Source: Microgenomates group bacterium GW2011_GWC1_46_15 (GTDB lineage: Bacteria > Patescibacteriota > Microgenomatia > UBA1400 > UBA12028). Taken from it: a DNA stretch of 64,000 nucleotides. Both the position numbers and the translations under genes were made by a program. The first letter of the stretch is position 1. Every line of letters begins with the position of its first letter. The stretch lies in NCBI GenBank assembly GCA_001002285.1, contig LCLX01000001.1, positions 30-64,029 on the forward strand, written 5' to 3'. The notes below the pieces were generated by a model that saw nothing but the letters and a program-made list of their open reading frames with translations, had not been told where the DNA came from and made no database searches. Below are positions 1 to 64,000 of this stretch, piece by piece.

Positions 1-110
1 TAATACTTATTTAGATTGATTAATGAAGACATTGCGGCTTATTATACCGCTTTAAGTTTACTAGCCCCTATGATATAATCCTGATATATCAATAAAAAAA
101 GAGGTTCATT

Positions 111-521
111 ATGACTCGCCTTGAAGGAACAATATCCAATTTTATTGACGTTGCAAAAAAATTAAATGATGTCCTCGATGATTTCAAACGCAATTCTCCA
201 GATAAATATGCGGAGATTCTAGATAGTTTCACTTTCCCTGTAGGTGATGGGGCATGTGGATCAGATAGGAACGCCTGGATTAATGCTATCGAGGAACTAG
301 CAACGCTTCCAATTACAGCGGGTTCTGAATTTGGTAGGATTGTAAGACATGCTGCCATTCATTACAAACTATGTCAACAGAGGCGTATTATTGGTCGAAA
401 TGTTTTTCTTACACTTATCTCTTGCTCGGAAGTACTCCATAATCACATTTGGGCAATGGCTTTCCCCAAACAAGGATCCATCGGTGGAGCGCGGGCTCGT
501 CAGTCTGAGCGTCGTACATAA
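111..521 (+). CDS. hypothetical protein
   Basis: Six-frame ORF, 136 aa, no recognisable motif. Confidence 0.3.
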   Translation: MTRLEGTISNFIDVAKKLNDVLDDFKRNSPDKYAEILDSFTFPVGDGACGSDRNAWINAIEELATLPITAGSEFGRIVRHAAIHYKLCQQRRIIGRNVFLTLISCSEVLHNHIWAMAFPKQGSIGGARARQSERRT

Positions 522-561
522 AGTTCGTTACATTCCCGATCCGCCGTCGACCACACCAGCA

Positions 562-2136
562 TCACTGTCTACTGCCCGTACCTTCCACCGGAGTTGCCAA
601 CACGCCGAACAACTGCAGAACTTGTTTCACGCCCTTATCCGCGGTAAGTAATGCCTCCTGCAGTGTTTTATCTCCACTATTCACCGAGTTGATCACGTTT
701 TCATAGTACTTAATCGTTTGGTCATTAATACCGTTGTCAAACGTGCGCGAAGACAAGTACCACGACTGCGCTTTTGGCGCATCCTGAATATACGCGCCCA
801 TGTACGGATCGGAGGCAATGAGATCTTTCATGTCCACGCGCGAGTAAATTTCGCCAAACAATCGTGGTGTATTTTGCGCGGACGCGTTGTGCAGTTTTTG
901 CATCACGTCTTTACTGCTCATGTACACTAACAATTTCCATGCAACATCTGCGTTCTTGCTCGTTTTTGATACGCCTTCCGCCCAGTAACTCGCAAACGCA
1001 ACGTTCGTACCTGGAAGTTGTGGTACCGGTGCAATACCAAAATCAAGGTTTGGGTTAATAGATTTTACTTCAAACGCTCTCCACGAAGGCGCGAACATCA
1101 TCGCGGATTTTTCTGTCGCAAATGCATATGTTGAGTTTGGAAGCGTTTCATCCCACACCTTGAGCGCGCGGTAAAAGTTGGTGTAGTACTTGATTGCGTC
1201 GGAGGCAAGCTGTGTGCTGGGATTCGCTGGATCGGCATTGTTTTGGAAAAGCAAAAGGGCGAGAATATCAGAAAAATTGTCCACGTTTGTGGTTGTACCA
1301 AGCGCGATGCCGGCGCGGTCAATTTTCTTTGTTGTTGTGTTGCGGACTGTTAAGTCTTTCGCAATTGTTTCGAGGTCAGCCCACGTCGTTGGCGGTGTTT
1401 TCCCAGCCGTTTGGAAAAGCGTTTTGTTGTAGTACAAACCAAGGCCGTCATACATAAGTGGAATGCCAACAACGCCATCGGGTGTTTCAAGGTCTTTTGC
1501 GGCAGCAGGGTAAAATGTTTTTTCAAAATCTTGCCGGGATATGAGTGAAGACGGGAGTACCGCAAGCGATGTTCTCAGCATTGGCGTCCATGTCGCGTGG
1601 AAGCGGAACAGGTCTGGACCCTGTCCTTTTTTGAGTGCGTCTTGCAGGCGTTCGCGGTAGTCTTTTGGAGACTGCTGTTGATACTGTACGACGACATTAT
1701 TTTGTTTTTGGAACTCACTTAATACGTCAGTCATCGCGGCAGAGGGTTCCCATAGCCCCCAGTAGGTGATCGTTTTTTGTGAACCGCCGGGGCGGGCAAC
1801 GTCGCCGCCTGTTTGCGTATCTGATCCGGCCGGCGGAGTGGTTGAAAGGCTCGGTCCGTTTTGCTTTAACCCGCCAATGACGCGCGAAACAATAAAGAAA
1901 ATGATGCCGAAAACAACAAGACCTCCCAAAATAAATGGTAAAAATCGGAATGGTGATTTTTGAATATGGCTTGGATCTGCCGTCGCCACCGTTGCTCCTA
2001 CTTGAGAGAAAGACGGGTTTTCTGCAACCGATGGCTGTGTGGAAAACTGTGGAGTTTGTGATTGTGGTTGCGGTTGCCCCTGTGGTTGCGCTGGTAAAGA
2101 CTGCGGTGATTGAAACACTGATGTTGGATCGGGCAT
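562..2136 (-). CDS. ABC transporter extracellular solute-binding protein (family 1, sugar-type) with N-terminal TM anchor and P/Q-rich linker
   Basis: 524 aa; N-terminal hydrophobic helix then low-complexity PQ-rich stretch; body resembles MalE-like SBP (ITYWGLWEP..., KDYRERLQDALKKGQGPDLF). Confidence 0.65.
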   Translation of the reverse strand: MPDPTSVFQSPQSLPAQPQGQPQPQSQTPQFSTQPSVAENPSFSQVGATVATADPSHIQKSPFRFLPFILGGLVVFGIIFFIVSRVIGGLKQNGPSLSTTPPAGSDTQTGGDVARPGGSQKTITYWGLWEPSAAMTDVLSEFQKQNNVVVQYQQQSPKDYRERLQDALKKGQGPDLFRFHATWTPMLRTSLAVLPSSLISRQDFEKTFYPAAAKDLETPDGVVGIPLMYDGLGLYYNKTLFQTAGKTPPTTWADLETIAKDLTVRNTTTKKIDRAGIALGTTTNVDNFSDILALLLFQNNADPANPSTQLASDAIKYYTNFYRALKVWDETLPNSTYAFATEKSAMMFAPSWRAFEVKSINPNLDFGIAPVPQLPGTNVAFASYWAEGVSKTSKNADVAWKLLVYMSSKDVMQKLHNASAQNTPRLFGEIYSRVDMKDLIASDPYMGAYIQDAPKAQSWYLSSRTFDNGINDQTIKYYENVINSVNSGDKTLQEALLTADKGVKQVLQLFGVLATPVEGTGSRQ

Positions 2137-2165
2137 GATGATTCCTCTATACTACAATACAACAC

Positions 2166-3965
2166 ATGAGAAAGTTCCCACAAGGGAGCAAGCGGAAAAG
2201 CGGACGATACCAATCACTTCGCCGTACCACGCTCCATATTTTTCTCGGCTTTATTACTGCACTCTGCATTTTTCTCGTGTGGGTGTTCGCTATTTTTCGA
2301 AGCACTCCTTACATTTTACCCGGAGTGTCCGTAAACGGCGTTGAGGTTGGCGGAGAAACAAAAGAGCGCGCGGTTGAAATGGTCCGCGTGGCCATTCAGC
2401 ATAATCAGCAAAAACTCCCTGATATTGCGTTTACCATCGAACGCTCCACCTTTGCAACGCCGTCCGCAAGTCTGGGTATGCGACAAGACGTTGAGTATGC
2501 CGTAGATCAAGCATTTTCTGTTGGCCGGTCTTTTTCTCTGTTCAAAAACGTCATTGATATTACCGATGCGTACCGGCACGGGCGCGCCATTTTTGCGCCA
2601 TATGTGTTTGATGGCCAACGCATACGTAGCTGGACCGCGATGGTCGCAAAAGAAGTTGATGTTCCCGGGACAGAACCGTCTCTTGTGTTGCGCGTTTCTG
2701 GAAATCCTTCCACTCTTTCTGTGATTCCTGGAAAAGAACGGCGCGTGGTAGACACAACCGCGCTTGTTGAAACATTAAGCCAGCGTTTTCAAGAACCTCC
2801 CCCCCATATTGCACTACCTATTGTTGTTCGCCCGGCACTTACCCCGGACGAGAGTATTACTATTCAAAACCGGGCAAAAAACTTTGTCGGCAAATCCATT
2901 GTTGTTCGTATTGATTCATTTTCAACCACACTCAAAGACAAGGCATTGATTGATGTGCTTGCGCTCCCCACTGGGTTTCAGAAAGACCACATCCTTACGT
3001 TGGCAGAACGATGGAAAAAAAGTGTTGAGCGCCCCGCGCAGGAACCTAAGTTCGTATACGATGGGAAAAAAGTTACGACGTTTGATCCTCCCATATATGG
3101 ACGAACTATTTCTATTGATGAGACTGTTCGTAGTTTTACCGACGCGATGCATGCTATTGAGTACTCGAAGCTCGGTCAAGAAAACGAGCGCTTCATCGAA
3201 ATTTCTGTTGAAAAAACATATCCAAAAACGTCGCTCAAGTCATTGAATACGCTCGGCATTAACGAGCAAATTGGATATGGCGACTCGTTGTTTTATCACT
3301 CTATTCCAACGCGTGTTCACAATGTTGTACTCACCGCGCAACGCATTGATCTTTCGCTCGTTGCGCCAGGAGAAACGTTCAGCTTTAACGCGCATCTTGG
3401 CGACGTTTCTGGAAAAACAGGGTTCCAGCAAGCGTATGTTATTCAGGAGGGCCGCACGGTGTTGGGTGATGGCGGCGGGGTGTGTCAAGTTTCCACAACC
3501 GTGTTCCGCGCTGTACTGGATGCTGGTTTACCGATTGTTGAGCGACACGGACATAGTTATCGTGTTGGATATTACGAGCAAAACTCCGCGCCCGGATTTG
3601 ATGCAACAGTGTTTGCGCCATCGGTTGATTTTAAGTTTAAAAATGACACGCCTGCGTATATTTTGGTCCATACCGTTCCCGATGCGAAAAATTTAAGCTT
3701 ACAAATCGAGCTGTGGGGAACAAAAGATGGGCGGACTGTTGAAATTTCTGAACAAAAAGTGTGGGATAACGTGCCGCCACGGTCAACAATATATCAGGAC
3801 GATCCGTCATTACCGCCCGGAGTATTAAAGCAAGTTGATTGGTCGGCGCCGGGGGCAAAAGCATCGTTCAAGTATGTGGTAAAGCGAGATGGTGAAGTGT
3901 TACAGGACCGCGTGTTTAAGACGGTGTATCAACCGTGGGCGGCGGTGTATTTGAGAGGGATTTAA
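2166..3965 (+). CDS. VanW family protein
   Basis: 599 aa; N-terminal TM; VanW core motif GGGVCQVSTTVFRAVLDAGLPIVERHGHSY. Confidence 0.75.
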   Translation: MRKFPQGSKRKSGRYQSLRRTTLHIFLGFITALCIFLVWVFAIFRSTPYILPGVSVNGVEVGGETKERAVEMVRVAIQHNQQKLPDIAFTIERSTFATPSASLGMRQDVEYAVDQAFSVGRSFSLFKNVIDITDAYRHGRAIFAPYVFDGQRIRSWTAMVAKEVDVPGTEPSLVLRVSGNPSTLSVIPGKERRVVDTTALVETLSQRFQEPPPHIALPIVVRPALTPDESITIQNRAKNFVGKSIVVRIDSFSTTLKDKALIDVLALPTGFQKDHILTLAERWKKSVERPAQEPKFVYDGKKVTTFDPPIYGRTISIDETVRSFTDAMHAIEYSKLGQENERFIEISVEKTYPKTSLKSLNTLGINEQIGYGDSLFYHSIPTRVHNVVLTAQRIDLSLVAPGETFSFNAHLGDVSGKTGFQQAYVIQEGRTVLGDGGGVCQVSTTVFRAVLDAGLPIVERHGHSYRVGYYEQNSAPGFDATVFAPSVDFKFKNDTPAYILVHTVPDAKNLSLQIELWGTKDGRTVEISEQKVWDNVPPRSTIYQDDPSLPPGVLKQVDWSAPGAKASFKYVVKRDGEVLQDRVFKTVYQPWAAVYLRGI

Positions 3966-3977
3966 AAAAATATCAAT

Positions 3978-4277
3978 CTACTGATGTTGCGTAAGCCCTC
4001 GAATCTTTGCCTCAATAAGTTCTTTTATCCCTTTTTTGAGTTCGGAAATATTCCCCGCTTCTGTAAGTCCCTGAGCGGTGCTCAGCATAACTTTGCCATC
4101 AGCGTAAAGCATTACCGTTAAACCACGTAACTGGGCAGACACATATTTGGTGGGGTCACAAAAAATTGCAACATCTTGGGGTTGCGTGTCAAAACCTTGT
4201 GCAAGAAGGGGTACAAATTCTTTTCTTACATAGGCTTCCATCTGGCCAACAGAAAGCATTTTTATATCTTCTACCAA
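3978..4277 (-). CDS. hypothetical small protein (possible roadblock/LC7-like fold)
   Basis: 99 aa ORF; only weak resemblance to roadblock domain. Confidence 0.3.
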   Translation of the reverse strand: MVEDIKMLSVGQMEAYVRKEFVPLLAQGFDTQPQDVAIFCDPTKYVSAQLRGLTVMLYADGKVMLSTAQGLTEAGNISELKKGIKELIEAKIRGLTQHQ

Positions 4278-4339
4278 TCCTCATGTAACATACCCATCGA
4301 TGTCTACCAACTGAAGTCCCATATTTCCTCCTTTGTCCT

Positions 4340-6700
4340 TTGTACAGTCCCCGCAATTGTATCGTTTTTTTACCTCAAGTCAAACTTCCCATTTCCCTTT
4401 CCTTCGAGTACAATCGGGCCATGGACACAGCCTTTATTCCCAAAGATCATGAGTCATCAATGTACGCGTTGTGGGAACAAAACAACGCGTTTCAGCCTGA
4501 CCTCAAAAGTACAAAAAAACCGTTTTCTATTCTCCTTCCTCCGCCAAATGCTAACGCGTCGTTACACGCCGGTCACGCAATGTACGTGATTGAAGACATT
4601 TTAGTCCGGTGGAAACGCATGCAGGGTTACCCCACTGTGTGGATTCCCGGCACCGACCACGCGGGATACGAAACACAGTATGTGTATGAAAAACAGCTCT
4701 CGAAACAGGGAAAATCACGGTTCGAGTTTGACCGGCAAACACTGTATGACGATGTTGCGGCATTTGTGAAACAAAACTCCGGCCTCATTGAGGAACAGCT
4801 CAAAGTTCTTGGATTTTCGCTTGATTGGTCGCGTAAAACATTCATGCTTGATGAAAAAGTCATCCGCATTGTGTACTCCACGTTTGAAAAATTAGTGAAA
4901 GACGGCTTAGTGTACCGCGACAACTACATCGTGAACTTTTGCCCAAAGTGTGGCACGACGTTTGCTGATCTGGAAGTCAACCATATTGAGCGCAAAGATC
5001 CGCTGTACTACATCAAGTACGGCCCGTTTACAATCGCAACGGTGCGGCCAGAAACAAAGTTTCGCGATGTTGCATTAGCGGCACATCCAAAAGACCCCCG
5101 GTATAAAAAGTGGATCGGGAAAAAAGTTGAAGTGCTTGGGTTGCTTGGCCCTGTGAGCATGACTGTGTTGGCCGATGAAGGCGTTGATCCAAAGTTTGGC
5201 ACCGGCATCATGAAGGTGACCCCCGCGCACGATCCGCATGATTTTGCATTAGGAAAAAAACACAACCTTCCTGTTGATTCTATTATTGATACCCGCGGCC
5301 GCATGGACTTCTCGTGGTACTTGAATACACATAACGAAAAAAATACCGAGGTTAAATATCTTGACCGCGCGAAAAAATATCATGGAAAATCGGTCAAAGA
5401 CATGCGCGTACTTATGCTCGAGGATCTCAAGCAAGATGGCATTTTAGAAAAAATTGATGAGAACTACACACATAGTGTCGCGGTGTGTTACAAGTCCGAC
5501 CATGACATTGAACCGCTCGTGCTCCCCAACTGGTTTATCCGCATGAAACCATTAGCTGAGCCCGCGATGAAAGCAGCAAAAGAAGGCCTCGTAACATTCG
5601 TGCCAAAGCGGTTTGAAAAGCAGTACTACCAATGGTTGGAAAAGTTCATTGATTGGCCAATTTCCCGTCAGATTGTGTGGGGCATCCGCATTCCCGTGTG
5701 GTACTCCGTCAAAGAAAATCCTGATCTTGAGGTAACGTTTTTAAATGCAAAACATGAACGTGTGATTGGAAAAGTATCTGAGCTCCTTGCGCAACACAAC
5801 ACAATGCAAGAAATCACTGATGGGCTCCAGCAGCTTCGCGCTTCAGCCAACGCTAAATTTGTCGTGAGCGATAAAAAACCCGGCGAAGAGTACTTGCCGG
5901 AAACCGACACATTTGACACGTGGTTTAGTTCGGGCCAATGGCCGCTCACAACGCTCGACTATCCAAATGGTAAAGATTTTAAAACATTCTACCCAACAAG
6001 CGTGCTCGACACGATGTGGGATATTTTGTTTTTCTGGGTTGCCCGCATGATCATGTTTGGGTTGTACATGACCGGCGAAGTTCCGTTCAAAACGGTGTAC
6101 CTCCACTCGATGGTTACTGATGAAAAAGGCCAAAAAATGAGTAAATCAAAAGGCAACGTCATTAATCCTATTGAAATCGTGAACGAGTTTGGCGCGGACG
6201 CTTTGCGTATTTCGTTGGTTGCTGGATCAACGCCGGGAAATCCCATCGCGTTGAGCAAGGAAAAAGTAAAAGGCTACCGGAACTTTGGAAACAAATTGTG
6301 GAATATCGGCCGATATATTCTGTTGCAACACGAGGCTGGAACAAAAATTATTGCGCTACCCAAAAAACTAGATAAAGAACACGCGACCATACTCAAAAGT
6401 CTGAGCTCAACAGTAAAGTACATCACTTCCGCACTTGAGAAGTACCGCTTCTCCGATGCCGCGCTTCGCCTTCACGGATTTGTGTGGGATGAGTGTGCAA
6501 ATACGTATCTTGAAAAAACAAAAAGCAATACAGATGGCGGTGAAACATTCACGACACTCGTACGCGTATTCACAACATCTCTTAAACTTCTTCATCCATT
6601 CATGCCGTTTGTTACGGAATCCATTTGGCAGGAATTTTCTAAAACACACCTTGTTGATGAACCATTACTCATGACCGCAGAATGGCCCAAATCAGTCTGA
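4340..6700 (+). CDS. valS: valine--tRNA ligase (class I aaRS); probable true start at Met near 4421
   Basis: PPPNANASLHAGHA (HIGH region in ValRS-style context), DWPISRQIVWGIRIPVWY, DTWFSSGQWP, KMSKSKGNVINP (KMSKS); lacks C-terminal coiled coil. Confidence 0.88.
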   Translation: MYSPRNCIVFLPQVKLPISLSFEYNRAMDTAFIPKDHESSMYALWEQNNAFQPDLKSTKKPFSILLPPPNANASLHAGHAMYVIEDILVRWKRMQGYPTVWIPGTDHAGYETQYVYEKQLSKQGKSRFEFDRQTLYDDVAAFVKQNSGLIEEQLKVLGFSLDWSRKTFMLDEKVIRIVYSTFEKLVKDGLVYRDNYIVNFCPKCGTTFADLEVNHIERKDPLYYIKYGPFTIATVRPETKFRDVALAAHPKDPRYKKWIGKKVEVLGLLGPVSMTVLADEGVDPKFGTGIMKVTPAHDPHDFALGKKHNLPVDSIIDTRGRMDFSWYLNTHNEKNTEVKYLDRAKKYHGKSVKDMRVLMLEDLKQDGILEKIDENYTHSVAVCYKSDHDIEPLVLPNWFIRMKPLAEPAMKAAKEGLVTFVPKRFEKQYYQWLEKFIDWPISRQIVWGIRIPVWYSVKENPDLEVTFLNAKHERVIGKVSELLAQHNTMQEITDGLQQLRASANAKFVVSDKKPGEEYLPETDTFDTWFSSGQWPLTTLDYPNGKDFKTFYPTSVLDTMWDILFFWVARMIMFGLYMTGEVPFKTVYLHSMVTDEKGQKMSKSKGNVINPIEIVNEFGADALRISLVAGSTPGNPIALSKEKVKGYRNFGNKLWNIGRYILLQHEAGTKIIALPKKLDKEHATILKSLSSTVKYITSALEKYRFSDAALRLHGFVWDECANTYLEKTKSNTDGGETFTTLVRVFTTSLKLLHPFMPFVTESIWQEFSKTHLVDEPLLMTAEWPKSV

Positions 6701-6712
6701 TATGATAACTCA

Positions 6713-7216
6713 ATGAGGGATTCACTTATTTTCGCTCTCGCGTATCTCAAATACGGCATTGATACTGTCGCACGTACGCCGTCTTATATTGTCCTGTGTG
6801 TATTTATTACGATCACACTGATTGCAACAGCGTTTCGATGGGACTCGGCAATACTGAAAACACATCCACTCATGGGAACTACTTCCCCATCAGCATATCT
6901 CAACGCTATTCATTTTCTTGTTTCGTCATATGGAGACCGACAGGCTGCGGAAGTTTTGGCGAAACAGATACGTGATACAAAAGAACTTGATGGCGCGCTC
7001 CATCCCGAAAACCGTATTAAAAATCTAGAAACATTTTGGCAATCGGTGGCCACTCAACAAGCAAATGCGCGTGAAGCGTTGTTTGCGTTGGCAATCATAC
7101 ACGTTCAACTCTATGAAGATGCTCAAGCAAAGGAGTCCGCACAACATGCGATGCTCGTCGAGCCAAACGATCCACGGAGAAATCAAGTACTTCGGGAAAT
7201 ACTGCAGAAAAATTAA
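6713..7216 (+). CDS. hypothetical membrane-anchored protein
   Basis: 167 aa, one TM helix, helical C-terminal part. Confidence 0.35.
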   Translation: MRDSLIFALAYLKYGIDTVARTPSYIVLCVFITITLIATAFRWDSAILKTHPLMGTTSPSAYLNAIHFLVSSYGDRQAAEVLAKQIRDTKELDGALHPENRIKNLETFWQSVATQQANAREALFALAIIHVQLYEDAQAKESAQHAMLVEPNDPRRNQVLREILQKN

Positions 7217-7962
7217 CCCTTTTTCTCTTCTTTTTTCTCGGGAGCTGCTGGTTTTATTGCTGGTTTTGCCGCCACTTTACCGGCTGGCTGTTTCGCACCA
7301 GCGCCAGCCTCAGCTGCCACTTCGCCTTCTTCGCCCTCTTTCTTCGCGCCTTGTACCGTTGTTTCAGTTTCAACTGGCTCAACAACCACTGGTTCCTCTT
7401 CTTTCTTTGGCTCTTGAATCAGCACAAGCACTTCTTCTGGAGGAAGCTTCACTTCAATTTTTGCGCGGTCAAACTGGAGATCAGAAACTTTATATTCCTT
7501 CCCAATTTCCGTAAGCCCACTAATATCAAACACAAACTTTTCTGGAAGATCGGATGGCAACGCCTCAACCTCAATCTCGTCGTGGAGCGCGAGCAAAACG
7601 CCACCAGCTTTCACCGCGACAGACTCTCCGATGAGCTCGAGCGGAACTTTTGCAGTCACTTTTTCTTTCAAGTCAACTTGCTGAAGATCAACGTGAAGCA
7701 GTTTTCCGGAAAGCGGGTGATATGCGATGTTGGTAACAAGTACGGGGCGAGGCGTTGTTTCGCCTTCAATAGTGAGTTCAATAAGACCCGTTTCTCCGGC
7801 AGCCGCAAATGTTTTTGTAAATGCAATTTCGTCGAGTTCAATCGAAACCGAGGCGGTGTTGCCGAACACATTCGCCGGAAGCTTGCGCTGCGCGCGGAGT
7901 TGTTTTACCTTTTTTCCAAGAAGCGTGCGCTTCTTTGCTTGAAGGATGTGTTTCTGTTTCAT
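7213..7962 (-). CDS. rplY: 50S ribosomal protein L25 / general stress protein Ctc form with E/K/A-rich C-terminal tail
   Basis: KLLHVDLQQVDLKEKVTAKVPLELIGESVAVKAGGVL...ALPSDLPE matches L25/Ctc core. Confidence 0.85.
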   Translation of the reverse strand: MKQKHILQAKKRTLLGKKVKQLRAQRKLPANVFGNTASVSIELDEIAFTKTFAAAGETGLIELTIEGETTPRPVLVTNIAYHPLSGKLLHVDLQQVDLKEKVTAKVPLELIGESVAVKAGGVLLALHDEIEVEALPSDLPEKFVFDISGLTEIGKEYKVSDLQFDRAKIEVKLPPEEVLVLIQEPKKEEEPVVVEPVETETTVQGAKKEGEEGEVAAEAGAGAKQPAGKVAAKPAIKPAAPEKKEEKKG

Positions 7963-7980
7963 AAGATGCTGATTCTATCA

Positions 7981-10620
7981 TCACTCTCGAGCAACTTCAA
8001 CAGCCATGTACTGGTGCGTGTCCATCGCGGTATCAAACTGAATAATGTTCCCTACCACCGCACCTTCCGGCGCAACAACCACCGCTTGCAGTGGTTTCTG
8101 CACTTGCAGAGAAAGCGAGGCGGGATAGGCATCGCTTCCGGGCTGACGTTGGAGAAAGAGCGCGTATGACGTAATTTTGGACGTAGTAAGTTGCGTGGTG
8201 TAACTCACCGTCACCGTCGTGGTCTTCCCCACCGGAATATCCAGAGGAAATCCAATAACACGCTTTCCAAACTCACTGTCCTGCGTAATGGCCGAAGCAG
8301 AAAGCGGTTTTTGGTCAATCACGATATTTGTGAGCTGAGTAAAATCAGGAACATACAGGCGGATGTAATCTCTATACGGGCCCGCCGGCCAAGCCGACGA
8401 CGGCGCGCCATTGGTAAACCGCATCGTGTGCGTATGAATCGCAGCATTTTCCGTCAAGATGACGGAGTGGTTCATAGACCGTTTTACATAAAAATTCGCA
8501 CGGTTTACCCCGACATTGGTGTCTACATGAAAAACCGTATCAACAAAGCATGGATACTGCGCAAACTGCGGCGGGCACGGCGGAGTTGCCACTGCCCCAC
8601 TCCACCCAAGCAGGGCAAACGTTTGTTGAATGTCGCTATCGTTTACCGCAAGTAATGTGTCGCTCGTTTCTAGTGTTTTTAAAAGCGCCGTTCCAAGTTT
8701 TTCCGCAGGCTCAACATCGCGCACTACCTGCACCGCTGAAAAAATTGTGCTGGAAAGCGCGGTTAAGTACTCCCGCTTTTTTGTGCCCGTGAGCGAAAGA
8801 GACAACTCACTTCTGTTCTGCAGGCGTTCAAAAATGTTCTCAACAGAAACCGACTCGTTATCATAGTCCGCGACACGAACCGGCCTAATCGCCCGGAGTA
8901 TTTCTTGTAGCGTATTCGCGTTAATTCCGATTACCCCGTCTATCTTTACCCCCAGTTCTTTCTCGATAAACCATAGTGATTGGCGCGCGGTTTTTGGAAA
9001 GTCCGGACTCCAGTTGCTGTCGCGGAAGTACCACTGTTTTTCTGAAAGATATTTTTGCAAGTCGGCCGGCGGCTCAACTTTGCCATTAAGCAGGGTGTCG
9101 GCGGCATACGAATCTTGGACTTGAACGTCCAACAACTTTCCTTTGTCAAACGTAACAAGTGCAAAACTGCCGATAAATCCGCCCGTTGGGCGTAGTTCCA
9201 GCGGGTTTTGAATTAACACAAGGTATGTTTTTTTCTGTTGAGTTCCGAACATCTGCGCGACCGCAGGGAGCGCATGATCAATCGAAATGGTGTCTTTCCG
9301 CAACTCCATGAGCTTTTTCTGCAGCGCCTGATATGTTTTATCATCCTCAAAAAGTGTGTTTTGTTTTGCGCGTGAAAGTTCAGCAGAAAACTGCGCAAGT
9401 TGCTTCTCGACGTACTCCGTGTCGCTCTGCACTTGGTTTACGTGTGCAAATGGCTGTTCATTCCCAGATGACACTACTTGAATAAATATATTCGCAAGCG
9501 ATTGAGAGAGTTGCGCGCTCGACTGCATCGCCGCCGCCCCCTTCTCTAAGATTTGAATAAGTTGTTCTGTGTCTTCAACAACATCTTCTTTTCCAAAAAG
9601 TGAGTACAATGGGGTAACGACTGGCCGCACTACCTGAAATACGATAGCCCTTCTTTGCAAAGCAGATGTTTCTTTTTTGATACTTCCCTGAGTAAGGGCG
9701 TCGGAAAACAGGACCGCCTGCGTTCCTCGAAGCGACGCCTGAATCCCCTTTTTAATGTACTCAAAAAGCAGCGTTACGCTTAAAAGAAATATTCCCGCTA
9801 TGGTGAGTGAAAAAAGAATAATTTTTGCTTCTTTATTGAGGTAACGAAATAATGGTTTATGCCTAGTGGCCTGGTCTGAGCGGCGCTGTGGTGAGCTTGG
9901 TTGTGGGGACATAGACGGCGCAGGCGCTTGGCGGTTCTTCTGAAACAGTGCAAATAGTACGCGCTCTTTTTCGTGCTCTTCGTGATCGCTTTCAGATTGA
10001 GATTGGGGCTGAACTTGCGGCGCCGTTTTTATTTTTATCTGCGGGACTTGCCGACGCACCGTCCCCCGGACTTCAAACTCTGTTGGAAGGTGCGAAAAAA
10101 GCGAGTACGTCTTGGAAACTGGAATAACAATCTTTTTTTTCTGCGCAGCTTCATCGCGCGCTTCTTGGCCAGTTTTTGTTGTGATCCGAACCTCTCCCCT
10201 CTTTTTTCTCCCATTCAAGATTTGATCAAGTACTGTGCGGATATTTTCAGGACTTACTTCAAACACATCCACAATCATGACAAGCGACTGCTTTGCTATT
10301 TTTTTTATCTCTTCCTGGCTAGACTCAAAAACGTTCTCTGAAATAAGGAGAAAACATGGGCTCCCCCACTCTTTTCCTTTTTGTATTGCGAGCGCAAGTG
10401 TCTCGGCAGTCCCTTTCCCCCATCGGTCAGCGGAAAAAACCACCGCGTATGGCGTTCCCTTGGGAGGAAACCGGGAAAATTCGTGCGCGAATCTCCCCTC
10501 GTACTCTGGATTTTGTATTCCAACGTGGCGTACAAGCGTTTCCACAAACACGCTCTTCTCACCGAAAAAGATAACGGGGATACTCTCCTGAAGTGTTTCT
10601 GTAATAAAGCGTCGTGGCAT
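7981..10620 (-). CDS. large membrane protein with DUF4012-like extracellular domain
   Basis: 879 aa; central TM; region LVLIQNPLELRPTGGFIGSFALVTFDKGKLLDVQVQDSY typical of DUF4012 (CPR/Actinobacteria). Confidence 0.55.
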   Translation of the reverse strand: MPRRFITETLQESIPVIFFGEKSVFVETLVRHVGIQNPEYEGRFAHEFSRFPPKGTPYAVVFSADRWGKGTAETLALAIQKGKEWGSPCFLLISENVFESSQEEIKKIAKQSLVMIVDVFEVSPENIRTVLDQILNGRKKRGEVRITTKTGQEARDEAAQKKKIVIPVSKTYSLFSHLPTEFEVRGTVRRQVPQIKIKTAPQVQPQSQSESDHEEHEKERVLFALFQKNRQAPAPSMSPQPSSPQRRSDQATRHKPLFRYLNKEAKIILFSLTIAGIFLLSVTLLFEYIKKGIQASLRGTQAVLFSDALTQGSIKKETSALQRRAIVFQVVRPVVTPLYSLFGKEDVVEDTEQLIQILEKGAAAMQSSAQLSQSLANIFIQVVSSGNEQPFAHVNQVQSDTEYVEKQLAQFSAELSRAKQNTLFEDDKTYQALQKKLMELRKDTISIDHALPAVAQMFGTQQKKTYLVLIQNPLELRPTGGFIGSFALVTFDKGKLLDVQVQDSYAADTLLNGKVEPPADLQKYLSEKQWYFRDSNWSPDFPKTARQSLWFIEKELGVKIDGVIGINANTLQEILRAIRPVRVADYDNESVSVENIFERLQNRSELSLSLTGTKKREYLTALSSTIFSAVQVVRDVEPAEKLGTALLKTLETSDTLLAVNDSDIQQTFALLGWSGAVATPPCPPQFAQYPCFVDTVFHVDTNVGVNRANFYVKRSMNHSVILTENAAIHTHTMRFTNGAPSSAWPAGPYRDYIRLYVPDFTQLTNIVIDQKPLSASAITQDSEFGKRVIGFPLDIPVGKTTTVTVSYTTQLTTSKITSYALFLQRQPGSDAYPASLSLQVQKPLQAVVVAPEGAVVGNIIQFDTAMDTHQYMAVEVARE

Positions 10621-10791
10621 GGCGGGCAGTCCTCTCCCCCTATCCTACTTCACCCTGACATTGGGTTCAAGATTAACGCCTGGAACGCTTCCCTTCATGA
10701 AGATTCTTTAAAAATTCCAACATAACGACGTTGAGTTTTCACGTTTTTGCTTTACCCATGTTTTGAGAGATATATTCTACTTGTGTGAGGA

Positions 10792-11253
10792 TTATCGTGA
10801 TGTAATCTCTGCGTCAAGCGCGGCATTCACCAATGCGTCAGCCCGTGCGTTTTTATCGCGGGGAATATGCGTGAATATATATGACAGTTTTAACGAGTCA
10901 AGAATGATGTGGATTTTCCTCACATACTCGAGAATGTGTGGTTGTTTTACTTTATATGTCCCGCTCATTTGTTGAACGACTAAAAGGGAGTCGAGAAAAA
11001 ATTGAATCCTTGTTGGTTTCTCCTTCCCAGAGGAAAGCGGGGAAGTGGGGGAACGGGAAAGCCATGTTGATGCCTGAAGAAGCGCTTCATACTCTGCGGT
11101 ATTATTGGTTGTTTGGCCAATATACAAACTTATTTCAAAAAGCGTTTTTCCTTGAAATTCTCCATGGACTCCTATTGCGGCTGGCCCCGGATTTCCCCGG
11201 GCTCCACCATCAGTAAAAATTGTTAGTGTGGAATCACTTACTTTTTGCATCAA
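10792..11253 (-). CDS. rnhA: ribonuclease HI
   Basis: FTDGGARGNPGPAAIGV ... NNTAEYEALL ... NARADALVNAAL. Confidence 0.85.
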   Translation of the reverse strand: MMQKVSDSTLTIFTDGGARGNPGPAAIGVHGEFQGKTLFEISLYIGQTTNNTAEYEALLQASTWLSRSPTSPLSSGKEKPTRIQFFLDSLLVVQQMSGTYKVKQPHILEYVRKIHIILDSLKLSYIFTHIPRDKNARADALVNAALDAEITSR

Positions 11254-11695
11254 GATTCCCCTCAGGAAACACCGTGAGTCTTCTTTCTATTCCTTCGCCC
11301 TCTGACTGCGTAACAACACCGGCGTCTTTGAGTGCCATATGCACAAGCCGGCGTTCTTCAGGAGAGAGCTGGGGAAGTGTTTCTGGTTTTCCAGACTCTT
11401 TAACCCGCTCAGCAACCTCAAGCGCCATCTGTTGAACAGCGTCGCCCCGACGCACCTTGTACTCATTAATGTCAACCGAGATGCGTTTTTCTCCCAATTG
11501 GTCGCGGAACGTTGTCGCGACAATGCGCTGAAGGCCGGTGAGCGTTTCACCACGGCGGCCAATAAACATCCCAGAGTCTTCCTCTGGGACGCGAATTGTT
11601 GCTTTAATGGTCTGCTCGTCTTCTTCTATGGTAATTTCTGCGTTTTCACACCCCATGTGGGCGAGTGCCTGTTCCAGATAATCTTGAATCGTCAT
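11234..11695 (-). CDS. jag: Jag/KhpB KH + R3H RNA-binding protein
   Basis: KH motif FIGRRGETLTGLQ and R3H LSPEERRLVHMAL; conserved position next to yidC. Confidence 0.8.
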   Translation of the reverse strand: MTIQDYLEQALAHMGCENAEITIEEDEQTIKATIRVPEEDSGMFIGRRGETLTGLQRIVATTFRDQLGEKRISVDINEYKVRRGDAVQQMALEVAERVKESGKPETLPQLSPEERRLVHMALKDAGVVTQSEGEGIERRLTVFPEGNLDAKSK

Positions 11696-12459
11696 GCCGT
11701 CTCCTTTTTTGCGCGTACAAATATTTTATTCCAATACATCTTGAGTCCACCTGGGCCAGAAACAAGCCATTGCTGGCCAATGCTAAACACTGTACTTGCA
11801 ACCCAATACACTGCGAGACCAGCGGGGAACTTGAGCGCTGCAAACGCCGTCATAAAGGGAATCATAAACACCATTTGCTTCTGAATAGACTCCGCCATGT
11901 CTTGCGCGTTTCCTTCTTTTTTATTTGCTTCTTTCAGCTTTTTTGACTTTGCATCATCTGGAATGAGGTCGTGTGACTCGACGCCAGGCAAAACCATCAC
12001 TGACAATATCAACTGTGTAAGTCCTGCGAGGACGGGGAGAATATATGTGTGGTCTGGTTTCGCTAAATCAATAGTAAAAAACATTGTGTTGATTGTTACA
12101 CCGTTTACTTGCGGAGTATTAAGAAATGTATTGAGCCCTTGATAAAGAATAATGAGCGCGGCAAACTGAAGAATAAACGGCAAACAGCCCGCGAGGGGGT
12201 TGACGTTGTGTTCTTGATAGAGTTTTAACTGTTCTTGCTGAAGTTTTGTCTTATCTCCCCCATGAAGCGTTTTAAGTTCGTCTAGGTGCGGCTTGAGTTC
12301 CTGCATTTTTTTCTGTGTTTTCATGGTTGGAATAGAGAGGGGGGCGAGGATGCCGCGCAAAATCAGTGTAAAAAGAATAATGGCAAACCCAAAGTTTCCG
12401 CCAGAGAGTTGGTAGAGATAGACAAGAAAATGGAGAATTGGTGCCGTGATTTGTTCCAT
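11692..12459 (-). CDS. yidC: membrane protein insertase YidC (short, Gram-positive type)
   Basis: 255 aa; GNFGFAIILFTLILRGILAPLSIPTMK, multi-TM; synteny rnpA-yidD-yidC-jag. Confidence 0.9.
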   Translation of the reverse strand: MEQITAPILHFLVYLYQLSGGNFGFAIILFTLILRGILAPLSIPTMKTQKKMQELKPHLDELKTLHGGDKTKLQQEQLKLYQEHNVNPLAGCLPFILQFAALIILYQGLNTFLNTPQVNGVTINTMFFTIDLAKPDHTYILPVLAGLTQLILSVMVLPGVESHDLIPDDAKSKKLKEANKKEGNAQDMAESIQKQMVFMIPFMTAFAALKFPAGLAVYWVASTVFSIGQQWLVSGPGGLKMYWNKIFVRAKKETA

Positions 12460-12493
12460 ATGTCGCGCGAACGAATATACGTATGATCTGTAT

Positions 12494-12733
12494 TTATGAT
12501 CTACACGAGAGAATGCGTTTCATTCCCATCAATAATCCCCGCATTGTACCATATTTTTGAATGCTTCTTGCCGCATACTCACTGCAGGTGGGGGAGTGGA
12601 TACACTCCGGCGCGCGACCAAACGCCGTTTTTTCCATAGACCGAAATACTGGGTACACTGCCCGATAGGCATTAACGAGTCCTATCGCGCATTTCTGTGA
12701 GAAGGTGAGTGATGGTGCGCTCGAGTGAGTCAT
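12494..12733 (-). CDS. yidD: membrane protein insertion efficiency factor YidD
   Basis: CIHSPTCSEYAARSIQKYG...RILSC motif. Confidence 0.8.
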   Translation of the reverse strand: MTHSSAPSLTFSQKCAIGLVNAYRAVYPVFRSMEKTAFGRAPECIHSPTCSEYAARSIQKYGTMRGLLMGMKRILSCRS

Positions 12734-13016
12734 GCGTTTCTCCTGCTTTATGAATAATAATAATACACTCTTTGCCTTGTATTTCGGTGGCGTTATTAAT
12801 AATTTTTTCTTGAATAATCGCGCTCACGATTCTTTTGAGAAGATTGCGCCCTGTTGCTTTTCTTACCACAGTCGCCGGAACAATAACAGCGGCGCGCGGT
12901 GTCTTATCTTGAGATTTTCTCCAATAGAGTCCTACTCCGCGCAGTGATACCCGCTTTGCCTGAGGAAAAAATTTCTTTTCTTTGCGGAGGTGAAGGCGAT
13001 TCTGTTGAGGAAGCAT
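12672..13016 (-). CDS. rnpA: ribonuclease P protein component
   Basis: 114 aa basic protein; NRLHLRK...RVSLRGVGLYWRKS...RNLLKR; synteny downstream of rpmH. Confidence 0.85.
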   Translation of the reverse strand: MLPQQNRLHLRKEKKFFPQAKRVSLRGVGLYWRKSQDKTPRAAVIVPATVVRKATGRNLLKRIVSAIIQEKIINNATEIQGKECIIIIHKAGETHDSLERTITHLLTEMRDRTR

Positions 13017-13024
13017 GCGGTGCG

Positions 13025-13168
13025 CTACACAGTCAGCGTTTTTCTACCTTTTTGTCTGCGCCTTGCCAAGACCTTGCGGCCATCTTTTGTCTGCATGCGC
13101 TTGCGGAATCCGTGCGTGCGGGTCCGTTTCTTTTTCTTTGGTTGCCATGTGCGAAATGTTTTTGCCAT
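13025..13168 (-). CDS. rpmH: 50S ribosomal protein L34 (missed as a separate ORF in the supplied track because of frame overlap)
   Basis: Manual translation of minus strand gives [47 protein letters not shown], a canonical L34. Confidence 0.85.
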
Positions 13169-13237
13169 GTGGGCATTATATCAGGAAAAGCCGAGAGTAC
13201 AACGTCACCGCCCTCTGTTTCTTTATGTTCTTTAGTT

Positions 13238-13307
13238 ATCCACATCATCATTTTTAACAAATGTGTTTTTTAGTCCGTCTTTTTTCCTACTTGTAAAATG
13301 TGGATAA
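13238..13307. promoter_or_regulatory. DnaA boxes upstream of dnaA (TTATCCACA at 13238-13246; TGTGGATAA at 13299-13307)
   Basis: Perfect 9-mer consensus in both orientations in the rpmH-dnaA intergenic region. Confidence 0.55.
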
Positions 13308-13427
13308 CTGCATATAAGATTGGTGGACGTTTCCCCGCCCAAAAACTCTATTGCGTATATCCACGCAGTTCTGTCACCAAACGCTGCCCAATTCCGCCCG
13401 CCAACGTTACACATAAAAGGCGCTCAT

Positions 13428-14894
13428 ATGACCATGATGACTCCACAAGAACTCTGGGAAAAATCCCGCCCACCACTTGAAGACGCTCTCTCAAAAAGGA
13501 TGTATACTTTTTGGTTTAGTACAACAGAACTTACCGAAATCCGTGAAGTCGGAGAAGACCGCGCGATCGGTGTTATTAGCGGCTCAAGCGTTTTTCATCT
13601 TAGTAATGTTGAAAATAAATACTACGCGCACATTAAGGAAGTGTTTGACAAACTTACGGGGAAAAAATTTGAACTTCAGTTCGCCATTAAGCGGGGAGTG
13701 AAAAAACAGAAGAGCATTGCTGGGGGAACGGGGAAGGGTTCATCAAAGAAAAATCCTCAAGAAGAGTTCCCCAACCTTTTTTCGCAGGAAAATCAGCGCA
13801 TTGAAGGATCTCAAGAAAAAGGTAAAACATTTCCCACCTCGTTTACGTTTGCCCTGCAAAAGGCTGGCCTTCGCGAAGACTACGCATTTGAAACGCTCGC
13901 TGTTTCTTCAAGTAATGAAATGGCACACGCCGCCGCGGTCGCGGTGTCACAAAATCCCGGAACCGCATACAACCCGCTTTTCCTTTACGGCGGGGTGGGG
14001 GTGGGGAAAACCCACCTTATGCAAGCAATCGGCAATAATATTTTGAGGAAAAATCCACAAACGCCCATTGCATATATTACGGGCGAGCAGTTTACAAACG
14101 AAATCGTCGCGGCAATTCAGCAAAAGCGCACGATTGATCTCAAGAAAAAGTTCCGCAACTATAAGGTACTCCTTGTTGATGACGTGCAGTTTATCGCAGG
14201 GAAAAACACCGTGCAGGAAGAGTTTTTCCACACGTTCAACGCGATCACACCGGCGGGGGGACAAATTATTTTGACTTCAGACCGCCCACCACACGAAATC
14301 ATGTTGCTTGAAGACCGGTTACGTTCGCGGTTCGAGGCCGGGCTTATTGTTGATATTCAGCAGCCCTCGTTTGAACTCCGCACCGCCATTTTGCTCATCA
14401 AGGCTAAAAAACTCGAGCTCGACCTTCCTATGGATGTGGCACAGCGGATTGCTTCGGCGATTGAAAGCACCCGGAGGCTCGAGGGAATCCTTATTAAACT
14501 CCACTCTGAACACACTCTTTTTAAAAAACCCATCTCTATTGAGCTTGTGGAGGAAATTTTGGGGAAAATCGAGAAAGTTGAGTTTCCAAAACAAGATATT
14601 AAGCCCGCAGAAGTATTAAAAACGGTTGCCGCGCAGTTCCATCTCACAACAAATAGCCTCAAGGGGCCGTCCCGAGTTAAAAATCTCGTTGAAGCTCGGC
14701 ATATTGCGATGTATATTCTCCGGTATGATCTCGGGGTAACCCTCGATCAAATCGGTCTTTTGTTTAATGGGCGGGACCACTCCAGCATTATTCATGCAAC
14801 CGAAAAAATTAAGGCTACTATTATAGAAAATGAGGAGCTCCGCACTCGGGTAAACGCGGTAAAAACAAGCCTGTCATTCCGCCAAGAGTCGTAG
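13428..14894 (+). CDS. dnaA: chromosomal replication initiator DnaA (ORF track start 13320; likely start MTMMTPQE at 13428)
   Basis: Walker A GGVGVGKTHLMQAIGN, LLVDDVQFIAGK, sensor/box VII SRFEAGLIVDIQQP, C-terminal HTH. Confidence 0.95.
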   Translation: MTMMTPQELWEKSRPPLEDALSKRMYTFWFSTTELTEIREVGEDRAIGVISGSSVFHLSNVENKYYAHIKEVFDKLTGKKFELQFAIKRGVKKQKSIAGGTGKGSSKKNPQEEFPNLFSQENQRIEGSQEKGKTFPTSFTFALQKAGLREDYAFETLAVSSSNEMAHAAAVAVSQNPGTAYNPLFLYGGVGVGKTHLMQAIGNNILRKNPQTPIAYITGEQFTNEIVAAIQQKRTIDLKKKFRNYKVLLVDDVQFIAGKNTVQEEFFHTFNAITPAGGQIILTSDRPPHEIMLLEDRLRSRFEAGLIVDIQQPSFELRTAILLIKAKKLELDLPMDVAQRIASAIESTRRLEGILIKLHSEHTLFKKPISIELVEEILGKIEKVEFPKQDIKPAEVLKTVAAQFHLTTNSLKGPSRVKNLVEARHIAMYILRYDLGVTLDQIGLLFNGRDHSSIIHATEKIKATIIENEELRTRVNAVKTSLSFRQES

Positions 14895-14939
14895 TCCTTT
14901 CCCACATTTCTAGACCACAATGGTAAAAAGATGTTGATA

Positions 14940-15160
14940 TCTCTACTCCAATTGTGGGAACTGTGGACAACCCCAACTGAGTTATCCACTTACCCACAAA
15001 ATTGGGCGGTTATCCACAAAGTTATCCACAGTTTTCCACATAGTATTCAACACAAATATCTCCCGAATTACTTGAAGGGCCGTCGATGAGTTATCCATTT
15101 ACCCCCATTCCTACTACTAGTACTACTATTGTATATACGTTTAAGAAAGACACGAACAGC
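14940..15160. promoter_or_regulatory. oriC: DnaA-box cluster plus AT-rich unwinding region between dnaA and dnaN
   Basis: TTATCCACA at 15010-15018 and 15022-15030; variants TTATCCACT (14982-14990), TTTTCCACA (15032-15040), TTATCCATT (15091-15099), TGTGGACAA (14962-14970); AT-rich tactactagtactactattgtatatacg at 15101-15130. Confidence 0.75.
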
Positions 15161-15244
15161 CCCTCCAGGAACTCTCTTTAACAATCCTTCTCAAAACTAT
15201 CGGTACTTCACAAACCTCCTTTACACGTTTACAATTCGGGCACG

Positions 15245-16357
15245 ATGCAATTCACTATTCTCCAAGAAAATCTTTTAAAGGCAACACAAGAAGTTCTTCG
15301 TTTCATTCCATCAAAAACACCGCTTCCGATTCTTTCATGTTTTCTTCTTGAGGTAAAAAGGGGGGAAATATCCTTCTCCGCAACGGACTTGCAGACAGGG
15401 ATCAAAGAAACCGTTGATGGAAAAGTGATGAGTACGGGGGCTACCGCGCTTCCAGCAAGAGTATTTGTCGAGTATATTTCTTCACTACCAGCCGGAACAA
15501 TTGAAGTCGAAGAAAAAGATGCAGAGCTTCATATAACAGCGGGGAAAGCGTCAGCAGTGTTTCAAATATCTTCTCCAAAAGACTTTCCACAGTTCCCAGA
15601 AAAAGAAGGGGAGGATGTTGTTTTGCCGCGCGAAGCATTTCTCTCGATTATAGAAAAAGGAGGACTTGCCTCTGGTGTGGATGAAACGCGCCCCGTATTC
15701 TCATCGCTCTATATTGAAGGAAAAGACGGGGTATTGTGTGGGGTGAGCACCGACGGATACAGGTTGGCACGGAAAGAAGTAAAGATAAAAGGGTGGAAGT
15801 ACGACGGCATCCTTTTGCCAACCAAAGCCGTCCGCGAAATTTCCCGCATCATTGACCGCCTGCACGTGGAAAGCGTTGGAATAAGCCTCTCTGCACGCTT
15901 AGGGCAAGTCTTTTTTACCGCCGGCGATTTATTTTGCAGTGTTCGGCTCATCGAAGCAAGTTTTCCGGACTACGACACAATTATCCCAAAAGAATTCGGT
16001 GTTCAAATAAAGTTTCAGCGTGAAGAATTTTTGTCTGCACTCAAAACTGCGCTTGTATTTGGAAAAGAAAGTTCTGGAATTATTAAACTTTCCATTCAAA
16101 AGGACTCGTTGTTGATTACTGCATCATCAAACGCTGTTGGGAAAAATGAAACACAGGTTGATATAGAAAAAATTACGGGAGAAAATGCAGAAATTGCGTT
16201 CAATGGGAAGTATCTTCAGGATTTACTGTCCGCGGTTACCGGCGAGACCGTGTGGTTTGGAATGAATGAGCCATTAAAGCCTGGAATGTTCAAAATTGAA
16301 GGTGAAGAAGGATTTGTGTATATCGTGATGCCGTTCCGTATGCAGGGGGAAAGTTAG
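15245..16357 (+). CDS. dnaN: DNA polymerase III beta sliding clamp
   Basis: 370 aa; MQFTILQENLLKATQEVLRFIPSK... three-domain clamp pattern; follows dnaA. Confidence 0.95.
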   Translation: MQFTILQENLLKATQEVLRFIPSKTPLPILSCFLLEVKRGEISFSATDLQTGIKETVDGKVMSTGATALPARVFVEYISSLPAGTIEVEEKDAELHITAGKASAVFQISSPKDFPQFPEKEGEDVVLPREAFLSIIEKGGLASGVDETRPVFSSLYIEGKDGVLCGVSTDGYRLARKEVKIKGWKYDGILLPTKAVREISRIIDRLHVESVGISLSARLGQVFFTAGDLFCSVRLIEASFPDYDTIIPKEFGVQIKFQREEFLSALKTALVFGKESSGIIKLSIQKDSLLITASSNAVGKNETQVDIEKITGENAEIAFNGKYLQDLLSAVTGETVWFGMNEPLKPGMFKIEGEEGFVYIVMPFRMQGES

Positions 16358-16359
16358 AT

Positions 16360-18288
16360 TTAAGCGGCCGCCTGCAGTTGTGGTTGCGATAGCGGTTGAC
16401 CAGCCGGCGCTGGAGCGTTTTGTGCCTGGCCAGAGAGTTGCGAGGCACTTCGTTTTTGTAATATTTCTTCAGGATTCGTTGTAATAAGGTCGTGTTCGTC
16501 TTGCGACGCAACGACGCGGATCGCGACATGATTTTGTCCGGCAAAAAATAATCCTTCACCAACGTCGCTTGCTATCAAAAACCTCCGCTCTCCTTCGGAT
16601 AAGAAAAAGACTTGTGAGAGATAGGGGATCGCGGCAGACGACTGTTTCATTAAAAATTGAATGGACGAGTTTGTAACAATCGCTTTTCCAAAATCGTTGT
16701 TCAAAAAGTCCTCAACGTCCTGTGTGATCGTGGTGATGCCAAGATAATACTTGCGCGCGCGCTTCGCCATGGAGTGCAAGAAACTTGCGGAGTCTTTGTA
16801 CTTCATAAAGTACCACGCCTCATCGACGATCAGAATGCGTTTTTTAAGGTTTTTCTTAATGCGTGTCCAAACAAAATCAAGGATTAAAAACATCGCAATT
16901 GGGCGAAGTTCCTCTTCCATTTCTTTCACGGAAAACACAGTGAATTGATTTGTGATGTTGATGTTTGATTTTTGATCGAAAATACCACGGAATGACCCCT
17001 TGATGAATTTCTCCAGGCGCGCGGCGAGATTTTGGGACTCTTGGTTTTCCATTCCAAGAAGCGCTTTATATAAATCTTCCATAAGCGGAGGTTCATTGGT
17101 TTGTGTTGCCGGATCGGGTGTAATTCCTTTGGCCTTGTATGCCGCGATGAGCGCGCGGTCGAGCATCGCGTCTTCGGTTGGAGAAAGCTCTCCCATCATA
17201 ATTTTTAACAACGTATGAATGGAAATAATCTTCATTCCAAGCTCATTTTCACCCTCTTCATAGACCGCGCTCAAATCAAACGGATTGATTTTTTTAGGAG
17301 AACTAAACGTGAAGTTGATGTACTCGCCGCCAACGGATGTGCAAAGATCTTCGTACTCATGTTCGGGATCAAGAACAATGAGTTCGACATCAAACATGAG
17401 CTGGCGCAGAGCCTCAAGCTTCACGGCGTATGATTTTCCAGCACCGGATTTTGCAAACACCACCATGTTCGCGTTTTCCATACTAAACCGGTCGAAAATC
17501 ACCAACGAATCATTGTGCTCATTTACGCCGTACAACAGGCCCGTGTCGCTTGTGAGTTCGGCTGAAGTGAATGGGAATGTTGTCGCAAGCGACGTGGTGT
17601 CCATGTTGCGCGTGATCAAAAGTTTGTCCACGCCGATCGGGAGGGTGGTCTTAAACCCATCTTCAATTTGAAGCGCAGCAACCTTGCTCACAATAAGTAA
17701 TGAGCCGAGCATGGAGCGGATTTTATTTGTTGTTTTATTGAGTTCTTCCAGTGAAACATCAGAAATAGTGATATACAGTCCAAACTGGTAGAACCGTTCT
17801 GCGCCTTTTGCCAACTGTTCCTGGATTGATCGCGCGTCTTCTAGCTTAATTTCGGTATTAATATTACTCAGTTTTCCTTGCCGAATATCCGAACTAATTT
17901 CAGCCTCCATTTCAGTGATTTTCCGCCGTAAATCATCCAGAATCTTCTTTGATTCAACAGGGAAAATATGCATAGAAATGTCCAATGAATGCGGGAAATT
18001 AATGAGTGGGGAGAGCCAGTTTGCCGGAACGGTTCTTGGGTAGCCAGCGACAAATAATGTGCGGATAAACACATCATTGATTTTTTGGTATGAAAAATCC
18101 ACCTCAATTGCTTCCGGCGCAATAATGTCTTGGATGCTCACAAGGCCGGATGAAAATCGGTCAAGATCTTCTTTTGAAGGAATATGGGGCTGAGTACTGG
18201 ACGGGACAGTCGCCCCGCCGCTAGAGCTAGCGTTTTGCTGCGCAGAGTCTTTTTGTTTTGGTTTTAAAAACGGAAATGTGATGGGCAT
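16360..18288 (-). CDS. VirB4/TraE/PrgJ-like type IV secretion ATPase
   Basis: 642 aa; N-terminal DIIAPEAIEVDF...FVAGYPRTV typical of Gram-positive VirB4; Walker A FAKSGAGKSYAVK, Walker B ILIVDEAWYF. Confidence 0.8.
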   Translation of the reverse strand: MPITFPFLKPKQKDSAQQNASSSGGATVPSSTQPHIPSKEDLDRFSSGLVSIQDIIAPEAIEVDFSYQKINDVFIRTLFVAGYPRTVPANWLSPLINFPHSLDISMHIFPVESKKILDDLRRKITEMEAEISSDIRQGKLSNINTEIKLEDARSIQEQLAKGAERFYQFGLYITISDVSLEELNKTTNKIRSMLGSLLIVSKVAALQIEDGFKTTLPIGVDKLLITRNMDTTSLATTFPFTSAELTSDTGLLYGVNEHNDSLVIFDRFSMENANMVVFAKSGAGKSYAVKLEALRQLMFDVELIVLDPEHEYEDLCTSVGGEYINFTFSSPKKINPFDLSAVYEEGENELGMKIISIHTLLKIMMGELSPTEDAMLDRALIAAYKAKGITPDPATQTNEPPLMEDLYKALLGMENQESQNLAARLEKFIKGSFRGIFDQKSNINITNQFTVFSVKEMEEELRPIAMFLILDFVWTRIKKNLKKRILIVDEAWYFMKYKDSASFLHSMAKRARKYYLGITTITQDVEDFLNNDFGKAIVTNSSIQFLMKQSSAAIPYLSQVFFLSEGERRFLIASDVGEGLFFAGQNHVAIRVVASQDEHDLITTNPEEILQKRSASQLSGQAQNAPAPAGQPLSQPQLQAAA

Positions 18289-18314
18289 AGCAATGCACTC
18301 ATGGTATCAGGCAT

Positions 18315-19337
18315 ATGTATGATGTTCAACACCGCGCCCCACGCCTACAATTTAATGCAATCCAATCAACAACACAAAACTATCTCGAAATCTACGACGT
18401 TACAAACGATCTCGTCATTTTGCGCGATGGAACCGTGGCGCTTCTCCTGACGACAAACTCGCTCAACTTTGGACTGCTTTCCGAAGAAGAACAGGACTCG
18501 ATCATTTACACGTACGCCGGCTTATTAAACTCACTCTCTTTCCCCATTGAAATCGTGATTCGGTCGCAGAAAAAAGATATTTCCGTGTATCTTCATTATG
18601 TTGAAGAACTTGAACAAAAAAATCCGATGCCAATTCGCAAAACGCAGATCCGCCGGTACCGCGAGTTTATTCAGGAGTTGGTAAAAGAACGGAATATTTT
18701 AGACAAGAAATTTTATATCGCAATTCCATTTGCGGGAGCGTCGCTATCGCTTTCCGGCGCGATTCCGAACATTAAGAAAGAAAAAACGTTTTCTTTAGAT
18801 AAAGCGTATGTTCTCGAAAAAGCAAAAACAGACCTGGAGCCCAAACGCGACCACTTGATCGCGCAGTTTGCCCGCATCGGACTATATGCCCGCCAGCTCA
18901 CAACGCAGGAAATTATTCATCTCATGTACACGATTTATAATCCTGGGACGTCTGAAGGACAGAGAATGACGGATACGGGAAGTTACACAACGCCGCTTGT
19001 TGAGGCGAGCTTGCAAGGAGTGATGAGTCAGCCAGCGCTGCAGTCGTTCACAAAAGATGCGGATATGGGTGAAAAAGTAGCACCGACACCAGCGCCACAA
19101 GCGCAAACCCCAGCACAAACGCCCCCACCAACTCAATTGGAAGAAAAACCCATCGTGCAACAATCCGCGCAACCACCCCAATCAGAAAAAACGAGTGGAA
19201 CTGTCCGCATTATTCCTCCAGGAGAGCCGGTAAAAATTCAGCCACCGACAATGCCAATAACGCCAACGATGCCAGGAGCATCAGTACCAACACCATCAAC
19301 GCTCCAGAATTTACAAACTCCAACACCGGTGGTTTAA
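18315..19337 (+). CDS. hypothetical protein with P/Q/T-rich C-terminal tail, divergent from VirB4-like gene
   Basis: 340 aa; N-terminal globular part, low-complexity PTPAPQAQTPAQTPPPTQ tail; T4SS context. Confidence 0.35.
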   Translation: MYDVQHRAPRLQFNAIQSTTQNYLEIYDVTNDLVILRDGTVALLLTTNSLNFGLLSEEEQDSIIYTYAGLLNSLSFPIEIVIRSQKKDISVYLHYVEELEQKNPMPIRKTQIRRYREFIQELVKERNILDKKFYIAIPFAGASLSLSGAIPNIKKEKTFSLDKAYVLEKAKTDLEPKRDHLIAQFARIGLYARQLTTQEIIHLMYTIYNPGTSEGQRMTDTGSYTTPLVEASLQGVMSQPALQSFTKDADMGEKVAPTPAPQAQTPAQTPPPTQLEEKPIVQQSAQPPQSEKTSGTVRIIPPGEPVKIQPPTMPITPTMPGASVPTPSTLQNLQTPTPVV

Positions 19338-19397
19338 TTTTTCGCGCGGATTTCCAGAGGCCCAAGAATAGCGTTATTCATCGAAAGCGTGATTGGA

Positions 19398-20396
19398 TCA
19401 AACGTAAACCCGTCTTTTTCTGTGGTAATGCGGTACTCGCCAGACTTGAGTGGGGATGTTGAGAAAAACTGACCAAGTCTCCAACACCATGCCAACGACA
19501 ACGTTAGGGGTCGTTGGTGTTTTTGGAAAGGGGAGCATTGTGTTTACCGTAGCCTTCGTTGCGGTATCCGTTGCTTGTGATGAAAACGCAACTTGATCGG
19601 AATGATAGTGAAGCACATCTGGCGCTGCTTTTTGTGGTTGTAGCGCTTGTTCAGGCTTAATTCCTTGAGCAGTGTCACGGGCAACAGAAACAGGTTTTTC
19701 TCGCGCAATAGTCACGGTTTTATTTATCCCGGGAAGCACGCGGTCTTTCAACTCTCTTTGTTCTTTGATTTTTGAGAGTGAAATAATGCCGCGCATTTTT
19801 GACGGATCCTGCGCGTGTAAACTATGCATCGTAACAACGAGCGATGGTTTTTCAGCATACTCATCAAGCATATTTGGTCCACCACTGGAAACGGTAACAT
19901 TCTTTGCCGCGGGAGTAGTGTCGTATAACTGCTGAAGCGCCGCGACCCTATCATATATTTCTTGATCAAACTCATCCCGCACGACTGGTTTTGCGATGGA
20001 CTCAAAATACGCCTGTGCACGCGATGACCTGCTTTTTGCCGAACTCATCGGAAGTGGCGCAGTAGCCACGGTTTGCGAGCGCGTATATGAAAAAAGATCC
20101 GGCACGCGCAATGATTTTTTCCAGTTGAACTTTGTTGGGTTGTAAATGGCGCGGATAAACGCGAGAAACCATTGGTCGAGTGGCCGTTCCTCAAGCGGGA
20201 GAAACGCGAGCGCTGCTCCAGCTAGGACAAAGATAATAATAAGCGGAAACTTAAAAATCTGAGGAAGATTCGAAGAATATGTTAAAAATGCAAGCACGCC
20301 GCCCGACGCCAGTTCAAAAAACTGTTTCAGTGTCATGTTTCCAATGAGATGGAACTCGTATGACGTTACATTCTGTGGGACAGGATGCTCTTGCAT
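19398..20396 (-). CDS. PrgI-like (VirB3-analogue) T4SS membrane protein with long C-terminal extension
   Basis: N-terminus YEFHLIGNMTLKQFFELASGGVLAFLTY...PLIIIFVLAGAALAFLPLEERPLDQWFLAFIRAIYNPTKFNWKK matches PrgI family pattern (T-x-RQ, two TM, RP-x-D-x-W, K-x-x-W). Confidence 0.55.
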   Translation of the reverse strand: MQEHPVPQNVTSYEFHLIGNMTLKQFFELASGGVLAFLTYSSNLPQIFKFPLIIIFVLAGAALAFLPLEERPLDQWFLAFIRAIYNPTKFNWKKSLRVPDLFSYTRSQTVATAPLPMSSAKSRSSRAQAYFESIAKPVVRDEFDQEIYDRVAALQQLYDTTPAAKNVTVSSGGPNMLDEYAEKPSLVVTMHSLHAQDPSKMRGIISLSKIKEQRELKDRVLPGINKTVTIAREKPVSVARDTAQGIKPEQALQPQKAAPDVLHYHSDQVAFSSQATDTATKATVNTMLPFPKTPTTPNVVVGMVLETWSVFLNIPTQVWRVPHYHRKRRVYV

Positions 20397-20429
20397 GAAA
20401 ACATTGTAGCAGAGAAGAAGGGCGACCGA

Positions 20430-21434
20430 TTATTGCGTAACCGCAGTGGTGATAATTTCGATGTGAGTGGGAAGCCCCTGTGCATTTTTTGCCGTTCCAC
20501 CAAAGCGGTAATAGGGAATATATGTTTGATCGGATGAAGTAAAACGGTACTCAATGTGTACAGAGTCAAACACAGCTTCGGTAAGAGCGCTAAGTGATAA
20601 AACATTTCCACCAACGATAGCAGAAGAAACAACTGTTCCTTTTCCACCCCGCAAGTTTTCAAGAGCCTGATTCATAGAAAGAGGAGTAATGTTTTTATCT
20701 TGTGTGGGTTGTGGTGGAACTATACTAAACTTCAGCTTTGCAATAGTCCCATCTGAACGAACAAAGGCCAATGCGGTTGGAGCAATTGTGCTTTCAAAGA
20801 AAACAGGGTATTCGTTGAGTGAAAATATAAAAGGAATGCTTGCAAGGTTTGCAACGATCCGATCTGCTTTTTCAAGATCATGTGTTTCTAAGAAAAATAA
20901 TGTATTTTTTCTATCAGGCAACAGGTGTTCTGTGTTAAAACCCAAAGAAGCAAGAAGGATTTCGGCGTTTTGAATACTGTTTGTAAATGTTTGTTCCAAC
21001 TGAAAGGTTGTTTTTGACGGCGATCCTCCTTGGCGGGAATACTCGACAGAACGGGAAACTTTGCTGTATGAAATTTCTTCCTGCGTTGATGGATTTGTCC
21101 ATACTCCCGCGTATGTTCCGGGTGGAAGAGCAAGTTTTTTAGCAAGAGCGGAAGCAAACTCTTCTGGTAACTGAGTTTTTCCGCTGGTATATGTTGCAAG
21201 TGTTAGGGGAAGAGTTGGCGCTGTTCCGGTGAAAGAAAATGATTGTATTGAAAGTTTTGGAACAATAGCAGGAATGTTTTGTTCAGCGCCTTCGGGCAGG
21301 GTGGGTTTTTTAGAACGTGAAAAGAGCACAAACCCAATGGCGAGCACCATGATAACAATACATAGAATAATCCAAGATGATTTTTTTGAAAAAGTGAAGT
21401 TCATAATGTACTCGTATTGTATCCCGGATCGCAT
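20430..21434 (-). CDS. hypothetical membrane-anchored protein (T4SS-like operon)
   Basis: 334 aa, N-terminal TM, no known motif; overlaps upstream gene by 34 nt (operonic). Confidence 0.35.
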   Translation of the reverse strand: MRSGIQYEYIMNFTFSKKSSWIILCIVIMVLAIGFVLFSRSKKPTLPEGAEQNIPAIVPKLSIQSFSFTGTAPTLPLTLATYTSGKTQLPEEFASALAKKLALPPGTYAGVWTNPSTQEEISYSKVSRSVEYSRQGGSPSKTTFQLEQTFTNSIQNAEILLASLGFNTEHLLPDRKNTLFFLETHDLEKADRIVANLASIPFIFSLNEYPVFFESTIAPTALAFVRSDGTIAKLKFSIVPPQPTQDKNITPLSMNQALENLRGGKGTVVSSAIVGGNVLSLSALTEAVFDSVHIEYRFTSSDQTYIPYYRFGGTAKNAQGLPTHIEIITTAVTQ

Positions 21435-24400
21435 TTCGACCGAACTTCTCCATCCATTATTGGTGGTTCCTGGACGATTTCATCACGGTATGCCCCGTGA
21501 ACCTCATAGTGTACGTGTGGCCCCGTTGAATGGCCGCTACTATTTACCGTTCCAATAACGTCTCCAATAGAAACAGAAGCCTCTGTCCCCGCACCAAAGT
21601 TACCAAAATCGTTGAGGTGTCCAAAGAAAAACACGAGATCTTTTCCGTTTATTGTTGACTTAAGGATGACGTGGTTTCCGTACCCACAATCTATGCCGAA
21701 TGCACTAGCAATACTACAAATTCCAAATCCTTCTGGGTAAAATGTTGCAACTCCGGGATACGGAGCGTATACCGGAGCACCCGTTGGCGCACCAATGTCA
21801 ATCGCTTGTCCACCAAGTCCTGGTCCTACACCACACACATTTTGCCCGGAAAGCCCCGTTTCACACCCATGATGAACGCCGTGAGTGCCACCACCGAGCC
21901 GTGAAGAATAAACATCGAGTCCATTCACTTGTCCGCTCGTTGGCCAGCATCCCTGATTACCAACTCCAGTTGCGTATATTGCAGAACGAATACTGCCTTC
22001 TACTGATGTTTGAAATGCCAACTGCCGTTGTTGTTGTGTAAGTGCCCCCCATCCCAAAACTCCAAGCCCTGTTGTGGCGACAACCGCTCCGGAGAATCCG
22101 CCGACCGTTCCAAGCCCCGCGCTTAACTGAGTCATAAAAGATGAAAATCCGGCACCAAGCCCAGTGAAAAATTTTGTTAGTCCACCTAGGGCCCATTTTC
22201 CAACAGCAGCAAAAAGATTTTTTGTTACTCCAAGGAGACCCGAAAGATTTGCGACTCCTTGTGAAAAAAACCACTTTGCTCCTTGCCAAATTGCCCATCC
22301 AATAAGACCCAAAATAAGTGCGATCGCGGCCATAATACCGGCAAGGATCGCGAGCAACAACTTGAGTTGTTTCCCAGTCATCTCAACAAGCTTGTTGTAT
22401 GCGTCTTGAATAATTGGGCCAAGAACTGGAATTTGCGAAGCAATTTGAATAACTTGGTTGAGTTTTTCAATGGCGGCAGCGGCTTCAGGTCCAAGAACGC
22501 CAGCGGCTAATATCGTAAGCACAAATTGACCCAACTGCCGGTCAAGATTGTTTTTATCCTGCGCGCCAGTAAACATTGGCGAGTTTTGTCCGGCAGAAAA
22601 TCCCTCACCCATGAATTCGCTCAACGCGCTTCCGGCCTCAAACAGCCCATCGTCACCGATATTTTGAAGATACAAAAACTGCACAAAATCCTGGCTCACG
22701 CCGTACTGCATAAAAAGCTGGTACAGCTGAGTTGTTTTCTCTTTTTGATGAAGCTGTTTCCATACCGTTGCAGAAAACGGTGTCGTAGGCGCGAATTGAT
22801 TCACTAAGTATTCCTGTATGCCTTGTGGTTGGCCAAGAAAATTCTGTATATGTTGATTGAGGGTTCCGCGGAAACGAGCACCGGCCTGATTTGGCTGAGG
22901 GGAAGTGCCATACAATCCCGCGGCAACCTCCTTAAATCCGAACGCCTGCAGCGCTTTTTCAACACCTAGCGTTACTTGCGGCCGCACCCCGTGTGTGGGA
23001 TCGGCATACAATACGCCGTTTTGATGCGTGAGCGCATAGATTTGTTGGCGGTGCGCGGAAATATAATGCAAAAAGAATGACTGCCAAGAGAATGCTTGCA
23101 CTCCGGCGGCTTTTGCGCGTGCGATCTCGGCCTCAAGATTTCTTTGTATCGTTGGACTTTGAAAAAGATCACTAAACAACCGTTCAAACGCTTTTTCATC
23201 CATCCGATCAACATTTGCTCGTGTAATTGCCAACGCTTTAAGTCGCAAAAGTACACCGTTAATATCTTGTTCGGGCACATGAATAGTTGTTAAAAATGTG
23301 CGGAGGTTTTTTTCAAGTGAGTCGGTATATGCCTCAGACGAGCGGATATCGGAGCCCGCTTTTTGATTAAACTCCGCGATTTTTTGAAGATTTGCTTCAA
23401 GCTCTTTACCATTTTCTTGATTTTTTAAAACGCCGCTGAATGTTGCGTTATCAATATTCTGTGCGATGGTTGCGGGTGTAATGGAGGCAAACTGCTGGGC
23501 AAACCGCTTTTTTGCCTGCACCTTGTTTTCAAACAATTTTCCATTTGTGGAGTTGAGCGCATCGAATAGCGCGTCTTGGAATGATCTCTTTGTTTGCGCG
23601 CGAATCATGATATCGCGGAACAACCGAAGTCGGGCGCCCGTTTTTCCAACATCTTCTGGCCGGAGTTTTTGCAGTTCAAGCAAAATAAATGGATATAACT
23701 CGTCGCGCGACTTAAAAAATGTGTTACGGAATACCACAAACTGCTGGTCATTTACACCATACGAAGCAGCGATACCACGAAGCACCGCCTCACGGATGCG
23801 TTCAGCCTCTTTGAGATACGCAATGTTAAACTTGTCGACGTCTTGCGCACGCGCATACAGGTCTTTATCAATAGGCTGGGGCGGTTTTTGTTCCTCCTGT
23901 TTCTTTTTCTCCTTTTCCTCCTTCTCTTTCTTCTTGTCTTTTTCGATGATGGGAATTGGAATACCAGCACCACCGCTAGTTTCTCCTTGTGCCTTCACAA
24001 CTTCTTCTGCAGTCTCTTCCTCTTTTTTGAGTTCTTCTATCGCCCCAATGGGCAAAACGATTGACTGCGCTTCTTCCAAACACGCAACCAGCAACGCCGC
24101 ATCATCAATGTCATTCTGCTTGCGCGCCGGCGTATATCCCTCAAGTTTTACCGCGCCAAATCGCGCGCTTTGCGCCCGTTCATTAAATACTTGCTGCTTA
24201 TGAAAAATGTCGAGATCAAACTCTTCGGGAATTTGCAGGCGAATGGTAATCAGCAAACTCAAGAGTTTATTGAGTGAAATATGATATCCGCCATCACTGT
24301 CCGGTGTTACGGCGAGCTCGGCGAGCAGAACATCGCGCCCCGCATTTGTCTGAAGCTCATGCAAGAGATGTGCCGCATTCTCAATATCGCGCTGAGAAAA

Positions 24401-24508
24401 CGGAACTTTTTGCAAGCGGTACACAACACTCTGAAGCTTGTGATTTGTAAGCCGTACTTCTGGAAAAAACTTTCGCGCAGCGTCTGCCATATCCGTATTG
24501 TATCTCAA
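21401..24508 (-). CDS. large multi-TM protein with C-terminal M23 (LytM-like) peptidoglycan peptidase domain; probable T4SS cell-wall hydrolase (PrgK/VirB1 functional analogue)
   Basis: 1035 aa; K/E-rich coiled region, Gly-rich TM bundle, C-terminal GYGNHVILKS...GHL...GTVNSSGHSTGPHVHYEV (M23 HxxxD/HxH motifs). Confidence 0.7.
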   Translation of the reverse strand: MRYNTDMADAARKFFPEVRLTNHKLQSVVYRLQKVPFSQRDIENAAHLLHELQTNAGRDVLLAELAVTPDSDGGYHISLNKLLSLLITIRLQIPEEFDLDIFHKQQVFNERAQSARFGAVKLEGYTPARKQNDIDDAALLVACLEEAQSIVLPIGAIEELKKEEETAEEVVKAQGETSGGAGIPIPIIEKDKKKEKEEKEKKKQEEQKPPQPIDKDLYARAQDVDKFNIAYLKEAERIREAVLRGIAASYGVNDQQFVVFRNTFFKSRDELYPFILLELQKLRPEDVGKTGARLRLFRDIMIRAQTKRSFQDALFDALNSTNGKLFENKVQAKKRFAQQFASITPATIAQNIDNATFSGVLKNQENGKELEANLQKIAEFNQKAGSDIRSSEAYTDSLEKNLRTFLTTIHVPEQDINGVLLRLKALAITRANVDRMDEKAFERLFSDLFQSPTIQRNLEAEIARAKAAGVQAFSWQSFFLHYISAHRQQIYALTHQNGVLYADPTHGVRPQVTLGVEKALQAFGFKEVAAGLYGTSPQPNQAGARFRGTLNQHIQNFLGQPQGIQEYLVNQFAPTTPFSATVWKQLHQKEKTTQLYQLFMQYGVSQDFVQFLYLQNIGDDGLFEAGSALSEFMGEGFSAGQNSPMFTGAQDKNNLDRQLGQFVLTILAAGVLGPEAAAAIEKLNQVIQIASQIPVLGPIIQDAYNKLVEMTGKQLKLLLAILAGIMAAIALILGLIGWAIWQGAKWFFSQGVANLSGLLGVTKNLFAAVGKWALGGLTKFFTGLGAGFSSFMTQLSAGLGTVGGFSGAVVATTGLGVLGWGALTQQQRQLAFQTSVEGSIRSAIYATGVGNQGCWPTSGQVNGLDVYSSRLGGGTHGVHHGCETGLSGQNVCGVGPGLGGQAIDIGAPTGAPVYAPYPGVATFYPEGFGICSIASAFGIDCGYGNHVILKSTINGKDLVFFFGHLNDFGNFGAGTEASVSIGDVIGTVNSSGHSTGPHVHYEVHGAYRDEIVQEPPIMDGEVRSKCDPGYNTSTL

Positions 24509-24514
24509 ACATGA

Positions 24515-26293
24515 TTACGAGATTGAAGAAAAAGAGGCGGACATCACCCGATTGAGAGGAAGAAGGGTGGATTGAATAAGCTCGCTCGCTCCAACGCGGC
24601 CAAACTGAAAAAAATCTGTTGCGGTTGGATCAGAAAACTCCCCGGCCCCCGTTGTTGTGCGCGAATCATCAGCAAAACTATTCTTTTCCCACGTCAGCTC
24701 GCACCGCCAACACACACCGCACTCACCAACAAAGTCTGTGTTTCCGCACGCGACACATGTTCCTTGTTTGAAGTTCTGGTCAAACCGTTCTTTGCCGATC
24801 AACTGCGCAATTTGATCCTTAGTAAACACGTGGCCACGGTCTTTAATCGCGGTAAACAACTCAGCCGAACCCATGCTCGGCAACCCAAGCCCCTGCATAA
24901 ATGAGGTGCTGTTTGCCATTTCGGTAAACCGCGTGAGTCCGCCAAAACTTCCAACCGTACAATCTAAACCAGAGTACATGCGGGATAAAACATTTCCCAT
25001 AGAAGGAGCCTTTTCAACCAAAGAGAGAAGATGAGTATTGCGTTGTTTCTGTAGTTGAATATCTGTCGTGTGGGCAGAGCGGTTTTCTGGATTAAAACTT
25101 TCTGTATATTGTGCGAGTGCTGCTTGAGTATCAAATGTTTTTTTCTTGTGCAGAAACGTATTCATGACGATGTCGAGGGCAACACGATTGAGGACGAACT
25201 CCCGCGTGTGATCAATGATGCCGTGCGCGCGGAGACGTTCAAACCGCGCATATTCTTCCAATAATACCGTCGAAATATACTCTGTGGCAGATTGAATAAC
25301 TGGAGACAGTTCAGAAAACTGACCAAGCGCAGTTTGTTGTTCTATAAAAAGTTGTTTGAATTTTTCATGCGATTGGAGCTGGGCAATCATCTCGCCAAAA
25401 AACTCCATCGCTCCTAAGGGCTGATAGTGTGAATCAACTGTAAAGACGGTATTCATAATATCGTTTTCGGTTGGCCGCACTGCAGAATCTTTTTGAGCAA
25501 ACTGCAGTGCCCGCACTTGTTCTTCATGCCCAAGCCGATTAAGGTATTGATGAATCAATACAACTCGCTGTTTTCCTTCAGGAAGCCAGGGAACATATAC
25601 CTCTTGCCACACATTCCAAAATGCTGTTTTCCCGGGATACACATCAAGATTTTGTGGAAGAACAAAAAAATGTTTGGGCCCAACAAGTGGCCGGCGCGTT
25701 TCATCTACATGTTTTTGCAAATCAATGTCATGAGGGAGGGCGCCTTCATATGGGACAAGGCCCGCCGGGATTGTCTCTCCATCTACATATTCTAGAAGCG
25801 CATGTGGACATATAGTATTGAACTCCTGAATAACTGTAGCAACACGTTCAACCTGTTTTTTTTCCAGAACAAACCGCGCGCGATATTCCGCATTTGCCGC
25901 GTGTTCAACCGCCCGCGCGCTTAAATCACGCAAATCATCATTTCCGTGATCCGGACTCAGGAGGCGCAACGCCCCATCTTCTTGTGGTTCGATAGTAAGA
26001 TAGCGCTGATCGTATACGGGAAAGCCAAGAATTTCTTTGAGTGCGTCGGTAAGTTGACGGCCGACAATTGCAGAAAGTTCAAACTTGATCTTTTCATATC
26101 TTTGTTGCGGTGACTCATGTTCGTATTTTTTGAAAAGATTGGGAAGAATGTAATCAAACACGTGGGAAAGGTTGAAGTGAGCGGCAACTTCGTGATTATT
26201 TTGTTGTCGTTTGGGCTGTTCAAATAGTTCCGATTGTCCAAATTGGTTGCGTTGATCAAACTGAATAGACTCAATAGTAGTGGTGCGCGCCAT
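24515..26293 (-). CDS. hypothetical protein with C-terminal zinc-ribbon (CxxC...CxxC)
   Basis: 592 aa; CVACGNTDFVGECGVCWRCE near C-terminus; first gene of minus-strand T4SS-like operon. Confidence 0.4.
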   Translation of the reverse strand: MARTTTIESIQFDQRNQFGQSELFEQPKRQQNNHEVAAHFNLSHVFDYILPNLFKKYEHESPQQRYEKIKFELSAIVGRQLTDALKEILGFPVYDQRYLTIEPQEDGALRLLSPDHGNDDLRDLSARAVEHAANAEYRARFVLEKKQVERVATVIQEFNTICPHALLEYVDGETIPAGLVPYEGALPHDIDLQKHVDETRRPLVGPKHFFVLPQNLDVYPGKTAFWNVWQEVYVPWLPEGKQRVVLIHQYLNRLGHEEQVRALQFAQKDSAVRPTENDIMNTVFTVDSHYQPLGAMEFFGEMIAQLQSHEKFKQLFIEQQTALGQFSELSPVIQSATEYISTVLLEEYARFERLRAHGIIDHTREFVLNRVALDIVMNTFLHKKKTFDTQAALAQYTESFNPENRSAHTTDIQLQKQRNTHLLSLVEKAPSMGNVLSRMYSGLDCTVGSFGGLTRFTEMANSTSFMQGLGLPSMGSAELFTAIKDRGHVFTKDQIAQLIGKERFDQNFKQGTCVACGNTDFVGECGVCWRCELTWEKNSFADDSRTTTGAGEFSDPTATDFFQFGRVGASELIQSTLLPLNRVMSASFSSIS

Positions 26294-26296
26294 AAA

Positions 26297-26321
26297 AACC
26301 CCTCTTGAGGAGGGGATAATG
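26297..26321 (-). terminator. rho-independent terminator-like hairpin (CCCCTCCTCAAGAGGGG + T5 on minus strand)
   Basis: Perfect GC-rich stem followed by TTTTT on the minus strand, immediately 5' of the 592-aa gene start. Confidence 0.45.
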
Positions 26322-26607
26322 TTTCAACCAAGCGCACTCGCGTGCGTGTGCATCTCCCTCGCTCGGAGATCAACACAATGTCTCGTTCCTGACTTTCGAG
26401 GCTAGGGGTTGCGTTGTCGCTTTTACCACCAGCGCTCGATTCACAGTTGCGGCACAGTCCGCGATTTGCACGCGGTTCCGAGTAAGAAAGAGTGTAACAT
26501 GAAAAAAGATTTGCGAAAAGTCTTACAACTCAGCCCCTCAACTTAGCCTTTCAACTCAGCCTCGCAATGTAGCCCCTTCGACTCTTGTGTGGCCACCGTA
26601 AACTACC

Positions 26608-26652
26608 ACCATAAACACACTTGACTCTATTCCCAATTGCACATATAATCAT
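26608..26652 (+). promoter_or_regulatory. consensus sigma70 promoter (TTGACT-17-TATAAT) with overlapping palindrome TGCACATATAATCATGTGCATATG (putative AbiEi autoregulatory operator)
   Basis: -35 at 26608-26613, -10 at 26631-26636, inverted repeat spanning the -10 and start codon of abiEi. Confidence 0.6.
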
Positions 26653-27303
26653 GTGCATATGGAAATAAACTATAAATCCTTGATTTCAGAAAGTACTACC
26701 CCCTTTTTTACCAGACAAAATCTAAAAATACTTTTAGGACGCAATCGACGCACAGTGGACTATCGCATCAAGTCTTTAATCAAAGACGGAATATTGGTCG
26801 CGGTGAAATCCGGATTTTATATCAATAATGTCTTGTATAAAAGCACTTCTACCCCCAAAGACATGGTTCTCTATATAGGTGGGATATTGGTGCCACAAAG
26901 TTATGTTTCTCTGGAATATGCGTTGTCTTTTTATGGTTTTTTGGCTGAGCAGGTATACACCGTCACATATATCACAACGCAAAAGACCAGAAAGTTTCAA
27001 AATAACCTTTTCAGTTTCTCGTACCGGAACATAAAACCGGCGCTGTATTGGGGATATATGAAACGCCCTTTTGGAGACTTGTCTTATCAGATGGCCAGTC
27101 CCGCCAAAGCAATGTTTGATTTTCTCTATTTGACTCCAGCGGGGACTGATCAAGCAACCAGAAATTTGTTGTTTGACTCACGATTCAATTGGGGAGCGTT
27201 CTCCGCCAAAGATAAAAAGGAATTTCAAGAGATTATAGAAAAATCCACATCAAAAAAGATGGCAAATATACTGAAATACCTGACACAGGAGAATGTTATA
27301 TGA
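26653..27303 (+). CDS. AbiEi-like antitoxin/transcriptional regulator (type IV TA / abortive infection)
   Basis: 216 aa; N-terminal wHTH-like region; 4-nt overlap with downstream AbiEii gene. Confidence 0.55.
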   Translation: MHMEINYKSLISESTTPFFTRQNLKILLGRNRRTVDYRIKSLIKDGILVAVKSGFYINNVLYKSTSTPKDMVLYIGGILVPQSYVSLEYALSFYGFLAEQVYTVTYITTQKTRKFQNNLFSFSYRNIKPALYWGYMKRPFGDLSYQMASPAKAMFDFLYLTPAGTDQATRNLLFDSRFNWGAFSAKDKKEFQEIIEKSTSKKMANILKYLTQENVI

Positions 27304-28052
27304 ACAACCAAGGCATGTATCAAAGGAATGTCATCAAAGAACGTTTGCAGGATGAAATTCTACGTTTTATCTACAACAACGATGTGTATAGCGAATTAAT
27401 TTTTACGGGGGGGACGTGTCTACGTAAAGTATATGGTCTTAATCGCTTGTCCGAAGATCTGGATTTTGATTTTTCTCCCGATGTCTCATTTGACACTAAG
27501 ATATTTGCCAAAGACGTAAGGACATATCTATCGGCGGATACCAGAATATCCGGCAATAATAATACAGTGTTTGTCAAATTCCCCGACAACATTTTTGTAC
27601 GATGTGACTTTTCCCCGATTATCTTAGGGGAATATCAAATACAAAAGAGCTTGATTATGGCTGACAATTGTCAATTTTTTGTTAATGCATATGATTTACC
27701 CACTCTTTATGCCAACAAAATAGCGGCTTTTTTAAGTAGAAACTTTTTTAAAGGAAAGTTTCAAAAAATTCCTTTCAAAGGCCGCGACATTTATGATTTG
27801 TATTGGCTCCTTCAGCTTTCGGCAAAAACAGGATACACCCTCAAACCGAACATCCCACGATTAATGGCCCTTTTGGGAAAAGATTCTTTGCTGGAAATAA
27901 AGAATTTTGTCAAAGACAAGATATGTGCAGTAGATCCGCAGTTTGTTTACAATGACCTGTCCCCGCTTATTGAATCTAAAGAGTTTTTGGATCAGTTTTT
28001 ACAAGATTTTGGGAAAACAATTGTCAATCAACTAGACTATGTTTTAACATAA
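27300..28052 (+). CDS. AbiEii/AbiGii nucleotidyltransferase toxin (DUF1814)
   Basis: LIFTGGTCLRKVYGLNRLSEDLDFDF matches GGTAL...R.SEDIDF signature of AbiEii. Confidence 0.75.
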   Translation: MNNQGMYQRNVIKERLQDEILRFIYNNDVYSELIFTGGTCLRKVYGLNRLSEDLDFDFSPDVSFDTKIFAKDVRTYLSADTRISGNNNTVFVKFPDNIFVRCDFSPIILGEYQIQKSLIMADNCQFFVNAYDLPTLYANKIAAFLSRNFFKGKFQKIPFKGRDIYDLYWLLQLSAKTGYTLKPNIPRLMALLGKDSLLEIKNFVKDKICAVDPQFVYNDLSPLIESKEFLDQFLQDFGKTIVNQLDYVLT

Positions 28053-28100
28053 AAGTAATACATATTGACAAAGTATTACTTTATATAGTAGTATTACCAC

Positions 28101-28331
28101 ATGCACACAGCAACAATAACACAAAAAGGGCAAATAACGATTCCCTTGGTCTTGAGGGAAGCCTTTGGATTAAGAGCGTACGGTAAAGCCAGGCTGGAAC
28201 AAGGAGATGGTTTCATCAAGGTATACGCGCAGGAGGACATTTTGGATTTAGTTGATACATTTGTTCCCAAAGTGAAAAAACCACTCATGAAAACCCGCGA
28301 GGCGTTTGAAAAGAAATATACGAGGTTTTAA
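28101..28331 (+). CDS. AbrB/SpoVT-type antitoxin (VapB-like)
   Basis: 76 aa; ITQKGQITIPLVLREAFGL swapped-hairpin motif; overlaps PIN gene start (ATGA). Confidence 0.65.
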   Translation: MHTATITQKGQITIPLVLREAFGLRAYGKARLEQGDGFIKVYAQEDILDLVDTFVPKVKKPLMKTREAFEKKYTRF

Positions 28332-28750
28332 TGATCTATTTTATAGATACAAACATTTTTTTGAGAGTTCTCATACGGGAAAACGAAAGCGCGTTTCAGC
28401 AGAGTAAAGCCTTTTTAGAGATGGTAAAACGCAATGTATATGACGCGGTAACAAGCACGATGGTGATTTCCGAAATAGTGTGGACTCTGGGCTCCTATTA
28501 CAAATTTCCAAAGAAAAAAGTACTACGGACAATACAAGGAATACTTCATCTCAGCGGGCTAAAAATCGTGGACGAATACGATATAAACAAATCTCTTGCA
28601 CTCTATGAATCCCACACATGTAAATACATAGACGCCATGATCGCAGGAATGCCGGGGGTACAGTCGGGCGCCTGGAACATCGTTTCCTATGATAAGGAGT
28701 TTGACAAATTGGGTGTCAAAAGAGTGGTGCCCGCAAAATTGTTGAAATAG
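28331..28750 (+). CDS. PIN-domain ribonuclease toxin (VapC-like)
   Basis: 139 aa; N-terminal FIDTNIF acidic motif, PIN-like spacing of D/E residues. Confidence 0.75.
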   Translation: MIYFIDTNIFLRVLIRENESAFQQSKAFLEMVKRNVYDAVTSTMVISEIVWTLGSYYKFPKKKVLRTIQGILHLSGLKIVDEYDINKSLALYESHTCKYIDAMIAGMPGVQSGAWNIVSYDKEFDKLGVKRVVPAKLLK

Positions 28751-28756
28751 TATTGA

Positions 28757-30169
28757 TTGTTATTCCCCTCCTTTTTCGTTAGTATGGAAGCTACTATGAG
28801 TGATGGAAACTTTGAGGGCGGAGCTCCGTCCACATCAGCACCAATAGCTCCGGTAGTAGATACGCCGGCGGTGCAGCCACCTCCATCCAATGAGGTCTCT
28901 GTAGAACAAGAGGCAACCAAGCGGTGGACTCCACCAAATCTTGATGACATTCCAGAGATGAAAAACGCAAAAAAACTTGGAGACAAAGAAACAAGCACAG
29001 ACTATGCGGCGTTCAAAAAAAGAGATAAGGATGGGAGCCTCATTCACGTTGATTTATCTGGAATGACCGACGAACAGAAAGAAAAAATCGATGGAATAGA
29101 CACATACTACGAGTTTGGGGGACAAACCGCGTATCATGATTTTGCAACATGGGCGGCCTCCGAAAAAGTTGGATTGTATGAGGAAAGGAAAAGCGAAGGC
29201 GGCCAAACAATAGGATTTCTTCCAAAAGAAGGAGTAAGTGTTAAAGACGCGTTTGATAGATTTCTCATTGAATCAGATAAAGGAAAAGCTATCGTCGCTT
29301 CAAAAACGACAGAAGTAGAAAAACAACGCGTGCGCCAAGAAGCAGATGGAGAATTTCTTGAGGGGATTGAAAAAGCGGTCGAAGACAGGAATTTGGGGGA
29401 GTTTACGCGACTGTATAGAGAAAGAATACAAAACGTCCTTAGAGATGGGGGGTTGAGCGATCAAGAAGTTGAAGAAATTTTTTCTTCGCAGAACGCATTT
29501 GTCCAAACGCTGAGAGAAATTGCAAGTAAAGGTGATCAAGATACAGAGGAAAAACCAACTGATGATGGAGTAAAAAAAGAACCCAAAACCCCTCTTGAAA
29601 AACTACTAGCGGGGGGAGATGAAGGAAGGCTAAAGAAACTACGAAAAAAACTTGGAGAACTTGATTTTTCTGCAGCGACAAACTTTGGAGAATCAATAGC
29701 CGCCGCAATTGAAAATGAAATGGACCTAGGAATACTTATTGATTATTTCTGCACAGGAAGGTATTACGACAAAATTGCGAAGAGCTTGGGATATAAATCA
29801 AAAGAAGAACTTGGGACAAAAGGAATTGGTCCCTCGGAAATTGAAGACTATACAAAAAGAGATCCCAAAAAAGAACTTCTCCTTTTAGCCAAGGGATTGG
29901 AAGAGGCGAGAATCATATCGGAAGAAGAATATAGAACCTATCTTGAGAGCGATTCCGCAGAAATATTAAAAAGTGAAGAATTTAGAAAAAAATTATCCAA
30001 TATTTCGAAAGAAAATAAACATAAATTTGATGAAGGGATTGTGAAAGAAATGAATAGGCTTGGACATGAAATCTCAAGAGAAGGGTTTGCATATTTAATG
30101 ATGATTCCTGAAAATGTAAAAAATCTTGGAGGAAATCAAACAAAAAACGAAGAACATGAGCAAGAGTAA
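28757..30169 (+). CDS. hypothetical acidic protein (ORFan), AT-rich island
   Basis: 470 aa, E/K-rich, no signal peptide or known motif; distinctly lower GC than flanks. Confidence 0.4.
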   Translation: MLFPSFFVSMEATMSDGNFEGGAPSTSAPIAPVVDTPAVQPPPSNEVSVEQEATKRWTPPNLDDIPEMKNAKKLGDKETSTDYAAFKKRDKDGSLIHVDLSGMTDEQKEKIDGIDTYYEFGGQTAYHDFATWAASEKVGLYEERKSEGGQTIGFLPKEGVSVKDAFDRFLIESDKGKAIVASKTTEVEKQRVRQEADGEFLEGIEKAVEDRNLGEFTRLYRERIQNVLRDGGLSDQEVEEIFSSQNAFVQTLREIASKGDQDTEEKPTDDGVKKEPKTPLEKLLAGGDEGRLKKLRKKLGELDFSAATNFGESIAAAIENEMDLGILIDYFCTGRYYDKIAKSLGYKSKEELGTKGIGPSEIEDYTKRDPKKELLLLAKGLEEARIISEEEYRTYLESDSAEILKSEEFRKKLSNISKENKHKFDEGIVKEMNRLGHEISREGFAYLMMIPENVKNLGGNQTKNEEHEQE

Positions 30170-30191
30170 TATTGCATGGTAAAATAACGGT

Positions 30192-32738
30192 ATGAATCCA
30201 GGATCGGGCTTATCAGGTTTTGAGAGAGGGAGATATTTTGATGCTCCAAAAGATGCTGGTGGCAACGTTATTCAACCCACCGCGTTAAACGAAATTAAAC
30301 TAGATGGCCAGCATCCCTACGTTGCCGTAGATCTTTGGGAACAGTATTCTCTTGATCGGCTTCGAGAAAAAGAATCTTTCATTAGAGAGGCATTAATTTT
30401 ATTAAATGCGGCGAAATCTCATCCAAAAATAACACCAGAAGATTTGGCGGCAATAGAACAGCTATCGAAACGAATTACAGACATTATTGCGAGACTTCCG
30501 GAAAAAGAAAAAGGAACAGACACAATAAAAAAATATTTACTTCGAAGAAAATCAATAGACCAAGTAACCTACGAGAGACTTACAACAACAGAGGCTGGTG
30601 CACGAGCAATTGCGAGAATGCTTATTGACGAAATGCATGTGCAAATAGGGATTATCCAAGACTCAGACAAAATTTATATTAACTCGGATATTGCATCTTG
30701 GAAATTTGAAATACAATCAGGACTAGAAACAGATCTCAAGTCCTTAGGAGAGTCTCTTCAGTCTTTAAGTCCAAGCCACGAAAAAATAGGAGAGCAGTTT
30801 CTCACAGATCTTTTTGCCATTTCGAAGTTAACAAAACTATGTAATGGATTAGAGAGTACACAAAAGAATGCTAAAGGAACGGCGGAGTATCTTGATAGTA
30901 TTAAAGTTCATCTCACAGACGGACAGAAAAAAAGAATAATTGCCATAGCTGGAAAGGAATATTGCGAGAAAGATGGAAGGTATTTAGCGCAGGATGTTCA
31001 TGATGCCTTAGTAATGTATGAGGCTTTATGTGCTCCAGAAATAATGACTATTGAAACGGAAGATGGAACAATTATTCATGGATATCCTGTTAAAACTAAA
31101 TATAATGCATTTCCCCAAAGTATCGCTTCAAATATAGAAATAAGATACGCAATTAGAAGAGCAATAGGTGCGATTCGTGGAGAAAATCCCACAGAACTTG
31201 GGCAATTGGGACGCGACTTGACTGTAGCTCTTGCAGAAAAAGATCCAAAAGAAAAAAGAAGAAAGATAAAAAAACTTTTAGAAGAGAATATTTCTTTTTA
31301 TAAGGAAAAGGCAAAAACAGATGAAAAAGCAAAAATGGACGATGCGGGAACAACAAAACATTCTTGGTTTGCGGAACTAATGGCGATTAATTATCTTGAA
31401 GGAGAAGTATATTCTGCGCATTATGATGCTGGACAAATAAAAAAGGACTCAAGCGGACAACCTATTCTTGGAAGCAGTGGCTATCCAATCATTGATCGCT
31501 TCGGTGGATGCGCCGCAACGTATAAGTTTGCCGTTGTTACTAATGCGGCGGCCGGCATGGCGAAATATAGTATTCCCGGAGAAGCGGAGCGAGGAGACCC
31601 AGGACCACCAATCTTAAGAAATATTTTAGTTGCTCCACTACTTCCATTAGATGAATACCTTTTTATTGAGGAAGGGAAGCGTGGGACAGCGAGCAGATTA
31701 ATGGGAATGACTTTACGTGAAGCAATTTTTAATACAACCTCTGCAGAAGAATTAGAACAGGTTTGGAATAGTTCCGCAGAGAATCTTATTAACGCAGATG
31801 AACAAGTTCAGGGGGCCATACATGAGGGGTGGGCATTTTGGGAGATGATGGTGAAGGGTATGGGAATTAAATTTTCTAAGATTGCCCACGTTGCTGAATG
31901 GTCAGAGGGACTTGACATAGAAATAGATCCATCCATAGAAACCAAATTAAAGGGGGTGTCGAGCGGAATAGAATACTGGCTAATAAGGGATAATATTAGA
32001 AATAAAAATTCTATTCAAAAACTTTTTGTGAAAGAATTTGGATCAGGAACCGATTGGAGAAAAGAATACATAAGATACAAAAAGTTCGAGGCAGTTGTAG
32101 TTGGGATAAAAAGGAGCGGGGGAGATGTTGATTTAGCGGTTCAGCAATTTCAAAGAAATGAAGGATTAACACAAAATATTGTGGACACATACAAAAAAAT
32201 ATACAACGAATTGCGCAAAATTGCCTCACAGGACTTTGATTTGGCGGAGGGTTGGGATAAGGGATCTCCTGGCGAAAATGATGAATATTTTATGAGATTT
32301 TCTGAGCGCGTGTTCACAAGAATTTTTGGTATTGATATAAAACAGACCAAGGAAGGAAAGTATGGAGAATTTGTTAAAGAAATTTTCAAAAATGACGTAA
32401 CTGATTGGATAAGGACAATGAAAAAATTTGTTATAGGGCTTCTTGTTATAGGACAAATACAACTCAATAAAGAGGCAGCAAACATTCAAAAAGATGATGT
32501 GCTCGCTATAAAAGCAATGTTAAATTATGATTTTTGGCACCATGAGCAAGAACGGCTTTCCGTGAAAATAGTGAGAGCGATGCGGGGAATTAGTGGTAAA
32601 ACAATTGAATTTACCGGAGTTGGTCTGTTTGAGCAAGATGAAGTTAATGCAATTATGAAAGATGCCGGAGTTCCGCGTGGAGTCATTGTTGACGCAGAGC
32701 ACGTGTGGAAAAGAGTACAGCAAATCAAACACGGTTAA
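30192..32738 (+). CDS. hypothetical large protein (ORFan), AT-rich island
   Basis: 848 aa, no recognisable catalytic motif; 23-nt spacing from upstream ORFan (operonic). Confidence 0.4.
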   Translation: MNPGSGLSGFERGRYFDAPKDAGGNVIQPTALNEIKLDGQHPYVAVDLWEQYSLDRLREKESFIREALILLNAAKSHPKITPEDLAAIEQLSKRITDIIARLPEKEKGTDTIKKYLLRRKSIDQVTYERLTTTEAGARAIARMLIDEMHVQIGIIQDSDKIYINSDIASWKFEIQSGLETDLKSLGESLQSLSPSHEKIGEQFLTDLFAISKLTKLCNGLESTQKNAKGTAEYLDSIKVHLTDGQKKRIIAIAGKEYCEKDGRYLAQDVHDALVMYEALCAPEIMTIETEDGTIIHGYPVKTKYNAFPQSIASNIEIRYAIRRAIGAIRGENPTELGQLGRDLTVALAEKDPKEKRRKIKKLLEENISFYKEKAKTDEKAKMDDAGTTKHSWFAELMAINYLEGEVYSAHYDAGQIKKDSSGQPILGSSGYPIIDRFGGCAATYKFAVVTNAAAGMAKYSIPGEAERGDPGPPILRNILVAPLLPLDEYLFIEEGKRGTASRLMGMTLREAIFNTTSAEELEQVWNSSAENLINADEQVQGAIHEGWAFWEMMVKGMGIKFSKIAHVAEWSEGLDIEIDPSIETKLKGVSSGIEYWLIRDNIRNKNSIQKLFVKEFGSGTDWRKEYIRYKKFEAVVVGIKRSGGDVDLAVQQFQRNEGLTQNIVDTYKKIYNELRKIASQDFDLAEGWDKGSPGENDEYFMRFSERVFTRIFGIDIKQTKEGKYGEFVKEIFKNDVTDWIRTMKKFVIGLLVIGQIQLNKEAANIQKDDVLAIKAMLNYDFWHHEQERLSVKIVRAMRGISGKTIEFTGVGLFEQDEVNAIMKDAGVPRGVIVDAEHVWKRVQQIKHG

Positions 32739-32749
32739 TTACTTCTGTC

Positions 32750-34531
32750 TTAAACTGGAAATCCCTCATCACCTTTTACCGATTCGTTCCTACTAGGCTG
32801 GAGATTTGAGATAGTTTCTTTACGCTTCTTTGTTTCAGGTGTCTCTGGCACTTTTTCTGGCGTGAGAACCTGACCAATTTGCTCCGCTATTTTAATATTT
32901 GTAATCTGCTGGTTAGCGAACTTCGCAACTTTATCAACTTGTGGTGCCACGTATTTTATTGTAGCAGGGGCAACAGCCCCAACGCCAGTTCCTATAAGTC
33001 CTCCAGCGAGCATTTTGCCAACACCCTGTCCACGTTGCGAATATGCACCAACAGCTGCCCCCCCAATAGCACCAAGAGAGGAAGTTGCTCCAAGAGAAAG
33101 CGCTTCTGGGAGGATTTTTCCCATTCCTGGTAATGTGGGACCAATTCCAGGGACCAGTTGTCCACCCTTCCATCCTTTACCCAGATTTTCTCCAATCTTC
33201 GGCAACCACTCATCCATCAATCCCTTCGCGCCAAGCCACTTTTTGCTCATCTCAACAGCCTCGGGGATAAGCATGAGAATGCCGAGGGCAATCAGACCAG
33301 ACGCAGCGCCGGAAAATCCATCACCCACTGTAATTTGTGGAGCCTGGAACCCACCGGTATCACCCGCGCGGTATCCAATACTTCCTTTTCCGCTTCCGCC
33401 AAGCGCGAGTGCAAGGAAAATCATCACGATCACAACGGGGAACGGCAATAATGTCGCAGCAAGGTTTTTTATCCATTGCACAAAATCTCCGCCGTCTTTG
33501 AGCGCACCAAGCAGCAACTGGAACGGCGCAAAAATCACCGAAATAATGAATGTTACATAACTTTTCAATAATTCAAAAAAGGTTTTGATGACTGCAAAAA
33601 ACATGGCAACTGCGATAATGACATACCCAACGACACCGACTGATTTTCCAACGATGTTTGATGCAAAATCTCCAGTATTTGCGAAAAGGTTTTCCGCAAT
33701 ATCTCCAATTGCTTTTGCCGCACCACCAACAACACTCCCCTTTACTCCGCTGTCACCGATACCAAAAATAAGACCGAGACCATTTGTTACAATATCTCTT
33801 GATAGTGCGATGTCAATCAATGTAAGATTATCTCCAAACTTCGATGTATCAATCAAATTTGCAAACACCCCCGTGATGAAGTAAATCACAAGATACATGA
33901 TGTCGATCATGAAGCCGGCGATGGCATACGAAAACGTAATCAGTAGCAGCGTAATCACGAGGTTGGGGAGCGCGTTACTAATGGTAATCACGGTTTGGCC
34001 GTGCAAATTCTTGCGGAACATAATCATGAACCCAATCGCGATAAACACGAGGACAAACACAACGTACGAAAGATCGCGGAACGCTTTCCACACAGGCAAG
34101 ATGGGGTTCAAGCTCTTGAATCCGATGCCCTGCGCGTACGCCTGTGAAACAAGCGGAGAGTGTTGAAGAAGATCAGCAAGCCACAACTCGCCACTCGCAG
34201 GCGGGTTTTTAATCATCATCGCGATAGCATTTCCCATCTCAGGGACAACGCCCTTGACAACGTACTGGCCTTTTTCATCTTGCACGCCCAGCAACATTGC
34301 CCCAATGCCGCCAACTTGTGAGCCGGTGGTGTAGAGGGTGGCCGACTCAAGAGGATACGTTCCGGTTCTTGCGCTGTTGATGATGGTTTGGTCAAACGTC
34401 TGTTTCGAGGGGACAGCTTCGGCCTGCGCGTACGCAATGGGGGTGGCAAAAAACACAACAGCAAAAACGCCCAAAAACACCGCAAATATTGCGCAAAAAA
34501 ACCGGCGGCCAAACTTCCTCATATGTTTCAC
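32750..34531 (-). CDS. polytopic membrane protein, VirB6/TrbL-like (topology- and context-based)
   Basis: 593 aa; signal peptide, periplasmic domain, about 7 TM helices, Gly-rich C-terminal region. Confidence 0.4.
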   Translation of the reverse strand: MKHMRKFGRRFFCAIFAVFLGVFAVVFFATPIAYAQAEAVPSKQTFDQTIINSARTGTYPLESATLYTTGSQVGGIGAMLLGVQDEKGQYVVKGVVPEMGNAIAMMIKNPPASGELWLADLLQHSPLVSQAYAQGIGFKSLNPILPVWKAFRDLSYVVFVLVFIAIGFMIMFRKNLHGQTVITISNALPNLVITLLLITFSYAIAGFMIDIMYLVIYFITGVFANLIDTSKFGDNLTLIDIALSRDIVTNGLGLIFGIGDSGVKGSVVGGAAKAIGDIAENLFANTGDFASNIVGKSVGVVGYVIIAVAMFFAVIKTFFELLKSYVTFIISVIFAPFQLLLGALKDGGDFVQWIKNLAATLLPFPVVIVMIFLALALGGSGKGSIGYRAGDTGGFQAPQITVGDGFSGAASGLIALGILMLIPEAVEMSKKWLGAKGLMDEWLPKIGENLGKGWKGGQLVPGIGPTLPGMGKILPEALSLGATSSLGAIGGAAVGAYSQRGQGVGKMLAGGLIGTGVGAVAPATIKYVAPQVDKVAKFANQQITNIKIAEQIGQVLTPEKVPETPETKKRKETISNLQPSRNESVKGDEGFPV

Positions 34532-34611
34532 ATTTTACTGGCATCGTGAAGGGAACGCAACACACCTCTTTCTAGTAAAAAGACATCTTGACAAAAATAA
34601 ATCATTGTATA

Positions 34612-34952
34612 TGATGGTCATATACAACATGAAACCAAAAACAATCCTATTTCCAGAGTTATTACGGTTTGAATGGGATCGGGGAAATGAAAGAAAAAAT
34701 AAAGAGAAACATGGAGTTGAACAAAAAGAATGTGAAGAAATTTTCTTCAACGATCCACTCATTCATCTTGATATTAAACACTCGATTACGGAAACACGCC
34801 TTTTTGCTTTGGGAAAAACACGCGAAGGGAGATATTTGTGCCTTATTTTTACGGTAAGAAAGGAATGTGTGCGGGTGATTTCTGCTCGAGATCAAAGTAA
34901 GGAAGAGCGATCAGCATATACAACACATAAAAGAAAGGGAAAGAAGAGGTAA
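34612..34952 (+). CDS. brnT: BrnT ribonuclease toxin (DUF497)
   Basis: FEWDRGNERKNKEKHGVEQKECEEIFFNDP...ISARDQSKEER matches BrnT motif (FEWD..K...N..KHGV; ISAR). Confidence 0.75.
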
Positions 34953-34957
34953 ATAGT

Positions 34958-35236
34958 ATGAAAAAAATGAAAAAATCTATTCCGGTCTTCAAAAACGAGC
35001 GCGATGAAGCGAGATTTTGGTTGTCGCACGATACGACCCAATATATTGATTGGAGTAACGCCGCGCGCGCCGAGTTTCCCAACCTCAAACCAACCACGAA
35101 AACGATTACGTTGCGCCTTCCCATGATGTTGTTGAACAGCATTAAGAAGTTGGCAAACAAAAAAGACGTGCCGTATCAATCGCTCATGAAGGTGTTTCTT
35201 GATGAAAAAGTCAGAGAAGAAATGCTCACACCATGA
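34958..35236 (+). CDS. brnA: BrnA antitoxin
   Basis: 92 aa; ITLRLPMMLLNSIKKLANKKDVPYQSLMKVFL RHH-like C-terminus typical of BrnA; 5 nt after brnT. Confidence 0.7.
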   Translation: MKKMKKSIPVFKNERDEARFWLSHDTTQYIDWSNAARAEFPNLKPTTKTITLRLPMMLLNSIKKLANKKDVPYQSLMKVFLDEKVREEMLTP

Positions 35237-35248
35237 TAGAATCAGGGC

Positions 35249-38200
35249 ATGCGGCTACGCTCAAAAATTTCTTTTTTCGTCTCCAGGGAACCCTCCACCC
35301 TGAGTTCCTCAAAAAGGAAATATCTCGCATATTGTATTTTTCTCATCATACTTTTTGCTTTTGAAATTTTTGCCACGCTTGCACCGATCAAAGCATTTGC
35401 CGCGGGTAACGTTCTTGGCACACACCTCGCATTTTTTGACCCGGGCAATCAAATTCGCATCCTTCAGTTCATTAAGTCGCTCAAACCACCCGCACAGTAT
35501 CCTATAACCGCGGTTGCGGAAATCAGTTGGGGAGAGGACAGTAATAATTCGCTCACCAGCCTAGTGGCGGAGCTAAACGCAGGGGATTATGCAATTAACC
35601 TTCGTATTGCTGGACTGGCAGCGGACACAACACCAGCTCAGGTGGTCGCGCTCGCACAAAAACTCAATCAAGTTACATGGGTGTATGGCAAACCCATCAT
35701 CATTTTTGGAAACGAAGATAATAATATTGATGTTGAGTGGTATTTTTCTGATCTTAGCGTTGCATCAGCAAAGTACGCCGAGTTATTTACCGCGTTCGCG
35801 GGTGCGTTGGACACATCTAAAATGGATTTGTCTGCCGCGCCAATTCCAGAACACCCCAAATATCCACAAAGCGCGTTTTTAAACGGCGCGGCAACCGTAT
35901 TTAAAAGTCCAAAAATTTCAGCATTTGTATTTAACTTGTACGACAACGGCGCTGGCTCGTTTGAGCCGTCCGGGTGGAGAACTCAGCAAGCCTTTGAGGG
36001 GATTAAGCCTCGCAAAGTATTAACCGAGTTTGGTCCAAACCCGCAAAATCCAGCAGACAATACATATAAAAATTGGTCGGAGTTCCTCAAGAAATATGAA
36101 AATACCCTTCCTGAGGGGTTCCAAACCGCAACGGTGTTAGTCCCGAACTTGTGCGATAAAACGACAACGCTCGCGAATCAGTGGTACTACTACATTCTCG
36201 GCAATTTTTACGACTCAAACCTCAATGAAATTGATGAGTCATGTTCAGCGCAAACGGGAACCGTAATTTTTCCTGGGCCTGACGATATTCTTTCCTCTTG
36301 TGCAGCAACAGGCGGTGGTGCGGCGTGCGAGTCAAAGTTTCAGGAAGTTGCATCAAAGTACATGATGACGTGCTCGCCCGTTATTACGTTTAAGCCGAGC
36401 ATTGATCCCGCAGGCGAGGAAATTAAAATAGGGTCGTTTGTGGGAACGCTTCTTGATTATTGTGCGAACAGGCAGTCGGATAACAACTGTATTTTTGATC
36501 CGGTAAAAAACACGATTGATGTGAATGCGTCTAGTGCGACATTCCCGTATATACGGAGCCAAACTCCTGGCCGCACGGGTAGCCTTGAAGGATTTTTTAC
36601 CACGGATACCCAGCGTACGCGGACCAATGTAAATGATTTTACACAGTACTCACCGCTTTCCAAACTTCAACCAGCGGGATTAACGTGCAAGCAAAATATC
36701 CAACAACTTGAGTCCGTGGAAACGTTGTGCCGCGAGTTTTCTGATCCACTGAAACAAGGAAGAATGGCGGATAACCAACCGTCACTTGTTGAGAAATTCC
36801 GGTCTGCGCTTGGGCTTAAACCTGGCGCTTGCGACCTTAATGCAACAATTGATGGAAAAAAGTACCTCGATATCTTGAAAGATGTGCGGGATACAATGGG
36901 TGGCAATGCACAAAGCTATTGTACTTCTGACACATTTTTACATCCGCAGGCAGATACAGAAACTACATTGGTGAAACTCGTCATGCGGGTACAGCCGGTA
37001 CTCCGTGCGGCATATAAAAAAGCGTACTTTGTTATTTATCTCCAAGCGCCTTCAGAAAATACGGATGCGGCATCAGCATTAATAAGCGCGCTTTTTCACA
37101 CAAAAGACAAAGGTCAGGAGCTTTTCAAAGTCGTTCCCGTGCTCATTCCCGCAACGTTTGGATCACAGAAGGACGACAGCGATATTTACCGCATTGACGG
37201 AACAAAAGTTGAGGGAGCGTCGTTTAACGGAGCATACACACAAACAATTTCTCCACTCTTGAGTGGAAATGCACAAAAGAATATCTCAGATAAACTTATT
37301 GAGGATGAACAAACCATCTTTTCCCAAATGCAGAGATTGGGTGGGTCGGCACCGGGGAATCCTGACTTACTTAATGTTTCTGGATGTGTTCCAGGGCCAG
37401 AAAGTCAAACATCACTTGCATGCCAGTTTGCTTCCCGCGTAAACGCAGGGCTACAAAAACATGAGTTTACAATTCCAAATCAAAAGGGAACGTGCGAGTT
37501 TCACGAAGAAGTTGCTGGTGGGCAAACTGCACAGGTTTTAAACACGCCGGTTAAAGCAGGATTTTTAGACACCATTCTTGCATTTTTCTCCTCACTCTTT
37601 GAACCACAAAAGTCCGACATAAGTGTTACGGGAAATATTAACGCAGGAAAACTTGACGAGATTTCGGAAGAACAGGCAAAACTCCGCGTCTTTTTGCTTA
37701 TTCCACGCTCAGAATTCGGCCTTATTAAATACACGGAAAAAGCATTATACCAGGCGATTGTTCCGGATGCGGCGTCACAAAAAGTTTTTACGGAAGTAAA
37801 AGAGGGAAAGATTTTAGACACGAATGAGTTTTTACGGACACAGGGAGTGATGTTGAATGAACAGGGTGGCGCAAAACGTTCGTATTTAACAAACGCATCA
37901 CCCGCGCCCGTTATTCCTCCCGCAACACCTGTGCCGATCACGACAGAACTGACCGCGTCGTTCAAGCCCCAAGGAGACGCAAACCCGCTTCTGTATGGAG
38001 GGTGGTTAGCGCGCATGATTCACTCGTTTACCGCAAACGTGCTTGCTCCCGTAGCCTCAACAATTTATGATGCCAGCTACGAAACAACGAAAGGTTTAGA
38101 GAACTATTGGTTAAGGGGGGGGAAAGGAATGGGTTTGAACTACGGCAAGGAAATTACCTCATGCGATGGATACCGTCAGCAAACAACGATGATGCCCAAC

Positions 38201-38710
38201 ATTGCTGGAGTGAAACAGCAAATTTGTGACGTTGCCACAAAATATAACATTCCATATCAAGTGCTTTGGGGAACGTTTAAGATCGAAGGAGGGCGCGCGA
38301 GATCACGTGCATATAATGGCGGCGGGACGGTTGCTTGCAGCGTGAACTCTGTTGGAGCGGTTGGACCATTGCAGCATCTCGAAGATATCTGTCGCCCCGG
38401 CCAGATATCGCAGGAAAATGAAGCTCAAGGGAAAAATGTATGCGATTTTAATATTGGACTGGACGTAACGGCGCAAATTTATAAACGCTTTACCAATGAT
38501 CCGAATTATCAATATGCAGACGGGAAACCAAATTGGTATTGGATAACGGGGGAGTATAACATGGGTGGTAAAGTAACAGGATTTGGGCCCAAGTGCGAAG
38601 GTGCGCCAGCGACCGACGGATGTAATGGAGCAAACTATTGCGTCTGTGCAATAGAAACATTTGCAGATGAGATTTCTTGTCCCAATGCTCCGGAATTACT
38701 GAATATATAA
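35249..38710 (+). CDS. large secreted protein with C-terminal lysozyme-like/SLT-type domain (VirB1-like candidate)
   Basis: 1153 aa; signal peptide/TM; C-terminal KIEGGRARSRAYNGGGTVACSVNSVGAVGPLQHLEDI resembles the ES...GA.GLMQ transglycosylase motif. Confidence 0.45.
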   Translation: MRLRSKISFFVSREPSTLSSSKRKYLAYCIFLIILFAFEIFATLAPIKAFAAGNVLGTHLAFFDPGNQIRILQFIKSLKPPAQYPITAVAEISWGEDSNNSLTSLVAELNAGDYAINLRIAGLAADTTPAQVVALAQKLNQVTWVYGKPIIIFGNEDNNIDVEWYFSDLSVASAKYAELFTAFAGALDTSKMDLSAAPIPEHPKYPQSAFLNGAATVFKSPKISAFVFNLYDNGAGSFEPSGWRTQQAFEGIKPRKVLTEFGPNPQNPADNTYKNWSEFLKKYENTLPEGFQTATVLVPNLCDKTTTLANQWYYYILGNFYDSNLNEIDESCSAQTGTVIFPGPDDILSSCAATGGGAACESKFQEVASKYMMTCSPVITFKPSIDPAGEEIKIGSFVGTLLDYCANRQSDNNCIFDPVKNTIDVNASSATFPYIRSQTPGRTGSLEGFFTTDTQRTRTNVNDFTQYSPLSKLQPAGLTCKQNIQQLESVETLCREFSDPLKQGRMADNQPSLVEKFRSALGLKPGACDLNATIDGKKYLDILKDVRDTMGGNAQSYCTSDTFLHPQADTETTLVKLVMRVQPVLRAAYKKAYFVIYLQAPSENTDAASALISALFHTKDKGQELFKVVPVLIPATFGSQKDDSDIYRIDGTKVEGASFNGAYTQTISPLLSGNAQKNISDKLIEDEQTIFSQMQRLGGSAPGNPDLLNVSGCVPGPESQTSLACQFASRVNAGLQKHEFTIPNQKGTCEFHEEVAGGQTAQVLNTPVKAGFLDTILAFFSSLFEPQKSDISVTGNINAGKLDEISEEQAKLRVFLLIPRSEFGLIKYTEKALYQAIVPDAASQKVFTEVKEGKILDTNEFLRTQGVMLNEQGGAKRSYLTNASPAPVIPPATPVPITTELTASFKPQGDANPLLYGGWLARMIHSFTANVLAPVASTIYDASYETTKGLENYWLRGGKGMGLNYGKEITSCDGYRQQTTMMPNIAGVKQQICDVATKYNIPYQVLWGTFKIEGGRARSRAYNGGGTVACSVNSVGAVGPLQHLEDICRPGQISQENEAQGKNVCDFNIGLDVTAQIYKRFTNDPNYQYADGKPNWYWITGEYNMGGKVTGFGPKCEGAPATDGCNGANYCVCAIETFADEISCPNAPELLNI

Positions 38711-38714
38711 ACAC

Positions 38715-39149
38715 TTACGGTTGCACGATCCTAAAAATCGTGATTTTTTCACCTACCCCCGTGAACACACTAATAAAGTTAATAATAATCCAACCGAGAA
38801 GGGCAACGACAATACCGGTAATGGCCATCGTAAGCGTTTTCTTTGCCGCATCAGTTGATTTTGGATTTCCACCAGAGGTGAGATACAAAAACGAACCAAT
38901 CAGCAACATCACAAACGCGGCAATGCCAATTGCGGTCATTGCAATACCAAGAATGTTTTGAACGACACACTCAGCGCCTTGTAGCGTGGCAACATCAGCG
39001 GTTCCTTCCGGAACTGTTTCAGTAGAGACACATCCGGACTGGATATCTTTCCATGACTTTGTTACTTGGGCGTGTGCCGGAGTTGGAGATGCTAAAACAG
39101 TGGCGAAGCAAAATACTGCAACAACGGAAGAAAAAAGAAACTTTCTCAT
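38715..39149 (-). CDS. T4SS pilin-like (VirB2/TrbC-like) protein with extended Cys-containing N-terminal domain (ORF track extends start to 39179)
   Basis: Signal peptide MRKFLFSSVVAVFCFATVLA; C-terminal LIGSFLYLTSGGNPKSTDAAKKTLTMAITGIVVALLGWIIINF matches paralog motif. Confidence 0.5.
   Translation of the reverse strand: MRKFLFSSVVAVFCFATVLASPTPAHAQVTKSWKDIQSGCVSTETVPEGTADVATLQGAECVVQNILGIAMTAIGIAAFVMLLIGSFLYLTSGGNPKSTDAAKKTLTMAITGIVVALLGWIIINFISVFTGVGEKITIFRIVQP
38725..38750 (+). terminator. rho-independent terminator (CACGAT-7 nt loop-ATCGTG + ATTTTTT)
   Basis: Perfect 6-bp stem plus T-run 15 nt after stop of the 1153-aa gene. Confidence 0.5.
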
Positions 39150-39183
39150 GGGGTCAATTGTAGCATACACGAAAACCAAAAGA

Positions 39184-39213
39184 CCTCCCTTGCGGGAGGC
39201 CTTCCAATTTCAA
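39184..39213 (-). terminator. rho-independent terminator (CCTCCCGCAAGGGAGG + TCTTTTGGTTTT on minus strand)
   Basis: Hairpin plus U-rich tail downstream of pilin gene 39258-39593. Confidence 0.5.
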
Positions 39214-39257
39214 ATCCCCTTTCAGAGGATTCTCTCTGTACACGGAAAAATTAAATT

Positions 39258-39593
39258 TTAGTACAACGGTTTAATGTTACTCAGATTGAAAATATCAATG
39301 CCGAACAAGAACGCGACAACCTGCATAAGCGCGTAGGACGCTGCAACAATGGCAAGGCCAACAAGCGCCGCGGTGATTTTTCCTCGAGCTGCTTCTGTCT
39401 TTCCCTTATCTCCGCCGGAAGTAATCCACTCAATGCCTCCGAGCACGAGATATGCGAACACGAGAATCGCGGCAACAATCAATGCGATTCCAAGGACGCG
39501 GGAAAACAACAAACCCAGATCAGTAATCAAAAACCCATTAGCCCTTGGGTCAATTGTAATAGGTGGCTTTGCCTGTGCAATCAACGCGAACAT
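39258..39593 (-). CDS. T4SS pilin-like small membrane protein (paralog 2)
   Basis: LVLGGIEWITSGGDKGKTEAARGKITAALVGLAIVAASYAL; two TM helices. Confidence 0.55.
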   Translation of the reverse strand: MFALIAQAKPPITIDPRANGFLITDLGLLFSRVLGIALIVAAILVFAYLVLGGIEWITSGGDKGKTEAARGKITAALVGLAIVAASYALMQVVAFLFGIDIFNLSNIKPLY

Positions 39594-39637
39594 ATTCCTC
39601 CTTTATTCACACGTATACCTGTATTGTACGGCGTGTT

Positions 39638-39949
39638 TTATAGTTTGACAATATCAATCCCAAACAGATACTGCAAGAGCCCAAAAAATGCAAACGATGC
39701 TGCGGTAATTGTTAACCCAATGATAGCGTTCGTGATGTCCTGGCGCGCGGCATCGAGTTTTCCTTTGTCTCCGCCGGCCGTTGTCCACTTTAGGCCGCCA
39801 AGAACGAGAAATGCAAACGTCGCAATGCCAGCCAATATTAAGCCAAAACCAGCAAATCTTCCAATAAATATACCCAAATCAAACTGCGTGTTCGGTGAAA
39901 CTTTTGCGAGTTCACCCCCGATGTCTACCGTTGCTTGAAAAAGTGTCAT
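39638..39949 (-). CDS. T4SS pilin-like small membrane protein (paralog 3)
   Basis: LVLGGLKWTTAGGDKGKLDAARQDITNAIIGLTITAASFAF. Confidence 0.55.
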   Translation of the reverse strand: MTLFQATVDIGGELAKVSPNTQFDLGIFIGRFAGFGLILAGIATFAFLVLGGLKWTTAGGDKGKLDAARQDITNAIIGLTITAASFAFFGLLQYLFGIDIVKL

Positions 39950-39983
39950 AAAAGTTTCTTTCTATTTTGTCGTTCCACCATTA

Positions 39984-40337
39984 TTAATTAAGCACACTAA
40001 AATCTGGCTTCAATAAATTAATGCCAAGCGGCCCACTCAGGAATGTGCTGATTGCCGCGACAGAACTCAACACAACAAATCCGATAACCGCTTGAATGAT
40101 GCGCTCTTTTGCTTGCTCAATCTTTCCTTTTTCTCCACCCGCGGTAATCCAGTAGAATCCGCCAACGAGAAGATACAAAATAATGCCGAGACCACCCACA
40201 ATAATGGCGGTCTGCCAGAGGACAGCAATATATTTTGCCAGTACGCCAGCTGCCGCGGCTGGAGTACTTGCATTCGACACATCGCCCGGTAACGCGGGGT
40301 TTGTAATTTGCGTGACAAGTGTTGACAAAATTATCAT
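39984..40337 (-). CDS. T4SS pilin-like small membrane protein (paralog 4)
   Basis: LLVGGFYWITAGGEKGKIEQAKERIIQAVIGFVVLSSVAAI. Confidence 0.55.
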   Translation of the reverse strand: MIILSTLVTQITNPALPGDVSNASTPAAAAGVLAKYIAVLWQTAIIVGGLGIILYLLVGGFYWITAGGEKGKIEQAKERIIQAVIGFVVLSSVAAISTFLSGPLGINLLKPDFSVLN

Positions 40338-40711
40338 TTAAACAACCCTCCAAGTGCCGTTGCGGGATTTAAGATACTCAATCCGAGCACACCACCCACA
40401 ATCCCAATAATGGCTTGTGAAACAATAACGATAATAAGCCCAATTGCGGCGTTTGTTAACTGTGTGCGCGCTGCCTCAACTTTACCCTTTTCACCGCCAG
40501 CCGAAAGCCACGCGAGACCTCCGAACACAAAGTACATGAGGAACATAAGACCGCCAACGATTGTGAAGAAACCAAGGAGGACGGAGAGAAACTGCTCGAT
40601 GGGTTGGCCGCCGACATTTGCGCCACTGGCATCGAAATTAGGTTGGAAGTTTTCCGCTCCTGGTCCGGTAATGGTTCCTTCAAGTGGATTTTGTGCAAGA
40701 AATGTTTTCAT
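40334..40711 (-). CDS. T4SS pilin-like small membrane protein (paralog 5)
   Basis: FVFGGLAWLSAGGEKGKVEAARTQLTNAAIGLIIVIVSQAI. Confidence 0.55.
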   Translation of the reverse strand: MKTFLAQNPLEGTITGPGAENFQPNFDASGANVGGQPIEQFLSVLLGFFTIVGGLMFLMYFVFGGLAWLSAGGEKGKVEAARTQLTNAAIGLIIVIVSQAIIGIVGGVLGLSILNPATALGGLFK

Positions 40712-40717
40712 ATTAAT

Positions 40718-41140
40718 TTATAAGTATTCGTTTTGTCCCCCACCACCGCCCCCACCTGGTGTTTGAATTGTTTCTTCCGGTCCCTTCAACTGTGGTTTCA
40801 AGAAAAACGTTGGATCCTTAAACAACACCCACCCCATCACCGCCATAATTGCTGGTGCCATAATCATCAACACAATGCCAAGCAAGCTCATGTTTAACTT
40901 GCTTAGTACTTTTTCGTGTGCCTTTGCGTCACCAGAACCAGTTAAGTAAAGATACCCAGCAGTGATAATATTGAATAGTGCGAACAACCCGCCCGATAAC
41001 ACAATAAGCGTAAGCATATTAGAGATAAAAACAATAAGACCGCCGCTTGTCCCATATGCTTTAAGTGCTTCGGGTTGCGTAATTGTTCCAAAAAAAGTTT
41101 CCATTTCACTCGATGTTTGTGCGAGAAATGTTGTTAGCAT
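40718..41140 (-). CDS. divergent pilin-like small membrane protein (paralog 6)
   Basis: YLYLTGSGDAKAHEKVLSKLNMSLLGIVLMIMAPAIMAV; C-terminal GGGGGG tail. Confidence 0.4.
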   Translation of the reverse strand: MLTTFLAQTSSEMETFFGTITQPEALKAYGTSGGLIVFISNMLTLIVLSGGLFALFNIITAGYLYLTGSGDAKAHEKVLSKLNMSLLGIVLMIMAPAIMAVMGWVLFKDPTFFLKPQLKGPEETIQTPGGGGGGGQNEYL

Positions 41141-41161
41141 AATAAGTTCTTCTATCGTGCG

Positions 41162-41482
41162 TTAAAACGATAAAATCTGCAACCCCGTTACAATTTGTAT
41201 GATCTGGATGATCCAGTACGACGCAAAGATTACGAGAAATCCAATGACCGCGCCGGTAATCGCCTGTGTTCCTTTTTCAAGTCCTTTTGGATCTCCTCCT
41301 GAGGAAATTATACTGAACCCACCAAACACAAGCAAGGCAAACACAATAAGTCCGGCGGCGATGTACGCGTTGGGCAACAATGTATTAATGAAGGCGGCAG
41401 GAGTTCCAAACGTGTCGGCAACAGTTTGAGTTTTATTGAGAAGAAATTTCTCTTTTAAATTAACTGCAGCCAAGAGATTCAT
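41162..41482 (-). CDS. T4SS pilin-like small membrane protein (paralog 7)
   Basis: LLVFGGFSIISSGGDPKGLEKGTQAITGAVIGFLVIFASYWIIQIIQIVTGLQILSF. Confidence 0.55.
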   Translation of the reverse strand: MNLLAAVNLKEKFLLNKTQTVADTFGTPAAFINTLLPNAYIAAGLIVFALLVFGGFSIISSGGDPKGLEKGTQAITGAVIGFLVIFASYWIIQIIQIVTGLQILSF

Positions 41483-41514
41483 ACTGATATTGTAGCACAG
41501 GGCAAGTTCGGGAC

Positions 41515-41907
41515 TTACTGCGTAGTTCCCGACCCCGTTGCTGTTTGTCCCGCGGTTGGTGTTGGCGAAGGTGTTGGTGTTGGACTAGGATTGTTTTTTG
41601 CCGCTCCACCGCCCCCGCCGTTGCCATTTTTGCCAACTTCTTCAACTTCTTGCGTCACTGTAAACGACGCTAACTCATCGACACTAAATATTCTTCGCTT
41701 CTTAAGATCTTCAAGCGCCTGCGTGTTAATAATGGGACTCAACGAAAGAATTTGTTGTTTCACATTCGGCGTGAGCGTATTTTTACGCAGTGAAAAATAC
41801 ACGCCCAATCCAATCCATACAACCGCGGCGAGCAAGCCGAACACAAGAATGTACAGCAGATCTTTACGCTTGAGGAGTGATGAAAGTTTTGACGTGTTTG
41901 GGTTCAT
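41515..41907 (-). CDS. small membrane protein with Gly-rich and TPTPSPTPT low-complexity C-terminus
   Basis: 130 aa, single TM. Confidence 0.35.
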   Translation of the reverse strand: MNPNTSKLSSLLKRKDLLYILVFGLLAAVVWIGLGVYFSLRKNTLTPNVKQQILSLSPIINTQALEDLKKRRIFSVDELASFTVTQEVEEVGKNGNGGGGGAAKNNPSPTPTPSPTPTAGQTATGSGTTQ

Positions 41908-41924
41908 ATTTTTGATACCTTTGG

Positions 41925-42674
41925 TTATTTCTTTACTGCCACTGGAGCAACTCCATAGTATGCGGCTCTCAGTGTTGCCTTTGCTTGCAGGAGAGGGTTG
42001 GTTTGAACGACTGCCGCTCCGCGCGCGGTTTGCTGATCTTGTTGATTAATAATGAGCGTATCTACGGTTAAGTATCGGTCAGCGGAAAGAAGTGCTTGAA
42101 AAAAGTCATGAATGTCTAAGTAGGAACCTTTAACCGAAATAGTGAGAAGGAATGCGGTAACGGCATTTTGTTGGGGCACCGCGGGGGTTGCTGACGAAGT
42201 TTTTGCTGCTGGTTTTTGCCCAGGTTGTGCCGATTGTTCTGGGGTTTGACCGTCAGGAGTTGTTTCGCGCGGAACGCTACTGGTTTGAACGCTGGAAAGC
42301 ACAACGTTGTGTTCTGATGCAATTTTTTCAATCCGGCGAAGTAACCCATCAATATCCGGTGTATTTGGAAGAGCAAGATCAAGCAGCGCTAAATCTTTTT
42401 GAAGCGCGAGTACCTCATTGCTTGTGGTGGAAAGCGCGGCGATTTTCTTTGTGAGCGCCTGGTCGGTCGTCTTTCTATCAGCAATATCTTTGAGCAATTG
42501 AGACATTGTGGTCAGCGTTGGCCCGATGGCGGCGAGCGCTAAAAACATAACCGCCACGATGGTAATAATGAGTTCAGTGGAAACTTTCGCGATGGGTTTT
42601 TGGTAGAACTTTTGCAGTTCCTGCATCGAGCGGTTACGGATCATGCTGAAGGTGACGCGGATTGGTGTGCTCAT
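41925..42674 (-). CDS. type IV pilus assembly protein PilO-like
   Basis: 249 aa; N-terminal TM, coiled coil, C-terminal LTISVKGSYLDIHDFFQALLSADRYLTVDTLII PilO-like. Confidence 0.5.
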   Translation of the reverse strand: MSTPIRVTFSMIRNRSMQELQKFYQKPIAKVSTELIITIVAVMFLALAAIGPTLTTMSQLLKDIADRKTTDQALTKKIAALSTTSNEVLALQKDLALLDLALPNTPDIDGLLRRIEKIASEHNVVLSSVQTSSVPRETTPDGQTPEQSAQPGQKPAAKTSSATPAVPQQNAVTAFLLTISVKGSYLDIHDFFQALLSADRYLTVDTLIINQQDQQTARGAAVVQTNPLLQAKATLRAAYYGVAPVAVKK

Positions 42675-42691
42675 AATTTTTACATAGCGCT

Positions 42692-43240
42692 TTATTTTGC
42701 CAGCGCGATCCTCATCGTAAACTCAAATCCCGCTAGCCCCTGGTCCGAGCTTTTTACTTGATCAACAACGAGACCTTTTACAAGTGATTTTCTCTGTAAA
42801 TTTACGATAAAGATCGCCAAATCTTTAGATGACGGCGCTGTTCCCACAACCTGCACTTGTTGGTCATGGAGTTGTGTAACAGAAAGAACAACATTTGGAG
42901 GAATAAGTGTGGAAACAACGTCAAGAATGTCCAGCGGTGTGAGTAGCGCTTTTTGCTGGGTCAAAAACTCTGTTTTCTTTTGAATTGTTCGTATATCGTT
43001 TTCGAGTGATCCATACGAGCTGATGAGGTTAGATTTTTGAGTAATGCCAGAATTGAGATCGGTGAGATCGCGGTCCAGTTTAAACCGCGTCGCAAAGCTG
43101 ATAATCACGACGAGTTCAGTAAAAACCACGAGGTATCGCCCAATGTTTGATGCCCACAGCAACATCCGTCCAAGCGCCGTTTCGTAAAACGGGTCCTGCG
43201 GCATAAGATTAATAGAAAGTGGGCGAGGCTTTGTTGTCAT
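42692..43240 (-). CDS. type IV pilus assembly protein PilN-like (ORF track start 43561 probably over-extended)
   Basis: Start at MTTKPRPLSINLMPQD; TM, coiled coil, PilN-like C-terminus. Confidence 0.5.
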   Translation of the reverse strand: MTTKPRPLSINLMPQDPFYETALGRMLLWASNIGRYLVVFTELVVIISFATRFKLDRDLTDLNSGITQKSNLISSYGSLENDIRTIQKKTEFLTQQKALLTPLDILDVVSTLIPPNVVLSVTQLHDQQVQVVGTAPSSKDLAIFIVNLQRKSLVKGLVVDQVKSSDQGLAGFEFTMRIALAK

Positions 43241-43296
43241 GGTGTTGGTGTACGATGGGAGTACAATACAGGCTGTCCATTTCGTACGGAAAAAGT

Positions 43297-43839
43297 ATGA
43301 CAGAAAACACACTGATCTTCCAGCTGAAAAAGGGGAGCGCGCAGGCGGTGGAACGGTGGTACGCGGAGTACTCCAAACGACTATTCCGTTTTGTTGTGTT
43401 AAAAGTGTCAAATACACACGATGCCGAGGAGATTTGCCATGATACGTTTTTATCCTGCCTAGAAAGTCTGCCGGTGTTCCGCGAAAACTCCTCATTGTGG
43501 ACGTGGATGTGTTCGGTCGCGCGGCACGAAATTGCTGATTACTTCCGCAAGCGCTACGCAAAAAAATTGTTACGCATGGTGCCGTTTAGCGATGCGGTGT
43601 TGCCCGAAAGTTATCTTGATATGCATGAAACATCAGATGCAGTGCGCGCCGTTTTACATGCTTTGCCGATCCGTGACCGCGAACTTCTCATCTTGAAGTA
43701 TATTGATCGGTTGAGTGTGCAGAACATTGCCAGCAAGCTAAATATGAAGTTTAAGGCTGTTGAGTCGGCGTTGTTCCGCGCGCGCAAGGCGTTTCAGGCG
43801 GTATATGCGCAGCAAGAAGAAAACGTTGAGGAAAAGTAA
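43297..43839 (+). CDS. ECF-type RNA polymerase sigma-70 family factor (ORF track start 43219)
   Basis: Region 2 FRFVVLKVSNTHDAEEICHDTFL; region 4 HTH LSVQNIASKLNMKFKAVESALFRARKAF. Confidence 0.8.
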   Translation: MTENTLIFQLKKGSAQAVERWYAEYSKRLFRFVVLKVSNTHDAEEICHDTFLSCLESLPVFRENSSLWTWMCSVARHEIADYFRKRYAKKLLRMVPFSDAVLPESYLDMHETSDAVRAVLHALPIRDRELLILKYIDRLSVQNIASKLNMKFKAVESALFRARKAFQAVYAQQEENVEEK

Positions 43840-43841
43840 AC

Positions 43842-44081
43842 ATGAAATCACACGATAAAACATTTATTCAGGCGATGCAAAATATCGCAAAAGAACAGAA
43901 GGTTTTGATGGAGACTTCACCGTTTCCGCAGTGGTTTGGGCCGGTTAATGCGCTGGTATTAAACCATGCGCTGGTTACGATTGTGGCATTATCGCTTGGA
44001 GTAAGTATGGTTATTTTTGTTCTGTATTTCCGATTTTTCTTTGCATTGGCGGTAGGAATGGCAGGAGGTCTAGGACTATGA
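43842..44081 (+). CDS. small membrane protein (possible anti-sigma factor)
   Basis: 79 aa, one or two TM, immediately after ECF sigma. Confidence 0.3.
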   Translation: MKSHDKTFIQAMQNIAKEQKVLMETSPFPQWFGPVNALVLNHALVTIVALSLGVSMVIFVLYFRFFFALAVGMAGGLGL

Positions 44082-44395
44082 AAATCAAATTTGTTTCATG
44101 GTCCATGGGATACAGTGTTTTTCAGGTCGTGCAAGGATTGTTGATTCACCCATACCAAACGATGCGGCAAGTGGTCCGCGAGCGCGTTTTTATTTGGTTG
44201 AGTTTCTCGCCCGTTTTTTTGTGGATTTTTGGTCTGGCGATTTGGAGGATTCTTGAGGTGTTACTCCTTCGCGTCATTCCGTATCCCAATGGCTGGATGT
44301 TTTTGGCGCTGTGGTTCACCACGGCGATTGGGATGTACCAGGTATTGCTGGCCTATTTGTTGGTGCGCTTTCTCTCGGTGGCCAGGCCTGAATGA
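44078..44395 (+). CDS. small membrane protein
   Basis: 105 aa, three predicted TM helices, overlaps upstream gene by 4 nt. Confidence 0.3.
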   Translation: MKIKFVSWSMGYSVFQVVQGLLIHPYQTMRQVVRERVFIWLSFSPVFLWIFGLAIWRILEVLLLRVIPYPNGWMFLALWFTTAIGMYQVLLAYLLVRFLSVARPE

Positions 44396-44424
44396 TTTTA
44401 TCCCCCTTTTGCGACTAACGGTGC

Positions 44425-44754
44425 ATGCCTCCGCAAACAGAACATCTTACACCAGAAGAAGTGGATGTATTGATTGAGGACTCGATTACGCACTATCCTA
44501 CCCCTGGTACAGGAGCTGGAGGTGGAACGAGTTCAAGTATTCCAATGTGGCATCGGACAAATTGGGAGCGATTACATCTCCCAGGCATGAAGTTCTGTCC
44601 AACGTGTCAGGAAAAAGGAGAAAATCCTTTTCGATTAGGAACACGGCGATGTTGTCAGATTTGCGGGACAGTACTAGAATCTCAGCCACCACAGGAAAGC
44701 CAAGCAGTAATGTTGAGCGCGCCCATAATGCGGGCGCTTGTATCGAAAGAATAA
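44425..44754 (+). CDS. hypothetical zinc-ribbon protein
   Basis: CPTCQ...CCQICG. Confidence 0.3.
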   Translation: MPPQTEHLTPEEVDVLIEDSITHYPTPGTGAGGGTSSSIPMWHRTNWERLHLPGMKFCPTCQEKGENPFRLGTRRCCQICGTVLESQPPQESQAVMLSAPIMRALVSKE

Positions 44755-44757
44755 TAT

Positions 44758-45300
44758 ATGGCGACACACCTCATTCTTGTTGATAAAAACGACAATCAGG
44801 TAGGGGCGACTGATGTTTTGGATGCCCACCGTGGTGATGCAAAGCGTCATCGAGCCATTTCCGTGTTTTTATTCAACGAAAAAGGCGAACTTCTCATGCA
44901 ACAGCGAAGCGCAAAAAAAATTGTCGGCGCGCTCCAATGGGCAAATGCGTGTTGTGGAAATGTTCACGATGGAGAAACACGCGAAGCATGTGCACACTGC
45001 CGATTAAAAGAAGAGTTGGGAATCACCGATGTTGTTTTGAAGCCATTGTGCACATTTGAGTATCATGTTCAGTGCAATCCAAAGTTCAGCGAGTGGGAAA
45101 TAGACCAAGTGTTTGTCGGGGAGTATGATGGTGCAGTTCAACCGAATCCAGATGAAGTAAAAGCATACGCGTTTATGAAGATCGCGGATATTGAACGCCA
45201 AACAAAGTCGAAAAAAGAAATGTACACGCCGTGGTTCCACATCTTTCTGAAAAACAAAAACGTACACGATGAAATACAAAGGAGGGCGTATGCCAAATAG
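44758..45300 (+). CDS. idi: isopentenyl-diphosphate delta-isomerase, type 1 (Nudix fold)
   Basis: LILVDKNDNQVGATDVLDAHRGDAKRHRAISVFLFNEKGELLMQQRSAKKI...CCGNVHDGETREACAHCRLKEELGI. Confidence 0.8.
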   Translation: MATHLILVDKNDNQVGATDVLDAHRGDAKRHRAISVFLFNEKGELLMQQRSAKKIVGALQWANACCGNVHDGETREACAHCRLKEELGITDVVLKPLCTFEYHVQCNPKFSEWEIDQVFVGEYDGAVQPNPDEVKAYAFMKIADIERQTKSKKEMYTPWFHIFLKNKNVHDEIQRRAYAK

Positions 45301-45559
45301 TGAAGGTGTAAAAATATATGTGTCGATGCGCGGGTTATTGGATAATGATGTACAGCGCGTGTTAACATTTCTCGCGCCGGATGAGTCGCAAAGAATCATG
45401 CACCTCGTTGGCGGCGAAGATGGATATACATATGAGCTTGTCAGCGGAGAAGGGGAGACAGAAACAGATTTACAACGGGCGGTTGAAGATTGTTTGAATC
45501 GTTTTTCCGGAGTTTCTTATACATTTATCGCAAAACTCGTACAAGAATTTGCGTTTTAA
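45269..45559 (+). CDS. hypothetical protein
   Basis: 96 aa ORF overlapping idi 3' end; no motif. Confidence 0.25.
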   Translation: MKYKGGRMPNSEGVKIYVSMRGLLDNDVQRVLTFLAPDESQRIMHLVGGEDGYTYELVSGEGETETDLQRAVEDCLNRFSGVSYTFIAKLVQEFAF

Positions 45560-46379
45560 GCGTCATACTCTATGTATGAAAAAGAAAAACGTTGTTCTCA
45601 TCAAACTCGGCGGCTCTATTATCACCAACAAAGATATTCCCATGTCGTTACGGCAGGACGCATTAGATAGATTAGTGCATGAAATTGTCCGCGCACGCCA
45701 AGAGCAAAAAGACACATTGTTCGTCGTTGGCCACGGCCAGGGGAGTTTTGCCCACGTGCCGGCGGTGAAGTATCAAACAATGCAGGGATTTGTGAACGAT
45801 GAAAGCCCAATGGGTATGGCGATTGTTCAGGACTCTGCGGCTCAACTCAACCGCATCGTTGTCCGCGCGTTTCTTCAGCAAGGAGTCCCCGCGGTGTCGT
45901 TATACCCAAGCAATAGCCTGGTTACGAACGCGCGCAAACCAGTAGCATACTTTACCGATGTATTCGAGCAGTATCTCCGCCTAGGAATGTTTCCTGTAAC
46001 GGGCGGTGACGTGATTGCAGATGAAAAACAAGGGTGCACGATTTGGTCCACAGAGGAAGTGTTGTCATTTTTTGCTCAGCAGTTTGTTAAAAAAGGATGG
46101 CACATTACAGGTATTTTTCATATTGTTGAAGTTGATGGCGTGTATGATCTCAACAAGCGCCTGGTTTCAAGGATCACGTACAAAAATTGGCCAAAAATAA
46201 AACAGGCGATTACCTGTACAAAGGGATTTGATGTGACCGGCGGAATGGGATTAAAGGTTGAGGAGTCATTGGCACTCGCAAAACTCGGGATTCCATCAAA
46301 TATTCTTTCGGGACTTGTAAAAGACAATGTGTACAACGCTTTGGTTGGAAAACAGTGGAAAGGGACAGAAATCCTCTAG
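45549..46379 (+). CDS. isopentenyl phosphate kinase (amino-acid-kinase fold; archaeal-type mevalonate pathway enzyme)
   Basis: LIKLGGSIITNK, VVGHGQGSFAHVPAVKY, PAVSLYPS, DVTGGMGLKV, C-terminal GTEI; aligns motif-by-motif with archaeal IPK. Confidence 0.75.
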   Translation: MRFKRHTLCMKKKNVVLIKLGGSIITNKDIPMSLRQDALDRLVHEIVRARQEQKDTLFVVGHGQGSFAHVPAVKYQTMQGFVNDESPMGMAIVQDSAAQLNRIVVRAFLQQGVPAVSLYPSNSLVTNARKPVAYFTDVFEQYLRLGMFPVTGGDVIADEKQGCTIWSTEEVLSFFAQQFVKKGWHITGIFHIVEVDGVYDLNKRLVSRITYKNWPKIKQAITCTKGFDVTGGMGLKVEESLALAKLGIPSNILSGLVKDNVYNALVGKQWKGTEIL

Positions 46380-46401
46380 AGATTCTGGTACAATACTGCC
46401 T

Positions 46402-47106
46402 ATGAACGCCTCGAAAAACACCATAAAACACATCGCCATCATCATGGATGGCAACCGCAGATGGGCAAAAAAACAGGGGTTGGGTGCAATCAATGGTCAC
46501 CAGCATGTTGTAGATAATATTATCGAGCCACTCGTTGATCGGTGCATCGAACTCGGGATCAAATACCTCACGTTTTGGGCGTTCAGCACAGAAAACTGGG
46601 AGCGCGACAAAATGGAGCTGGAAGGCATGATGCAGTTGTTTCGCCACGCATTTGAGCGGAAAGTTGAAGATCTGCATAAAAAAGGAGTACGGCTGCAGAT
46701 TTTAGGTGAAATTGATAAGTTTCCAAAAGACATTGCGGAGCAGGCGAGGCGGTGGGTAGAGATTTCTAAAAACAACACAAATATTACTGCGAGTTTTGCG
46801 CTCAACTATGGTGGCCGCGACGAAATCACGCGCGCGATCAAAAAGATGGTGCAGCTCAATCCAAGTTTAGTTGCTAATCAAGTGACCGAACAAAAAATTC
46901 AGTCATATCTTGATACCACTGATATGCCTGATCCCGACTTAATTATCCGCCCCGGTGGCCAACTCCGGCTTTCCGGATTTATGCCATGGCAGGGAGTGTA
47001 TAGCGAGTTGTACTTCACTGATGTGTTGATGCCTGAGTTTACCGTTGCGGAGTTAGACAAAGCATTAGCTGATTTTACCGCGCGCCAAAGACGGTTTGGA
47101 AAATAA
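46402..47106 (+). CDS. uppS: undecaprenyl-diphosphate synthase (ORF track start 46327)
   Basis: HIAIIMDGNRRWA, YLTFWAFSTENWERD, IRPGGQLRLSGFMPWQ. Confidence 0.9.
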   Translation: MNASKNTIKHIAIIMDGNRRWAKKQGLGAINGHQHVVDNIIEPLVDRCIELGIKYLTFWAFSTENWERDKMELEGMMQLFRHAFERKVEDLHKKGVRLQILGEIDKFPKDIAEQARRWVEISKNNTNITASFALNYGGRDEITRAIKKMVQLNPSLVANQVTEQKIQSYLDTTDMPDPDLIIRPGGQLRLSGFMPWQGVYSELYFTDVLMPEFTVAELDKALADFTARQRRFGK

Positions 47107-47139
47107 CACCAGGCGTTTTGAGTTTCTCCAAGCAGATAT

Positions 47140-47502
47140 TTACCCAAGAATGGTAATGCCGAACACAATTTGAAGAAGTTGTGCAATCCAGTACGATGCG
47201 AAAAGAAGAACAAATCCGATGACCGCTGCCGTCATGCGCTGCTTTCCCGCTTCTTGTGATTTTGGTTCCGCTGCACCAGTGAGCATTTCGAACCCACCCC
47301 AAATGAACATGAGAAAAAGGATAATCCCGCCAAAAGTGAGAAGGTACGGAAGGAGCGCAGAAAGAATGCCGCCGGGGGTATCAAGACCTTCCTTGAGGCC
47401 AATCGCGCCTTCGATGGTAGACATAATTTCGGAAGTTGCTCCGCCAGAACTTCTCCCAAAAGGATTTGCCCCGCCATTTTGTGCAAGAAGCATACCAATC
47501 AT
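47140..47502 (-). CDS. T4SS pilin-like small membrane protein (paralog 8, remote from main array)
   Basis: LMFIWGGFEMLTGAAEPKSQEAGKQRMTAAVIGFVLLFASYWIAQLLQIVFGITILG, near-identical C-terminus to paralog 7. Confidence 0.5.
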   Translation of the reverse strand: MIGMLLAQNGGANPFGRSSGGATSEIMSTIEGAIGLKEGLDTPGGILSALLPYLLTFGGIILFLMFIWGGFEMLTGAAEPKSQEAGKQRMTAAVIGFVLLFASYWIAQLLQIVFGITILG

Positions 47503-47512
47503 ATGACGACCC

Positions 47513-48268
47513 TCAAAATCCTGGGATCTGCAACACCGTGATCCCTATTGTTTTTAATAGTACCATCGAAAAGATGATGAAGAGTAACCCGCTTACCGCC
47601 GCGGTAATTTTATTCTTCGCTTCTTCCGTCGCTTTTGGGTCACCTTTGCTTGTTGTAAGTTGAAAAGCGGCCGCCAACGTCTTGAGGAGTACGATGCCCC
47701 CGCCCATGCTAAGTGCGAGGCGGACAAAGGCGGTGAGGATTCCATTTGAGTCTGTTGGAATGCAACCGATCGCGGTCCAAACACCATCTTTATTTGAACA
47801 ATTTTCACACTGGATTCTTGCAGTATCGTCGGAAACCCGGGCACAGAGTTTAAAAGAGGGGGTATTCCATGTCAATGGATCTTCGGTTTTGTATAGACAC
47901 ACAAAAGATCCATCTGCCGTTTCTTTTGGGATTGTATTTGCGTCACGACAGTGCTGGCTTCGGAGTCTTGTGACTTCATACCTAAAACACGCTGGTTGTC
48001 CGTGCTCACCGCAATCCGGATTTGGAGAGCATGTACATACCCCGATTGCGCCAACTCCGAGACATATTTTTGTGTCTGGTATTTCTGTTGGATCTGTACA
48101 TATGGCAACACACCCAAATGGTCCGCAGTTCGGGAGACCTGATAATCCACAAATATTAACGCCGAGACATGAAGACGCTTCTACTGGGGAGAGGTGACCT
48201 GAACGGAGGAAAAGTAGAGATGTTGCGAACATGGAAACGACAAACAAAATAAATGTATTCACTTTCAT
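47513..48268 (-). CDS. secreted Cys-rich protein fused to a pilin-like C-terminal module (possible minor/tip pilin or adhesin)
   Basis: 251 aa; signal peptide; about 20 Cys in N-terminal 170 aa; C-terminal LLKTLAAAFQLTTSKGDPKATEEAKNKITAAVSGLLFIIFSMVLL matches pilin paralog motif. Confidence 0.5.
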   Translation of the reverse strand: MKVNTFILFVVSMFATSLLFLRSGHLSPVEASSCLGVNICGLSGLPNCGPFGCVAICTDPTEIPDTKICLGVGAIGVCTCSPNPDCGEHGQPACFRYEVTRLRSQHCRDANTIPKETADGSFVCLYKTEDPLTWNTPSFKLCARVSDDTARIQCENCSNKDGVWTAIGCIPTDSNGILTAFVRLALSMGGGIVLLKTLAAAFQLTTSKGDPKATEEAKNKITAAVSGLLFIIFSMVLLKTIGITVLQIPGF

Positions 48269-48331
48269 ACTTTTCGTATTTTACAATGAAAAAGACAGAC
48301 ATACTACAAGATATTATGTTACCCTTACTTT

Positions 48332-50089
48332 ATGTCGCCCACTTTTCGCACACTCATTGTTTTGCTCGCACTCGTTCTGTCTTTTACCCTCGTTTATTCT
48401 GTCTCTTTTGCTCTCGACTGTGCTGGCGACTCTACATGCGTAAGTATCCAACAAGATATTGATAAACTTGCTGAAGATCTCAGGCTTAGTGTCAACGCAA
48501 CCACCCCTTTAGAAAAACAAGTCGCCGGTCTTACGTCGCGCATCAACGCGGCACAGGCGGAAATCAACAAGGCAAAGAAACAAGCGGATACACTTGCGCG
48601 CGGGATCCAAGACCGCGAACAAAGCTTAGCTGAGCAATACGCAATCTTTAAGCAACGTGTGCGCGATCGGTACAAGCGAGAAAAAACATTCTCGCCACTC
48701 ACATTGCTTTTTTCTTCAAGTACGGCGACTGAGTTTACCCGGCAGATTGGGTATTGGGAAACGCTGGAACGACGAGATCAATCTATCATCCAGTCGGTTG
48801 GTGAGGAAATTCTGCAGTTGGAAACGGATAAGAAAACGTTGGAAGTAAAACAAGGACAGTTGGCCGAGCTTCAAAAAAATCTGGACAAGCAAGCGGCGTT
48901 TTTTAAAGGAGAAATTTCAAAAGCAAAAGCATATCAAGCTGAGTTGAGTGGGAAAATCGCGGTGCTTTCTGCCCGCCAGCAGGAAATTTTATCTGAGAAA
49001 ACCGGAACGTTTCAAACTACGGTTGGTGACGTACCGCTGGCCGATGACTTTAACGCATCGCCGGCGTACAACCCCGGGTTTAGTCCTGCATTCGCAGCGT
49101 TTTCGTTTGGTGCTCCACACTTTAAAGGTATGAGTCAGTACGGAGCGTACGGTCGTGCGAAGTCGGGCCAAAACGAAGAGGATATTTTGAAAGCCTACTA
49201 TGGCAACGTGCGGATCGAAACTGTAGATACGGGCGGCAACATCAATACATCGTCCGGGAGCATGAATATCGAAGACCGCTATCTCATGGGCATTGCTGAG
49301 ATGCCGTCGTCCTGGGACGCAAATAATCTCGCCGCGCTCAAAGCACAGGCCATTGCCGCGCGGTCATACGGTTTGGCGTACGTTGGGTGGCGGATGGGAA
49401 GCAGAAGCGTCAAAAGTTCCATTTGCACATCAGAAAACTGCCAAGTATGGAGTTCAAGTAAGGCAAGCAGTGCGCCGGATAACTGGAAGCGCGCAGTCCA
49501 AGAAACACGTGGGAAAATTGTAGTGAGCAACGCGTCTGGTGAAATTGTGAATACTTGGTATGCGTCAACATCCGGTGGCTATCAGGAAAGCTACTCGAGT
49601 CTTGGTCACTCGACCCCGGGCTTTTGGGACACAAAGAACGGCAGAAGCGGGTGGACAAGCGACGCATACGAAAAAATTGGCGGAAGCCCATGGTTTTACA
49701 AAGCGTGGTACAAGTCGCGGTCCGGCGATGCGTGTGGTCGGTCGCACCCCTGGCTTACACAAGAAGAAATGGCGGATGTCTTGAATGCTTGGGTGGTTTT
49801 GCAAGCAGGTTCGGATGACCGCGTTTCACCGCTTGGCGGATGTTGGGGTGGTAGTCCGTACTCTATTGATGAGCTCCGCAACAAGGCCAACGAAAAAGGC
49901 GGGGCGTTTACATCGGTTTCAAATGTTTCGATTGAGTACAGCGAAGGTGGATACACCGCCAACGTGCGGTTTAGCACAAATAAGGGGGATGTCAGCATTT
50001 CCGGGGCAGAGTTTAAGAAAGCATTTAACTTGCGTGCGCCCGGAAGAATTAGCTTGAAGAGTGGCCTTTTTTCGATCGAGAAGCGGTAA
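48332..50089 (+). CDS. SpoIID/LytB domain protein with N-terminal coiled coil
   Basis: YLMGIAEMPSSWDANNLAALKAQAIAARSYGLAY...CTSENCQVW...WYASTSGGYQES. Confidence 0.75.
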   Translation: MSPTFRTLIVLLALVLSFTLVYSVSFALDCAGDSTCVSIQQDIDKLAEDLRLSVNATTPLEKQVAGLTSRINAAQAEINKAKKQADTLARGIQDREQSLAEQYAIFKQRVRDRYKREKTFSPLTLLFSSSTATEFTRQIGYWETLERRDQSIIQSVGEEILQLETDKKTLEVKQGQLAELQKNLDKQAAFFKGEISKAKAYQAELSGKIAVLSARQQEILSEKTGTFQTTVGDVPLADDFNASPAYNPGFSPAFAAFSFGAPHFKGMSQYGAYGRAKSGQNEEDILKAYYGNVRIETVDTGGNINTSSGSMNIEDRYLMGIAEMPSSWDANNLAALKAQAIAARSYGLAYVGWRMGSRSVKSSICTSENCQVWSSSKASSAPDNWKRAVQETRGKIVVSNASGEIVNTWYASTSGGYQESYSSLGHSTPGFWDTKNGRSGWTSDAYEKIGGSPWFYKAWYKSRSGDACGRSHPWLTQEEMADVLNAWVVLQAGSDDRVSPLGGCWGGSPYSIDELRNKANEKGGAFTSVSNVSIEYSEGGYTANVRFSTNKGDVSISGAEFKKAFNLRAPGRISLKSGLFSIEKR

Positions 50090-50143
50090 CTCGCCACGAG
50101 CGCTGTAAGATTTGGACTTTCCACCTCATGGTACAATATCCTC

Positions 50144-50902
50144 ATGTCACCGGAAATTTTCAACGCAAAAACAGCAAGAGCGGGAACACATTCCCAGAAA
50201 AAGATCGGGACTTCAACAACCACCCCGCAGTTTCACCCCCACGCTCAACAGCAACCTCAGTCCCACTCCCAACCTCAGCACCCTCACCATCACCGCAGAG
50301 CCGAGGACTACAGTACAATCATCGCTTCTCACAAACCAAGCACAAACTCGCTCGCCTCGTTTGCAATCCGTCCAGCAGGAGTAACGTTTGACTCCCAAGA
50401 ACCCGATGAAGAAGTGCTTCTTTTCCTCCGTCAGCACATCATTATCAACATTCCTTGGCTTATTGCCGTAGCACTCATGATTATCACACCGCTCATTCTT
50501 CTTCCGTTCTTTTCTCCATTCAAATCAATTCCATGGAACTTTCAGTTTGTGCTCGTGTTGTCGTGGTACTTGCTCACCGCCGGCTTTGCGATCGAAAAAA
50601 TTCTGATGTGGTTGTTTAATTCCTTTATCATTACCGATGAACGCATGGTGGACATTGATCTCTACTCGCTTATTTTTAAAGAGGCAAACTACGCTCAGAT
50701 CGATAAAATTCAGGATGTAACCGTCAAAACCGGTGGTGCGCTCAACTCACTGTTAGACGTTGGTGATGTATTTGTGCAAACCGCCAGTGAAGTTCCGGAG
50801 TTTATATTTGATAACATTTATCATCCTACAAAAGTTGCGAAACTCCTCAACGAACTCATGATCGAAGAACACCGCGAAGAGTTAGAGGGGAGGGTCAGAT
50901 GA
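50144..50902 (+). CDS. membrane protein with H/Q/P-rich N-terminus and bacterial PH-like C-terminal region
   Basis: 252 aa; two TM helices followed by about 100-aa domain. Confidence 0.35.
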   Translation: MSPEIFNAKTARAGTHSQKKIGTSTTTPQFHPHAQQQPQSHSQPQHPHHHRRAEDYSTIIASHKPSTNSLASFAIRPAGVTFDSQEPDEEVLLFLRQHIIINIPWLIAVALMIITPLILLPFFSPFKSIPWNFQFVLVLSWYLLTAGFAIEKILMWLFNSFIITDERMVDIDLYSLIFKEANYAQIDKIQDVTVKTGGALNSLLDVGDVFVQTASEVPEFIFDNIYHPTKVAKLLNELMIEEHREELEGRVR

Positions 50903-51159
50903 ATCAGCTCCCAGTCAGCCAATTTGTTTCTTTTTTCTCGAATCCACAGAACGCAACAAGCGCGGTGTTGGGCACCATGAAAATCCTCATCGTGCTTGTT
51001 CTTTCACTCTATCTCGTGTTTGGCGTTGTTATTCTCCGCCAAATTTCACTGATGACAAAAACGGTAGACACCCCGCTTACCCCCAAGATCAAGTTTCTTG
51101 GATATATCCACATGATTTTTTCAATCCTCGTATGGTTATGCGCGATTGTATTATTGTAG
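50899..51159 (+). CDS. small membrane protein
   Basis: 86 aa, two TM, 4-nt overlap with upstream gene. Confidence 0.3.
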   Translation: MNQLPVSQFVSFFSNPQNATSAVLGTMKILIVLVLSLYLVFGVVILRQISLMTKTVDTPLTPKIKFLGYIHMIFSILVWLCAIVLL

Positions 51160-51171
51160 TATGATGCGTTT

Positions 51172-53034
51172 ATGAGCTTCTCAACCGCTCCAGTTGTTGG
51201 GATGCCGGACAACACTTCTTGGCCGCAGGTATTTCAGCACTACACAGAATCCACCCTTTTTGTTTCTGCGTTTGTTATGAGCAATGGCGGTAAAGCGCGC
51301 ACATACGGCCACGCATTCATTGAGCGGTTAGAGAAACTTCAATACAACAATGTTGCGGAACTTTCCTCGCTCCTTGAGCAGGCATACATGGAGTTTGAAA
51401 AACACATCAAATCGTTTTCTGCCGGATATTTTGAACATGCTGGGCGGGTGGTCGTGTGGTCAGTAAAGCAAGGTACAGTATTTCTTCAGCGGGAAGAAAA
51501 GTTTGGAAAAGTACTGCAAAGCGATGAATGGAAGGTAACCGAAGGAAAGGCTCAAAAGAATGACACATTTTTTTGCGGAACAGACGCGTTTTCTTCGCTG
51601 ATGCCACTACACACGCATGAAAAAAATAGAAACATGCGCCCCGATGCGCTTGCCGAACTATTGGCTCAGCAGATTCAGTCGCACGCCGATACCGCGCGCA
51701 TTGCGGCATACGTTGTACAGTCAGGTATTGCTGTATCATTCGCGCCAATCCCGGTGGAACCGTCATCGGCGAAAGAAGAGGAAAAGGTTCCTCCGTATCT
51801 ATACTACTCTGGCGATCAACCAACTCAGACGAAAACCGGTCGAGGTACCGCACAGTTTAGCATTGGTGTGATGTTGCGCGCATTTTTTTCAACTCTCCAG
51901 CGCATCCCGTTTTTCCGCCGCCAAAGTGTGTATGTACGCTCTTTATCAAAAAAGAAAAGAATAGCGGTCGTTAGCGCTATGTTGTTGGTCATACTGCTGA
52001 TGCTGATTGGCATTGGGTGGACTAAGCGCCAGGCGTCACTCAGAAATCAACACGTGCAAACTCTTCTTGCCCCGTATCAACAAAAAATGAATGAAGCCAA
52101 GGCAAAACAGGGCATTGATCTTAGCGCGGCGCGTATCTTGGCAAAAGAGGCGCTGACCGGCGCGCAGTCAACACTCAACGAAACTTCGAAAAAAAAGCCG
52201 GAGTACAAAAGCATTTCAGTGTTTGTAACAACTGCCCAGCAGTACTTTGACTCGATTTCCGGCGAAAAACATTTCGATAGTTTGCCGGTGTTTTTTAACT
52301 TTCAACTTGTACAGTCTGGGTTTTTGGCAAAAAAGTCTGCAGTTGTGGGCGAGACTGCGGTATTTCTCGATACAGAAACAAATGTTGGCATCTCGCTGAA
52401 CTTGCACTCTAAACAATCCGCGCGCATGGAAATGGGGGACATTGCTACGTCGCGCGATATTACCGCGGAAGATAAACATATCATTGTGTTGGGGAGCGAC
52501 GCGCTCTATCTCGATGGGAAGAAAGCACTCGAAGGCATTGATTCAACAAAAGACCCCGCATTTCTCTCAAGCTTTGGCGGGAATGCGTACGTGTTTTACC
52601 GCGGAGATGGTACACTATTGAAACACGTAAGCAGTGGGAGCACATTTTCTACTGGCACAAACTGGATCCGTTCCGCGCTTGGTTTTCAAAAAGACACCGC
52701 AACATCGCTCGCGATTGATGGCAAGGTGTGGATAGGAACAACCGATGGGCGGATCATCGTGTTTTCGCAGGGGACGCGGTTTTCGTTTACGACAAAAGGA
52801 CTTACGGAACCGTTTGCCAGCGCGGTGATTGTGTACACCACGTCCGATCTTCAACACGTCTATGTGTTGGAAGCGGGTAAAAACCGTGTTGTTGTGCTGA
52901 ATAAAGACGGAACGTATGTTGCCTCATACTTTGCGCCAGAGTTAGGAACAAGCACAGGTGTGCTGATTTCTGCTGACGAAAGCACCGTGTATTTCCCCTC
53001 TGGCTCGGTGGTATATTCGCTAAATCTCAAGTAA
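51172..53034 (+). CDS. hypothetical membrane-spanning protein
   Basis: 620 aa; central TM; no confident motif. Confidence 0.35.
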   Translation: MSFSTAPVVGMPDNTSWPQVFQHYTESTLFVSAFVMSNGGKARTYGHAFIERLEKLQYNNVAELSSLLEQAYMEFEKHIKSFSAGYFEHAGRVVVWSVKQGTVFLQREEKFGKVLQSDEWKVTEGKAQKNDTFFCGTDAFSSLMPLHTHEKNRNMRPDALAELLAQQIQSHADTARIAAYVVQSGIAVSFAPIPVEPSSAKEEEKVPPYLYYSGDQPTQTKTGRGTAQFSIGVMLRAFFSTLQRIPFFRRQSVYVRSLSKKKRIAVVSAMLLVILLMLIGIGWTKRQASLRNQHVQTLLAPYQQKMNEAKAKQGIDLSAARILAKEALTGAQSTLNETSKKKPEYKSISVFVTTAQQYFDSISGEKHFDSLPVFFNFQLVQSGFLAKKSAVVGETAVFLDTETNVGISLNLHSKQSARMEMGDIATSRDITAEDKHIIVLGSDALYLDGKKALEGIDSTKDPAFLSSFGGNAYVFYRGDGTLLKHVSSGSTFSTGTNWIRSALGFQKDTATSLAIDGKVWIGTTDGRIIVFSQGTRFSFTTKGLTEPFASAVIVYTTSDLQHVYVLEAGKNRVVVLNKDGTYVASYFAPELGTSTGVLISADESTVYFPSGSVVYSLNLK

Positions 53035-53043
53035 AATACGGGC

Positions 53044-53493
53044 ATGCAAATGCTCATTGAAAACCGCCGCGCACGGGCGGAGTACACCATTGTTGAAACC
53101 TTTGAGGCGGGAATTGTGCTTTCCGGCCCCGAGGTCAAAATGCTTCGTTTAAAGAGGGGTGGTCTTGTTGGTGCCCACGTGCGGGTGATGCAGGACGAAG
53201 CGGTATTGTTGAACGCCCAGATTCCAGCATATCCATACGCTCGGCAGGAAGAGTACGATCCAAAACGCACACGAAAGCTGTTGCTCCACAAACACGAGAT
53301 TTTAAAGCTGAAGCAGTCGCAGGAAACAAAAGGCTCGGCGATCATTCCGTTGTCTATAGGGATTTCACATGGATTTATGAAGGTGAAAGTTGCGATTGCC
53401 CGCGGAAAAAAGCAGTACGAACGGCGTGAGGAGTTAAAGAAGCGCGACTTAGCGCGGGAAGTCGAACGGGTGACGAAGAAGAGGATGAAGTAA
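53044..53493 (+). CDS. smpB: SsrA-binding protein
   Basis: RARAEYTIVETFEAGIVLSGPEVKMLR...LLLHKHEILKL. Confidence 0.9.
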   Translation: MQMLIENRRARAEYTIVETFEAGIVLSGPEVKMLRLKRGGLVGAHVRVMQDEAVLLNAQIPAYPYARQEEYDPKRTRKLLLHKHEILKLKQSQETKGSAIIPLSIGISHGFMKVKVAIARGKKQYERREELKKRDLAREVERVTKKRMK

Positions 53494-53498
53494 AAAAC

Positions 53499-53981
53499 TC
53501 ATTGAGCGAGTGGATCACGAGGATTCGCAATGTGAGGGGTATTTTCAGCGATTTTTTCCTGAACGTCATCGACAAGAAAATAGCCTTCACAAAACACACC
53601 ACCCCCAAATCTAACACAGCGAACATCGACAGCTCCTTTATTTTTTAGAACAATTTCTGCATATGTTTGATGCAATGGAAGTTCTCCAATGTCATAAAAT
53701 ATGACGCACAATGCTCCGCAACCCCCTCTATCTTGATGAAAAACGATGTCATACGTATGAATAGTCCCAGCACCAAACTCTCTATCCAGTTGTTGAGTGA
53801 TGCCGAGACATAGGGAATCTACAAAATCTAAAACCCTGGGAGGACATGTTAGAACCTCTCTCGGTTTTTCCGGCCTACGGAAGAATCTTCCAACACTTCT
53901 CCCAATTTCTCCTAAGGCTGCTCGCATATATTCCTTTCCGGCAGGATATGGTACAACCCTCACATTATCGCACATCATCAA
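53499..53981 (-). CDS. hypothetical Cys-containing protein
   Basis: 160 aa ORF between smpB and tmRNA. Confidence 0.3.
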   Translation of the reverse strand: MMMCDNVRVVPYPAGKEYMRAALGEIGRSVGRFFRRPEKPREVLTCPPRVLDFVDSLCLGITQQLDREFGAGTIHTYDIVFHQDRGGCGALCVIFYDIGELPLHQTYAEIVLKNKGAVDVRCVRFGGGVFCEGYFLVDDVQEKIAENTPHIANPRDPLAQ

Positions 53982-54080
53982 TCCATTTCAAGTGGAGAGC
54001 TCCTCAAGTGGGAACGCAGAAAGACCCCGATAACGGCTGGACTTTTGAGCTGTTTTCTGATATAGTGCACCTCAAGTTAC

Positions 54081-54483
54081 GGGGATGAATTGATTCGACG
54101 TAACGAGCTCTTTACCATCTGCAAGCCGTTTTGGACATAACGTAAAAATTCCAAAATACATCTGCAATTTCAACATTACAGAACTTGGTCGCGAAGACCG
54201 TAGACACAGCCAAAAGCCTAGTCTTTGGTTCTAACGTCCAACTCGCAGGCGTTTTCGCCTAAGAGCATTCATGCCGTCTTTCTCACTGATGGAGCGGTAT
54301 GGGTGGAAACACAGTCAGTGTGGTAGCGAGTGCTCGAACGCGGCATTCGAATAAACTTTAGCGTTAGGGGAAAAAGTATGGTTGGTTTGCTTCCCGCTTT
54401 TTCCTTCACCAAAAGCATTCTACGCTTGTAGACGATGATAGATTTCTCTTACGGACCGCGGCTCATTACCGCGCATCTCCACA
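54081..54483 (+). ncRNA. ssrA: tmRNA (ssrA)
   Basis: 5' GGGGATGAATTGATTCGACG matches tmRNA 5' consensus; 3' strand CATCTCC pairs with 5' GGGGATG giving the G3:U70 wobble of the tRNA-Ala-like domain; T-arm-like CGCGG/CCGCG; CCA not fully encoded; adjacent to smpB. Tentative tag ORF ...AGVFA* ending 54260. Confidence 0.65.
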
Positions 54484-54603
54484 CAAGAACGCAGTTCCTG
54501 TGGGATGCCCGAACGCAAGTGAGGGCGCCACCACCACAATATAAAATACAGATAAACCAAGCGCGCAACGCCTGATGGATGACCCACGAGTCATCCACTC
54601 ATT

Positions 54604-55212
54604 TTATTGAAGACTTGCTTCCTCTAAGTATTGTTTGATTTCTTTTTGGTTTGTTTTATGTCCGGGCATATATAACACATCTTCTGAGTAATCAATATCT
54701 TCAAAGTATGCGAGTTGCACTCGAAAAAATTTTTCATTAAATTCTACTCCAAACAACACATCTGCTTGTGTGGCAAGTTCACGAAGAGAGAACTGTTTTA
54801 GTAAGAAAAAGAGATCAACATAATCCTTCCATTTTGCCCGTTTTCCCAAAGCAAATGCTTTCATTGCACCCAGCGTTAATAAGCTAGGTAATGTAATCAC
54901 ATTATCAAAATCTTTTTCGAATTTGATAGAGTATGGAAAAGAATAAAAAGTCAGTTTAACCTGATTCACAAGCACCGTTAACTCATTTTCTCCCTGAATA
55001 TATGTATGTTCAATCTTTGCTGTTTTGTGGATCTGAGATTTGACGCGCTCAATATCAAATGTTCGTAGAGTAAATAAATCGAAGTCAATTGACCTACGAT
55101 GGCCAAGATATAACGCAATAGCTGTTCCACTAACGAGACCAAACTGCGGAGTAAACACCGCAATCAATGGCAAAAGTTTTTCTTGGTTCTCGCTTAAAAT
55201 GTTACGATGCAT
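54604..55212 (-). CDS. AbiEii-like nucleotidyltransferase family protein (ORF track start 55308)
   Basis: LVSGTAIALYLGHRRSIDFDLF matches GGTAL..R.S.DIDF nucleotidyltransferase motif; AT-rich. Confidence 0.55.
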   Translation of the reverse strand: MHRNILSENQEKLLPLIAVFTPQFGLVSGTAIALYLGHRRSIDFDLFTLRTFDIERVKSQIHKTAKIEHTYIQGENELTVLVNQVKLTFYSFPYSIKFEKDFDNVITLPSLLTLGAMKAFALGKRAKWKDYVDLFFLLKQFSLRELATQADVLFGVEFNEKFFRVQLAYFEDIDYSEDVLYMPGHKTNQKEIKQYLEEASLQ

Positions 55213-55459
55213 ACTTTTGAAAAAAACGCATAAAATAGTGTTGTACTTCTGGAAGATAATTTGTACGGCGCTTACTATTCGTTTTGCGGAAAATCTGTGC
55301 AGTTTCACGCGACCCCTTAATCCTAATGTACGTTTTTACGTCCTCCCAATTCCCATAATTCAACACATGCTCAAGCACAAACTCGTCCGACAGTTGACCC
55401 GGATCTTTTACATACCAAGCTAAATATGGCTTTTGCTTTATAATGTCTTGAATAAACAT
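55202..55459 (-). CDS. hypothetical small protein, possible cognate partner of the nucleotidyltransferase
   Basis: Starts MFIQDIIKQKPYLAWYV; overlaps downstream gene start by about 11 nt. Confidence 0.3.
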   Translation of the reverse strand: MFIQDIIKQKPYLAWYVKDPGQLSDEFVLEHVLNYGNWEDVKTYIRIKGSRETAQIFRKTNSKRRTNYLPEVQHYFMRFFQKYAS

Positions 55460-55506
55460 ACGAATAGTATAACAAAAAACAGCTGGATTTGGAGAAGAGT
55501 TACATT

Positions 55507-56178
55507 TTAAAACGAGTGGGCGAGTACCACGCCCCACACTTCTTTTGCTCCCGCTTTCTTTAAGACCTCGCACGCAAGGGACAAAGTAGTGCGAGTGGTT
55601 GCAACGTCATCCACCAATCCAATTTTCTTCTTTTGAACATCTTTTTTATGCAGACAAACAAATCCTTGTTGGAGGTTCTGTTTACGATCATCAACTTTTA
55701 ATGATGCCTGCGAAGCTGTCTCGCGGATTTTTACCAGCGCATCTGTAAGCACGGGTGTCCGATTGAGCCTTCCTAAATGGTGAGCAAAGAGTTCGGCTTG
55801 GTTAAACCCTCGCACTCTCAGCTTTTTTGGATGCATAGGAACAGGAATAAGCGCATCAAACGACGGGGCAAAGTCGGGCCAGTGAAGCGAAAACATACTA
55901 TATGCCTCTCGGGCGGCATCACACACGCGGGCATACTTAATCTTTTTCATGAGATCAGAAGCGGGCTCGCGGTACTGGACAATAGGGATAAAACCATCCA
56001 AACCAAGCGGGGATCGGCAGACGTCATGCGTTTTTCCATCGTTCGTTGGCCGGTCGCAGATTGGACAGAGCGAAAAATCAAAATACCGCAACTCTTGTTT
56101 GCATAAATCGCACAGATACGATCCCCATGCGTCACACGAGGCACACCGTTTTGGAAACAGGAGATCATCAATGAACAT
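55507..56178 (-). CDS. comF: ComF family protein (phosphoribosyltransferase-type competence protein; ORF track start 56277)
   Basis: N-terminal zinc finger CASCDAWG...CDLC...CPICDR; C-terminal PRTase motif IGLVDDVATTRTTL. Confidence 0.75.
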   Translation of the reverse strand: MFIDDLLFPKRCASCDAWGSYLCDLCKQELRYFDFSLCPICDRPTNDGKTHDVCRSPLGLDGFIPIVQYREPASDLMKKIKYARVCDAAREAYSMFSLHWPDFAPSFDALIPVPMHPKKLRVRGFNQAELFAHHLGRLNRTPVLTDALVKIRETASQASLKVDDRKQNLQQGFVCLHKKDVQKKKIGLVDDVATTRTTLSLACEVLKKAGAKEVWGVVLAHSF

Positions 56179-56288
56179 ATCCGCACTGTATACCGCCGAT
56201 CTTACAACGACCTTACGAAAATGAAACTGCTCAACGCATTGGGAGTTGGGGAAAACTCTGCGGATGTTCTGGTACAATACACATGCCT

Positions 56289-56374
56289 GGAGAGGTGCAG
56301 GGAATGGTTATCCGGACAGTCTTGAAAACTGTTGCCGCAAGGCATTGTGGGTTCGAGTCCCACCCTCTCCGCCA
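56289..56374 (+). tRNA. tRNA-Ser (anticodon TGA), type II with long variable arm
   Basis: GGAGAGG...anticodon loop CTTGAAA...GGTTCGAGTCCCACCCTCTCCGCCA. Confidence 0.85.
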
Positions 56375-56391
56375 ACTTATTGGAATAACCT

Positions 56392-56476
56392 GGAGGGGTC
56401 GCCTAGTGGTTTATGGCAATAGTTTACTAAACTATCAGCGCAAGCTACCGTGGGTTCGAATCCCACCCCCTCCGCA
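56392..56476 (+). tRNA. type II tRNA, Ser-like, apparent anticodon ACT (loop TTACTAA); CCA not fully encoded
   Basis: GGAGGGG...GGTTCGAATCCCACCCCCTCCG; anticodon stem ATAGT/ACTAT. Confidence 0.7.
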
Positions 56477-56767
56477 ATATGAAAAACTCAAAAATAGAAT
56501 TGTTCACGCATAGTGGTGAAACACTCGCAGTAATTTTTCAAGAATCATATACAGTTGTCCCCGGTGTTGTGTGTGATGTATAGAACTAACAATTACTCAT
56601 CGAGATGGAATGGAGTCTGTTTTTGAGGTTAGTCCGGAACATGAGGGTTTTTCTCATCCAGTTGAAATTGGAGAAATCATGCAATGGCAAGCTGATGAAA
56701 ACGAGAGTCTAGTGGTTTTTGAAATCTGTTTTCCACCCTATCAAGATGGTCGTTTTGAAAATCTACC

Positions 56768-57214
56768 CTAAACCACCACACGCTCCAGCGCTTTCCGCAT
56801 ATCGGGGTTTTTAAAAATCTCAGTGGATTGAAGAATTTCTTCTTTTGTGAGCCAAAGCACTTCAAAAATATCTTCATATTGAGCAGGGTTTTTTGTCACG
56901 TCAACCGTTGGTTCTCCAATCAATGTACATTGATATCCCGAACACACAATACGAATATTTTGCTCTGATGTATGAAGGACAAAATCCCAACCACCTACAG
57001 GACGTTGAATTTCAATGGTAAGTCCGACTTCTTCCATGACCTCGCGCAAGAGCGCGTCGTGTGATGACTCTCCAGGCTCAACGCCTCCACCTGGAATAGT
57101 GTGGAGGATTCTTTCGAGACCGCGATCAACAACTTTTTGTTTTACGATCAGAATTTTTCCGGCATAAACAATAAACGCCTTCACCGAAGGGCGGATTCTG
57201 ACGATAGGTTTCAT
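56768..57214 (-). CDS. NUDIX hydrolase (ORF track start 57265)
   Basis: Nudix box GGGVEPGESSHDALLREVMEEVGL. Confidence 0.75.
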   Translation of the reverse strand: MKPIVRIRPSVKAFIVYAGKILIVKQKVVDRGLERILHTIPGGGVEPGESSHDALLREVMEEVGLTIEIQRPVGGWDFVLHTSEQNIRIVCSGYQCTLIGEPTVDVTKNPAQYEDIFEVLWLTKEEILQSTEIFKNPDMRKALERVVV

Positions 57215-57230
57215 ATCAATATGTGTTCCC

Positions 57231-59684
57231 CTAGAAAAACACGCTCCGAATCTGCGGTACAGCAAGAATAATCCCCTGAAGCACAGCTGATATCACGACG
57301 GTTATAATCAAAAACCGGTTTGAGTACGCCGGCGTGTGCTTTCCACGGACAAGAAACACGACGAGAAGTTCCAGCGCAACGAGCGTAGTAAAGACCGCAC
57401 CGCGACTAAAAGACAATCCGCGGCTTAGTGCAAATGCAAAAACACTTAGCGCAATCACGGCTTGTCCAATCCCAACCCCGCCTATCCACACATAGTTTTC
57501 TCTGGTTAATAACGCCGTCCGGTTTACTTGGTATTTTTTCAACATCGTTCTTCCATCGCTGGGATCAATGGCAAGGGCGAGCGCGGGGAGTCCGTCTGTT
57601 ACAATGTTGATCCACAGTATCGCCGGTGGCAGCAAGGGCAGCGGTAGGCCAAAAAGAAGCGCACCAAACATCACGCACACCTCGCCAAGGTTAGACGACA
57701 ACAAGTACACAATAGTGTGGGTTAAGTTGGTAAAAACAGTTCGCCCTTCTTGGATAGCGGCCACAATAGTCGCAAAGTTGTCGTCGGTAATCACGATATC
57801 CGAAGCCTCTTTTGCAACGTCCGTTCCGGTCATGCCCATCGCAACTCCAACCTCCGCCTTTTTGAGCGCGGGCGCATCATTTACGCCGTCTCCTGTTACG
57901 GCAACAACGCGGCCCATTTCTTGAAATGCGCGGACAATCCGCAGTTTGTCTGTTGGCGTCACGCGGGCAAAAATACGCACGCGGCTTAAATGCTGACGAA
58001 GAATACTATCTTCATACTGCGCAAGCTGTTGGCCGGTTAAAATTTCATCATCATGGTCAATGAGGCCAATTGACTCGGCAATGGAACGTGCGGTTTCCGG
58101 CGAATCACCCGTCAACATGACAGTCATAATGCCGGCGCGCTTACAGATACGGAGTGCCTCAGTAACCTCTTCCCTTGGGGGGTCGGAAATGGCAACAAGT
58201 CCGGCAAACGTATATCCGGAAAATGTTTCTTTTTGTACTCCTTTTGTATAGTGTGCAGAAAGCCGTTTGTGTGCAAACGCCAACACGCGGAACCCCCGCC
58301 GACCAAAATCCTCCGCCTTCTTTCGATATATTTCTTTCTCTTTTTCATTCAGCGAACTGCAAAACTGCAGAATAGATTCTGCTGCGCCTTTCGCATACGC
58401 ATGCGTTGCAGTATGCACAGCCATGGCTTTTCTATTGGAATCAAACGGATACTCCTCGATGGTGGGGAACTGTTCGCGCAGAGAAACCGTACTCAACCCG
58501 GACTTTTCGACAAGAATAAGAAGCGATCCCTCTGTTGTGTCGCCAAGAACGCGGAACTCTTTTCCACCATCCTCAACAAGCGCCAACGAACTCGTGTTAC
58601 ACAGCGCGCTAATGTGAAGCAAGATAGAAAGATCGTCGTGTGTGGCAAGATCTGCAATACGTTTTCCCGTTTTTTCTTCAATAATTTCTCCACTTTTTGT
58701 GTACCCGATTCCGGTTACGGTATACGCGCGCGTGGGTGTTACAAGATGTTTCACAACCATTTCATTTTTTGTTAATGTTCCGGTTTTGTCGGTGCAAATC
58801 ACATCAACTGACCCCAAAGCCTCAACCGCGGGAAGCCGCTTTACAATCGCCTTTTTTCCCGCAAGTCGCTTGACGCCAAACGCCAAAGCAATGGTAAGCA
58901 CGGCAATCAAGCCTTCCGGGATTGCGGCGACCGCGAGCGCAACTGCAGACAAAAACATATCGTACGGCCGTTCTCCCCGCATTAAACCGATACCCCAGAT
59001 GAGGAGAATGAGGAAGCCAATGCCGATGCCGAGCACTCGACCCAAAGAAGAAAGCTTTTTTTCCAGCGGGGTATGCTCTTCATGTATTTCGGAAAGGCGC
59101 TGGGCGATTTGGCCAAACGCCGTATGAGCCCCCGTCTTTGTTACAAGAGCGACGGCTTTTCCCGAGAGCACAGTCGTTGCCATAAATGCCGCATCGTGTA
59201 CACCCTTTGGCACAGGAACACTTTCTCCAGTGAGCGATGCCTCATTGACCGAAAGAGAAGAAGTGGACAAGATCTCGCAGTCGGCAGGGACACTGTCTCC
59301 CTCGGTAAGAATAACAACGTCCCCCGGAAGGAGCGACTTTGCTTTTATGAGTTTTTCTTTTCCATCGCGGATCACACGTGCATACGGAATGAGAAGTTTT
59401 TTGAGCGCAGCAATTTCGTGTTTTGCGCGCATTTCCTGAAGAAAACTGATTGATGCGTTTAAAAGGACAATGAAAAAAATAAAGTACGCATCTAATGTTT
59501 CGTGAAGATAGTACGATACGCTGCCGGCAAAAAGAAGAATAAAAACAAACAAGGAGCGGAACTGTTTAAGGAAAATGAAAATAACGGGAAGTTCACGCGC
59601 CTTTGGAAGAGTGTTATATCCAAACTGGTCCCGTAGCCGAGAAATGTCCTCCGACCGCAGTCCTGTCCCTGTAGGCTGTATCAT
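57231..59684 (-). CDS. P-type cation-transporting ATPase (type II, Ca2+/Mg2+-like)
   Basis: DKTGTLT phosphorylation motif, TGDGVNDAPALKKA hinge, 8-10 TM. Confidence 0.9.
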   Translation of the reverse strand: MIQPTGTGLRSEDISRLRDQFGYNTLPKARELPVIFIFLKQFRSLFVFILLFAGSVSYYLHETLDAYFIFFIVLLNASISFLQEMRAKHEIAALKKLLIPYARVIRDGKEKLIKAKSLLPGDVVILTEGDSVPADCEILSTSSLSVNEASLTGESVPVPKGVHDAAFMATTVLSGKAVALVTKTGAHTAFGQIAQRLSEIHEEHTPLEKKLSSLGRVLGIGIGFLILLIWGIGLMRGERPYDMFLSAVALAVAAIPEGLIAVLTIALAFGVKRLAGKKAIVKRLPAVEALGSVDVICTDKTGTLTKNEMVVKHLVTPTRAYTVTGIGYTKSGEIIEEKTGKRIADLATHDDLSILLHISALCNTSSLALVEDGGKEFRVLGDTTEGSLLILVEKSGLSTVSLREQFPTIEEYPFDSNRKAMAVHTATHAYAKGAAESILQFCSSLNEKEKEIYRKKAEDFGRRGFRVLAFAHKRLSAHYTKGVQKETFSGYTFAGLVAISDPPREEVTEALRICKRAGIMTVMLTGDSPETARSIAESIGLIDHDDEILTGQQLAQYEDSILRQHLSRVRIFARVTPTDKLRIVRAFQEMGRVVAVTGDGVNDAPALKKAEVGVAMGMTGTDVAKEASDIVITDDNFATIVAAIQEGRTVFTNLTHTIVYLLSSNLGEVCVMFGALLFGLPLPLLPPAILWINIVTDGLPALALAIDPSDGRTMLKKYQVNRTALLTRENYVWIGGVGIGQAVIALSVFAFALSRGLSFSRGAVFTTLVALELLVVFLVRGKHTPAYSNRFLIITVVISAVLQGIILAVPQIRSVFF

Positions 59685-60288
59685 GCACTCAGTGTATCAT
59701 GGGAGTATGCGAGTTCTGCCCCGGCCCATCTCGAAAAAAAGAAGAGGAAAAATATACACGCACGTTCTTGTTTTAACGTTGAGTGTTGTTGTTGCGCTCT
59801 TTTTAGTTCAATCTTCTGCGGTACACCGTCTTTTAGAAGTCAGCAGAGAGCTGCAGATCGTATCCGCATTTCTTGCGGGAGTGTTTTTCACTTCAGTATT
59901 TACCGTTATCCCCGCAACAGCAGCACTGTTCGTTTTAGGAGAAGAAAGCCACGCGTTGTGGCTTGCGCTTATTGCGGCATTTGGCTCTGTGGTAGGCGAC
60001 ACGTTTATTCTGAAGTTTATAGAAAACGATATTTTTTCTGATGCAAAACTTTTTGTAACATCAAAAACGAGGGCAACATTCCGCCATATTTTACAAAAGA
60101 AACTATTCCGGCTCCCATTAACGCTTCTTGGAGCGCTTATTATTGCTTCACCCTTGCCGGACGAACTTGGTATAGCACTACTGGATATTGCAAAAATAAA
60201 AATGAAGTCGTTTTACCTCATTTCATTCGCGTTGAATTTTCTCGGCATTATCGCAATTATGGAAACAGGAACACTTCTCTCAAAATAG
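59684..60288 (+). CDS. hypothetical membrane protein (ORF track start 59575)
   Basis: About 200 aa, several TM helices. Confidence 0.35.
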
Positions 60289-60323
60289 AGCGCCAAAATA
60301 GGGTACCAACACCGAACGCCGAT

Positions 60324-60689
60324 TTAGAACTTCAGCTGATCTGCGTACTTTCCAATGACTGGCAACTCTTCCATCTTGCCGTTGAGTGCGTTCATCACAC
60401 CCATCACCCAAAGCACAAGGAAGAATACACTAACGATCAAACCAATCAACCCGCTTGCAACCCAACCGAGCATGGGAAGCTGTGCCAAGAGTGATTCGGC
60501 AACATTCACCACAACGCTGGCGATCAACAATACAAGCGCTTGCTTGACGTGAAACTTCACGAATGGATCGTTCTTATCCTTTGTTAATAACGGAACAAAG
60601 AACAAAATGTAAGCGACCATCGCCATTACCGTGTTCTTTTTCCCAGACGTTGTTCGCGCTACCGCGCGCGATTTCTTTTTCGCAGGCAT
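60324..60689 (-). CDS. DUF4870-like small membrane protein
   Basis: KFHVKQALVLLI motif and two TM helices. Confidence 0.45.
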   Translation of the reverse strand: MPAKKKSRAVARTTSGKKNTVMAMVAYILFFVPLLTKDKNDPFVKFHVKQALVLLIASVVVNVAESLLAQLPMLGWVASGLIGLIVSVFFLVLWVMGVMNALNGKMEELPVIGKYADQLKF

Positions 60690-60744
60690 ATTTCCTCCAA
60701 TTGTTAGGCAGTACTAGTATCACTATAGATGGATTGAGTACAGA

Positions 60745-61977
60745 TTGACAACAGGCACTCTCTCGAGCTACGCTAAAACGATGACCCAAAGAAAGAACGA
60801 AAATCAAGACAAAAGGGGAGGGGATGGTGGCGGAAGGACTGTTCCGCTTGCCGTGCGGATCCGCCCCTCAACCTTGGATGAGTTTATCGGCCAGTCACAC
60901 TTAGTTGGTGTCGGCAAGCCTTTGCGCATTGCAATCGAAAAACATCAGATTTTCTCGATGATTTTTTGGGGGCCTCCGGGAGTTGGTAAAACAAGTTTGG
61001 CTAAGATTTTAGCGGGGGCAGTCAATGCTGATTTTTTTGAGTTGTCTGCGGTTTCGGCGGGGAAAAGCGATTTAAGGACGATTATTGATGGCGCTTCTGC
61101 AAAAACCAGGCGTACAGTTGTGTTTTTGGATGAAATTCATCGGTTTAACAAGGCTCAGCAGGATTTTTTGTTGCCCTATGTTGAGTCCGGGGTCATTACG
61201 CTGATTGGTGCGACAACGGAAAATCCCAGTTTTGAAGTCATTGCCCCATTGTTATCGCGGTGCCGCGTGTTTGTTCTGCGCGAACTTATCAGCGAAGAAA
61301 TGGCTAAGATTATTGACCGCGCGTTAGTAACGCTCCATGCAAAAATGGACCAGGACGCAAAAGATTGGCTGACGGCAATGGCGAATGGAGATGGCCGCCA
61401 AGCAATTACGATGATCGAGAATGCGTTTGGGCTGTACACCAAGTTGACGGTTGAAACACTCAAGGATACTTTACAGTCCAAACACTTGCGGTTTGATAAA
61501 CAGGGTGAGGAGCATTTCAATACCATCAGCGCGTTTATCAAAAGCATGCGGGCGAGTGATGTGAACGCAGCGCTGTATTACTTGGCAAGAATGGTTGATG
61601 CCGGCGAAGATCCCCTGTTTATTGCCCGTCGCATGGTAGTGTTTGCGAGCGAGGATATTGGAATGGCTCAGCCCACCGCTTTAGTGGTGGCAAACGCCGT
61701 GTTCCGCGCGTGCGAAACGATTGGATACCCCGAGTGCCAGGAAAACTTGGCGCACGGCGTGGTGTACTTGGCGAGTGCAAAAAAAGACCGGTCCGCATAT
61801 GACGCATACTTCCGCGCTTTGAATGACGTCAAGCAGTTTGGCAACTTGCCCATCCCAATGAACGTACGCAACACGCCAACGAAACTCATGAAATCCTTGG
61901 GGTATGGTAAAGGATATGAGAAATACGATACAACAAGCCACTTGCCCGAGGAGTTGAAAGACAAGAAGTATTACTGA
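60745..61977 (+). CDS. rarA: replication-associated recombination protein A (AAA+ ATPase)
   Basis: Walker A GPPGVGKTSLAKI, Walker B VVFLDEIHRFNKAQQD, sensor GATTENPSFEV. Confidence 0.9.
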   Translation: MTTGTLSSYAKTMTQRKNENQDKRGGDGGGRTVPLAVRIRPSTLDEFIGQSHLVGVGKPLRIAIEKHQIFSMIFWGPPGVGKTSLAKILAGAVNADFFELSAVSAGKSDLRTIIDGASAKTRRTVVFLDEIHRFNKAQQDFLLPYVESGVITLIGATTENPSFEVIAPLLSRCRVFVLRELISEEMAKIIDRALVTLHAKMDQDAKDWLTAMANGDGRQAITMIENAFGLYTKLTVETLKDTLQSKHLRFDKQGEEHFNTISAFIKSMRASDVNAALYYLARMVDAGEDPLFIARRMVVFASEDIGMAQPTALVVANAVFRACETIGYPECQENLAHGVVYLASAKKDRSAYDAYFRALNDVKQFGNLPIPMNVRNTPTKLMKSLGYGKGYEKYDTTSHLPEELKDKKYY

Positions 61978-61996
61978 TATAAAGGAGGAGGGGAAA

Positions 61997-62257
61997 ATGA
62001 TAAATGGAAGTTTGATTGACATTGCGGGACAAACAATAGAGCAGTCACGGATTGGCGAAAAAGCGAGGATTGCTCTTACAGTAGAGGAACTCAAACGACT
62101 TCTTACAAAGTGGCTCGAACGAAAAGAAGAGTTTACAATAGACGATATTCAAACTGCGCAGGCCAACATTGCTGGTCTTGGAGGATATAACCAAGCGGCG
62201 CAAGATACAGGATATTCCGCACAAGAGTTAAGAAGTATGACGAATGAATTAGAGTGA
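61997..62257 (+). CDS. hypothetical protein
   Basis: 86 aa ORF with RBS-like GGAGGAGG upstream. Confidence 0.3.
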   Translation: MINGSLIDIAGQTIEQSRIGEKARIALTVEELKRLLTKWLERKEEFTIDDIQTAQANIAGLGGYNQAAQDTGYSAQELRSMTNELE

Positions 62258-62260
62258 ACT

Positions 62261-62698
62261 ATGTCCCTCCGCACACAAATCACCGATCAGATCAAAACCG
62301 CGATGAAAGCGCGCGACACTGTTACTCTTAATGCTCTGCGGTACATTCTTTCAACGATTAAAAATGTTGAGATCGATGCAAAACATGAATTAAATGACGA
62401 AGAAGTGCTGAATGTGATCCAAAAAGAAGTCAAAAACCGCCGCGAAGCGATTATCCAGTTTCAGCAGGGCGGTCGTATGGACATCGTGACCGAAGAACAG
62501 AAAAAACTTGACGTATTATTAAAGTTCCTTCCGGCGCAGTTAAGCCAGCAAGACGTTGAAGAAAAAGTCCGCGCAATTGTTGCGGCACTTCCATCGAAAG
62601 ATATGCCTTCAGCAATGAAAGCAGTGATGGCCGAACTCAAAGGCAAAGCCGATGGAAAAATGATTGCAGACGCGGTAAAAGTAGCGATTACTATATAA
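62261..62698 (+). CDS. GatB/YqeY domain protein
   Basis: LRTQITDQIKTAMKARDTVTLNALRYILSTIKNVEID...VIQKEVKNRREAI. Confidence 0.8.
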   Translation: MSLRTQITDQIKTAMKARDTVTLNALRYILSTIKNVEIDAKHELNDEEVLNVIQKEVKNRREAIIQFQQGGRMDIVTEEQKKLDVLLKFLPAQLSQQDVEEKVRAIVAALPSKDMPSAMKAVMAELKGKADGKMIADAVKVAITI

Positions 62699-62703
62699 CA
62701 AAC

Positions 62704-62967
62704 TCAAACTTCTTTAACAATCTTTCTTGTTAAGTTAACTTCAAGAGAGAAGCTCTGAGGTCCCTTTTCCCCTTGAGCGCTAATACTAACAATGTATATG
62801 TTATTCCCTCTTTCAGTAACGGAATACGAAACATTTCGGAGAACCCCAAGCTTTGGATAAGATTGATCCAACCAAGACGTTGCTAGGAGTATAGCCTCTC
62901 TTGCTCCCCCTTCCCCATCTTGTTGTGTGGGGACAACCTCCCCACCACTTGGACTTGGAAGTGCCAT
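62704..62967 (-). CDS. hypothetical protein
   Basis: 87 aa ORF. Confidence 0.25.
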   Translation of the reverse strand: MALPSPSGGEVVPTQQDGEGGAREAILLATSWLDQSYPKLGVLRNVSYSVTERGNNIYIVSISAQGEKGPQSFSLEVNLTRKIVKEV

Positions 62968-63077
62968 AACTTTCCTTTCCGTTTATCTATCTTACCTATT
63001 GTAGCATTCCCCTAAGTTCTAAAGCGAATCCGAACACTACAATGTTCGGATATGACCAATAGGATACTGTTAGTATT

Positions 63078-63977
63078 TCATAACTGTTGCCACAAGATTA
63101 CGTAGCTATACAGACTTGGACTATACACAGGATTATTCTCCCTTATTGTCTTCACAATTGCTGAATGTGTTGCAATAGCATTTCCTTGTTGGTCATAAGA
63201 AGTTGCTGTATATTTTCCAACAGGAATATTTTCGAAAATTGCGGCAAACAACCCGGGGACTTCTGGATGTTCTGGAGAATGAATCACCGCCTTTTCGTAA
63301 GAGTTTGACAACGTTTCATGCTGGATACGCACACGATACCCAGCAAGATCGTCGTAATGTGTGTTATAAACAGAAGCAAATAACGTTCCTTTTCCTTGCT
63401 CTCCATCACTTTGCACATTGACAGTTCGGACCCCTTGAACTAACGGGAAATCAGTAAGGTTATAGTATATGGTCAATGGTCCCTCAGTTTGTCCTGTAGG
63501 AATAGCGACTGTTTCATTATATTGAGAAAACCGCACGACATTTGTGTACTGCGTGTACTCATTGTTGGGATATACAACAGTAAGTGTGTATTTCAGACCC
63601 CGTTCTGGTTTGAGATCGAGCGCAACGGGACTATCATTAAATGCGTACCGGAAACCAAACGTTGTTGTTATCGTACTATTTGTTGCAGCTGTATCAGAAC
63701 TCGTAATAGCAAAATTTACTCGAAATGGATCAGCAATCCCTTCTCTTTGTTTGAATGCATACACAAATGTTGTAAACTCCGCACGGTTTCCATTTGCTTG
63801 CGGCCCATAGATTTTTCCAGTGCCGGAAAACTTCCAAATAGGCATAAGATATCCAAATGGAAACTTTGTTGTGTCAGTAACCGTAGTTCTTCCAGCGTGG
63901 TTTGTACTGAGATAATACACCAGTTCACCAGAGGTAACAACCGCATCGCGAATATCATATCCATCGTCAGTATTCAT
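63078..63977 (-). CDS. hypothetical T/N-rich protein, possibly N-terminally truncated at window edge
   Basis: 299 aa, beta-rich composition, no N-terminal signal within window. Confidence 0.3.
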   Translation of the reverse strand: MNTDDGYDIRDAVVTSGELVYYLSTNHAGRTTVTDTTKFPFGYLMPIWKFSGTGKIYGPQANGNRAEFTTFVYAFKQREGIADPFRVNFAITSSDTAATNSTITTTFGFRYAFNDSPVALDLKPERGLKYTLTVVYPNNEYTQYTNVVRFSQYNETVAIPTGQTEGPLTIYYNLTDFPLVQGVRTVNVQSDGEQGKGTLFASVYNTHYDDLAGYRVRIQHETLSNSYEKAVIHSPEHPEVPGLFAAIFENIPVGKYTATSYDQQGNAIATHSAIVKTIRENNPVYSPSLYSYVILWQQL

Positions 63978-64000
63978 TGTGGTGTATATATCGTTAGTGT

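Follow-up and report, generated by a model that had tools for sequence, protein, structure and literature searches.

The divergent gene block around dnaA in the 64,000-nucleotide stretch of DNA analysed here (the window) raises the question of whether chromosomal replication begins at this locus and, if so, by which DNA elements. Our analysis indicates that the spacer between dnaA and dnaN (14895-15244) is in all likelihood the chromosomal oriC of this uncultivated bacterium of the Patescibacteria (CPR), probably a member of the class Microgenomatia, and that it would work in a manner similar to the incC region of Bacillus subtilis. The preliminary description had already placed the origin at dnaA. 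This placing is supported by an enrichment in DnaA boxes that is confined to the locus, by canonical and conserved origin-proximal synteny, by a complete cognate DnaA and by a conserved layout of the boxes. In kind, the locus is an ordinary textbook origin, real and of a type that is already known.

Pfam and NCBIfam hits bear out the gene order that had been described, jag-yidC-yidD-rnpA-rpmH diverging from dnaA-dnaN. The minus strand carries jag/khpB (11234-11695), yidC (11692-12459), yidD (12494-12733), rnpA (12672-13016) and rpmH, which encodes L34 (13025-13168). On the plus strand, dnaA (13428-14894) is followed by dnaN (15245-16357; 370 aa), which was identified by TIGR00663 (241 bits) and by three beta-clamp Pfam domains. 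The block from jag to rpmH is also found upstream of dnaA in four relatives (L082, L083, L087 and L088). Directly after dnaN, the window encodes VirB4 (16360-18288), PrgI (19398-20396) and an M23 peptidase (21401-24508), and the presence of virB4 after dnaN is repeated in relatives. The organism is known from metagenomes alone. In Patescibacteria, virB4 type IV secretion genes have been described beside dnaN, dnaA, rnpA and rpmH (PMC12102498), and the window shows exactly the same gene set. In that work, dnaA serves merely as a proxy for the origin, whose DNA elements are undescribed there. An Rfam scan of the origin locus revealed no RNA family.

The initiator itself is intact, an intact initiator being defined as a protein that has an AAA+ domain III with Walker A and B motifs and an arginine finger, together with a domain IV helix-turn-helix. 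The DnaA encoded in the window has 488 aa when read from 13428, where the first of its three candidate ATGs lies (the other two, in the same frame, are at 13434 and 13437), and reaches 438 bits with TIGR00362 (cut-off 344). Its alignment with the B. subtilis protein of the basal unwinding system (BUS) complex (8btg; E = 3e-91) shows the motifs GGVGVGKTH and LLVDDVQF, the residue R301 and, in domain IV, RDHSSIIHA. Furthermore, the residues N187 and I190, which contact the trios in B. subtilis, and the arginine finger R264 correspond to N224, V227 and R301. Valine at the position of I190 is the variant of Escherichia coli and Aquifex. An exact-sequence look-up of this DnaA returned no record; closer relatives were gathered by protein search and contig look-ups.

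The consensus box TTATCCACA occurs four times without mismatch in the 64 kb window, at 13236-13244 (+), 13299-13307 (-), 15010-15018 (+) and 15022-15030 (+). All four copies flank dnaA, whereas 0.33 would be expected by chance in the window, and none of 100 shuffles contained four or more. The four consensus boxes named in the preliminary description all exist, three of them at the exact coordinates given; the first one upstream of dnaA had been placed at 13238-13246, 2 nt away from its actual position. At least four one-mismatch variants had also been announced nearby, and four are indeed found in the dnaA-dnaN spacer, at 14962 (-), 14982 (+), 14990 (+) and 15032 (+). Boxes with at most one mismatch number six inside 79 bp of this spacer, versus 0.018 expected (Poisson P about 5e-14). 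The local enrichment that had been proposed as a check is therefore real, since perfect boxes are confined to the flanks of dnaA within the window. A similar density elsewhere had been named as an argument against an origin here; none of the other 400-bp stretches of the window has more than two boxes with at most one mismatch.

Short motifs do recur by chance in general, but nothing further favours the view that the boxes and the tactac repeat of the spacer adjoin dnaA through chance. This view is refuted by the shuffles and the Poisson test, by simulations in which the repeat array never arose (0/300) and by the conservation of the elements in relatives; its probability is negligible.

This conservation was assessed by footprinting on eight sequences, the window and seven relatives (DnaA identity 59-66%). 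The whole origin layout is conserved in these seven relatives, with a column identity of 0.76-0.90 for the boxes and of 0.86 for the trios described below, versus 0.50-0.57 for the gaps. Nearest to dnaA, a pair of reverse boxes, TGTGGGAAC and TGTGGACAA (14953-14970, minus strand), has the conserved form TGTGGATATGTGGATAAC in relatives, with a column identity of 0.79. It is followed on the plus strand by two overlapping tandem boxes with an offset of 8 nt, TTATCCACT and TTACCCACA (14982-14998; 0.84 in alignment A1). The two perfect boxes of the spacer, offset by 12 nt, form with TTTTCCACA (15032-15040) a plus-strand block at 15010-15040. With a column identity of 0.90 and many invariant columns, this block is the most conserved of the spacer and presumably serves as a high-affinity DnaA anchor.

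Another conserved block lies just beyond this anchor on the plus strand (TTCAACACaaatatctCCCGAAtTACTTGAAG, 15044-15078). Its column identity reaches 0.75, versus 0.50-0.57 in the neighbouring gaps, and in the Microgenomatia-like clade the conservation of this block (TTCAACAC...CCCGAAnTACTTGAAG) equals that of weak DnaA boxes. It contains no DnaA box with two mismatches or fewer, and inspection by eye found neither a fitting IHF-type site (WATCAANNNNTTR) nor a fitting -35/-10 pair on either strand. Tentatively, and with a rather low probability, the block might be the site of a lineage-specific accessory or regulatory factor of the origin, placed like IHF between the high-affinity anchor and the unwinding module. 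Alternatively, it may consist of strongly degenerate DnaA sites of low affinity.

The unwinding module itself begins with two further tandem boxes on the plus strand (15091-15107), TTATCCATT (15091-15099) and TTACCCCCA (15099-15107), which have two mismatches each and an offset of 8 nt. They have the same orientation as the trios, and relatives carry GTTTTCCnnTTATCC(A/C)CA. The trio array follows on the plus strand at 15111-15128 and reads CTA CTA CTA GTA CTA CTA on the top strand, hence 3'-GAT GAT GAT CAT GAT GAT-5' on the bottom strand. Six trios thus follow one another, of which five are exact GAT; the number rises to eight if the flanking units TTC (15108-15110) and TTG (15129-15131), which also match 3'-NAN-5', are counted. 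This tract is the only place in the window where (CTA)x3 and (NTA)x6 occur, and ([CG]TA)x5 was obtained in none of 300 Markov simulations. Moreover, an identical copy of the 18-mer is found in a locus from Amesbacteria (L005). Of all 26-mers in the spacer, the least stable one (15112-15137) starts within the array and extends past its end; in the window as a whole it ranks at the 99.9th percentile. Beyond the array lies a short AT-rich stretch of about 22 nt (15129-15150; 82% AT), where relatives carry TATATATATA and where melting probably spreads.

The tactac tract had been proposed as an AT-rich unwinding element. The tract is real, unique in the window and marks the beginning of the least stable 26-mer, but the term AT-rich overstates its composition (60% AT versus a window mean of about 54%). 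Judging from its sequence, it is a DnaA-trio array, i.e. the motif of the BUS by which DnaA binds single-stranded DNA, rather than just an unwinding element rich in AT.

The search pattern used for BUS modules (Richardson 2016/2019, Pelliciari 2021/2023) consists of a box with at most two mismatches, often one of a tandem pair, a spacer of 0-16 bp and at least three NAN trios, with 3'-GAT-5' preferred (PMC8287927). In the window, the gap to the first CTA is 11 bp from TTATCCATT and 3 bp from TTACCCCCA. The number of trios, their strand and side given the orientation of the boxes, and the distal AT-rich stretch also agree with a BUS. The upstream box is near consensus in most described modules (PMC8287927), whereas the boxes nearest to the trios have two mismatches each here. 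The main text of the BUS survey makes no mention of Patescibacteria. Of 83 loci compared, 29 showed the strict BUS pattern on the downstream side of dnaA, and the pattern was absent from 1.08 Mb of control sequence. In loci from Bacillota (Firmicutes), the same module reads TTATCCACATATCCACA-gcc-CCTACTACTATTACTACTA, with an AT-rich stretch after it, and its trios have the orientation seen in the window. The part TTATCCACATATCCACA has the same 8-nt box overlap, and 4 nt separate the downstream box from the first CTA in these loci, versus 3 nt in the window.

The resemblance to the incC/BUS region of B. subtilis (boxes #6/#7, trios and AT-rich region) extends to its location between dnaA and dnaN, the 8-nt offset of the tandem boxes, the orientation of the trios, the short C-rich gap, the CTA trios on the top strand and the AT-rich stretch. 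In addition, both loci have further boxes upstream of dnaA, and the trio-contact residues are retained, I190 as Val. The two loci nevertheless differ in several respects. The boxes nearest to the trios are weak here and the strong boxes lie 60-80 bp further upstream, and a clade-specific conserved block of 35 bp separates the strong boxes from the BUS. Furthermore, the AT-rich region of B. subtilis is longer than the stretch at 15129-15150. The oriC of E. coli, located between gidA and mioC, is composed of R boxes, I, tau and C sites, a DUE of 13-mers and sites for IHF and Fis, and is under GATC/SeqA control. It shares with the locus the 9-mer consensus, the initiator and a mixture of strong and weak sites arrayed beside an unwinding element, but it is not located beside dnaA, its DUE is made of 13-mers and it depends on IHF and Dam/SeqA.

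By analogy with B. subtilis, we infer that DnaA would bind, unwind and fire the dnaA-dnaN spacer in four steps. DnaA would bind about ten boxes through its domain IV, most strongly the two perfect boxes at 15010-15030. The overlapping weak boxes at 15091-15107 would then guide an oligomer of ATP-DnaA onto the trios at 15111-15128 (3'-GAT-5' on the bottom strand). Domain III would capture and stretch the single strand of the trios through the equivalents of B. subtilis N187, I190 and R264. Finally, melting would extend into the AT-rich stretch at 15129-15150, where the helicase would be loaded.

B. subtilis also has clusters of DnaA boxes outside oriC. By comparison with these, the boxes of the window could merely regulate the transcription of dnaA and dnaN, replication starting elsewhere. 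Promoter-like sites do adjoin both box clusters. On the dnaN side, TTCACA-N17-TACAAT (15207-15235, plus strand; 10/12 matches) ends 9 nt before the ATG of dnaN, and TACAAT is found 6-9 nt before this ATG in the window and in five of the seven relatives. About 50 nt separate the AT-rich stretch from this promoter in the window and are missing from the relatives. These extra nucleotides, the shortness of the AT-rich stretch and the two mismatches in each box nearest to the trios count against the reading as an origin. However, transcriptional regulation gives no reason for an array of correctly oriented and spaced trios with a column identity of 0.86, nor for a trio module that is specific to the site downstream of dnaA (29/83 loci versus none in controls). 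Moreover, the rest of the 64 kb window holds no origin-like feature.

The GC skew bears on the same question and was analysed in three ways: in overlapping 2-kb windows, as per-base cumulative and per-gene third-position skew, and by a block-permutation change-point test. The preliminary description had predicted a minimum at about 13-15 kb. The per-base cumulative minimum lies at 15347, i.e. at the dnaA locus, but it is nearly tied with 26856 (-141 versus -138) in a window that is short for this purpose, and in the change-point test p is 0.30 when the split may fall anywhere and 0.10 when it is set at 15.1 kb; the prediction is neither confirmed nor refuted. At 26.6-32.7 kb, a low-GC, purine-skewed island distorts the curve and causes the best split to fall at 27 kb. 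Since the skew is not significant in any of the three analyses and its best split is at 27 kb, we dropped it as support for the origin. The lack of a significant signal at dnaA is in line with a purely regulatory role of the boxes, whereas the position of the cumulative minimum argues against such a role, which overall appears very improbable. The origin had also been said to set the direction of replication for everything else in the window. This is not visible in the window: because the skew is uninformative and the gene table shows no orientation bias to the right of the origin, the direction of replication is a matter of inference.

Regulation of dnaA is nonetheless a plausible role for the boxes located upstream of this gene. 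The reverse perfect box at 13299-13307 lies within the spacer of a promoter-like site, TTGTAA-N16-TATAAG (13291-13318, plus strand), and a block CTTGCA-AAATGTGGATAACT...TATAnTGTGRATAA is conserved at the dnaA promoter in relatives (alignment A2). The promoter scan did not flag 13291-13318 because its -10 element lacks T at position 6. The sigma-70 scan detected two promoter-like sites versus 3.4 in shuffles, i.e. no excess, so the promoter reading relies on conservation instead. Since it lies within this conserved promoter, the box at 13299-13307 looks like an autoregulatory operator and is considered a putative one. Of the relatives, only the 96% one (L081) conserves the perfect box at 13236-13244 (+), which appears as TTATACACA in L082. 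A lax reading of NAN trios after this box (ATC ATT TTT) was rejected, as these units are not GAT-like and are conserved in the 96% relative only. The third box, ATATCCACG (13357-13365, plus strand), is weaker and lies in the dnaA leader. L087 and L088 carry ATATCCACA at the equivalent place, and L082 and L084 a partial CCACAT. Through these three boxes, at or in the conserved promoter, DnaA most likely represses its own gene, with a possible further role of the boxes in aiding the origin.

Boxes are thus present on both sides of dnaA, three upstream (13236, 13299 and 13357) and about ten downstream. Such a distribution is also that of an obligately bipartite origin, of the incAB plus incC type of B. 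subtilis or the oriC1 plus oriC2 type of Helicobacter pylori. DnaA would then bridge 13236-13365 and the downstream cluster, with dnaA looped out and both halves needed. Bacillota, whose architecture is the closest known, have bipartite origins. Clostridioides difficile and H. pylori also have bipartite origins, with oriC1 upstream of dnaA and oriC2 downstream, unwinding occurring in oriC2. The window resembles these two species in having boxes on both sides of dnaA and a predicted unwinding site with trios on the dnaN side, but its upstream cluster, of three boxes, is small and lies at the same place as the dnaA promoter. In favour of two required halves, two of the upstream boxes are perfect, at least one reverse box is conserved there in relatives, and a stretch of low stability (13247-13272; 99.2nd percentile of the window) lies between upstream boxes. 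On the other hand, the conserved upstream boxes lie inside or just after the conserved promoter, so that autoregulation alone explains them. Besides the 96% relative, L082 alone keeps the forward box at 13236, there with one mismatch, and no array of GAT-type trios is present upstream of dnaA. In B. subtilis itself, Richardson and colleagues are reported to have found in 2019 that the incC side alone is indispensable in vivo. An obligate need for both halves is therefore possible but rather unlikely, and we retain the dnaA-dnaN spacer as the probable origin.

The origin described here leaves current concepts unchanged. A start of replication fixed at this place in an uncultivated CPR genome would serve to orient the genome, to check closed assemblies and to estimate growth rates from coverage (peak-to-trough). 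The occurrence in Patescibacteria of a Bacillus-type unwinding module, almost base for base, is consistent with published work that regards this module as ancient. If the block at 15044-15078 does bind a lineage-specific factor, this factor would provide a handle on the timing of replication in the ultra-small, host-dependent bacteria of the CPR.

The locus is predicted to belong to the DnaA-oriC class and to carry a Bacillus-type basal unwinding system (BUS), i.e. the combination of DnaA box(es), DnaA-trios and AT-rich stretch described for B. subtilis. Every gene of the origin-type order proposed around dnaA in the preliminary description was identified with Pfam and NCBIfam: Jag/KhpB (11234-11695), YidC (11692-12459), YidD (12494-12733), RnpA (12672-13016) and L34 (13025-13168) are encoded on the minus strand, DnaA (13428-14894; TIGR00362, 438 bits for a cut-off of 344) and DnaN (15245-16357) on the plus strand. 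Near the origin, an 879-aa ORF (7981-10620, minus strand), whose sole match is DUF4012, adjoins the ribosomal protein L25/TL5 gene (7213-7962). A -10-like TACAAT is found 6-9 nt upstream of the dnaN ATG (15245) in the window and in five of seven relatives, with a promoter-like site at 15207-15235, and no Shine-Dalgarno sequence is evident before this start. This suggests a conserved dnaN promoter that would give a leaderless or nearly leaderless mRNA. Farther away, a long-variable-arm tRNA (56392-56475, plus strand; ARAGORN and inspection by eye), which begins 17 nt past a tRNA-Ser(TGA), has the anticodon loop TTACTAA and the anticodon ACT (Ser, codon AGU). A34 is unusual in bacterial serine tRNAs, GCU being the norm.

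Protein search and contig look-ups provided a 96% relative, represented by a 1.9-kb contig, as well as seven others whose DnaA is 59-66% identical. On contigs that are long enough, their gene order is RNase H-jag-yidC-yidD-rnpA-rpmH / dnaA-dnaN / virB4. In the window, a type IV secretion cluster (16360-24508, minus strand) lies directly downstream of dnaN, with a VirB4-like ATPase first; it also contains unannotated ORFs and the genes of a PrgI-family protein and of a 1035-aa protein whose C-terminal domain is an M23 peptidase. The dnaN-virB4 junction is shared by three relatives (dnaA loci L082, L083 and L088), and a survey of Patescibacteria noted that dnaN, dnaA, rnpA and rpmH have type IV secretion genes as neighbours (PMC12102498).

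The perfect DnaA box TTATCCACA occurs four times in the whole 64 kb (0.33 expected by chance), a number reached in 0/100 shuffles. Two copies (15010-15018 and 15022-15030, plus strand) are located in the dnaA-dnaN spacer (14895-15244), the putative oriC, and two upstream of dnaA (13236-13244, plus strand; 13299-13307, minus strand). Three of these positions had been described exactly, the first upstream box having been placed 2 nt off. Furthermore, the window contains 27 boxes with at most one mismatch (14.6 expected), nine of them within 13236-15040. Six lie in only 79 bp (14962-15040; 0.018 expected, Poisson P ~5e-14) and no comparable cluster exists elsewhere in the window, every other 400-bp stretch having at most two. 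At two mismatches or fewer, the spacer contains 10 box-like sites. It also includes a 20-nt direct repeat of an overlapping-box module, gagTTATCCAcTTACCCaCA (14979-14998) and gagTTATCCAtTTACCCcCA (15088-15107), only the second copy being followed by trios.

The top strand at 15111-15128 reads CTA CTA CTA GTA CTA CTA and the bottom strand 3'-GAT GAT GAT CAT GAT GAT-5'. The single-strand DnaA binding motif of B. subtilis has the consensus 3'-GAT-5', with a conserved central A (PMC8287927). Since the bottom strand matches this consensus, the 'tactac' tract can be identified, from its sequence, as a putative DnaA-trio array. Directly before it, two degenerate boxes, TTATCCATT (15091-15099) and TTACCCCCA (15099-15107), overlap each other and share the orientation of the trios; directly after it come 22 nt that are 82% AT (15129-15150). 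The published BUS search accepted modules in which the box departs from consensus at no more than 2 positions, the spacer measures 0-16 bp and there are three or more NAN trios (PMC8287927). The module of the window has all of these, with spacers of 11 bp (upstream box) and 3 bp (downstream box); its trios number six to eight, including five that are exact GAT. The patterns (CTA)x3, ([CG]TA)x5 and (NTA)x6 occur nowhere else in the window, and neither ([CG]TA)x5 nor (NTA)x6 was produced in any of 300 first-order Markov simulations. The tract had been described as AT-rich and as a possible unwinding element (15101-15130). It is only 60% AT but, owing to its TA steps, position 15112 marks the start of the spacer's least stable 26-mer (99.9th percentile within the entire window).

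Alignment of eight dnaA-dnaN spacers gave column identities of 0.90 for the two perfect boxes, 0.86 for the trios, 0.84 for the forward overlapping pair (14982-14998), 0.79 for the reverse box pair, 0.76 for the weak boxes adjoining the trios and 0.70 for the AT-rich stretch, versus 0.50-0.57 for the gaps between elements and 0.27 for 15151-15226, which is largely missing in relatives. These values draw a clear footprint of the predicted elements. Between the strong boxes and the unwinding module, a 35-bp block, TTCAACACaaatatctCCCGAAtTACTTGAAG (15044-15078), has an identity of 0.75 over the eight spacers, on par with the weak boxes, and includes no DnaA box at two mismatches or fewer. More distant Patescibacteria (L001-L008, L027 and L038) carry CCTACTACTA-type arrays immediately before dnaN, and the 18-mer of trios recurs unchanged in the Amesbacteria locus L005. 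Of 83 loci, 29 contain a strict BUS pattern on the dnaA strand, no farther than 650 nt downstream of dnaA; the pattern combines a box carrying up to 2 mismatches, a gap not exceeding 16 bp and four or more CTA-like triplets. The same loci supplied 1.08 Mb of control sequence, in which it never occurs. Some distant Patescibacteria seem to have variant spacer boxes, TTATTCACA (L001, L002) or TTATGCACA/TTGTGCACA (L007), and keep CTA-type trios, a hint that box and DnaA domain IV may co-vary within the radiation.

Upstream of dnaA, alignment revealed a conserved CTTGCA-AAATGTGGATAACT...TATAnTGTGRATAA. Its version in the window is TTGTAA (13291-13296), 16 nt and TATAAG (13313-13318), the reverse perfect box (13299-13307) being within the spacer. 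A box inside a promoter spacer is the classic layout for repression by DnaA of its own promoter. The dnaA leader contains a third box, ATATCCACG (13357-13365), of which ATATCCACA is the conserved counterpart in L087 and L088. Origins of B. subtilis and H. pylori are bipartite and, by analogy, the upstream cluster may contribute to an origin of this style. However, the forward box at 13236 is kept only in the 96% relative and, at one mismatch, in L082. Because of this poor conservation and of the conserved promoter layout, we read the upstream boxes mainly as a putative autoregulatory operator.

The initiator itself is intact. [quoted passage not shown] In B. subtilis, N187 forms hydrogen bonds with the central adenine of every trio (PMC10721633); it corresponds to N224 (counted along the 8btg alignment), the single-strand binding residue I190 to V227 and the arginine finger R264 to R301. 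Walker A, Walker B and the domain IV recognition segment RDHSSIIHA are also kept. Hence, contact residues are retained and the predicted protein fits the DNA elements. DnaA of the nearest species representatives (Pacebacteria/Paceibacterota, Amesbacteria and other Patescibacteria) is 40-47% identical, and protein matches at 52-57% identity bear the names Microgenomates or Woesebacteria. The window is accordingly assigned to the chromosome of an uncultivated CPR bacterium, with Microgenomatia as its probable class.

The cumulative per-base G-minus-C curve of the 64-kb window is lowest at 15347, some 200 bp away from the trios, but a second trough at 26856 is nearly equal (-138 versus -141). No significant change point emerged from a block-permutation test, with p = 0.30 for any split (best at 27 kb) and p = 0.10 when the split was fixed at 15.1 kb. 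The second trough results from a low-GC, purine-rich island (26653-32738; GC 0.36-0.41 versus ~0.46, strong G-over-C and A-over-T excess) that disturbs the curve and was probably acquired horizontally. The first genes of this island are an AbiEi/AbiEii toxin-antitoxin pair (26653-28052); the ORFs behind this pair (139, 470 and 848 aa) have no PADLOC match and the latter two no Pfam match. Co-directional genes account for ~60% left of the locus and ~49% right. Therefore, the skew check suggested in the preliminary description, as applied to the window, is compatible with the origin call and does not support it by itself.

By reference to work on B. subtilis, an ATP-DnaA oligomer would be nucleated by DnaA occupying the strong boxes and the weak pair adjoining the trios; it would grow onto the bottom-strand GAT trios and capture their bases. 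As the captured strand is stretched, duplex opening would extend into the AT-rich stretch, and the helicase would be loaded there. In Peribacillus, the module consists of TTATCCACATATCCACA-aga-CCTACTACTATTACTACTA with an AT-rich stretch behind it, and two Clostridium loci resemble it; these Bacillota loci share the 8-nt overlap of tandem boxes seen in the window at 15091-15107 and 14982-14998. Differences from the Bacillus-type BUS are small: the boxes beside the trios are weak and the strong pair lies 60-80 bp farther upstream; the gap preceding the first CTA measures 3 nt instead of 4 nt; the AT-rich stretch is short; ~50 additional nt stand ahead of the dnaN promoter; and a clade-specific conserved block (15044-15078) is present. 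Patescibacteria are absent from the main text of the BUS survey, and our literature search, within the terms used, found no description of CPR origin elements. The predicted origin of this bacterium can be viewed as a modest extension of known systems rather than a new kind.

Follow-up and report, generated by a model that had tools for sequence, protein, structure and literature searches.

What kind of machine is encoded at positions 16360-26293 of the window (the whole 64,000-nt stretch of Microgenomates group bacterium DNA analysed here), and does it serve conjugation, DNA uptake or some other purpose? The initial annotation, made from the DNA alone, had taken the region for one of the T4SS-like blocks of CPR bacteria, of Gram-positive (MPF-FATA-like) type, and had listed five products: a VirB4-type ATPase with Walker A and B motifs, a PrgI-like (VirB3 analogue) protein, a 1035-aa M23 protein, a 334-aa membrane-anchored protein and a 592-aa zinc-ribbon protein. 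All the open reading frames lie where they had been placed and all five proteins were found, but a sixth gene, encoding a TrsD-like protein on the plus strand, had been missed. HMM searches, synteny at dnaA/dnaN and published work (PMC12102498, PMC10633639, PMC12857230) back the overall reading. The block is very probably the core operon of a chromosomal, vertically inherited 'Patescibacteria-clade' T4SS, derived from MPF-FATA and located next to oriC, of Ca. Pacebacteria (Microgenomatia). Since this system has already been described in papers from 2023 to 2025, the block is real but not new.

A conserved operon beside dnaA and dnaN

The operon runs from the ~600-aa protein through the big M23 protein, the ~330-aa protein, PrgI and TrsD to VirB4, beside dnaA/dnaN (Table 1). 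Only 2 nt separate the end of dnaN from the stop codon of virB4, and dnaA precedes dnaN. About 76 related Microgenomatia loci share this gene order; because it is repeated across dozens of genomes, the block is far beyond chance. Within 85 related loci, dnaA is at most 10 kb away in 72 and dnaN in 70, and the locus keeps one chromosomal place, adjoining dnaN/dnaA, in about 70 genomes. Sibling assemblies whose sequence is 100% identical, Ca. Pacebacteria of ~0.9 Mb, belong to the data analysed by Quinonero-Coronel et al. 2025, and two of them (GCA_003484165.1 and GCA_003524785.1) are VirB4-positive Microgenomatia in the published survey table (PMC12102498). That study describes Patescibacteria T4SSs with MPF-FATA-derived VirB4, TrsD, PrgI and VirB2-like pilin arrays, without a relaxase and near oriC, and its account agrees point by point with this locus. 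Here, TrsD and PrgI/VirB3 adjoin virB4, a VirB2-like pilin array lies nearby, the locus is chromosomal and near dnaA/dnaN, and no relaxase family match was found in the 64-kb window.

Table 1 Features of the locus and its surroundings, in window coordinates
Feature	Position	Strand	Evidence or remark
dnaA and dnaN	13320..16357	+	Origin-proximal context; Pfam
VirB4-type T4SS ATPase, 642 aa; middle and C-terminal ATPase parts of split VirB4	16360..18288	-	NF045971, PF19044, 4ag5, Walker motifs
TrsD-like protein, 340 aa; VirB4 N-terminal domain homologue with Pro/Thr/Gln-rich tail	18315..19337	+	NF045975, NF045971
Deletion site, ~56-58 nt missing	18344..18345	.	Window compared with L087-L091; blastn and sequence print-out
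Out-of-frame remnant of PrgI-like C-terminal beta-sandwich domain (RLGQFFSTSPLKSGEYRITTEKDGFTFDPITLSMNNAILGPLEIRAKN*)	19334..19480	-	Three-frame translation; alignment to L005 and L087
PrgI-like (VirB3 analogue) membrane protein, 332 aa as read	19398..20396	-	PF12666; last 27 residues out of frame
334-aa bitopic protein (p334)	20430..21434	-	N-terminal transmembrane helix and three PepSY/YycH/YycI-like alpha/beta domains (predicted)
1035-aa protein: long N-terminal region without signal peptide, central hydrophobic cluster, C-terminal M23 peptidase	21401..24508	-	
GCWP motif and M23 metallopeptidase domain, residues ~853-1012 of 1035-aa protein	21473..21952	-	PF01551, PDB M23 chains
Central hydrophobic Gly-rich membrane region, residues ~659-815 of 1035-aa protein	22064..22534	-	Kyte-Doolittle scan
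592-aa soluble protein with C-terminal zinc ribbon, first gene of operon	24515..26293	-	CxxC...CxxC motif
Two toxin-antitoxin-type modules: AbiEii toxin with upstream partner ORF; PIN-domain gene	26653..28750	+	Pfam
Second T4SS-associated block: 470-, 848- and 1153-aa proteins without assigned function, and 593-aa polytopic protein	28757..38710	.	
593-aa polytopic protein, ~7-8 transmembrane segments	32750-34531	-	No profile match
Array of seven small VirB2-like T4SS pilin genes	38715..41482	-	PF18895

A VirB4 split between two proteins

The 642-aa ATPase combines a VirB4-specific profile above its curated cut-off (NF045971, 'VirB4-like conjugal transfer ATPase, CD1110 family', 387.6 bits against 325) with Walker A (AKSGAGKS, residue 279) and Walker B (ILIVDE, residue 485) motifs, as expected of the VirB4 family. 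It also matches Pfam P-loop_TraG PF19044 (93.9 bits, cut-off 25.8) and the VirB4 structure PDB 4ag5 (E=2.9e-45). A HerA or FtsK identity was considered and rejected, as HerA/DUF87 scored only 31 bits and FtsK gave no match; the outcome that would have undone the initial annotation, an FtsK/HerA-type ATPase with no PrgI match beside it, thus did not arise. The protein is 70-88% identical to its homologues across Microgenomatia, which points to vertical inheritance under strong constraint. The best 120 homologues listed share 70-99% identity, and nearly all of those that bear a name are labelled Patescibacteria/CPR, with a few evidently mislabelled records. In a genome scan, the informatively named VirB4 records were likewise Patescibacteria/CPR, but about half of all records were titled 'uncultured Pseudomonadales bacterium'.

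The ATPase had been credited with a Gram-positive VirB4 N-terminus. The sequence in question (DIIAPEAIEVDF...GYPRTV) is present, but the description was imprecise: the N-terminal (CagE_TrbE_VirB / TraC) domain is not on this polypeptide, where PF03135 (CagE_TrbE_VirB) reaches 20.7 bits, below its cut-off of 21. It is the TrsD-like protein that carries the true N-terminal part. Because the two proteins cover complementary parts of NF045971 (model positions 29-171 for the TrsD-like protein, E=3.5e-4, and 176-734 of 752 for the ATPase), VirB4 is shown, at the level of profile alignment, to be split into a TrsD-like N-terminal protein and the 642-aa ATPase. The TrsD-like protein further matches NF045975 VirB4_plasma (positions 107-282, E=6.6e-9), which makes its homology to the VirB4 N-terminal region significant, and PF11130 (E=0.0017); its match to NF041427 TrsD (E=0.0019) reaches 18.1 bits against a cut-off of 200, by which it is not a member, and PF26593 TraC-like is recorded for its homologues.

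The ATPase had also been placed next to a minus-strand operon. It does adjoin the operon, but it is itself on the minus strand, and the plus-strand trsD lies between its gene and the rest. In 76 of 77 related loci trsD is codirectional with virB4 and directly upstream of it; the inversion relative to the operon is confined to this lineage, including a branch of ~91% nucleotide identity in which the genes are intact.

Membrane, wall and accessory components

The PrgI-like protein belongs to the PrgI family (PF12666, 36.0 bits, cut-off 27, residues 5-87), with a strong transmembrane helix at residues 43-71 and a weaker hydrophobic stretch before it. Its intact form, found in related loci L005 and L087-L090, has 381 aa and a C-terminal CarboxypepD_reg-like domain.

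The C-terminus of the 1035-aa protein is a LytM-type M23 domain (PF01551, 47.4 bits, cut-off 28.7, residues 901-1004), also matched by PDB M23 chains at E=3e-6. Among 45 family members, 43-45 keep D904, H964, H998 and H1000; in the HxxxD motif, the first zinc-binding His falls in no conserved column and its spacing varies, with H876, H879 and H880 as candidates. Peptidase activity is likely, as judged from these residues. No Pfam or NCBIfam match was found outside the M23 domain. The initial annotation had called this protein polytopic with an M23 C-terminus; the second half of that description stands, but there are only two to four central hydrophobic segments (~659-681, 707-748 and 797-815), an architecture common to 58 positional homologues. 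We also rejected a VirB6/PrgH-like polytopic channel, given so few segments and no VirB6/TrbL/PrgH profile match. The 593-aa polytopic protein of the neighbouring block is a better VirB6-type candidate; for VirB6 and VirB8 alike, roles were assigned solely from topology and position.

The 1035-aa gene overlaps that of p334 by 34 nt. p334 has one N-terminal transmembrane helix, in keeping with its earlier description as membrane-anchored, and the structure predicted for its family, at high confidence (pLDDT 89.6), adds three PepSY/YycH/YycI-like domains. A VirB8-like identity (NTF2-like: VirB8, PrgL, TraM, TraH, TcpC) was rejected, the NTF2-like fold not being the best structural match. The family comprises at least 543 clusters, none annotated. 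In 57 of 58 loci p334 and the M23 domain occur together, a pattern that may go back to just two or three events in evolution. The 592-aa protein carries its zinc ribbon, CVACGNTDFVGECGVCWRC, at residues 513-531 (nt 24701-24757). The protein is fast-evolving, and of 25 positional homologues 10 retain the CxxC...CxxC motif; it had no Pfam, NCBIfam or PDB match, and single-sequence AlphaFold2 gave no usable fold (pLDDT 35).

Beyond the operon, the toxin-antitoxin modules are inserted between two divergent T4SS-associated gene sets, in a stretch with a GC of 0.40 against ~0.46 elsewhere. A homologue of the 470-aa protein is divergent from the operon in one related locus (L001). The PF18895 scan of the pilin array covered six of its seven genes (all except 40718-41140); three scored 38.9, 36.2 and 31.5 bits (cut-off 26.6) and three more 23-24 bits.

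Proposed working of the translocon

We propose that the TrsD-like protein supplies the N-terminal domain of VirB4 and the 642-aa protein the remainder with the Walker ATPase, and that together they would form a hexameric motor. From what is known of its family, the PrgI/VirB3-like protein would tether this motor to the membrane. The 1035-aa protein, anchored centrally in the membrane, would expose its M23 endopeptidase and open the peptidoglycan locally, a predicted VirB1-type role. p334, presumably translationally coupled to the 1035-aa gene, is a candidate partner or regulator of the M23 hydrolase, or a candidate VirB8-like, wall-spanning scaffold, and the 592-aa zinc-ribbon protein would be a cytoplasmic accessory. 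With the polytopic neighbour and the seven VirB2-like pilins, the block may build a pilus-bearing translocon. This translocon would serve host interaction or protein export and not conjugation, because no relaxase or T4CP was found in the window and the T4SS is essential in Southlakia: the homologous cluster of Ca. Southlakia epibionticum ML1, SEML1_0006-0019, is an essential T4SS cluster, in which at least the PrgI gene and the hypothetical gene at the TrsD position scored as essential (Wang et al. 2023, PMC10633639).

Alternative readings of the locus

A machine for DNA uptake, like archaeal Ced or H. pylori ComB, could import host DNA or nucleotides into a cell unable to make them. Patescibacteria do lack nucleotide synthesis (PMC10633639), T4SS loci of class ABY1 lie near comF, recG and radA (PMC12102498), and, as in Ced, there is a VirB4-related ATPase and no relaxase, with weak matches to CedB (46.9 bits) and CedD (22.1 bits). 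However, the CedB equivalog score is far under its cut-off of 700 bits and no CedA-like partners were detected; judged by these profile scores, the match means no more than a general homology to VirB4. Beside the block, the window yielded no competence genes. The alternative is weakened further by Southlakia, where, in the summary given in PMC12857230, competence needs type IV pili and ComEC, and cells without comEC are no longer competent but stay viable, whereas the T4SS is essential. We therefore consider uptake improbable.

Still less probable, and close to dismissal in our view, is that the block belongs, as transfer module, to an integrated conjugative element, and so to a genuine DNA-conjugation system with its relaxase and coupling protein outside the window. 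Its best HMM matches are conjugal-transfer families (CD1110, Mbov_0397, TraC), and VirD4-like genes occur in most Patescibacteria genomes, usually distant from virB4 (PMC12102498); the genome may have a gene for either protein beyond the 64 kb. Within them, however, the pairing of relaxase and VirD4/TcpA coupling protein that marks a conjugative module was not found. The ORFs scanned with Pfam/NCBIfam, which included all those of at least 500 aa, gave no match to T4CP or relaxase families, confirming for these ORFs what had been noted before; no integrase was found in the 64 kb, nor a second protein with both Walker A and Walker B. The locus stays at its place beside dnaN/dnaA and VirB4 identity follows class. 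Only 109 relaxases were counted in 3,035 genomes, and in Southlakia the T4CP homologue is non-essential while the T4SS is essential (PMC12102498). The earlier view that plasmid conjugation is probably not the function is thus upheld, also by the published description.

That the system is decaying toward pseudogenes in this genome, with an inverted trsD, a frameshifted prgI and a lost trsD start, is scarcely credible. Between 19480 and 19481, a deletion of 82-83 nt throws the PrgI-like C-terminal domain out of frame, and another, of 56-58 nt, takes the native trsD start (MAALQFNAIQ...) with part of the 105-nt divergent intergenic region; sibling assemblies also carry variants with duplications and other deletions, and this particular copy could be impaired. 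However, four siblings, 100% identical elsewhere, keep both genes intact, all six ORFs are long and open with the PrgI domain proper untouched, the inversion is shared with the ~91%-identity lineage, and the deletions may be artefacts that arose where the assembly graph was ambiguous.

Within the preferred reading, a Patescibacteria-clade T4SS, we advance one tentative proposal in two parts, which we judge, taken jointly, possible though rather unlikely. p334 may be a dedicated partner of the fused M23 hydrolase (an inhibitor or chaperone gating local peptidoglycan cutting during T4SS assembly, on the model of YpeB-SleB or PepSY propeptides), or it could be the scaffold, long sought, that stands in for VirB8 in the T4SSs of Microgenomatia. 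Independently of this, trsD may mark a hotspot where inversion and microhomology-mediated duplication and deletion recur, structural variation that would modulate the motor of split VirB4 in natural populations.

Comparison with known systems

p334 is likened to YycH/YycI (WalK regulators), YpeB with SleB and M4/M36 propeptides by its predicted domains; in sequence there is no similarity (9-14% identity) and no Pfam match, and its context is a T4SS, whereas those of YycH/YycI and YpeB are a two-component system and spore germination; p334 may have a regulatory or inhibitory role like that of PepSY-domain hydrolase partners.

Relatives among MPF-FATA systems include the CD1110-type VirB4 of C. 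difficile CTn2, TrsD-TrsE of pGO1/pSK41, PrgI/PrgJ/PrgK of pCF10, and pIP501. Shared with these are a VirB4 passing the CD1110-family cut-off, a VirB3 of the PrgI family, a membrane-anchored cell-wall hydrolase and the lack of outer-membrane core components; the pairing of TrsD with a shorter VirB4 (the split VirB4 subclass) is as in pGO1. Unlike the conjugative MPF-FATA systems, the locus has no relaxase, T4CP or adhesin in the 64-kb window, its hydrolase is M23 instead of SLT+CHAP, no NTF2-type VirB8 homologue was found, and it is chromosomal, origin-proximal and vertically inherited. VirB2-like pilins are present here, whereas the Gram-positive systems are without them.

The Southlakia cluster has the same order: a big protein, PrgI, a hypothetical protein at the TrsD position and a 1839-nt gene matching VirB4 structure 4ag6. 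It belongs to class Saccharimonadia instead of Microgenomatia and lacks the 334-aa PepSY/YycH-like gene found here between the big protein and prgI, and its wall hydrolase is separate, downstream of virB4, whereas here an M23 hydrolase is fused to the big membrane protein. Compared with published Patescibacteria-clade T4SSs, trsD is inverted here and the locus is split by toxin-antitoxin modules. In Microgenomatia, detection of VirB3, VirB6 and VirB8 was poor or their linkage to virB4 rare (PMC12102498), whereas PrgI is linked in 72 of our 85 related loci, a biased sample. In its main features the locus follows the Patescibacteria-clade plan: VirB4 is probably nested in MPF-FATA, the TrsD-like gene is directly followed by virB4, PrgI/VirB3 lies upstream of these and a large membrane protein upstream again, and a VirB2-like pilin array, with no relaxase or T4CP nearby, accompanies a locus placed, as in other Microgenomatia, beside dnaA/dnaN.

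A six-gene T4SS operon beside the replication origin

The initial annotation had recognised five ORFs in block 1, the T4SS operon of the Patescibacteria-clade type, and all five are present, while a sixth long ORF, the plus-strand gene for a 340-aa TrsD-like protein (trsD), had been overlooked. Since dnaN and dnaA lie directly to its left, block 1 adjoins the chromosomal replication origin, and rnpA, yidC and jag are found farther left. A promoter scan gave 13 matches versus 14.7±4.0 in shuffled sequence, that is, no excess, and Rfam returned two tRNAs only, both distant from the block. A tRNA-Ser(ACT) gene in the window carries a 7-nt loop, TTACTAA, between perfectly paired ATAGT/ACTAT stems. 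Bacteria normally read AGY codons with a GCT anticodon, and A34 is unusual among them.

Features in and around block 1, with the identity of homologues in related loci to the window protein
Feature	Window coordinates	Strand	Basis or setting	Identity
dnaA	13320-14894		left of block 1	
dnaN	15245-16357		adjoins block 1 on the left	
VirB4-type ATPase, 642 aa	16360-18288	-	ORF and profiles	70-88%
TrsD-like protein, 340 aa	18315-19337	+	ORF and profiles	38-72%
PrgI-like protein, 332 aa	19398-20396	-	ORF and Pfam	26-59%
334-aa protein (p334), one N-terminal transmembrane helix	20430-21434	-	ORF	21-37%
1035-aa protein with C-terminal M23 peptidase (big protein)	21401-24508	-	ORF and Pfam	alignable mostly in M23 alone
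592-aa soluble zinc-ribbon protein (p592)	24515-26293	-	ORF	detectable in few loci only
Two toxin-antitoxin-type modules	26653-28750		right of block 1	
Large proteins of 470, 848 and 1153 aa	28757-32738 and 35249-38710	+		
593-aa protein	32750-34531	-		
Seven tandem VirB2-like T4SS pilin genes (PF18895)	38715-41482	-		
PilO- and PilN-like type IV pilus assembly genes	41925-43561	-	directly after the pilin array	
251-aa protein	47513-48268	-	separate from the pilin array	
Second AbiEii-like gene	54604-55308			
tRNA-Ser, anticodon ACT	56392-56475	+	adjoins tRNA-Ser(TGA)	

VirB4 homologues number thousands; identity is 70-99% in the 120 best, of which those that bear a name are almost all Patescibacteria (Pacebacteria, Woesebacteria, Cerribacteria). 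We fetched 85 related loci and mapped the window proteins onto them. The order in these loci is a protein of ~550-650 aa, a big protein of 900-1600 aa, a protein of ~330 aa, PrgI, TrsD and VirB4, all codirectional, with dnaA within 10 kb in 72 of the 85 and dnaN in 70. Conservation drops steeply along the operon, from VirB4 to p592.

VirB4 is divided between two proteins

The 642-aa protein is a VirB4-type ATPase, as first proposed: against a cut-off of 325 it reaches 387.6 bits on NCBIfam NF045971 ('VirB4-like conjugal transfer ATPase, CD1110 family'), matches 4ag5, a solved Gram-positive-type VirB4 ATPase domain (E=2.9e-45), and carries a Walker A motif (AKSGAGKS, residue 279) and a Walker B motif (ILIVDE, residue 485). 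In Pfam it matches P-loop_TraG (93.9 bits) and AAA_10 (44 bits); an FtsK/HerA-type ATPase, the alternative raised at the outset, was not borne out, with a weak match to DUF87 (31 bits) and none to FtsK. On the 752-position CD1110 model this protein aligns to positions 176-734 and the 340-aa protein to positions 29-171, and these complementary ranges indicate, at the level of sequence, a split VirB4, of which the TrsD-like protein is the N-terminal-domain part and the 642-aa protein the ATPase. On the Mbov_0397 VirB4 model the 340-aa protein covers positions 107-282 (E=6.6e-9), and it gives weak matches to TrsD and TraC. VirB4 is split in the same way in the pGO1 subclass of MPF-FATA.

No relaxase or coupling protein occurs among the window ORFs scanned, in agreement with the initial annotation, nor does a second P-loop ATPase. 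A hidden second ATPase or T4CP among the large unassigned proteins was rejected, as these lack a Walker A plus Walker B pair.

A predicted PepSY-like protein accompanies the M23 domain

The other assignments to the minus-strand genes were upheld. The 332-aa protein is PrgI-like (36 bits, Pfam cut-off 27), and the 1035-aa protein ends in an M23 peptidase (47.4 bits, cut-off 28.7) that matches PDB M23 chains (E about 3e-6) and whose residues D904, H964, H998 and H1000 are kept in 43-45 of 45 homologues. Two to four hydrophobic Gly-rich segments cluster N-terminal to the M23 domain (residues 659-815), the ~650-residue N-terminal region has no signal peptide, and in 21 loci local profile iteration recovered a conserved ~280-residue module within the N-terminal part of the big protein. 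Together this is evidence that in Microgenomatia the hydrolase is fused to a large membrane protein. As a VirB6 the 1035-aa protein was rejected, position alone being in its favour. The predicted zinc ribbon of the soluble 592-aa protein is present (CxxC-x11-CxxC, residues 513-531) and is retained in 10 of 25 positional homologues; profile and PDB searches with this protein gave zero matches, and a single-sequence AlphaFold2 model was unusable (pLDDT 35.1).

The 334-aa protein, annotated as membrane-anchored, indeed has a single N-terminal transmembrane helix. Word-indexed searches returned one protein from the single sequence and four from a 40-sequence alignment, and an exhaustive profile search returned 543 representative clusters, every one of ~320-350 aa; a Pfam scan of 40 members found no consistent family. 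In the AlphaFold2 model from 140 sequences (pLDDT 89.6, pTM 0.79), a transmembrane helix (residues 17-39) is followed by a disordered linker and three predicted alpha/beta domains. We are confident from this model that the predicted fold of the family is PepSY/YycH-like and not VirB8, and a VirB8-like identity was rejected at the level of the fold.

The p334 gene and the 3' end of the M23 gene share 34 nt. Among the 58 loci with a complete upstream region, 43 had both p334 and the M23 domain, 14 had neither and one was discordant. The 14 include L007, a close relative of the window, which suggests at least a second co-loss of the pair. The number of evolutionary events behind the co-occurrence may be small. 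p334 could be either a functional partner of the M23 hydrolase, in analogy to YpeB-SleB and PepSY propeptides, or a scaffold. A literature search found no paper linking PepSY, T4SS and M23. In the loci with an M23-less big protein (L003, L013, L015, L016, L020, L033, L034, L041-L043, L053, L071, L081 and L007), an unrelated protein of ~190-245 aa replaces the ~330-aa PepSY-like gene.

Pilins and a channel candidate lie nearby

One toxin-antitoxin-type module pairs an AbiEii toxin with a partner ORF upstream of it, and the other is a PIN-domain gene; both lie in a stretch of lower GC (~0.40) in the divergent region that separates two gene sets associated with the T4SS. L005, a lineage ~91% identical to the window in nucleotides, and the sibling assemblies share the AbiE pair. 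A second set of large proteins follows to the right. The 593-aa protein has ~7-8 predicted transmembrane segments and no family match; its topology makes it a stronger candidate for the VirB6 type than the 1035-aa protein. The 470-, 848- and 1153-aa proteins have no Pfam or NCBIfam match; the last has a hydrophobic segment near its N-terminus (residues 23-52), and a homologue of the first is divergent from the T4SS operon in locus L001. Composition is strongly skewed around window 28-32 kb (GC skew +0.15 to +0.19). In the pilin array, a PF18895 scan of six of the seven genes (all but 40718-41140) placed three above the cut-off and three at 23-24 bits. The 251-aa protein carries a sub-threshold pilin domain at its C-terminus.

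Structural variation around an inverted trsD

Of 77 related loci, 76 have trsD directly upstream of virB4 and in the same direction; the inverted orientation is confined to the window lineage and to L005, which comes from another sample. Window 15001-27404 is 100.000% identical to several assemblies of the same population, bar two points. At 19480|19481, 82-83 nt present in sibling assemblies are missing, which frameshifts the CarboxypepD_reg-like C-terminal domain of the PrgI-like protein; when intact this protein has 381 aa, and what is left of the domain can be read at 19334-19480 in a different frame. At 18344|18345, 56-58 nt are missing, so that the native trsD start is gone and the divergent intergenic region shrinks from 105 to 26 nt. 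The 1137-nt segment between these points includes the last 49 prgI codons and lacks the trsD start, and is therefore no plausible invertible cassette. An invertase switch was rejected, there being no flanking inverted repeats beyond chance-sized matches. L091 has a different, 22-nt deletion in the trsD region, and L089 and L091 contain, or run into, a tandemly duplicated 1288-nt unit whose copies meet at a 15-nt direct repeat, CAAAACAAA[C/A]AGACT. Contigs L093, L092, L090 and L086 end at or near the deletion or duplication points. The variation reflects either strain heterogeneity or assembly-graph ambiguity.

Discussion

The component matches establish what these genes encode and, together with agreement with the published system, confirm the initial observation and support its interpretation. 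Assembly of the T4SS, its substrate and its role are inferences. In the best-supported model, the machine would be a non-conjugative, pilus-bearing monoderm T4SS with a split VirB4 (TrsD-like protein plus ATPase) as motor and PrgI/VirB3 as tether; the membrane-anchored M23 hydrolase, with its PepSY-like partner, would open the wall, genes nearby would supply the polytopic channel candidate and the VirB2-like pilins, and the whole would be used at the host interface.

A DNA-uptake machine is an unlikely reading of the same genes; in Southlakia, loss of comEC abolishes competence with viability kept (PMC12857230, a FEMS review). It is most improbable that block 1 is a true conjugation module, even though its ATPase falls in a family named for conjugal transfer: relaxases are almost absent from Patescibacteria systems (PMC12102498, Quinonero-Coronel et al. 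2025). A decaying locus, to which the frameshifted prgI and the lost trsD start might point, is just as improbable, with both genes intact in siblings.

This T4SS is already described in the literature, and the genome is, via sibling assemblies, in the published survey, so that the window adds one more instance. Two points only are mildly new: the 334-aa family's PepSY/YycH-like assignment with its M23 linkage, and the structural variants near the inverted trsD. The modest gain is annotation for Microgenomatia (six-gene operon order, 334-aa fold, M23 co-occurrence and hydrolase fusion), which offers concrete hypotheses for reconstituting or imaging the machine. In the survey (PMC12102498), Patescibacteria VirB4 proteins form one monophyletic clade within MPF-FATA. 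TrsD is the associated component met most often; the system also has PrgI/VirB3 and, above all in Microgenomatia and Saccharimonadia, arrays of 2-11 VirB2-like pilin genes. It places the T4SS close to dnaA, dnaN, rnpA and rpmH in Paceibacteria and Microgenomatia; in the latter, VirB8 and VirB6 were not found or poorly detected and VirB3 was seldom linked to virB4. The Patescibacteria system is important because no T4SS before it had been shown to be essential to its own bearer (PMC12857230). The homologous cluster of Ca. Southlakia epibionticum, essential for epibiotic growth, shares its gene order with the window: a 998-aa protein, PrgI, a 293-aa hypothetical protein and a 612-aa protein matching the VirB4 structure 4ag6 (PMC10633639, Wang et al. 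2023).

What the first reader, a model, noticed from the sequence alone, without database searches (positions are those of the whole stretch)
21401..24508. Giant polytopic protein fusing a K/E-rich coiled region, Gly-rich TM bundle and M23 peptidase
This architecture is unusual for an M23 enzyme. The catalytic domain is at the extreme C-terminus, after about 8 Gly-rich TM segments, and the N-terminal 450 aa are cytoplasmic and charged. It may couple peptidoglycan (or host cell-wall) cleavage to the secretion channel, analogous to PrgK/TcpG but built differently.
Basis: inference. Interest (0 to 1): 0.55.

Follow-up and report, generated by a model that had tools for sequence, protein, structure and literature searches.

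The report
Membrane-anchored T4SS peptidase with swappable head
This is a real 1029-residue gene in the type IV secretion-like gene cluster of an ultra-small (CPR) bacterium, most likely a membrane-anchored cell-wall peptidase, and relatives swap its C-terminal enzyme module together with the gene immediately downstream.

Summary
The ORF is real, and its exact product is in public databases from a Candidatus Pacebacteria genome. It is not a giant polytopic protein. It has a helical N-terminal domain, a ~55-aa K/E-rich disordered linker, a ~430-aa helical region and a Gly-rich membrane region. That region holds one clear transmembrane helix and one to three weaker ones, not eight. A C-terminal M23 domain follows. 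The non-M23 part has only 11 relatives among 1.84 billion representatives; named ones are Microgenomates/Pacebacteria. Every locus with enough flank keeps the order: Zn-ribbon protein, this protein, bitopic partner, PrgI/VirB3-like, TrsD-like, VirB4, dnaN, dnaA. This is the PrgK ground plan (cytoplasmic domain, membrane anchor, external hydrolase) without detectable sequence homology to it. The M23 site is non-canonical: Gly replaces the first His of HxxxD in the whole family, while Asp, the third His, HxH and an upstream His are invariant. Two members replace M23 at a sharp junction with an unrelated HExxH module. The downstream partner switches family with the module in 9 of 9 loci. Best reading: a T4SS-coupled wall peptidase with a cognate partner. 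This is a new variant of a known kind.

The parts
21401..24490 (-). Whole gene (1029 aa plus stop). The probable start is the ATG at 24490. The mechanical ORF extends to a TTG at 24508.
   Evidence: ORF list. Identical 1029-aa database protein P0001. The start region compared across five loci shows a conserved TACAAT 6-7 nt upstream of the ATG.
24017..24490 (-). N-terminal all-helical domain, aa 1-158. No signal peptide, so inferred to be cytoplasmic.
   Evidence: AF2 pLDDT is 80-95 for this region in both models. It is conserved in 7 full-length relatives. Fold search of the aa 1-490 model containing it found no match in the PDB or BFVD.
23846..24016 (-). K/E-rich low-complexity linker, about aa 159-215 (for example EKDKKKEKEEKEKKKQEEQK).
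   Evidence: Composition: 40-46% of residues are charged. pLDDT is 28-55. The segment is present in all full-length members, with variable sequence. It could be an ER/K-type single helix or a disordered spacer; this is inference.
22556..23845 (-). Central helical region, aa 216-645. It is the most conserved part of the scaffold (invariant Y244-G245, R287, F304-Q305, R416-L417).
   Evidence: Alignments A1 and A4. AF2 pLDDT is 70-88 for aa 220-490 and low beyond that. No Pfam, PHROG, plasmid or phage match.
21956..22555 (-). Gly/Ala-rich membrane region, aa 646-845. It contains a weak hydrophobic segment (652-677), a strong TM (711-738, nt 22277-22360), a K-rich loop (739-773) and a 48-aa uncharged Gly-rich stretch (774-821, nt 22028-22171).
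   Evidence: Hydropathy and charge analysis of all family members. AF2 models a long helix at aa 690-742, at low confidence.
21401..21955 (-). C-terminal M23 module, aa 846-1029 plus stop. Key residues: C848-W849-P850, H870, G894 at the canonical His position, D898, H958, H992-x-H994, E996 and C1020.
   Evidence: Pfam PF01551. PDB sequence alignments. Family alignment A3 with its invariant residues. Foldseek hits to lysostaphin, EnpA and LytM.
20430..21404 (-). Downstream partner gene. It encodes a 324-aa bitopic protein (an N-terminal TM followed by about 285 aa). Its ATG overlaps the stop codon of the M23 gene (ATGA).
   Evidence: Sequence of the junction. Hydropathy. It is homologous in all 7 M23 loci and replaced by an unrelated family in both HExxH loci.
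24515..26293 (-). Upstream gene. It encodes a 592-aa soluble protein with a C-terminal CxxC...CxxC zinc ribbon and ends 24 nt before the M23 gene.
   Evidence: No TM segment and no Pfam hit. A protein of similar size with the same Cys motif sits in this position in 7 of 8 loci.
19398..20396 (-). PrgI (VirB3-like) protein, 332 aa.
   Evidence: Pfam PF12666, E=1e-8. It occupies the same position in the related loci.
18315..19337 (+). TraC/TrsD-like protein (similar to the N-terminal part of VirB4). It is inverted here relative to most relatives.
   Evidence: Weak Pfam TraC_F_IV hit. PF26593 TraC-like is recorded in the related loci.
16360..18288 (-). VirB4-type ATPase, 642 aa.
   Evidence: Pfam P-loop_TraG at E=1e-26, plus AAA_10 and CagE_TrbE_VirB.

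Best explanation
The gene encodes a membrane-anchored cell-wall endopeptidase that belongs to the origin-proximal T4SS-like machine of Microgenomates/Pacebacteria. It is a functional counterpart of the Gram-positive VirB1-class hydrolases such as PrgK.

Proposed mechanism:
- The first ~645 residues stay in the cytoplasm, because there is no signal peptide and the region is highly charged and all-helical. There they probably dock onto cytoplasmic parts of the machine, such as VirB4, the TrsD-like protein or the adjacent zinc-ribbon protein.
- About three membrane spans carry the chain out: one strong helix plus Gly-rich weaker ones.
- The C-terminal M23 domain, probably braced by a C848-C1020 disulfide, sits outside the membrane. 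It cuts peptide cross-links in peptidoglycan next to the channel and pilus. The target could be the cell's own wall, to let the apparatus through, or the wall of the host cell at the contact site.
- Zinc is probably held by D898, H994 and a relocated first ligand (H870), because the canonical His position is Gly.
- The translationally coupled downstream bitopic protein is a cognate partner of the external module. It may inhibit it, dock it or regulate it.

Shown: the domain content, the synteny, the residue conservation, the module swap and the partner co-variation. Inferred: the topology, the catalytic competence, the disulfide, the docking partners and the substrate.
For: The M23 domain passes Pfam's threshold and the fold matches at probability 1.0.

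The family is small and keeps its architecture.

Gene order is conserved at 22-28% identity. The order is Zn-ribbon protein, this protein, bitopic partner, PrgI, TrsD-like, VirB4, dnaN, dnaA.

T4SS_pilin arrays lie in the same window.

Published work places Patescibacterial T4SS clusters next to dnaA. It also reports VirB1-like proteins with M23 domains, and a peptidase next to virB4 that is essential in S. epibionticum (PMC12102498).

PrgK has the same plan of cytoplasmic domain, TM helix and external hydrolases, and it binds the bitopic protein PrgL (PMC11323569).

D898, H958, H992, H994, E996, H870 and the pair C848/C1020 are invariant across members whose module is only 35-42% identical to the query's. 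A wider 'GCWP' M23 subclade keeps the same pattern.

Spacing of H-x13-D occurs in M23A enzymes (PMC8715609).

The alternative module carries the catalytic motif HExxH. This argues that an external metallopeptidase activity is what is selected.

The partner gene overlaps by ATGA.
Against: The canonical first zinc ligand is missing in every member. Activity is therefore unproven, and the LytM domain of PrgK is known to be inactive.

The topology rests only on hydropathy and charge, and the membrane region is modelled at low confidence.

The N-terminal 645 aa have no recognisable relative or fold, so docking to the T4SS is inferred from gene order alone.

No sequence homology to PrgK, TraG or CwlT was detected.

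The exchange of module and partner together is not a known property of VirB1-class hydrolases.
Confidence: 0.55

Rival explanations
1. It is a polymorphic effector with an immunity protein. On this reading the conserved scaffold is a delivery or presentation platform. The C-terminal peptidase (M23 or HExxH) is an exchangeable warhead aimed at the host cell envelope, either displayed at the contact site or released and passed through the T4SS. The downstream bitopic protein is the cognate immunity protein that shields the producer's own wall.
For: P0004 and P0008 are 58% identical up to about residue 860 and unrelated after that. The HExxH modules of P0004 and P0012 are homologous to each other (E=5e-20). 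The downstream gene's family tracks the module in 9 of 9 loci, and the two partner families show no profile-profile similarity. The HExxH cassette sits on two divergent scaffolds. The partner is external and membrane-anchored, as expected for protection against an enzyme acting outside the membrane. The ATGA overlap points to translational coupling.
Against: Only two module types were seen among about 9 loci. No orphan module/immunity arrays were seen in the flanks examined. No known pre-toxin, trafficking or self-cleavage domain was found. The scaffold has its own membrane anchor, which argues against translocation of the whole protein. The M23-type partner, at about 330 aa, is large for an immunity protein. 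The gene is single-copy, syntenic and core to the cluster.
Confidence: 0.2
2. The M23 domain is a non-catalytic LytM-type regulatory or peptidoglycan-binding domain, like those of EnvC, NlpD, DipM or PrgK. It would position or control another hydrolase of the cluster instead of cutting peptidoglycan itself.
For: The His of HxxxD is replaced by Gly or Ser in all family members. The LytM domain of PrgK is degenerate and regulatory. DipM and EnvC appear among the structural and sequence matches.
Against: Only one of the five catalytic positions (H, D, H, H-x-H) is changed. The other four, plus an upstream His, are invariant across members whose module is only 35-42% identical to the query's, and in a wider subclade. 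The degenerate LytM domain of PrgK lacks both the HxxxD and HxH motifs. The alternative module keeps an intact HExxH...E motif.
Confidence: 0.13
3. It is a VirB6-like channel subunit fused to a hydrolase, so the Gly-rich hydrophobic region would form the translocation pore.
For: VirB6 homologues are reported as scarce in Microgenomatia. The protein has a Gly-rich hydrophobic region. Its gene lies two genes upstream of the PrgI-like gene.
Against: There is only one strong TM helix and at most about 3-4 spans. GxxxG and glycine-zipper motifs are not consistently enriched in the family. A separate 593-aa protein with a signal peptide and about 6-7 TM segments, which is VirB6-like in topology, lies at 32750-34531.
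Confidence: 0.06
4. It is a prophage tape-measure or ejection protein remnant, with a long helical part, hydrophobic segments and an M23 domain.
For: PHROG tape-measure families match, but only over the M23 domain. Phage internal proteins with M23 domains appear among the PDB hits. The low-confidence full-length model gives a weak long Foldseek alignment to a cyanophage pre-ejectosome protein.
Against: The non-M23 part has no match in 50,697 phage records or in BFVD (best E=0.07). No phage genes flank it. The synteny with VirB4, PrgI and dnaA is conserved in every locus long enough to show it.
Confidence: 0.03

Closest known systems
PrgK of pCF10 (Gram-positive VirB1-like hydrolase, DELTA class) and TraG of pIP501
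   Same: Both are encoded inside a MPF-FATA-type T4SS cluster. Both have an intracellular N-terminal domain, a membrane anchor and external cell-wall hydrolase domain(s). PrgK also carries a LytM/M23-fold domain. In both cases a bitopic membrane protein is encoded immediately downstream; for PrgK this is PrgL, which binds PrgK (PMC11323569, PMC12857230).
   Different: No sequence similarity was detectable outside the M23 fold. The N-terminal part is about 645 aa here against about 253 aa in PrgK. There is no muramidase/SLT or CHAP domain. The M23 domain here keeps four of five catalytic positions, whereas the LytM domain of PrgK lacks both motifs. There are extra Gly-rich hydrophobic segments. 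The C-terminal module and the downstream gene are exchanged together in relatives.
Canonical M23B peptidases (LytM, lysostaphin, EnpA, ShyA) and M23A (beta-lytic protease, LasA)
   Same: They share the fold, the Asp of HxxxD, the mid-domain catalytic His and the HxH motif. As in M23A (H22...D36), a conserved His lies well upstream of the Asp.
   Different: The canonical His position is Gly. The candidate replacement His lies 10-27 residues before the Asp, across a loop of variable length. An invariant Cys pair brackets the domain, and a 'GCWPxSG' motif precedes it.
Polymorphic toxin-immunity systems (for example CdiA-CT/CdiI, Rhs, LXG)
   Same: There is a conserved N-terminal scaffold, a sharp junction, non-homologous C-terminal enzymatic modules, and an adjacent downstream gene that changes with the module.
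   Different: No known trafficking or pre-toxin domains were found. The scaffold is itself membrane-anchored and is a syntenic core gene of a secretion cluster. Only two module types have been seen, and toxicity and immunity are untested.
Patescibacterial T4SS as described for Saccharimonadia and across the phylum (Wang et al. 2023; Quinonero-Coronel et al. 2025)
   Same: The cluster is chromosomal and next to dnaA. It has VirB4, PrgI-like and TrsD-like genes and VirB2-type pilin arrays, and no relaxase was identified among the genes examined. Peptidoglycan hydrolases are associated with it.
   Different: This protein family was not found outside a small Microgenomates/Pacebacteria group. The passages of these papers examined here (term searches plus selected sections) do not describe it, the module swap or the co-varying partner.

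Membership tests
Peptidase M23 (PF01551, LytM/lysostaphin type) | The sequence profile match is above the curated threshold. | tested here: met
   E=2.2e-12 and 47.4 bits against a 28.7 cut-off, at aa 901-1004 of the 1035-aa ORF. Five relatives (P0003, P0005, P0006, P0008 and P0002) also pass or carry PF01551.
Peptidase M23 (PF01551, LytM/lysostaphin type) | The protein has the M23 beta-sheet fold. | tested here: met
   Foldseek against the PDB gives lysostaphin, EnpA, LytM, Csd3 and ShyA at probability 1.0. The pLDDT of this domain is only 57-83.
Peptidase M23 (PF01551, LytM/lysostaphin type) | The HxxxD motif is present, supplying the first His and the Asp as zinc ligands. | tested here: not met
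   The Asp (D898) is present, but the His position is Gly (G894). It is Gly or Ser in all six M23-bearing members, and T, E, L or A in the wider GCWP subclade. Ordinary M23 sequences in the same alignment keep HxxxD.
Peptidase M23 (PF01551, LytM/lysostaphin type) | The HxH motif and the mid-domain catalytic His are present. | tested here: met
   H992-V-H994 and H958 (in GHL) are invariant in the family.
Peptidase M23 (PF01551, LytM/lysostaphin type) | The domain binds zinc and has endopeptidase activity. | not testable with these tools
H870 as a replacement ligand is an inference, supported by its invariance and by the H-x13-D spacing in M23A (PMC8715609).
Gram-positive VirB1-like T4SS hydrolases (PrgK/TraG type) | The gene lies inside a T4SS gene cluster with VirB4 and VirB3-like genes. 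| tested here: met
   This holds in the window and in every relative's locus long enough to show it.
Gram-positive VirB1-like T4SS hydrolases (PrgK/TraG type) | The protein is membrane-anchored with the hydrolase domain outside (N-in, C-out). | tested here: inconclusive
   There is no signal peptide and there is one strong TM plus weaker segments. An invariant Cys pair in the module suggests an external location. No dedicated topology predictor or experiment was available.
Gram-positive VirB1-like T4SS hydrolases (PrgK/TraG type) | The protein has a glycosidase (SLT or muramidase) and/or a CHAP domain. | tested here: not met
   Pfam and NCBIfam find only M23.
Gram-positive VirB1-like T4SS hydrolases (PrgK/TraG type) | The protein shows sequence homology to PrgK, TrsG or CD419. 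| tested here: not met
   tblastn of aa 1-854 against 72,556 plasmids gave no match. The exhaustive HMMER search returned only the 11 family members. The specific MPF-FATA profiles were not available to run.
VirB6/TrbL channel subunits | The protein is polytopic, with five or more TM segments. | tested here: not met
   There is one strong segment and at most about 3-4 in total. No TrbL or VirB6 Pfam hit was found.
Degenerate LytM regulators (EnvC, NlpD, DipM, PrgK-LytM) | The metal-binding motifs HxxxD and HxH are lost. | tested here: not met
   Only the first His is lost. D898, H958, H992 and H994 are invariant. The LytM domain of PrgK lacks both motifs (PMC11323569).
Polymorphic toxin-immunity systems | A conserved scaffold carries non-homologous C-terminal modules after a sharp junction. 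| tested here: met
   P0004 and P0008 are 58% identical to about residue 860 and unrelated beyond it. The HExxH module is shared by P0004 and P0012.
Polymorphic toxin-immunity systems | The adjacent downstream gene co-varies with the module. | tested here: met
   This holds in 9 of 9 loci: 7 M23 loci with one partner family and 2 HExxH loci with another. hhalign between the two partner families gives probability 0.4%.
Polymorphic toxin-immunity systems | The module is toxic, and toxicity is neutralised by the cognate partner. A recognised trafficking or pre-toxin domain is present. | not testable with these tools
   No known trafficking domain appears in Pfam. Function needs experiments.
Phage tape-measure or ejection proteins | The gene has a phage tail or virion gene context, and the helical part is homologous to phage proteins. 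| tested here: not met
   PHROG hits cover the M23 domain only. There was no tblastn hit in phages and no significant BFVD hit for the aa 1-490 model. The context is T4SS plus the replication origin.

The most novel reading that the evidence does not exclude
In these host-dependent ultra-small bacteria, the T4SS-like machine may carry a built-in, exchangeable, host-directed peptidase 'warhead' (M23 or HExxH) on a conserved membrane scaffold. The co-inherited downstream protein would be its immunity or safety partner. That would be a polymorphic effector-immunity cassette integrated into a core structural gene of a secretion system. It would adapt the episymbiont to the cell-wall chemistry of different hosts.
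Probability: 0.2. Interest if true: 0.8.

Novelty: new variant of a known kind. Interest (0 to 1): 0.52.

Why it matters
The T4SS of Patescibacteria is the first T4SS shown to be essential for the growth of its bearer on a host (Wang et al. 2023, as summarised in PMC12857230). What it transports, and how it crosses two cell walls, is not known.

This family gives a concrete, testable wall-cutting component for the Microgenomates version of the machine. Standard profiles find few of the usual subunits in that group.

The swap of the catalytic module together with the downstream partner marks out the pair of proteins most likely to interact. It also marks the part of the machine most likely to be tuned to a particular wall, either the cell's own or the host's.

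The M23 subclade with a relocated first histidine and a conserved cysteine pair is also a small, checkable addition to what is known about the active sites of this enzyme family.

Tried and rejected
1. Word-indexed homolog searches with the full protein and with a profile of the non-M23 part returned only the protein itself and a 79% relative. The exhaustive HMMER search was needed to find the family.

As a result the GTDB genome collection was never scanned.

3. Glycine-zipper or GxxxG pore motif in the membrane region. Enrichment over shuffles appears in only 2 of 8 members and not in the query. This idea was rejected.

4. Tape-measure or ejection protein origin. This was rejected: there are no phage hits outside the M23 domain.

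5. VirB6 identity. This was rejected on TM count and because a better candidate exists elsewhere in the window.

6. VirB8/PrgL identity of the downstream partner. Sequence profiles find nothing in the PDB, including the solved VirB8-like proteins.

8. My by-eye reading of an SLT-like motif in the 1153-aa protein, and of VirB6-like topology in the 593-aa protein, got no support from Pfam or PDB sequence searches.

9. The simple sigma-70 scan does not report a promoter at the conserved TACAAT.

Full report
**Observation**

The window holds a 1035-codon ORF at 21401..24508 on the minus strand. A 1029-aa protein that starts at the in-frame ATG at 24490 is present, 100% identical over 99% of the query, in public databases. 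It comes from a MAG named Candidatus Pacebacteria bacterium, and a 79% relative also exists.

The six extra codons of the mechanical ORF ('MRYNTD') overlap a TACAAT hexamer. That hexamer is conserved at the DNA level 6-7 nt upstream of the ATG in five loci whose proteins are only 22-28% identical.

The window is chromosomal and lies at the replication origin. The genes dnaA, dnaN, yidC, jag and rnhA sit directly beside the cluster.

**Anatomy**

- Pfam finds Peptidase_M23 at the extreme C-terminus, above the gathering score. NCBIfam finds only weak M23-type matches.
- Kyte-Doolittle and charge analysis gives no signal peptide and a soluble, charged first ~645 residues.
- The membrane region has a weak hydrophobic segment at 652-677, one strong segment at 711-738, a Lys-rich loop, and a 48-residue uncharged Gly-rich stretch at 774-821.
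- All eight full-length members show the same pattern. About three spans (N-in, C-out) is my best guess, and it is an inference.
- The K/E-rich part is confined to about aa 159-215 and is modelled as disordered.
- AF2 with the family alignment gave a poor full-length model (mean pLDDT 52). It did give a confident N-terminal helical domain (aa 10-155, pLDDT 80-92) and a moderately confident M23 domain.
- A second model of aa 1-490 with 12 sequences reached mean pLDDT 75.7 and is all-helical. It has no significant Foldseek match in the PDB (best E=0.3) or among viral structures (best E=0.07).
- tblastn of aa 1-854 finds nothing in 72,556 plasmids or 50,697 phage records. PHROG matches, including those to tape-measure families, cover only the M23 domain.

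**Family and context**

An exhaustive HMMER search of aa 1-854 against 1.84 billion representatives returned only 11 proteins. Seven of them are full length (943-1071 aa) and about 25-28% identical apart from the 77% relative. Members that carry names come from Microgenomates-group or Pacebacteria MAGs. They are annotated 'hypothetical' or 'Glycine-rich cell wall protein'.

Every locus with enough flank keeps the same order:
- a 516-641 aa soluble protein with a C-terminal CxxC...CxxC (seven of eight loci; the short L002 locus has an unrelated 223-aa protein instead);
- this protein;
- a bitopic protein;
- a PrgI (VirB3-like) protein;
- a TraC/TrsD-like protein;
- VirB4;
- dnaN and dnaA.

The window also carries seven tandem T4SS_pilin (PF18895) genes at 38715-41482 and two more near 47140-48268.

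This matches the published picture of the Patescibacterial T4SS. That picture is MPF-FATA-like and next to dnaA, with VirB2-type pilin arrays, usually no relaxase, VirB6 scarce in Microgenomatia, and some VirB1-like proteins carrying M23 (PMC12102498). The system is essential in S. epibionticum (PMC10633639; PMC12857230).

**The M23 site**

Alignments to solved M23 enzymes and the family alignment agree:
- the Asp of HxxxD (D898), the mid-domain His (H958) and HxH (H992, H994) are present and invariant;
- the first His of HxxxD is Gly (G894) here, and Gly or Ser in every M23-bearing member;
- an upstream His (H870), 10-27 residues before the Asp across a loop of variable length, is invariant;
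- a Cys pair (C848 and C1020) that brackets the domain is also invariant.

A wider set of short M23 proteins shares the 'GCWPxSG' motif, the upstream His, a non-His residue at the canonical position and the C-terminal Cys. Ordinary M23 sequences in the same alignment keep HxxxD.

Within family M23, the M23A enzymes already separate the two ligands. Beta-lytic protease uses His22, Asp36, His82, His121 and His123 (PMC8715609).

I therefore think a relocated first ligand is more likely than an inactive domain. I could not measure geometry because model coordinates are not exposed. For contrast, the degenerate LytM domain of PrgK lacks both motifs (PMC11323569).

**Module swap and co-varying partner**

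P0004 and P0008 come from loci with the same gene order. They are 58% identical over residues 1 to about 860, which is the end of the membrane region, and unrelated after that. P0008 ends in M23. P0004 ends in a ~215-aa module with HEMGHVLDNRN...ETFAE. That module is homologous to the C-terminus of P0012 (31% identity, E=5e-20) and has no Pfam or PDB relative.

The gene immediately downstream is a bitopic membrane protein whose ATG overlaps the stop codon (ATGA in the window). The called genes overlap by four bases in five of the eight related loci.

- In all seven M23 loci these partners are mutually homologous (E between 1e-5 and 1e-42).
- In both HExxH loci a different, mutually homologous partner is found (E about 1e-17).
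- There is no similarity across the two types. Profile-profile comparison gives probability 0.4%.

The scaffold of P0012 is no closer to P0004 (24%) than to M23-bearing members (22-27%). The HExxH cassette therefore sits on two divergent scaffolds. The module and its partner are inherited or exchanged as a unit.

**Interpretation**

The most economical reading is a T4SS-coupled, membrane-anchored wall peptidase built on the PrgK plan. That plan is a cytoplasmic N-terminal domain, a membrane anchor, an external hydrolase and a bitopic protein encoded next door that binds it (PMC12857230). There is no detectable sequence homology to PrgK. The differences are a far larger cytoplasmic part, a single and probably active peptidase domain, and an exchangeable head.

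The cassette behaviour is what polymorphic effector-immunity systems show. I keep that as the main rival and as the most novel reading. Against it are the small number of module types, the absence of known trafficking domains and the scaffold's own membrane anchor.

The other rivals are less likely:
- An inactive LytM regulator is possible, but disfavoured by the invariance of four catalytic residues and by the intact HExxH alternative.
- VirB6 identity fails the TM-count test. A better VirB6-like candidate by topology lies at 32750-34531, although it has no profile support.
- A phage tape-measure or ejection origin fails the context and homology tests.

**Verdict**

This is a new variant of a known kind, the Gram-positive-type VirB1-class T4SS hydrolase. 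It has three features that I did not find in the passages of the papers I examined (term searches plus selected sections):
- a new cytoplasmic scaffold that, in this search, was found only in a small Microgenomates/Pacebacteria group;
- an M23 subclade with a displaced first histidine and a conserved cysteine pair;
- a catalytic module that is exchanged together with the downstream partner gene.

Noticed in passing
window 24491-24508; L001 9980-10000; L004 9995-10019; L006 9980-10001; L002 1595-1612: A TACAAT hexamer is conserved 6-7 nt upstream of the ATG of the M23 gene in five loci whose proteins are only 22-28% identical. It could be a -10 box that gives a leaderless or near-leaderless transcript. 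It explains the pseudo-conserved 'MRYNT' N-terminal extensions in some gene calls. The simple sigma-70 scan does not report it.
   Followed up: partly
window 18315-19337 (+); L001 15222-16235: The TraC/TrsD-like gene between the PrgI-like gene and virB4 is inverted relative to its neighbours in this genome and its 79% relative. It is co-oriented in L004, L006 and L009.
   Followed up: no
window 24515-26293 (-): The gene upstream of the M23 protein encodes a 592-aa soluble protein with a C-terminal CxxC-x8-17-CxxC zinc ribbon and no Pfam hit. A protein of similar size with the same Cys motif occupies this position in 7 of 8 loci. These proteins fall into two groups with no significant BLAST similarity to each other. 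The groups do not follow the grouping of the partner or the scaffold, which hints at mosaic loci.
   Followed up: partly
window 38715-41482 (-), 47140-47502 (-), 47513-48268 (-): Seven tandem paralogous VirB2-type pilin genes (Pfam T4SS_pilin, four of the nine above threshold) share a GG..W...GGD.GK motif. Two more lie further on, and one of those is fused to a Cys-rich 170-aa N-terminal domain. PilO- and PilN-like genes follow at 41925-43561.
   Followed up: partly
window 32750-34531 (-): A 593-aa protein has a signal-peptide-like N-terminus, about 6-7 hydrophobic segments and a Gly-rich tail. By topology it is the best VirB6-like candidate in the window, but it has no Pfam or PDB sequence support.
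   Followed up: partly
window 28757-32738 (+): Two large soluble, very charged proteins (470 and 848 aa) lie in a stretch of lower G+C (38-41%) with strong purine skew (GC skew 0.15-0.19, AT skew 0.20-0.24). They have no significant family match.
   Followed up: no
window 26653-28750 (+); L001 1-7888: Toxin-antitoxin-type genes sit between the two halves of the T4SS-like region: AbiEii with an upstream 216-aa gene, and what looks by eye like a PIN-type 139-aa gene. The 79% relative has the equivalent set (AbiEii, PIN and BrnT).
   Followed up: no
L011 4733-8631: In one relative (P0007) the M23 domain is split. The 976-aa product ends just after the ALDIS motif, and an overlapping 336-aa ORF carries the rest of the M23 match. 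This is either a frameshift, an assembly error, or a real split or insertion.
   Followed up: no
L007 239-2863 (P0012): This HExxH-bearing member starts at the position equivalent to about aa 222. It therefore lacks the N-terminal domain and the K/E linker. Only 238 nt of contig lie upstream, so it is unclear whether the N-terminal domain is absent or encoded separately.
   Followed up: no
window 35249-38710 (+): A 1153-aa Cys-rich protein with an N-terminal anchor lies between the VirB6-like candidate and the pilin array. By eye its C-terminus has an SLT-like 'E...GPLQ' pattern, but neither Pfam nor PDB sequence search supports this.
   Followed up: partly
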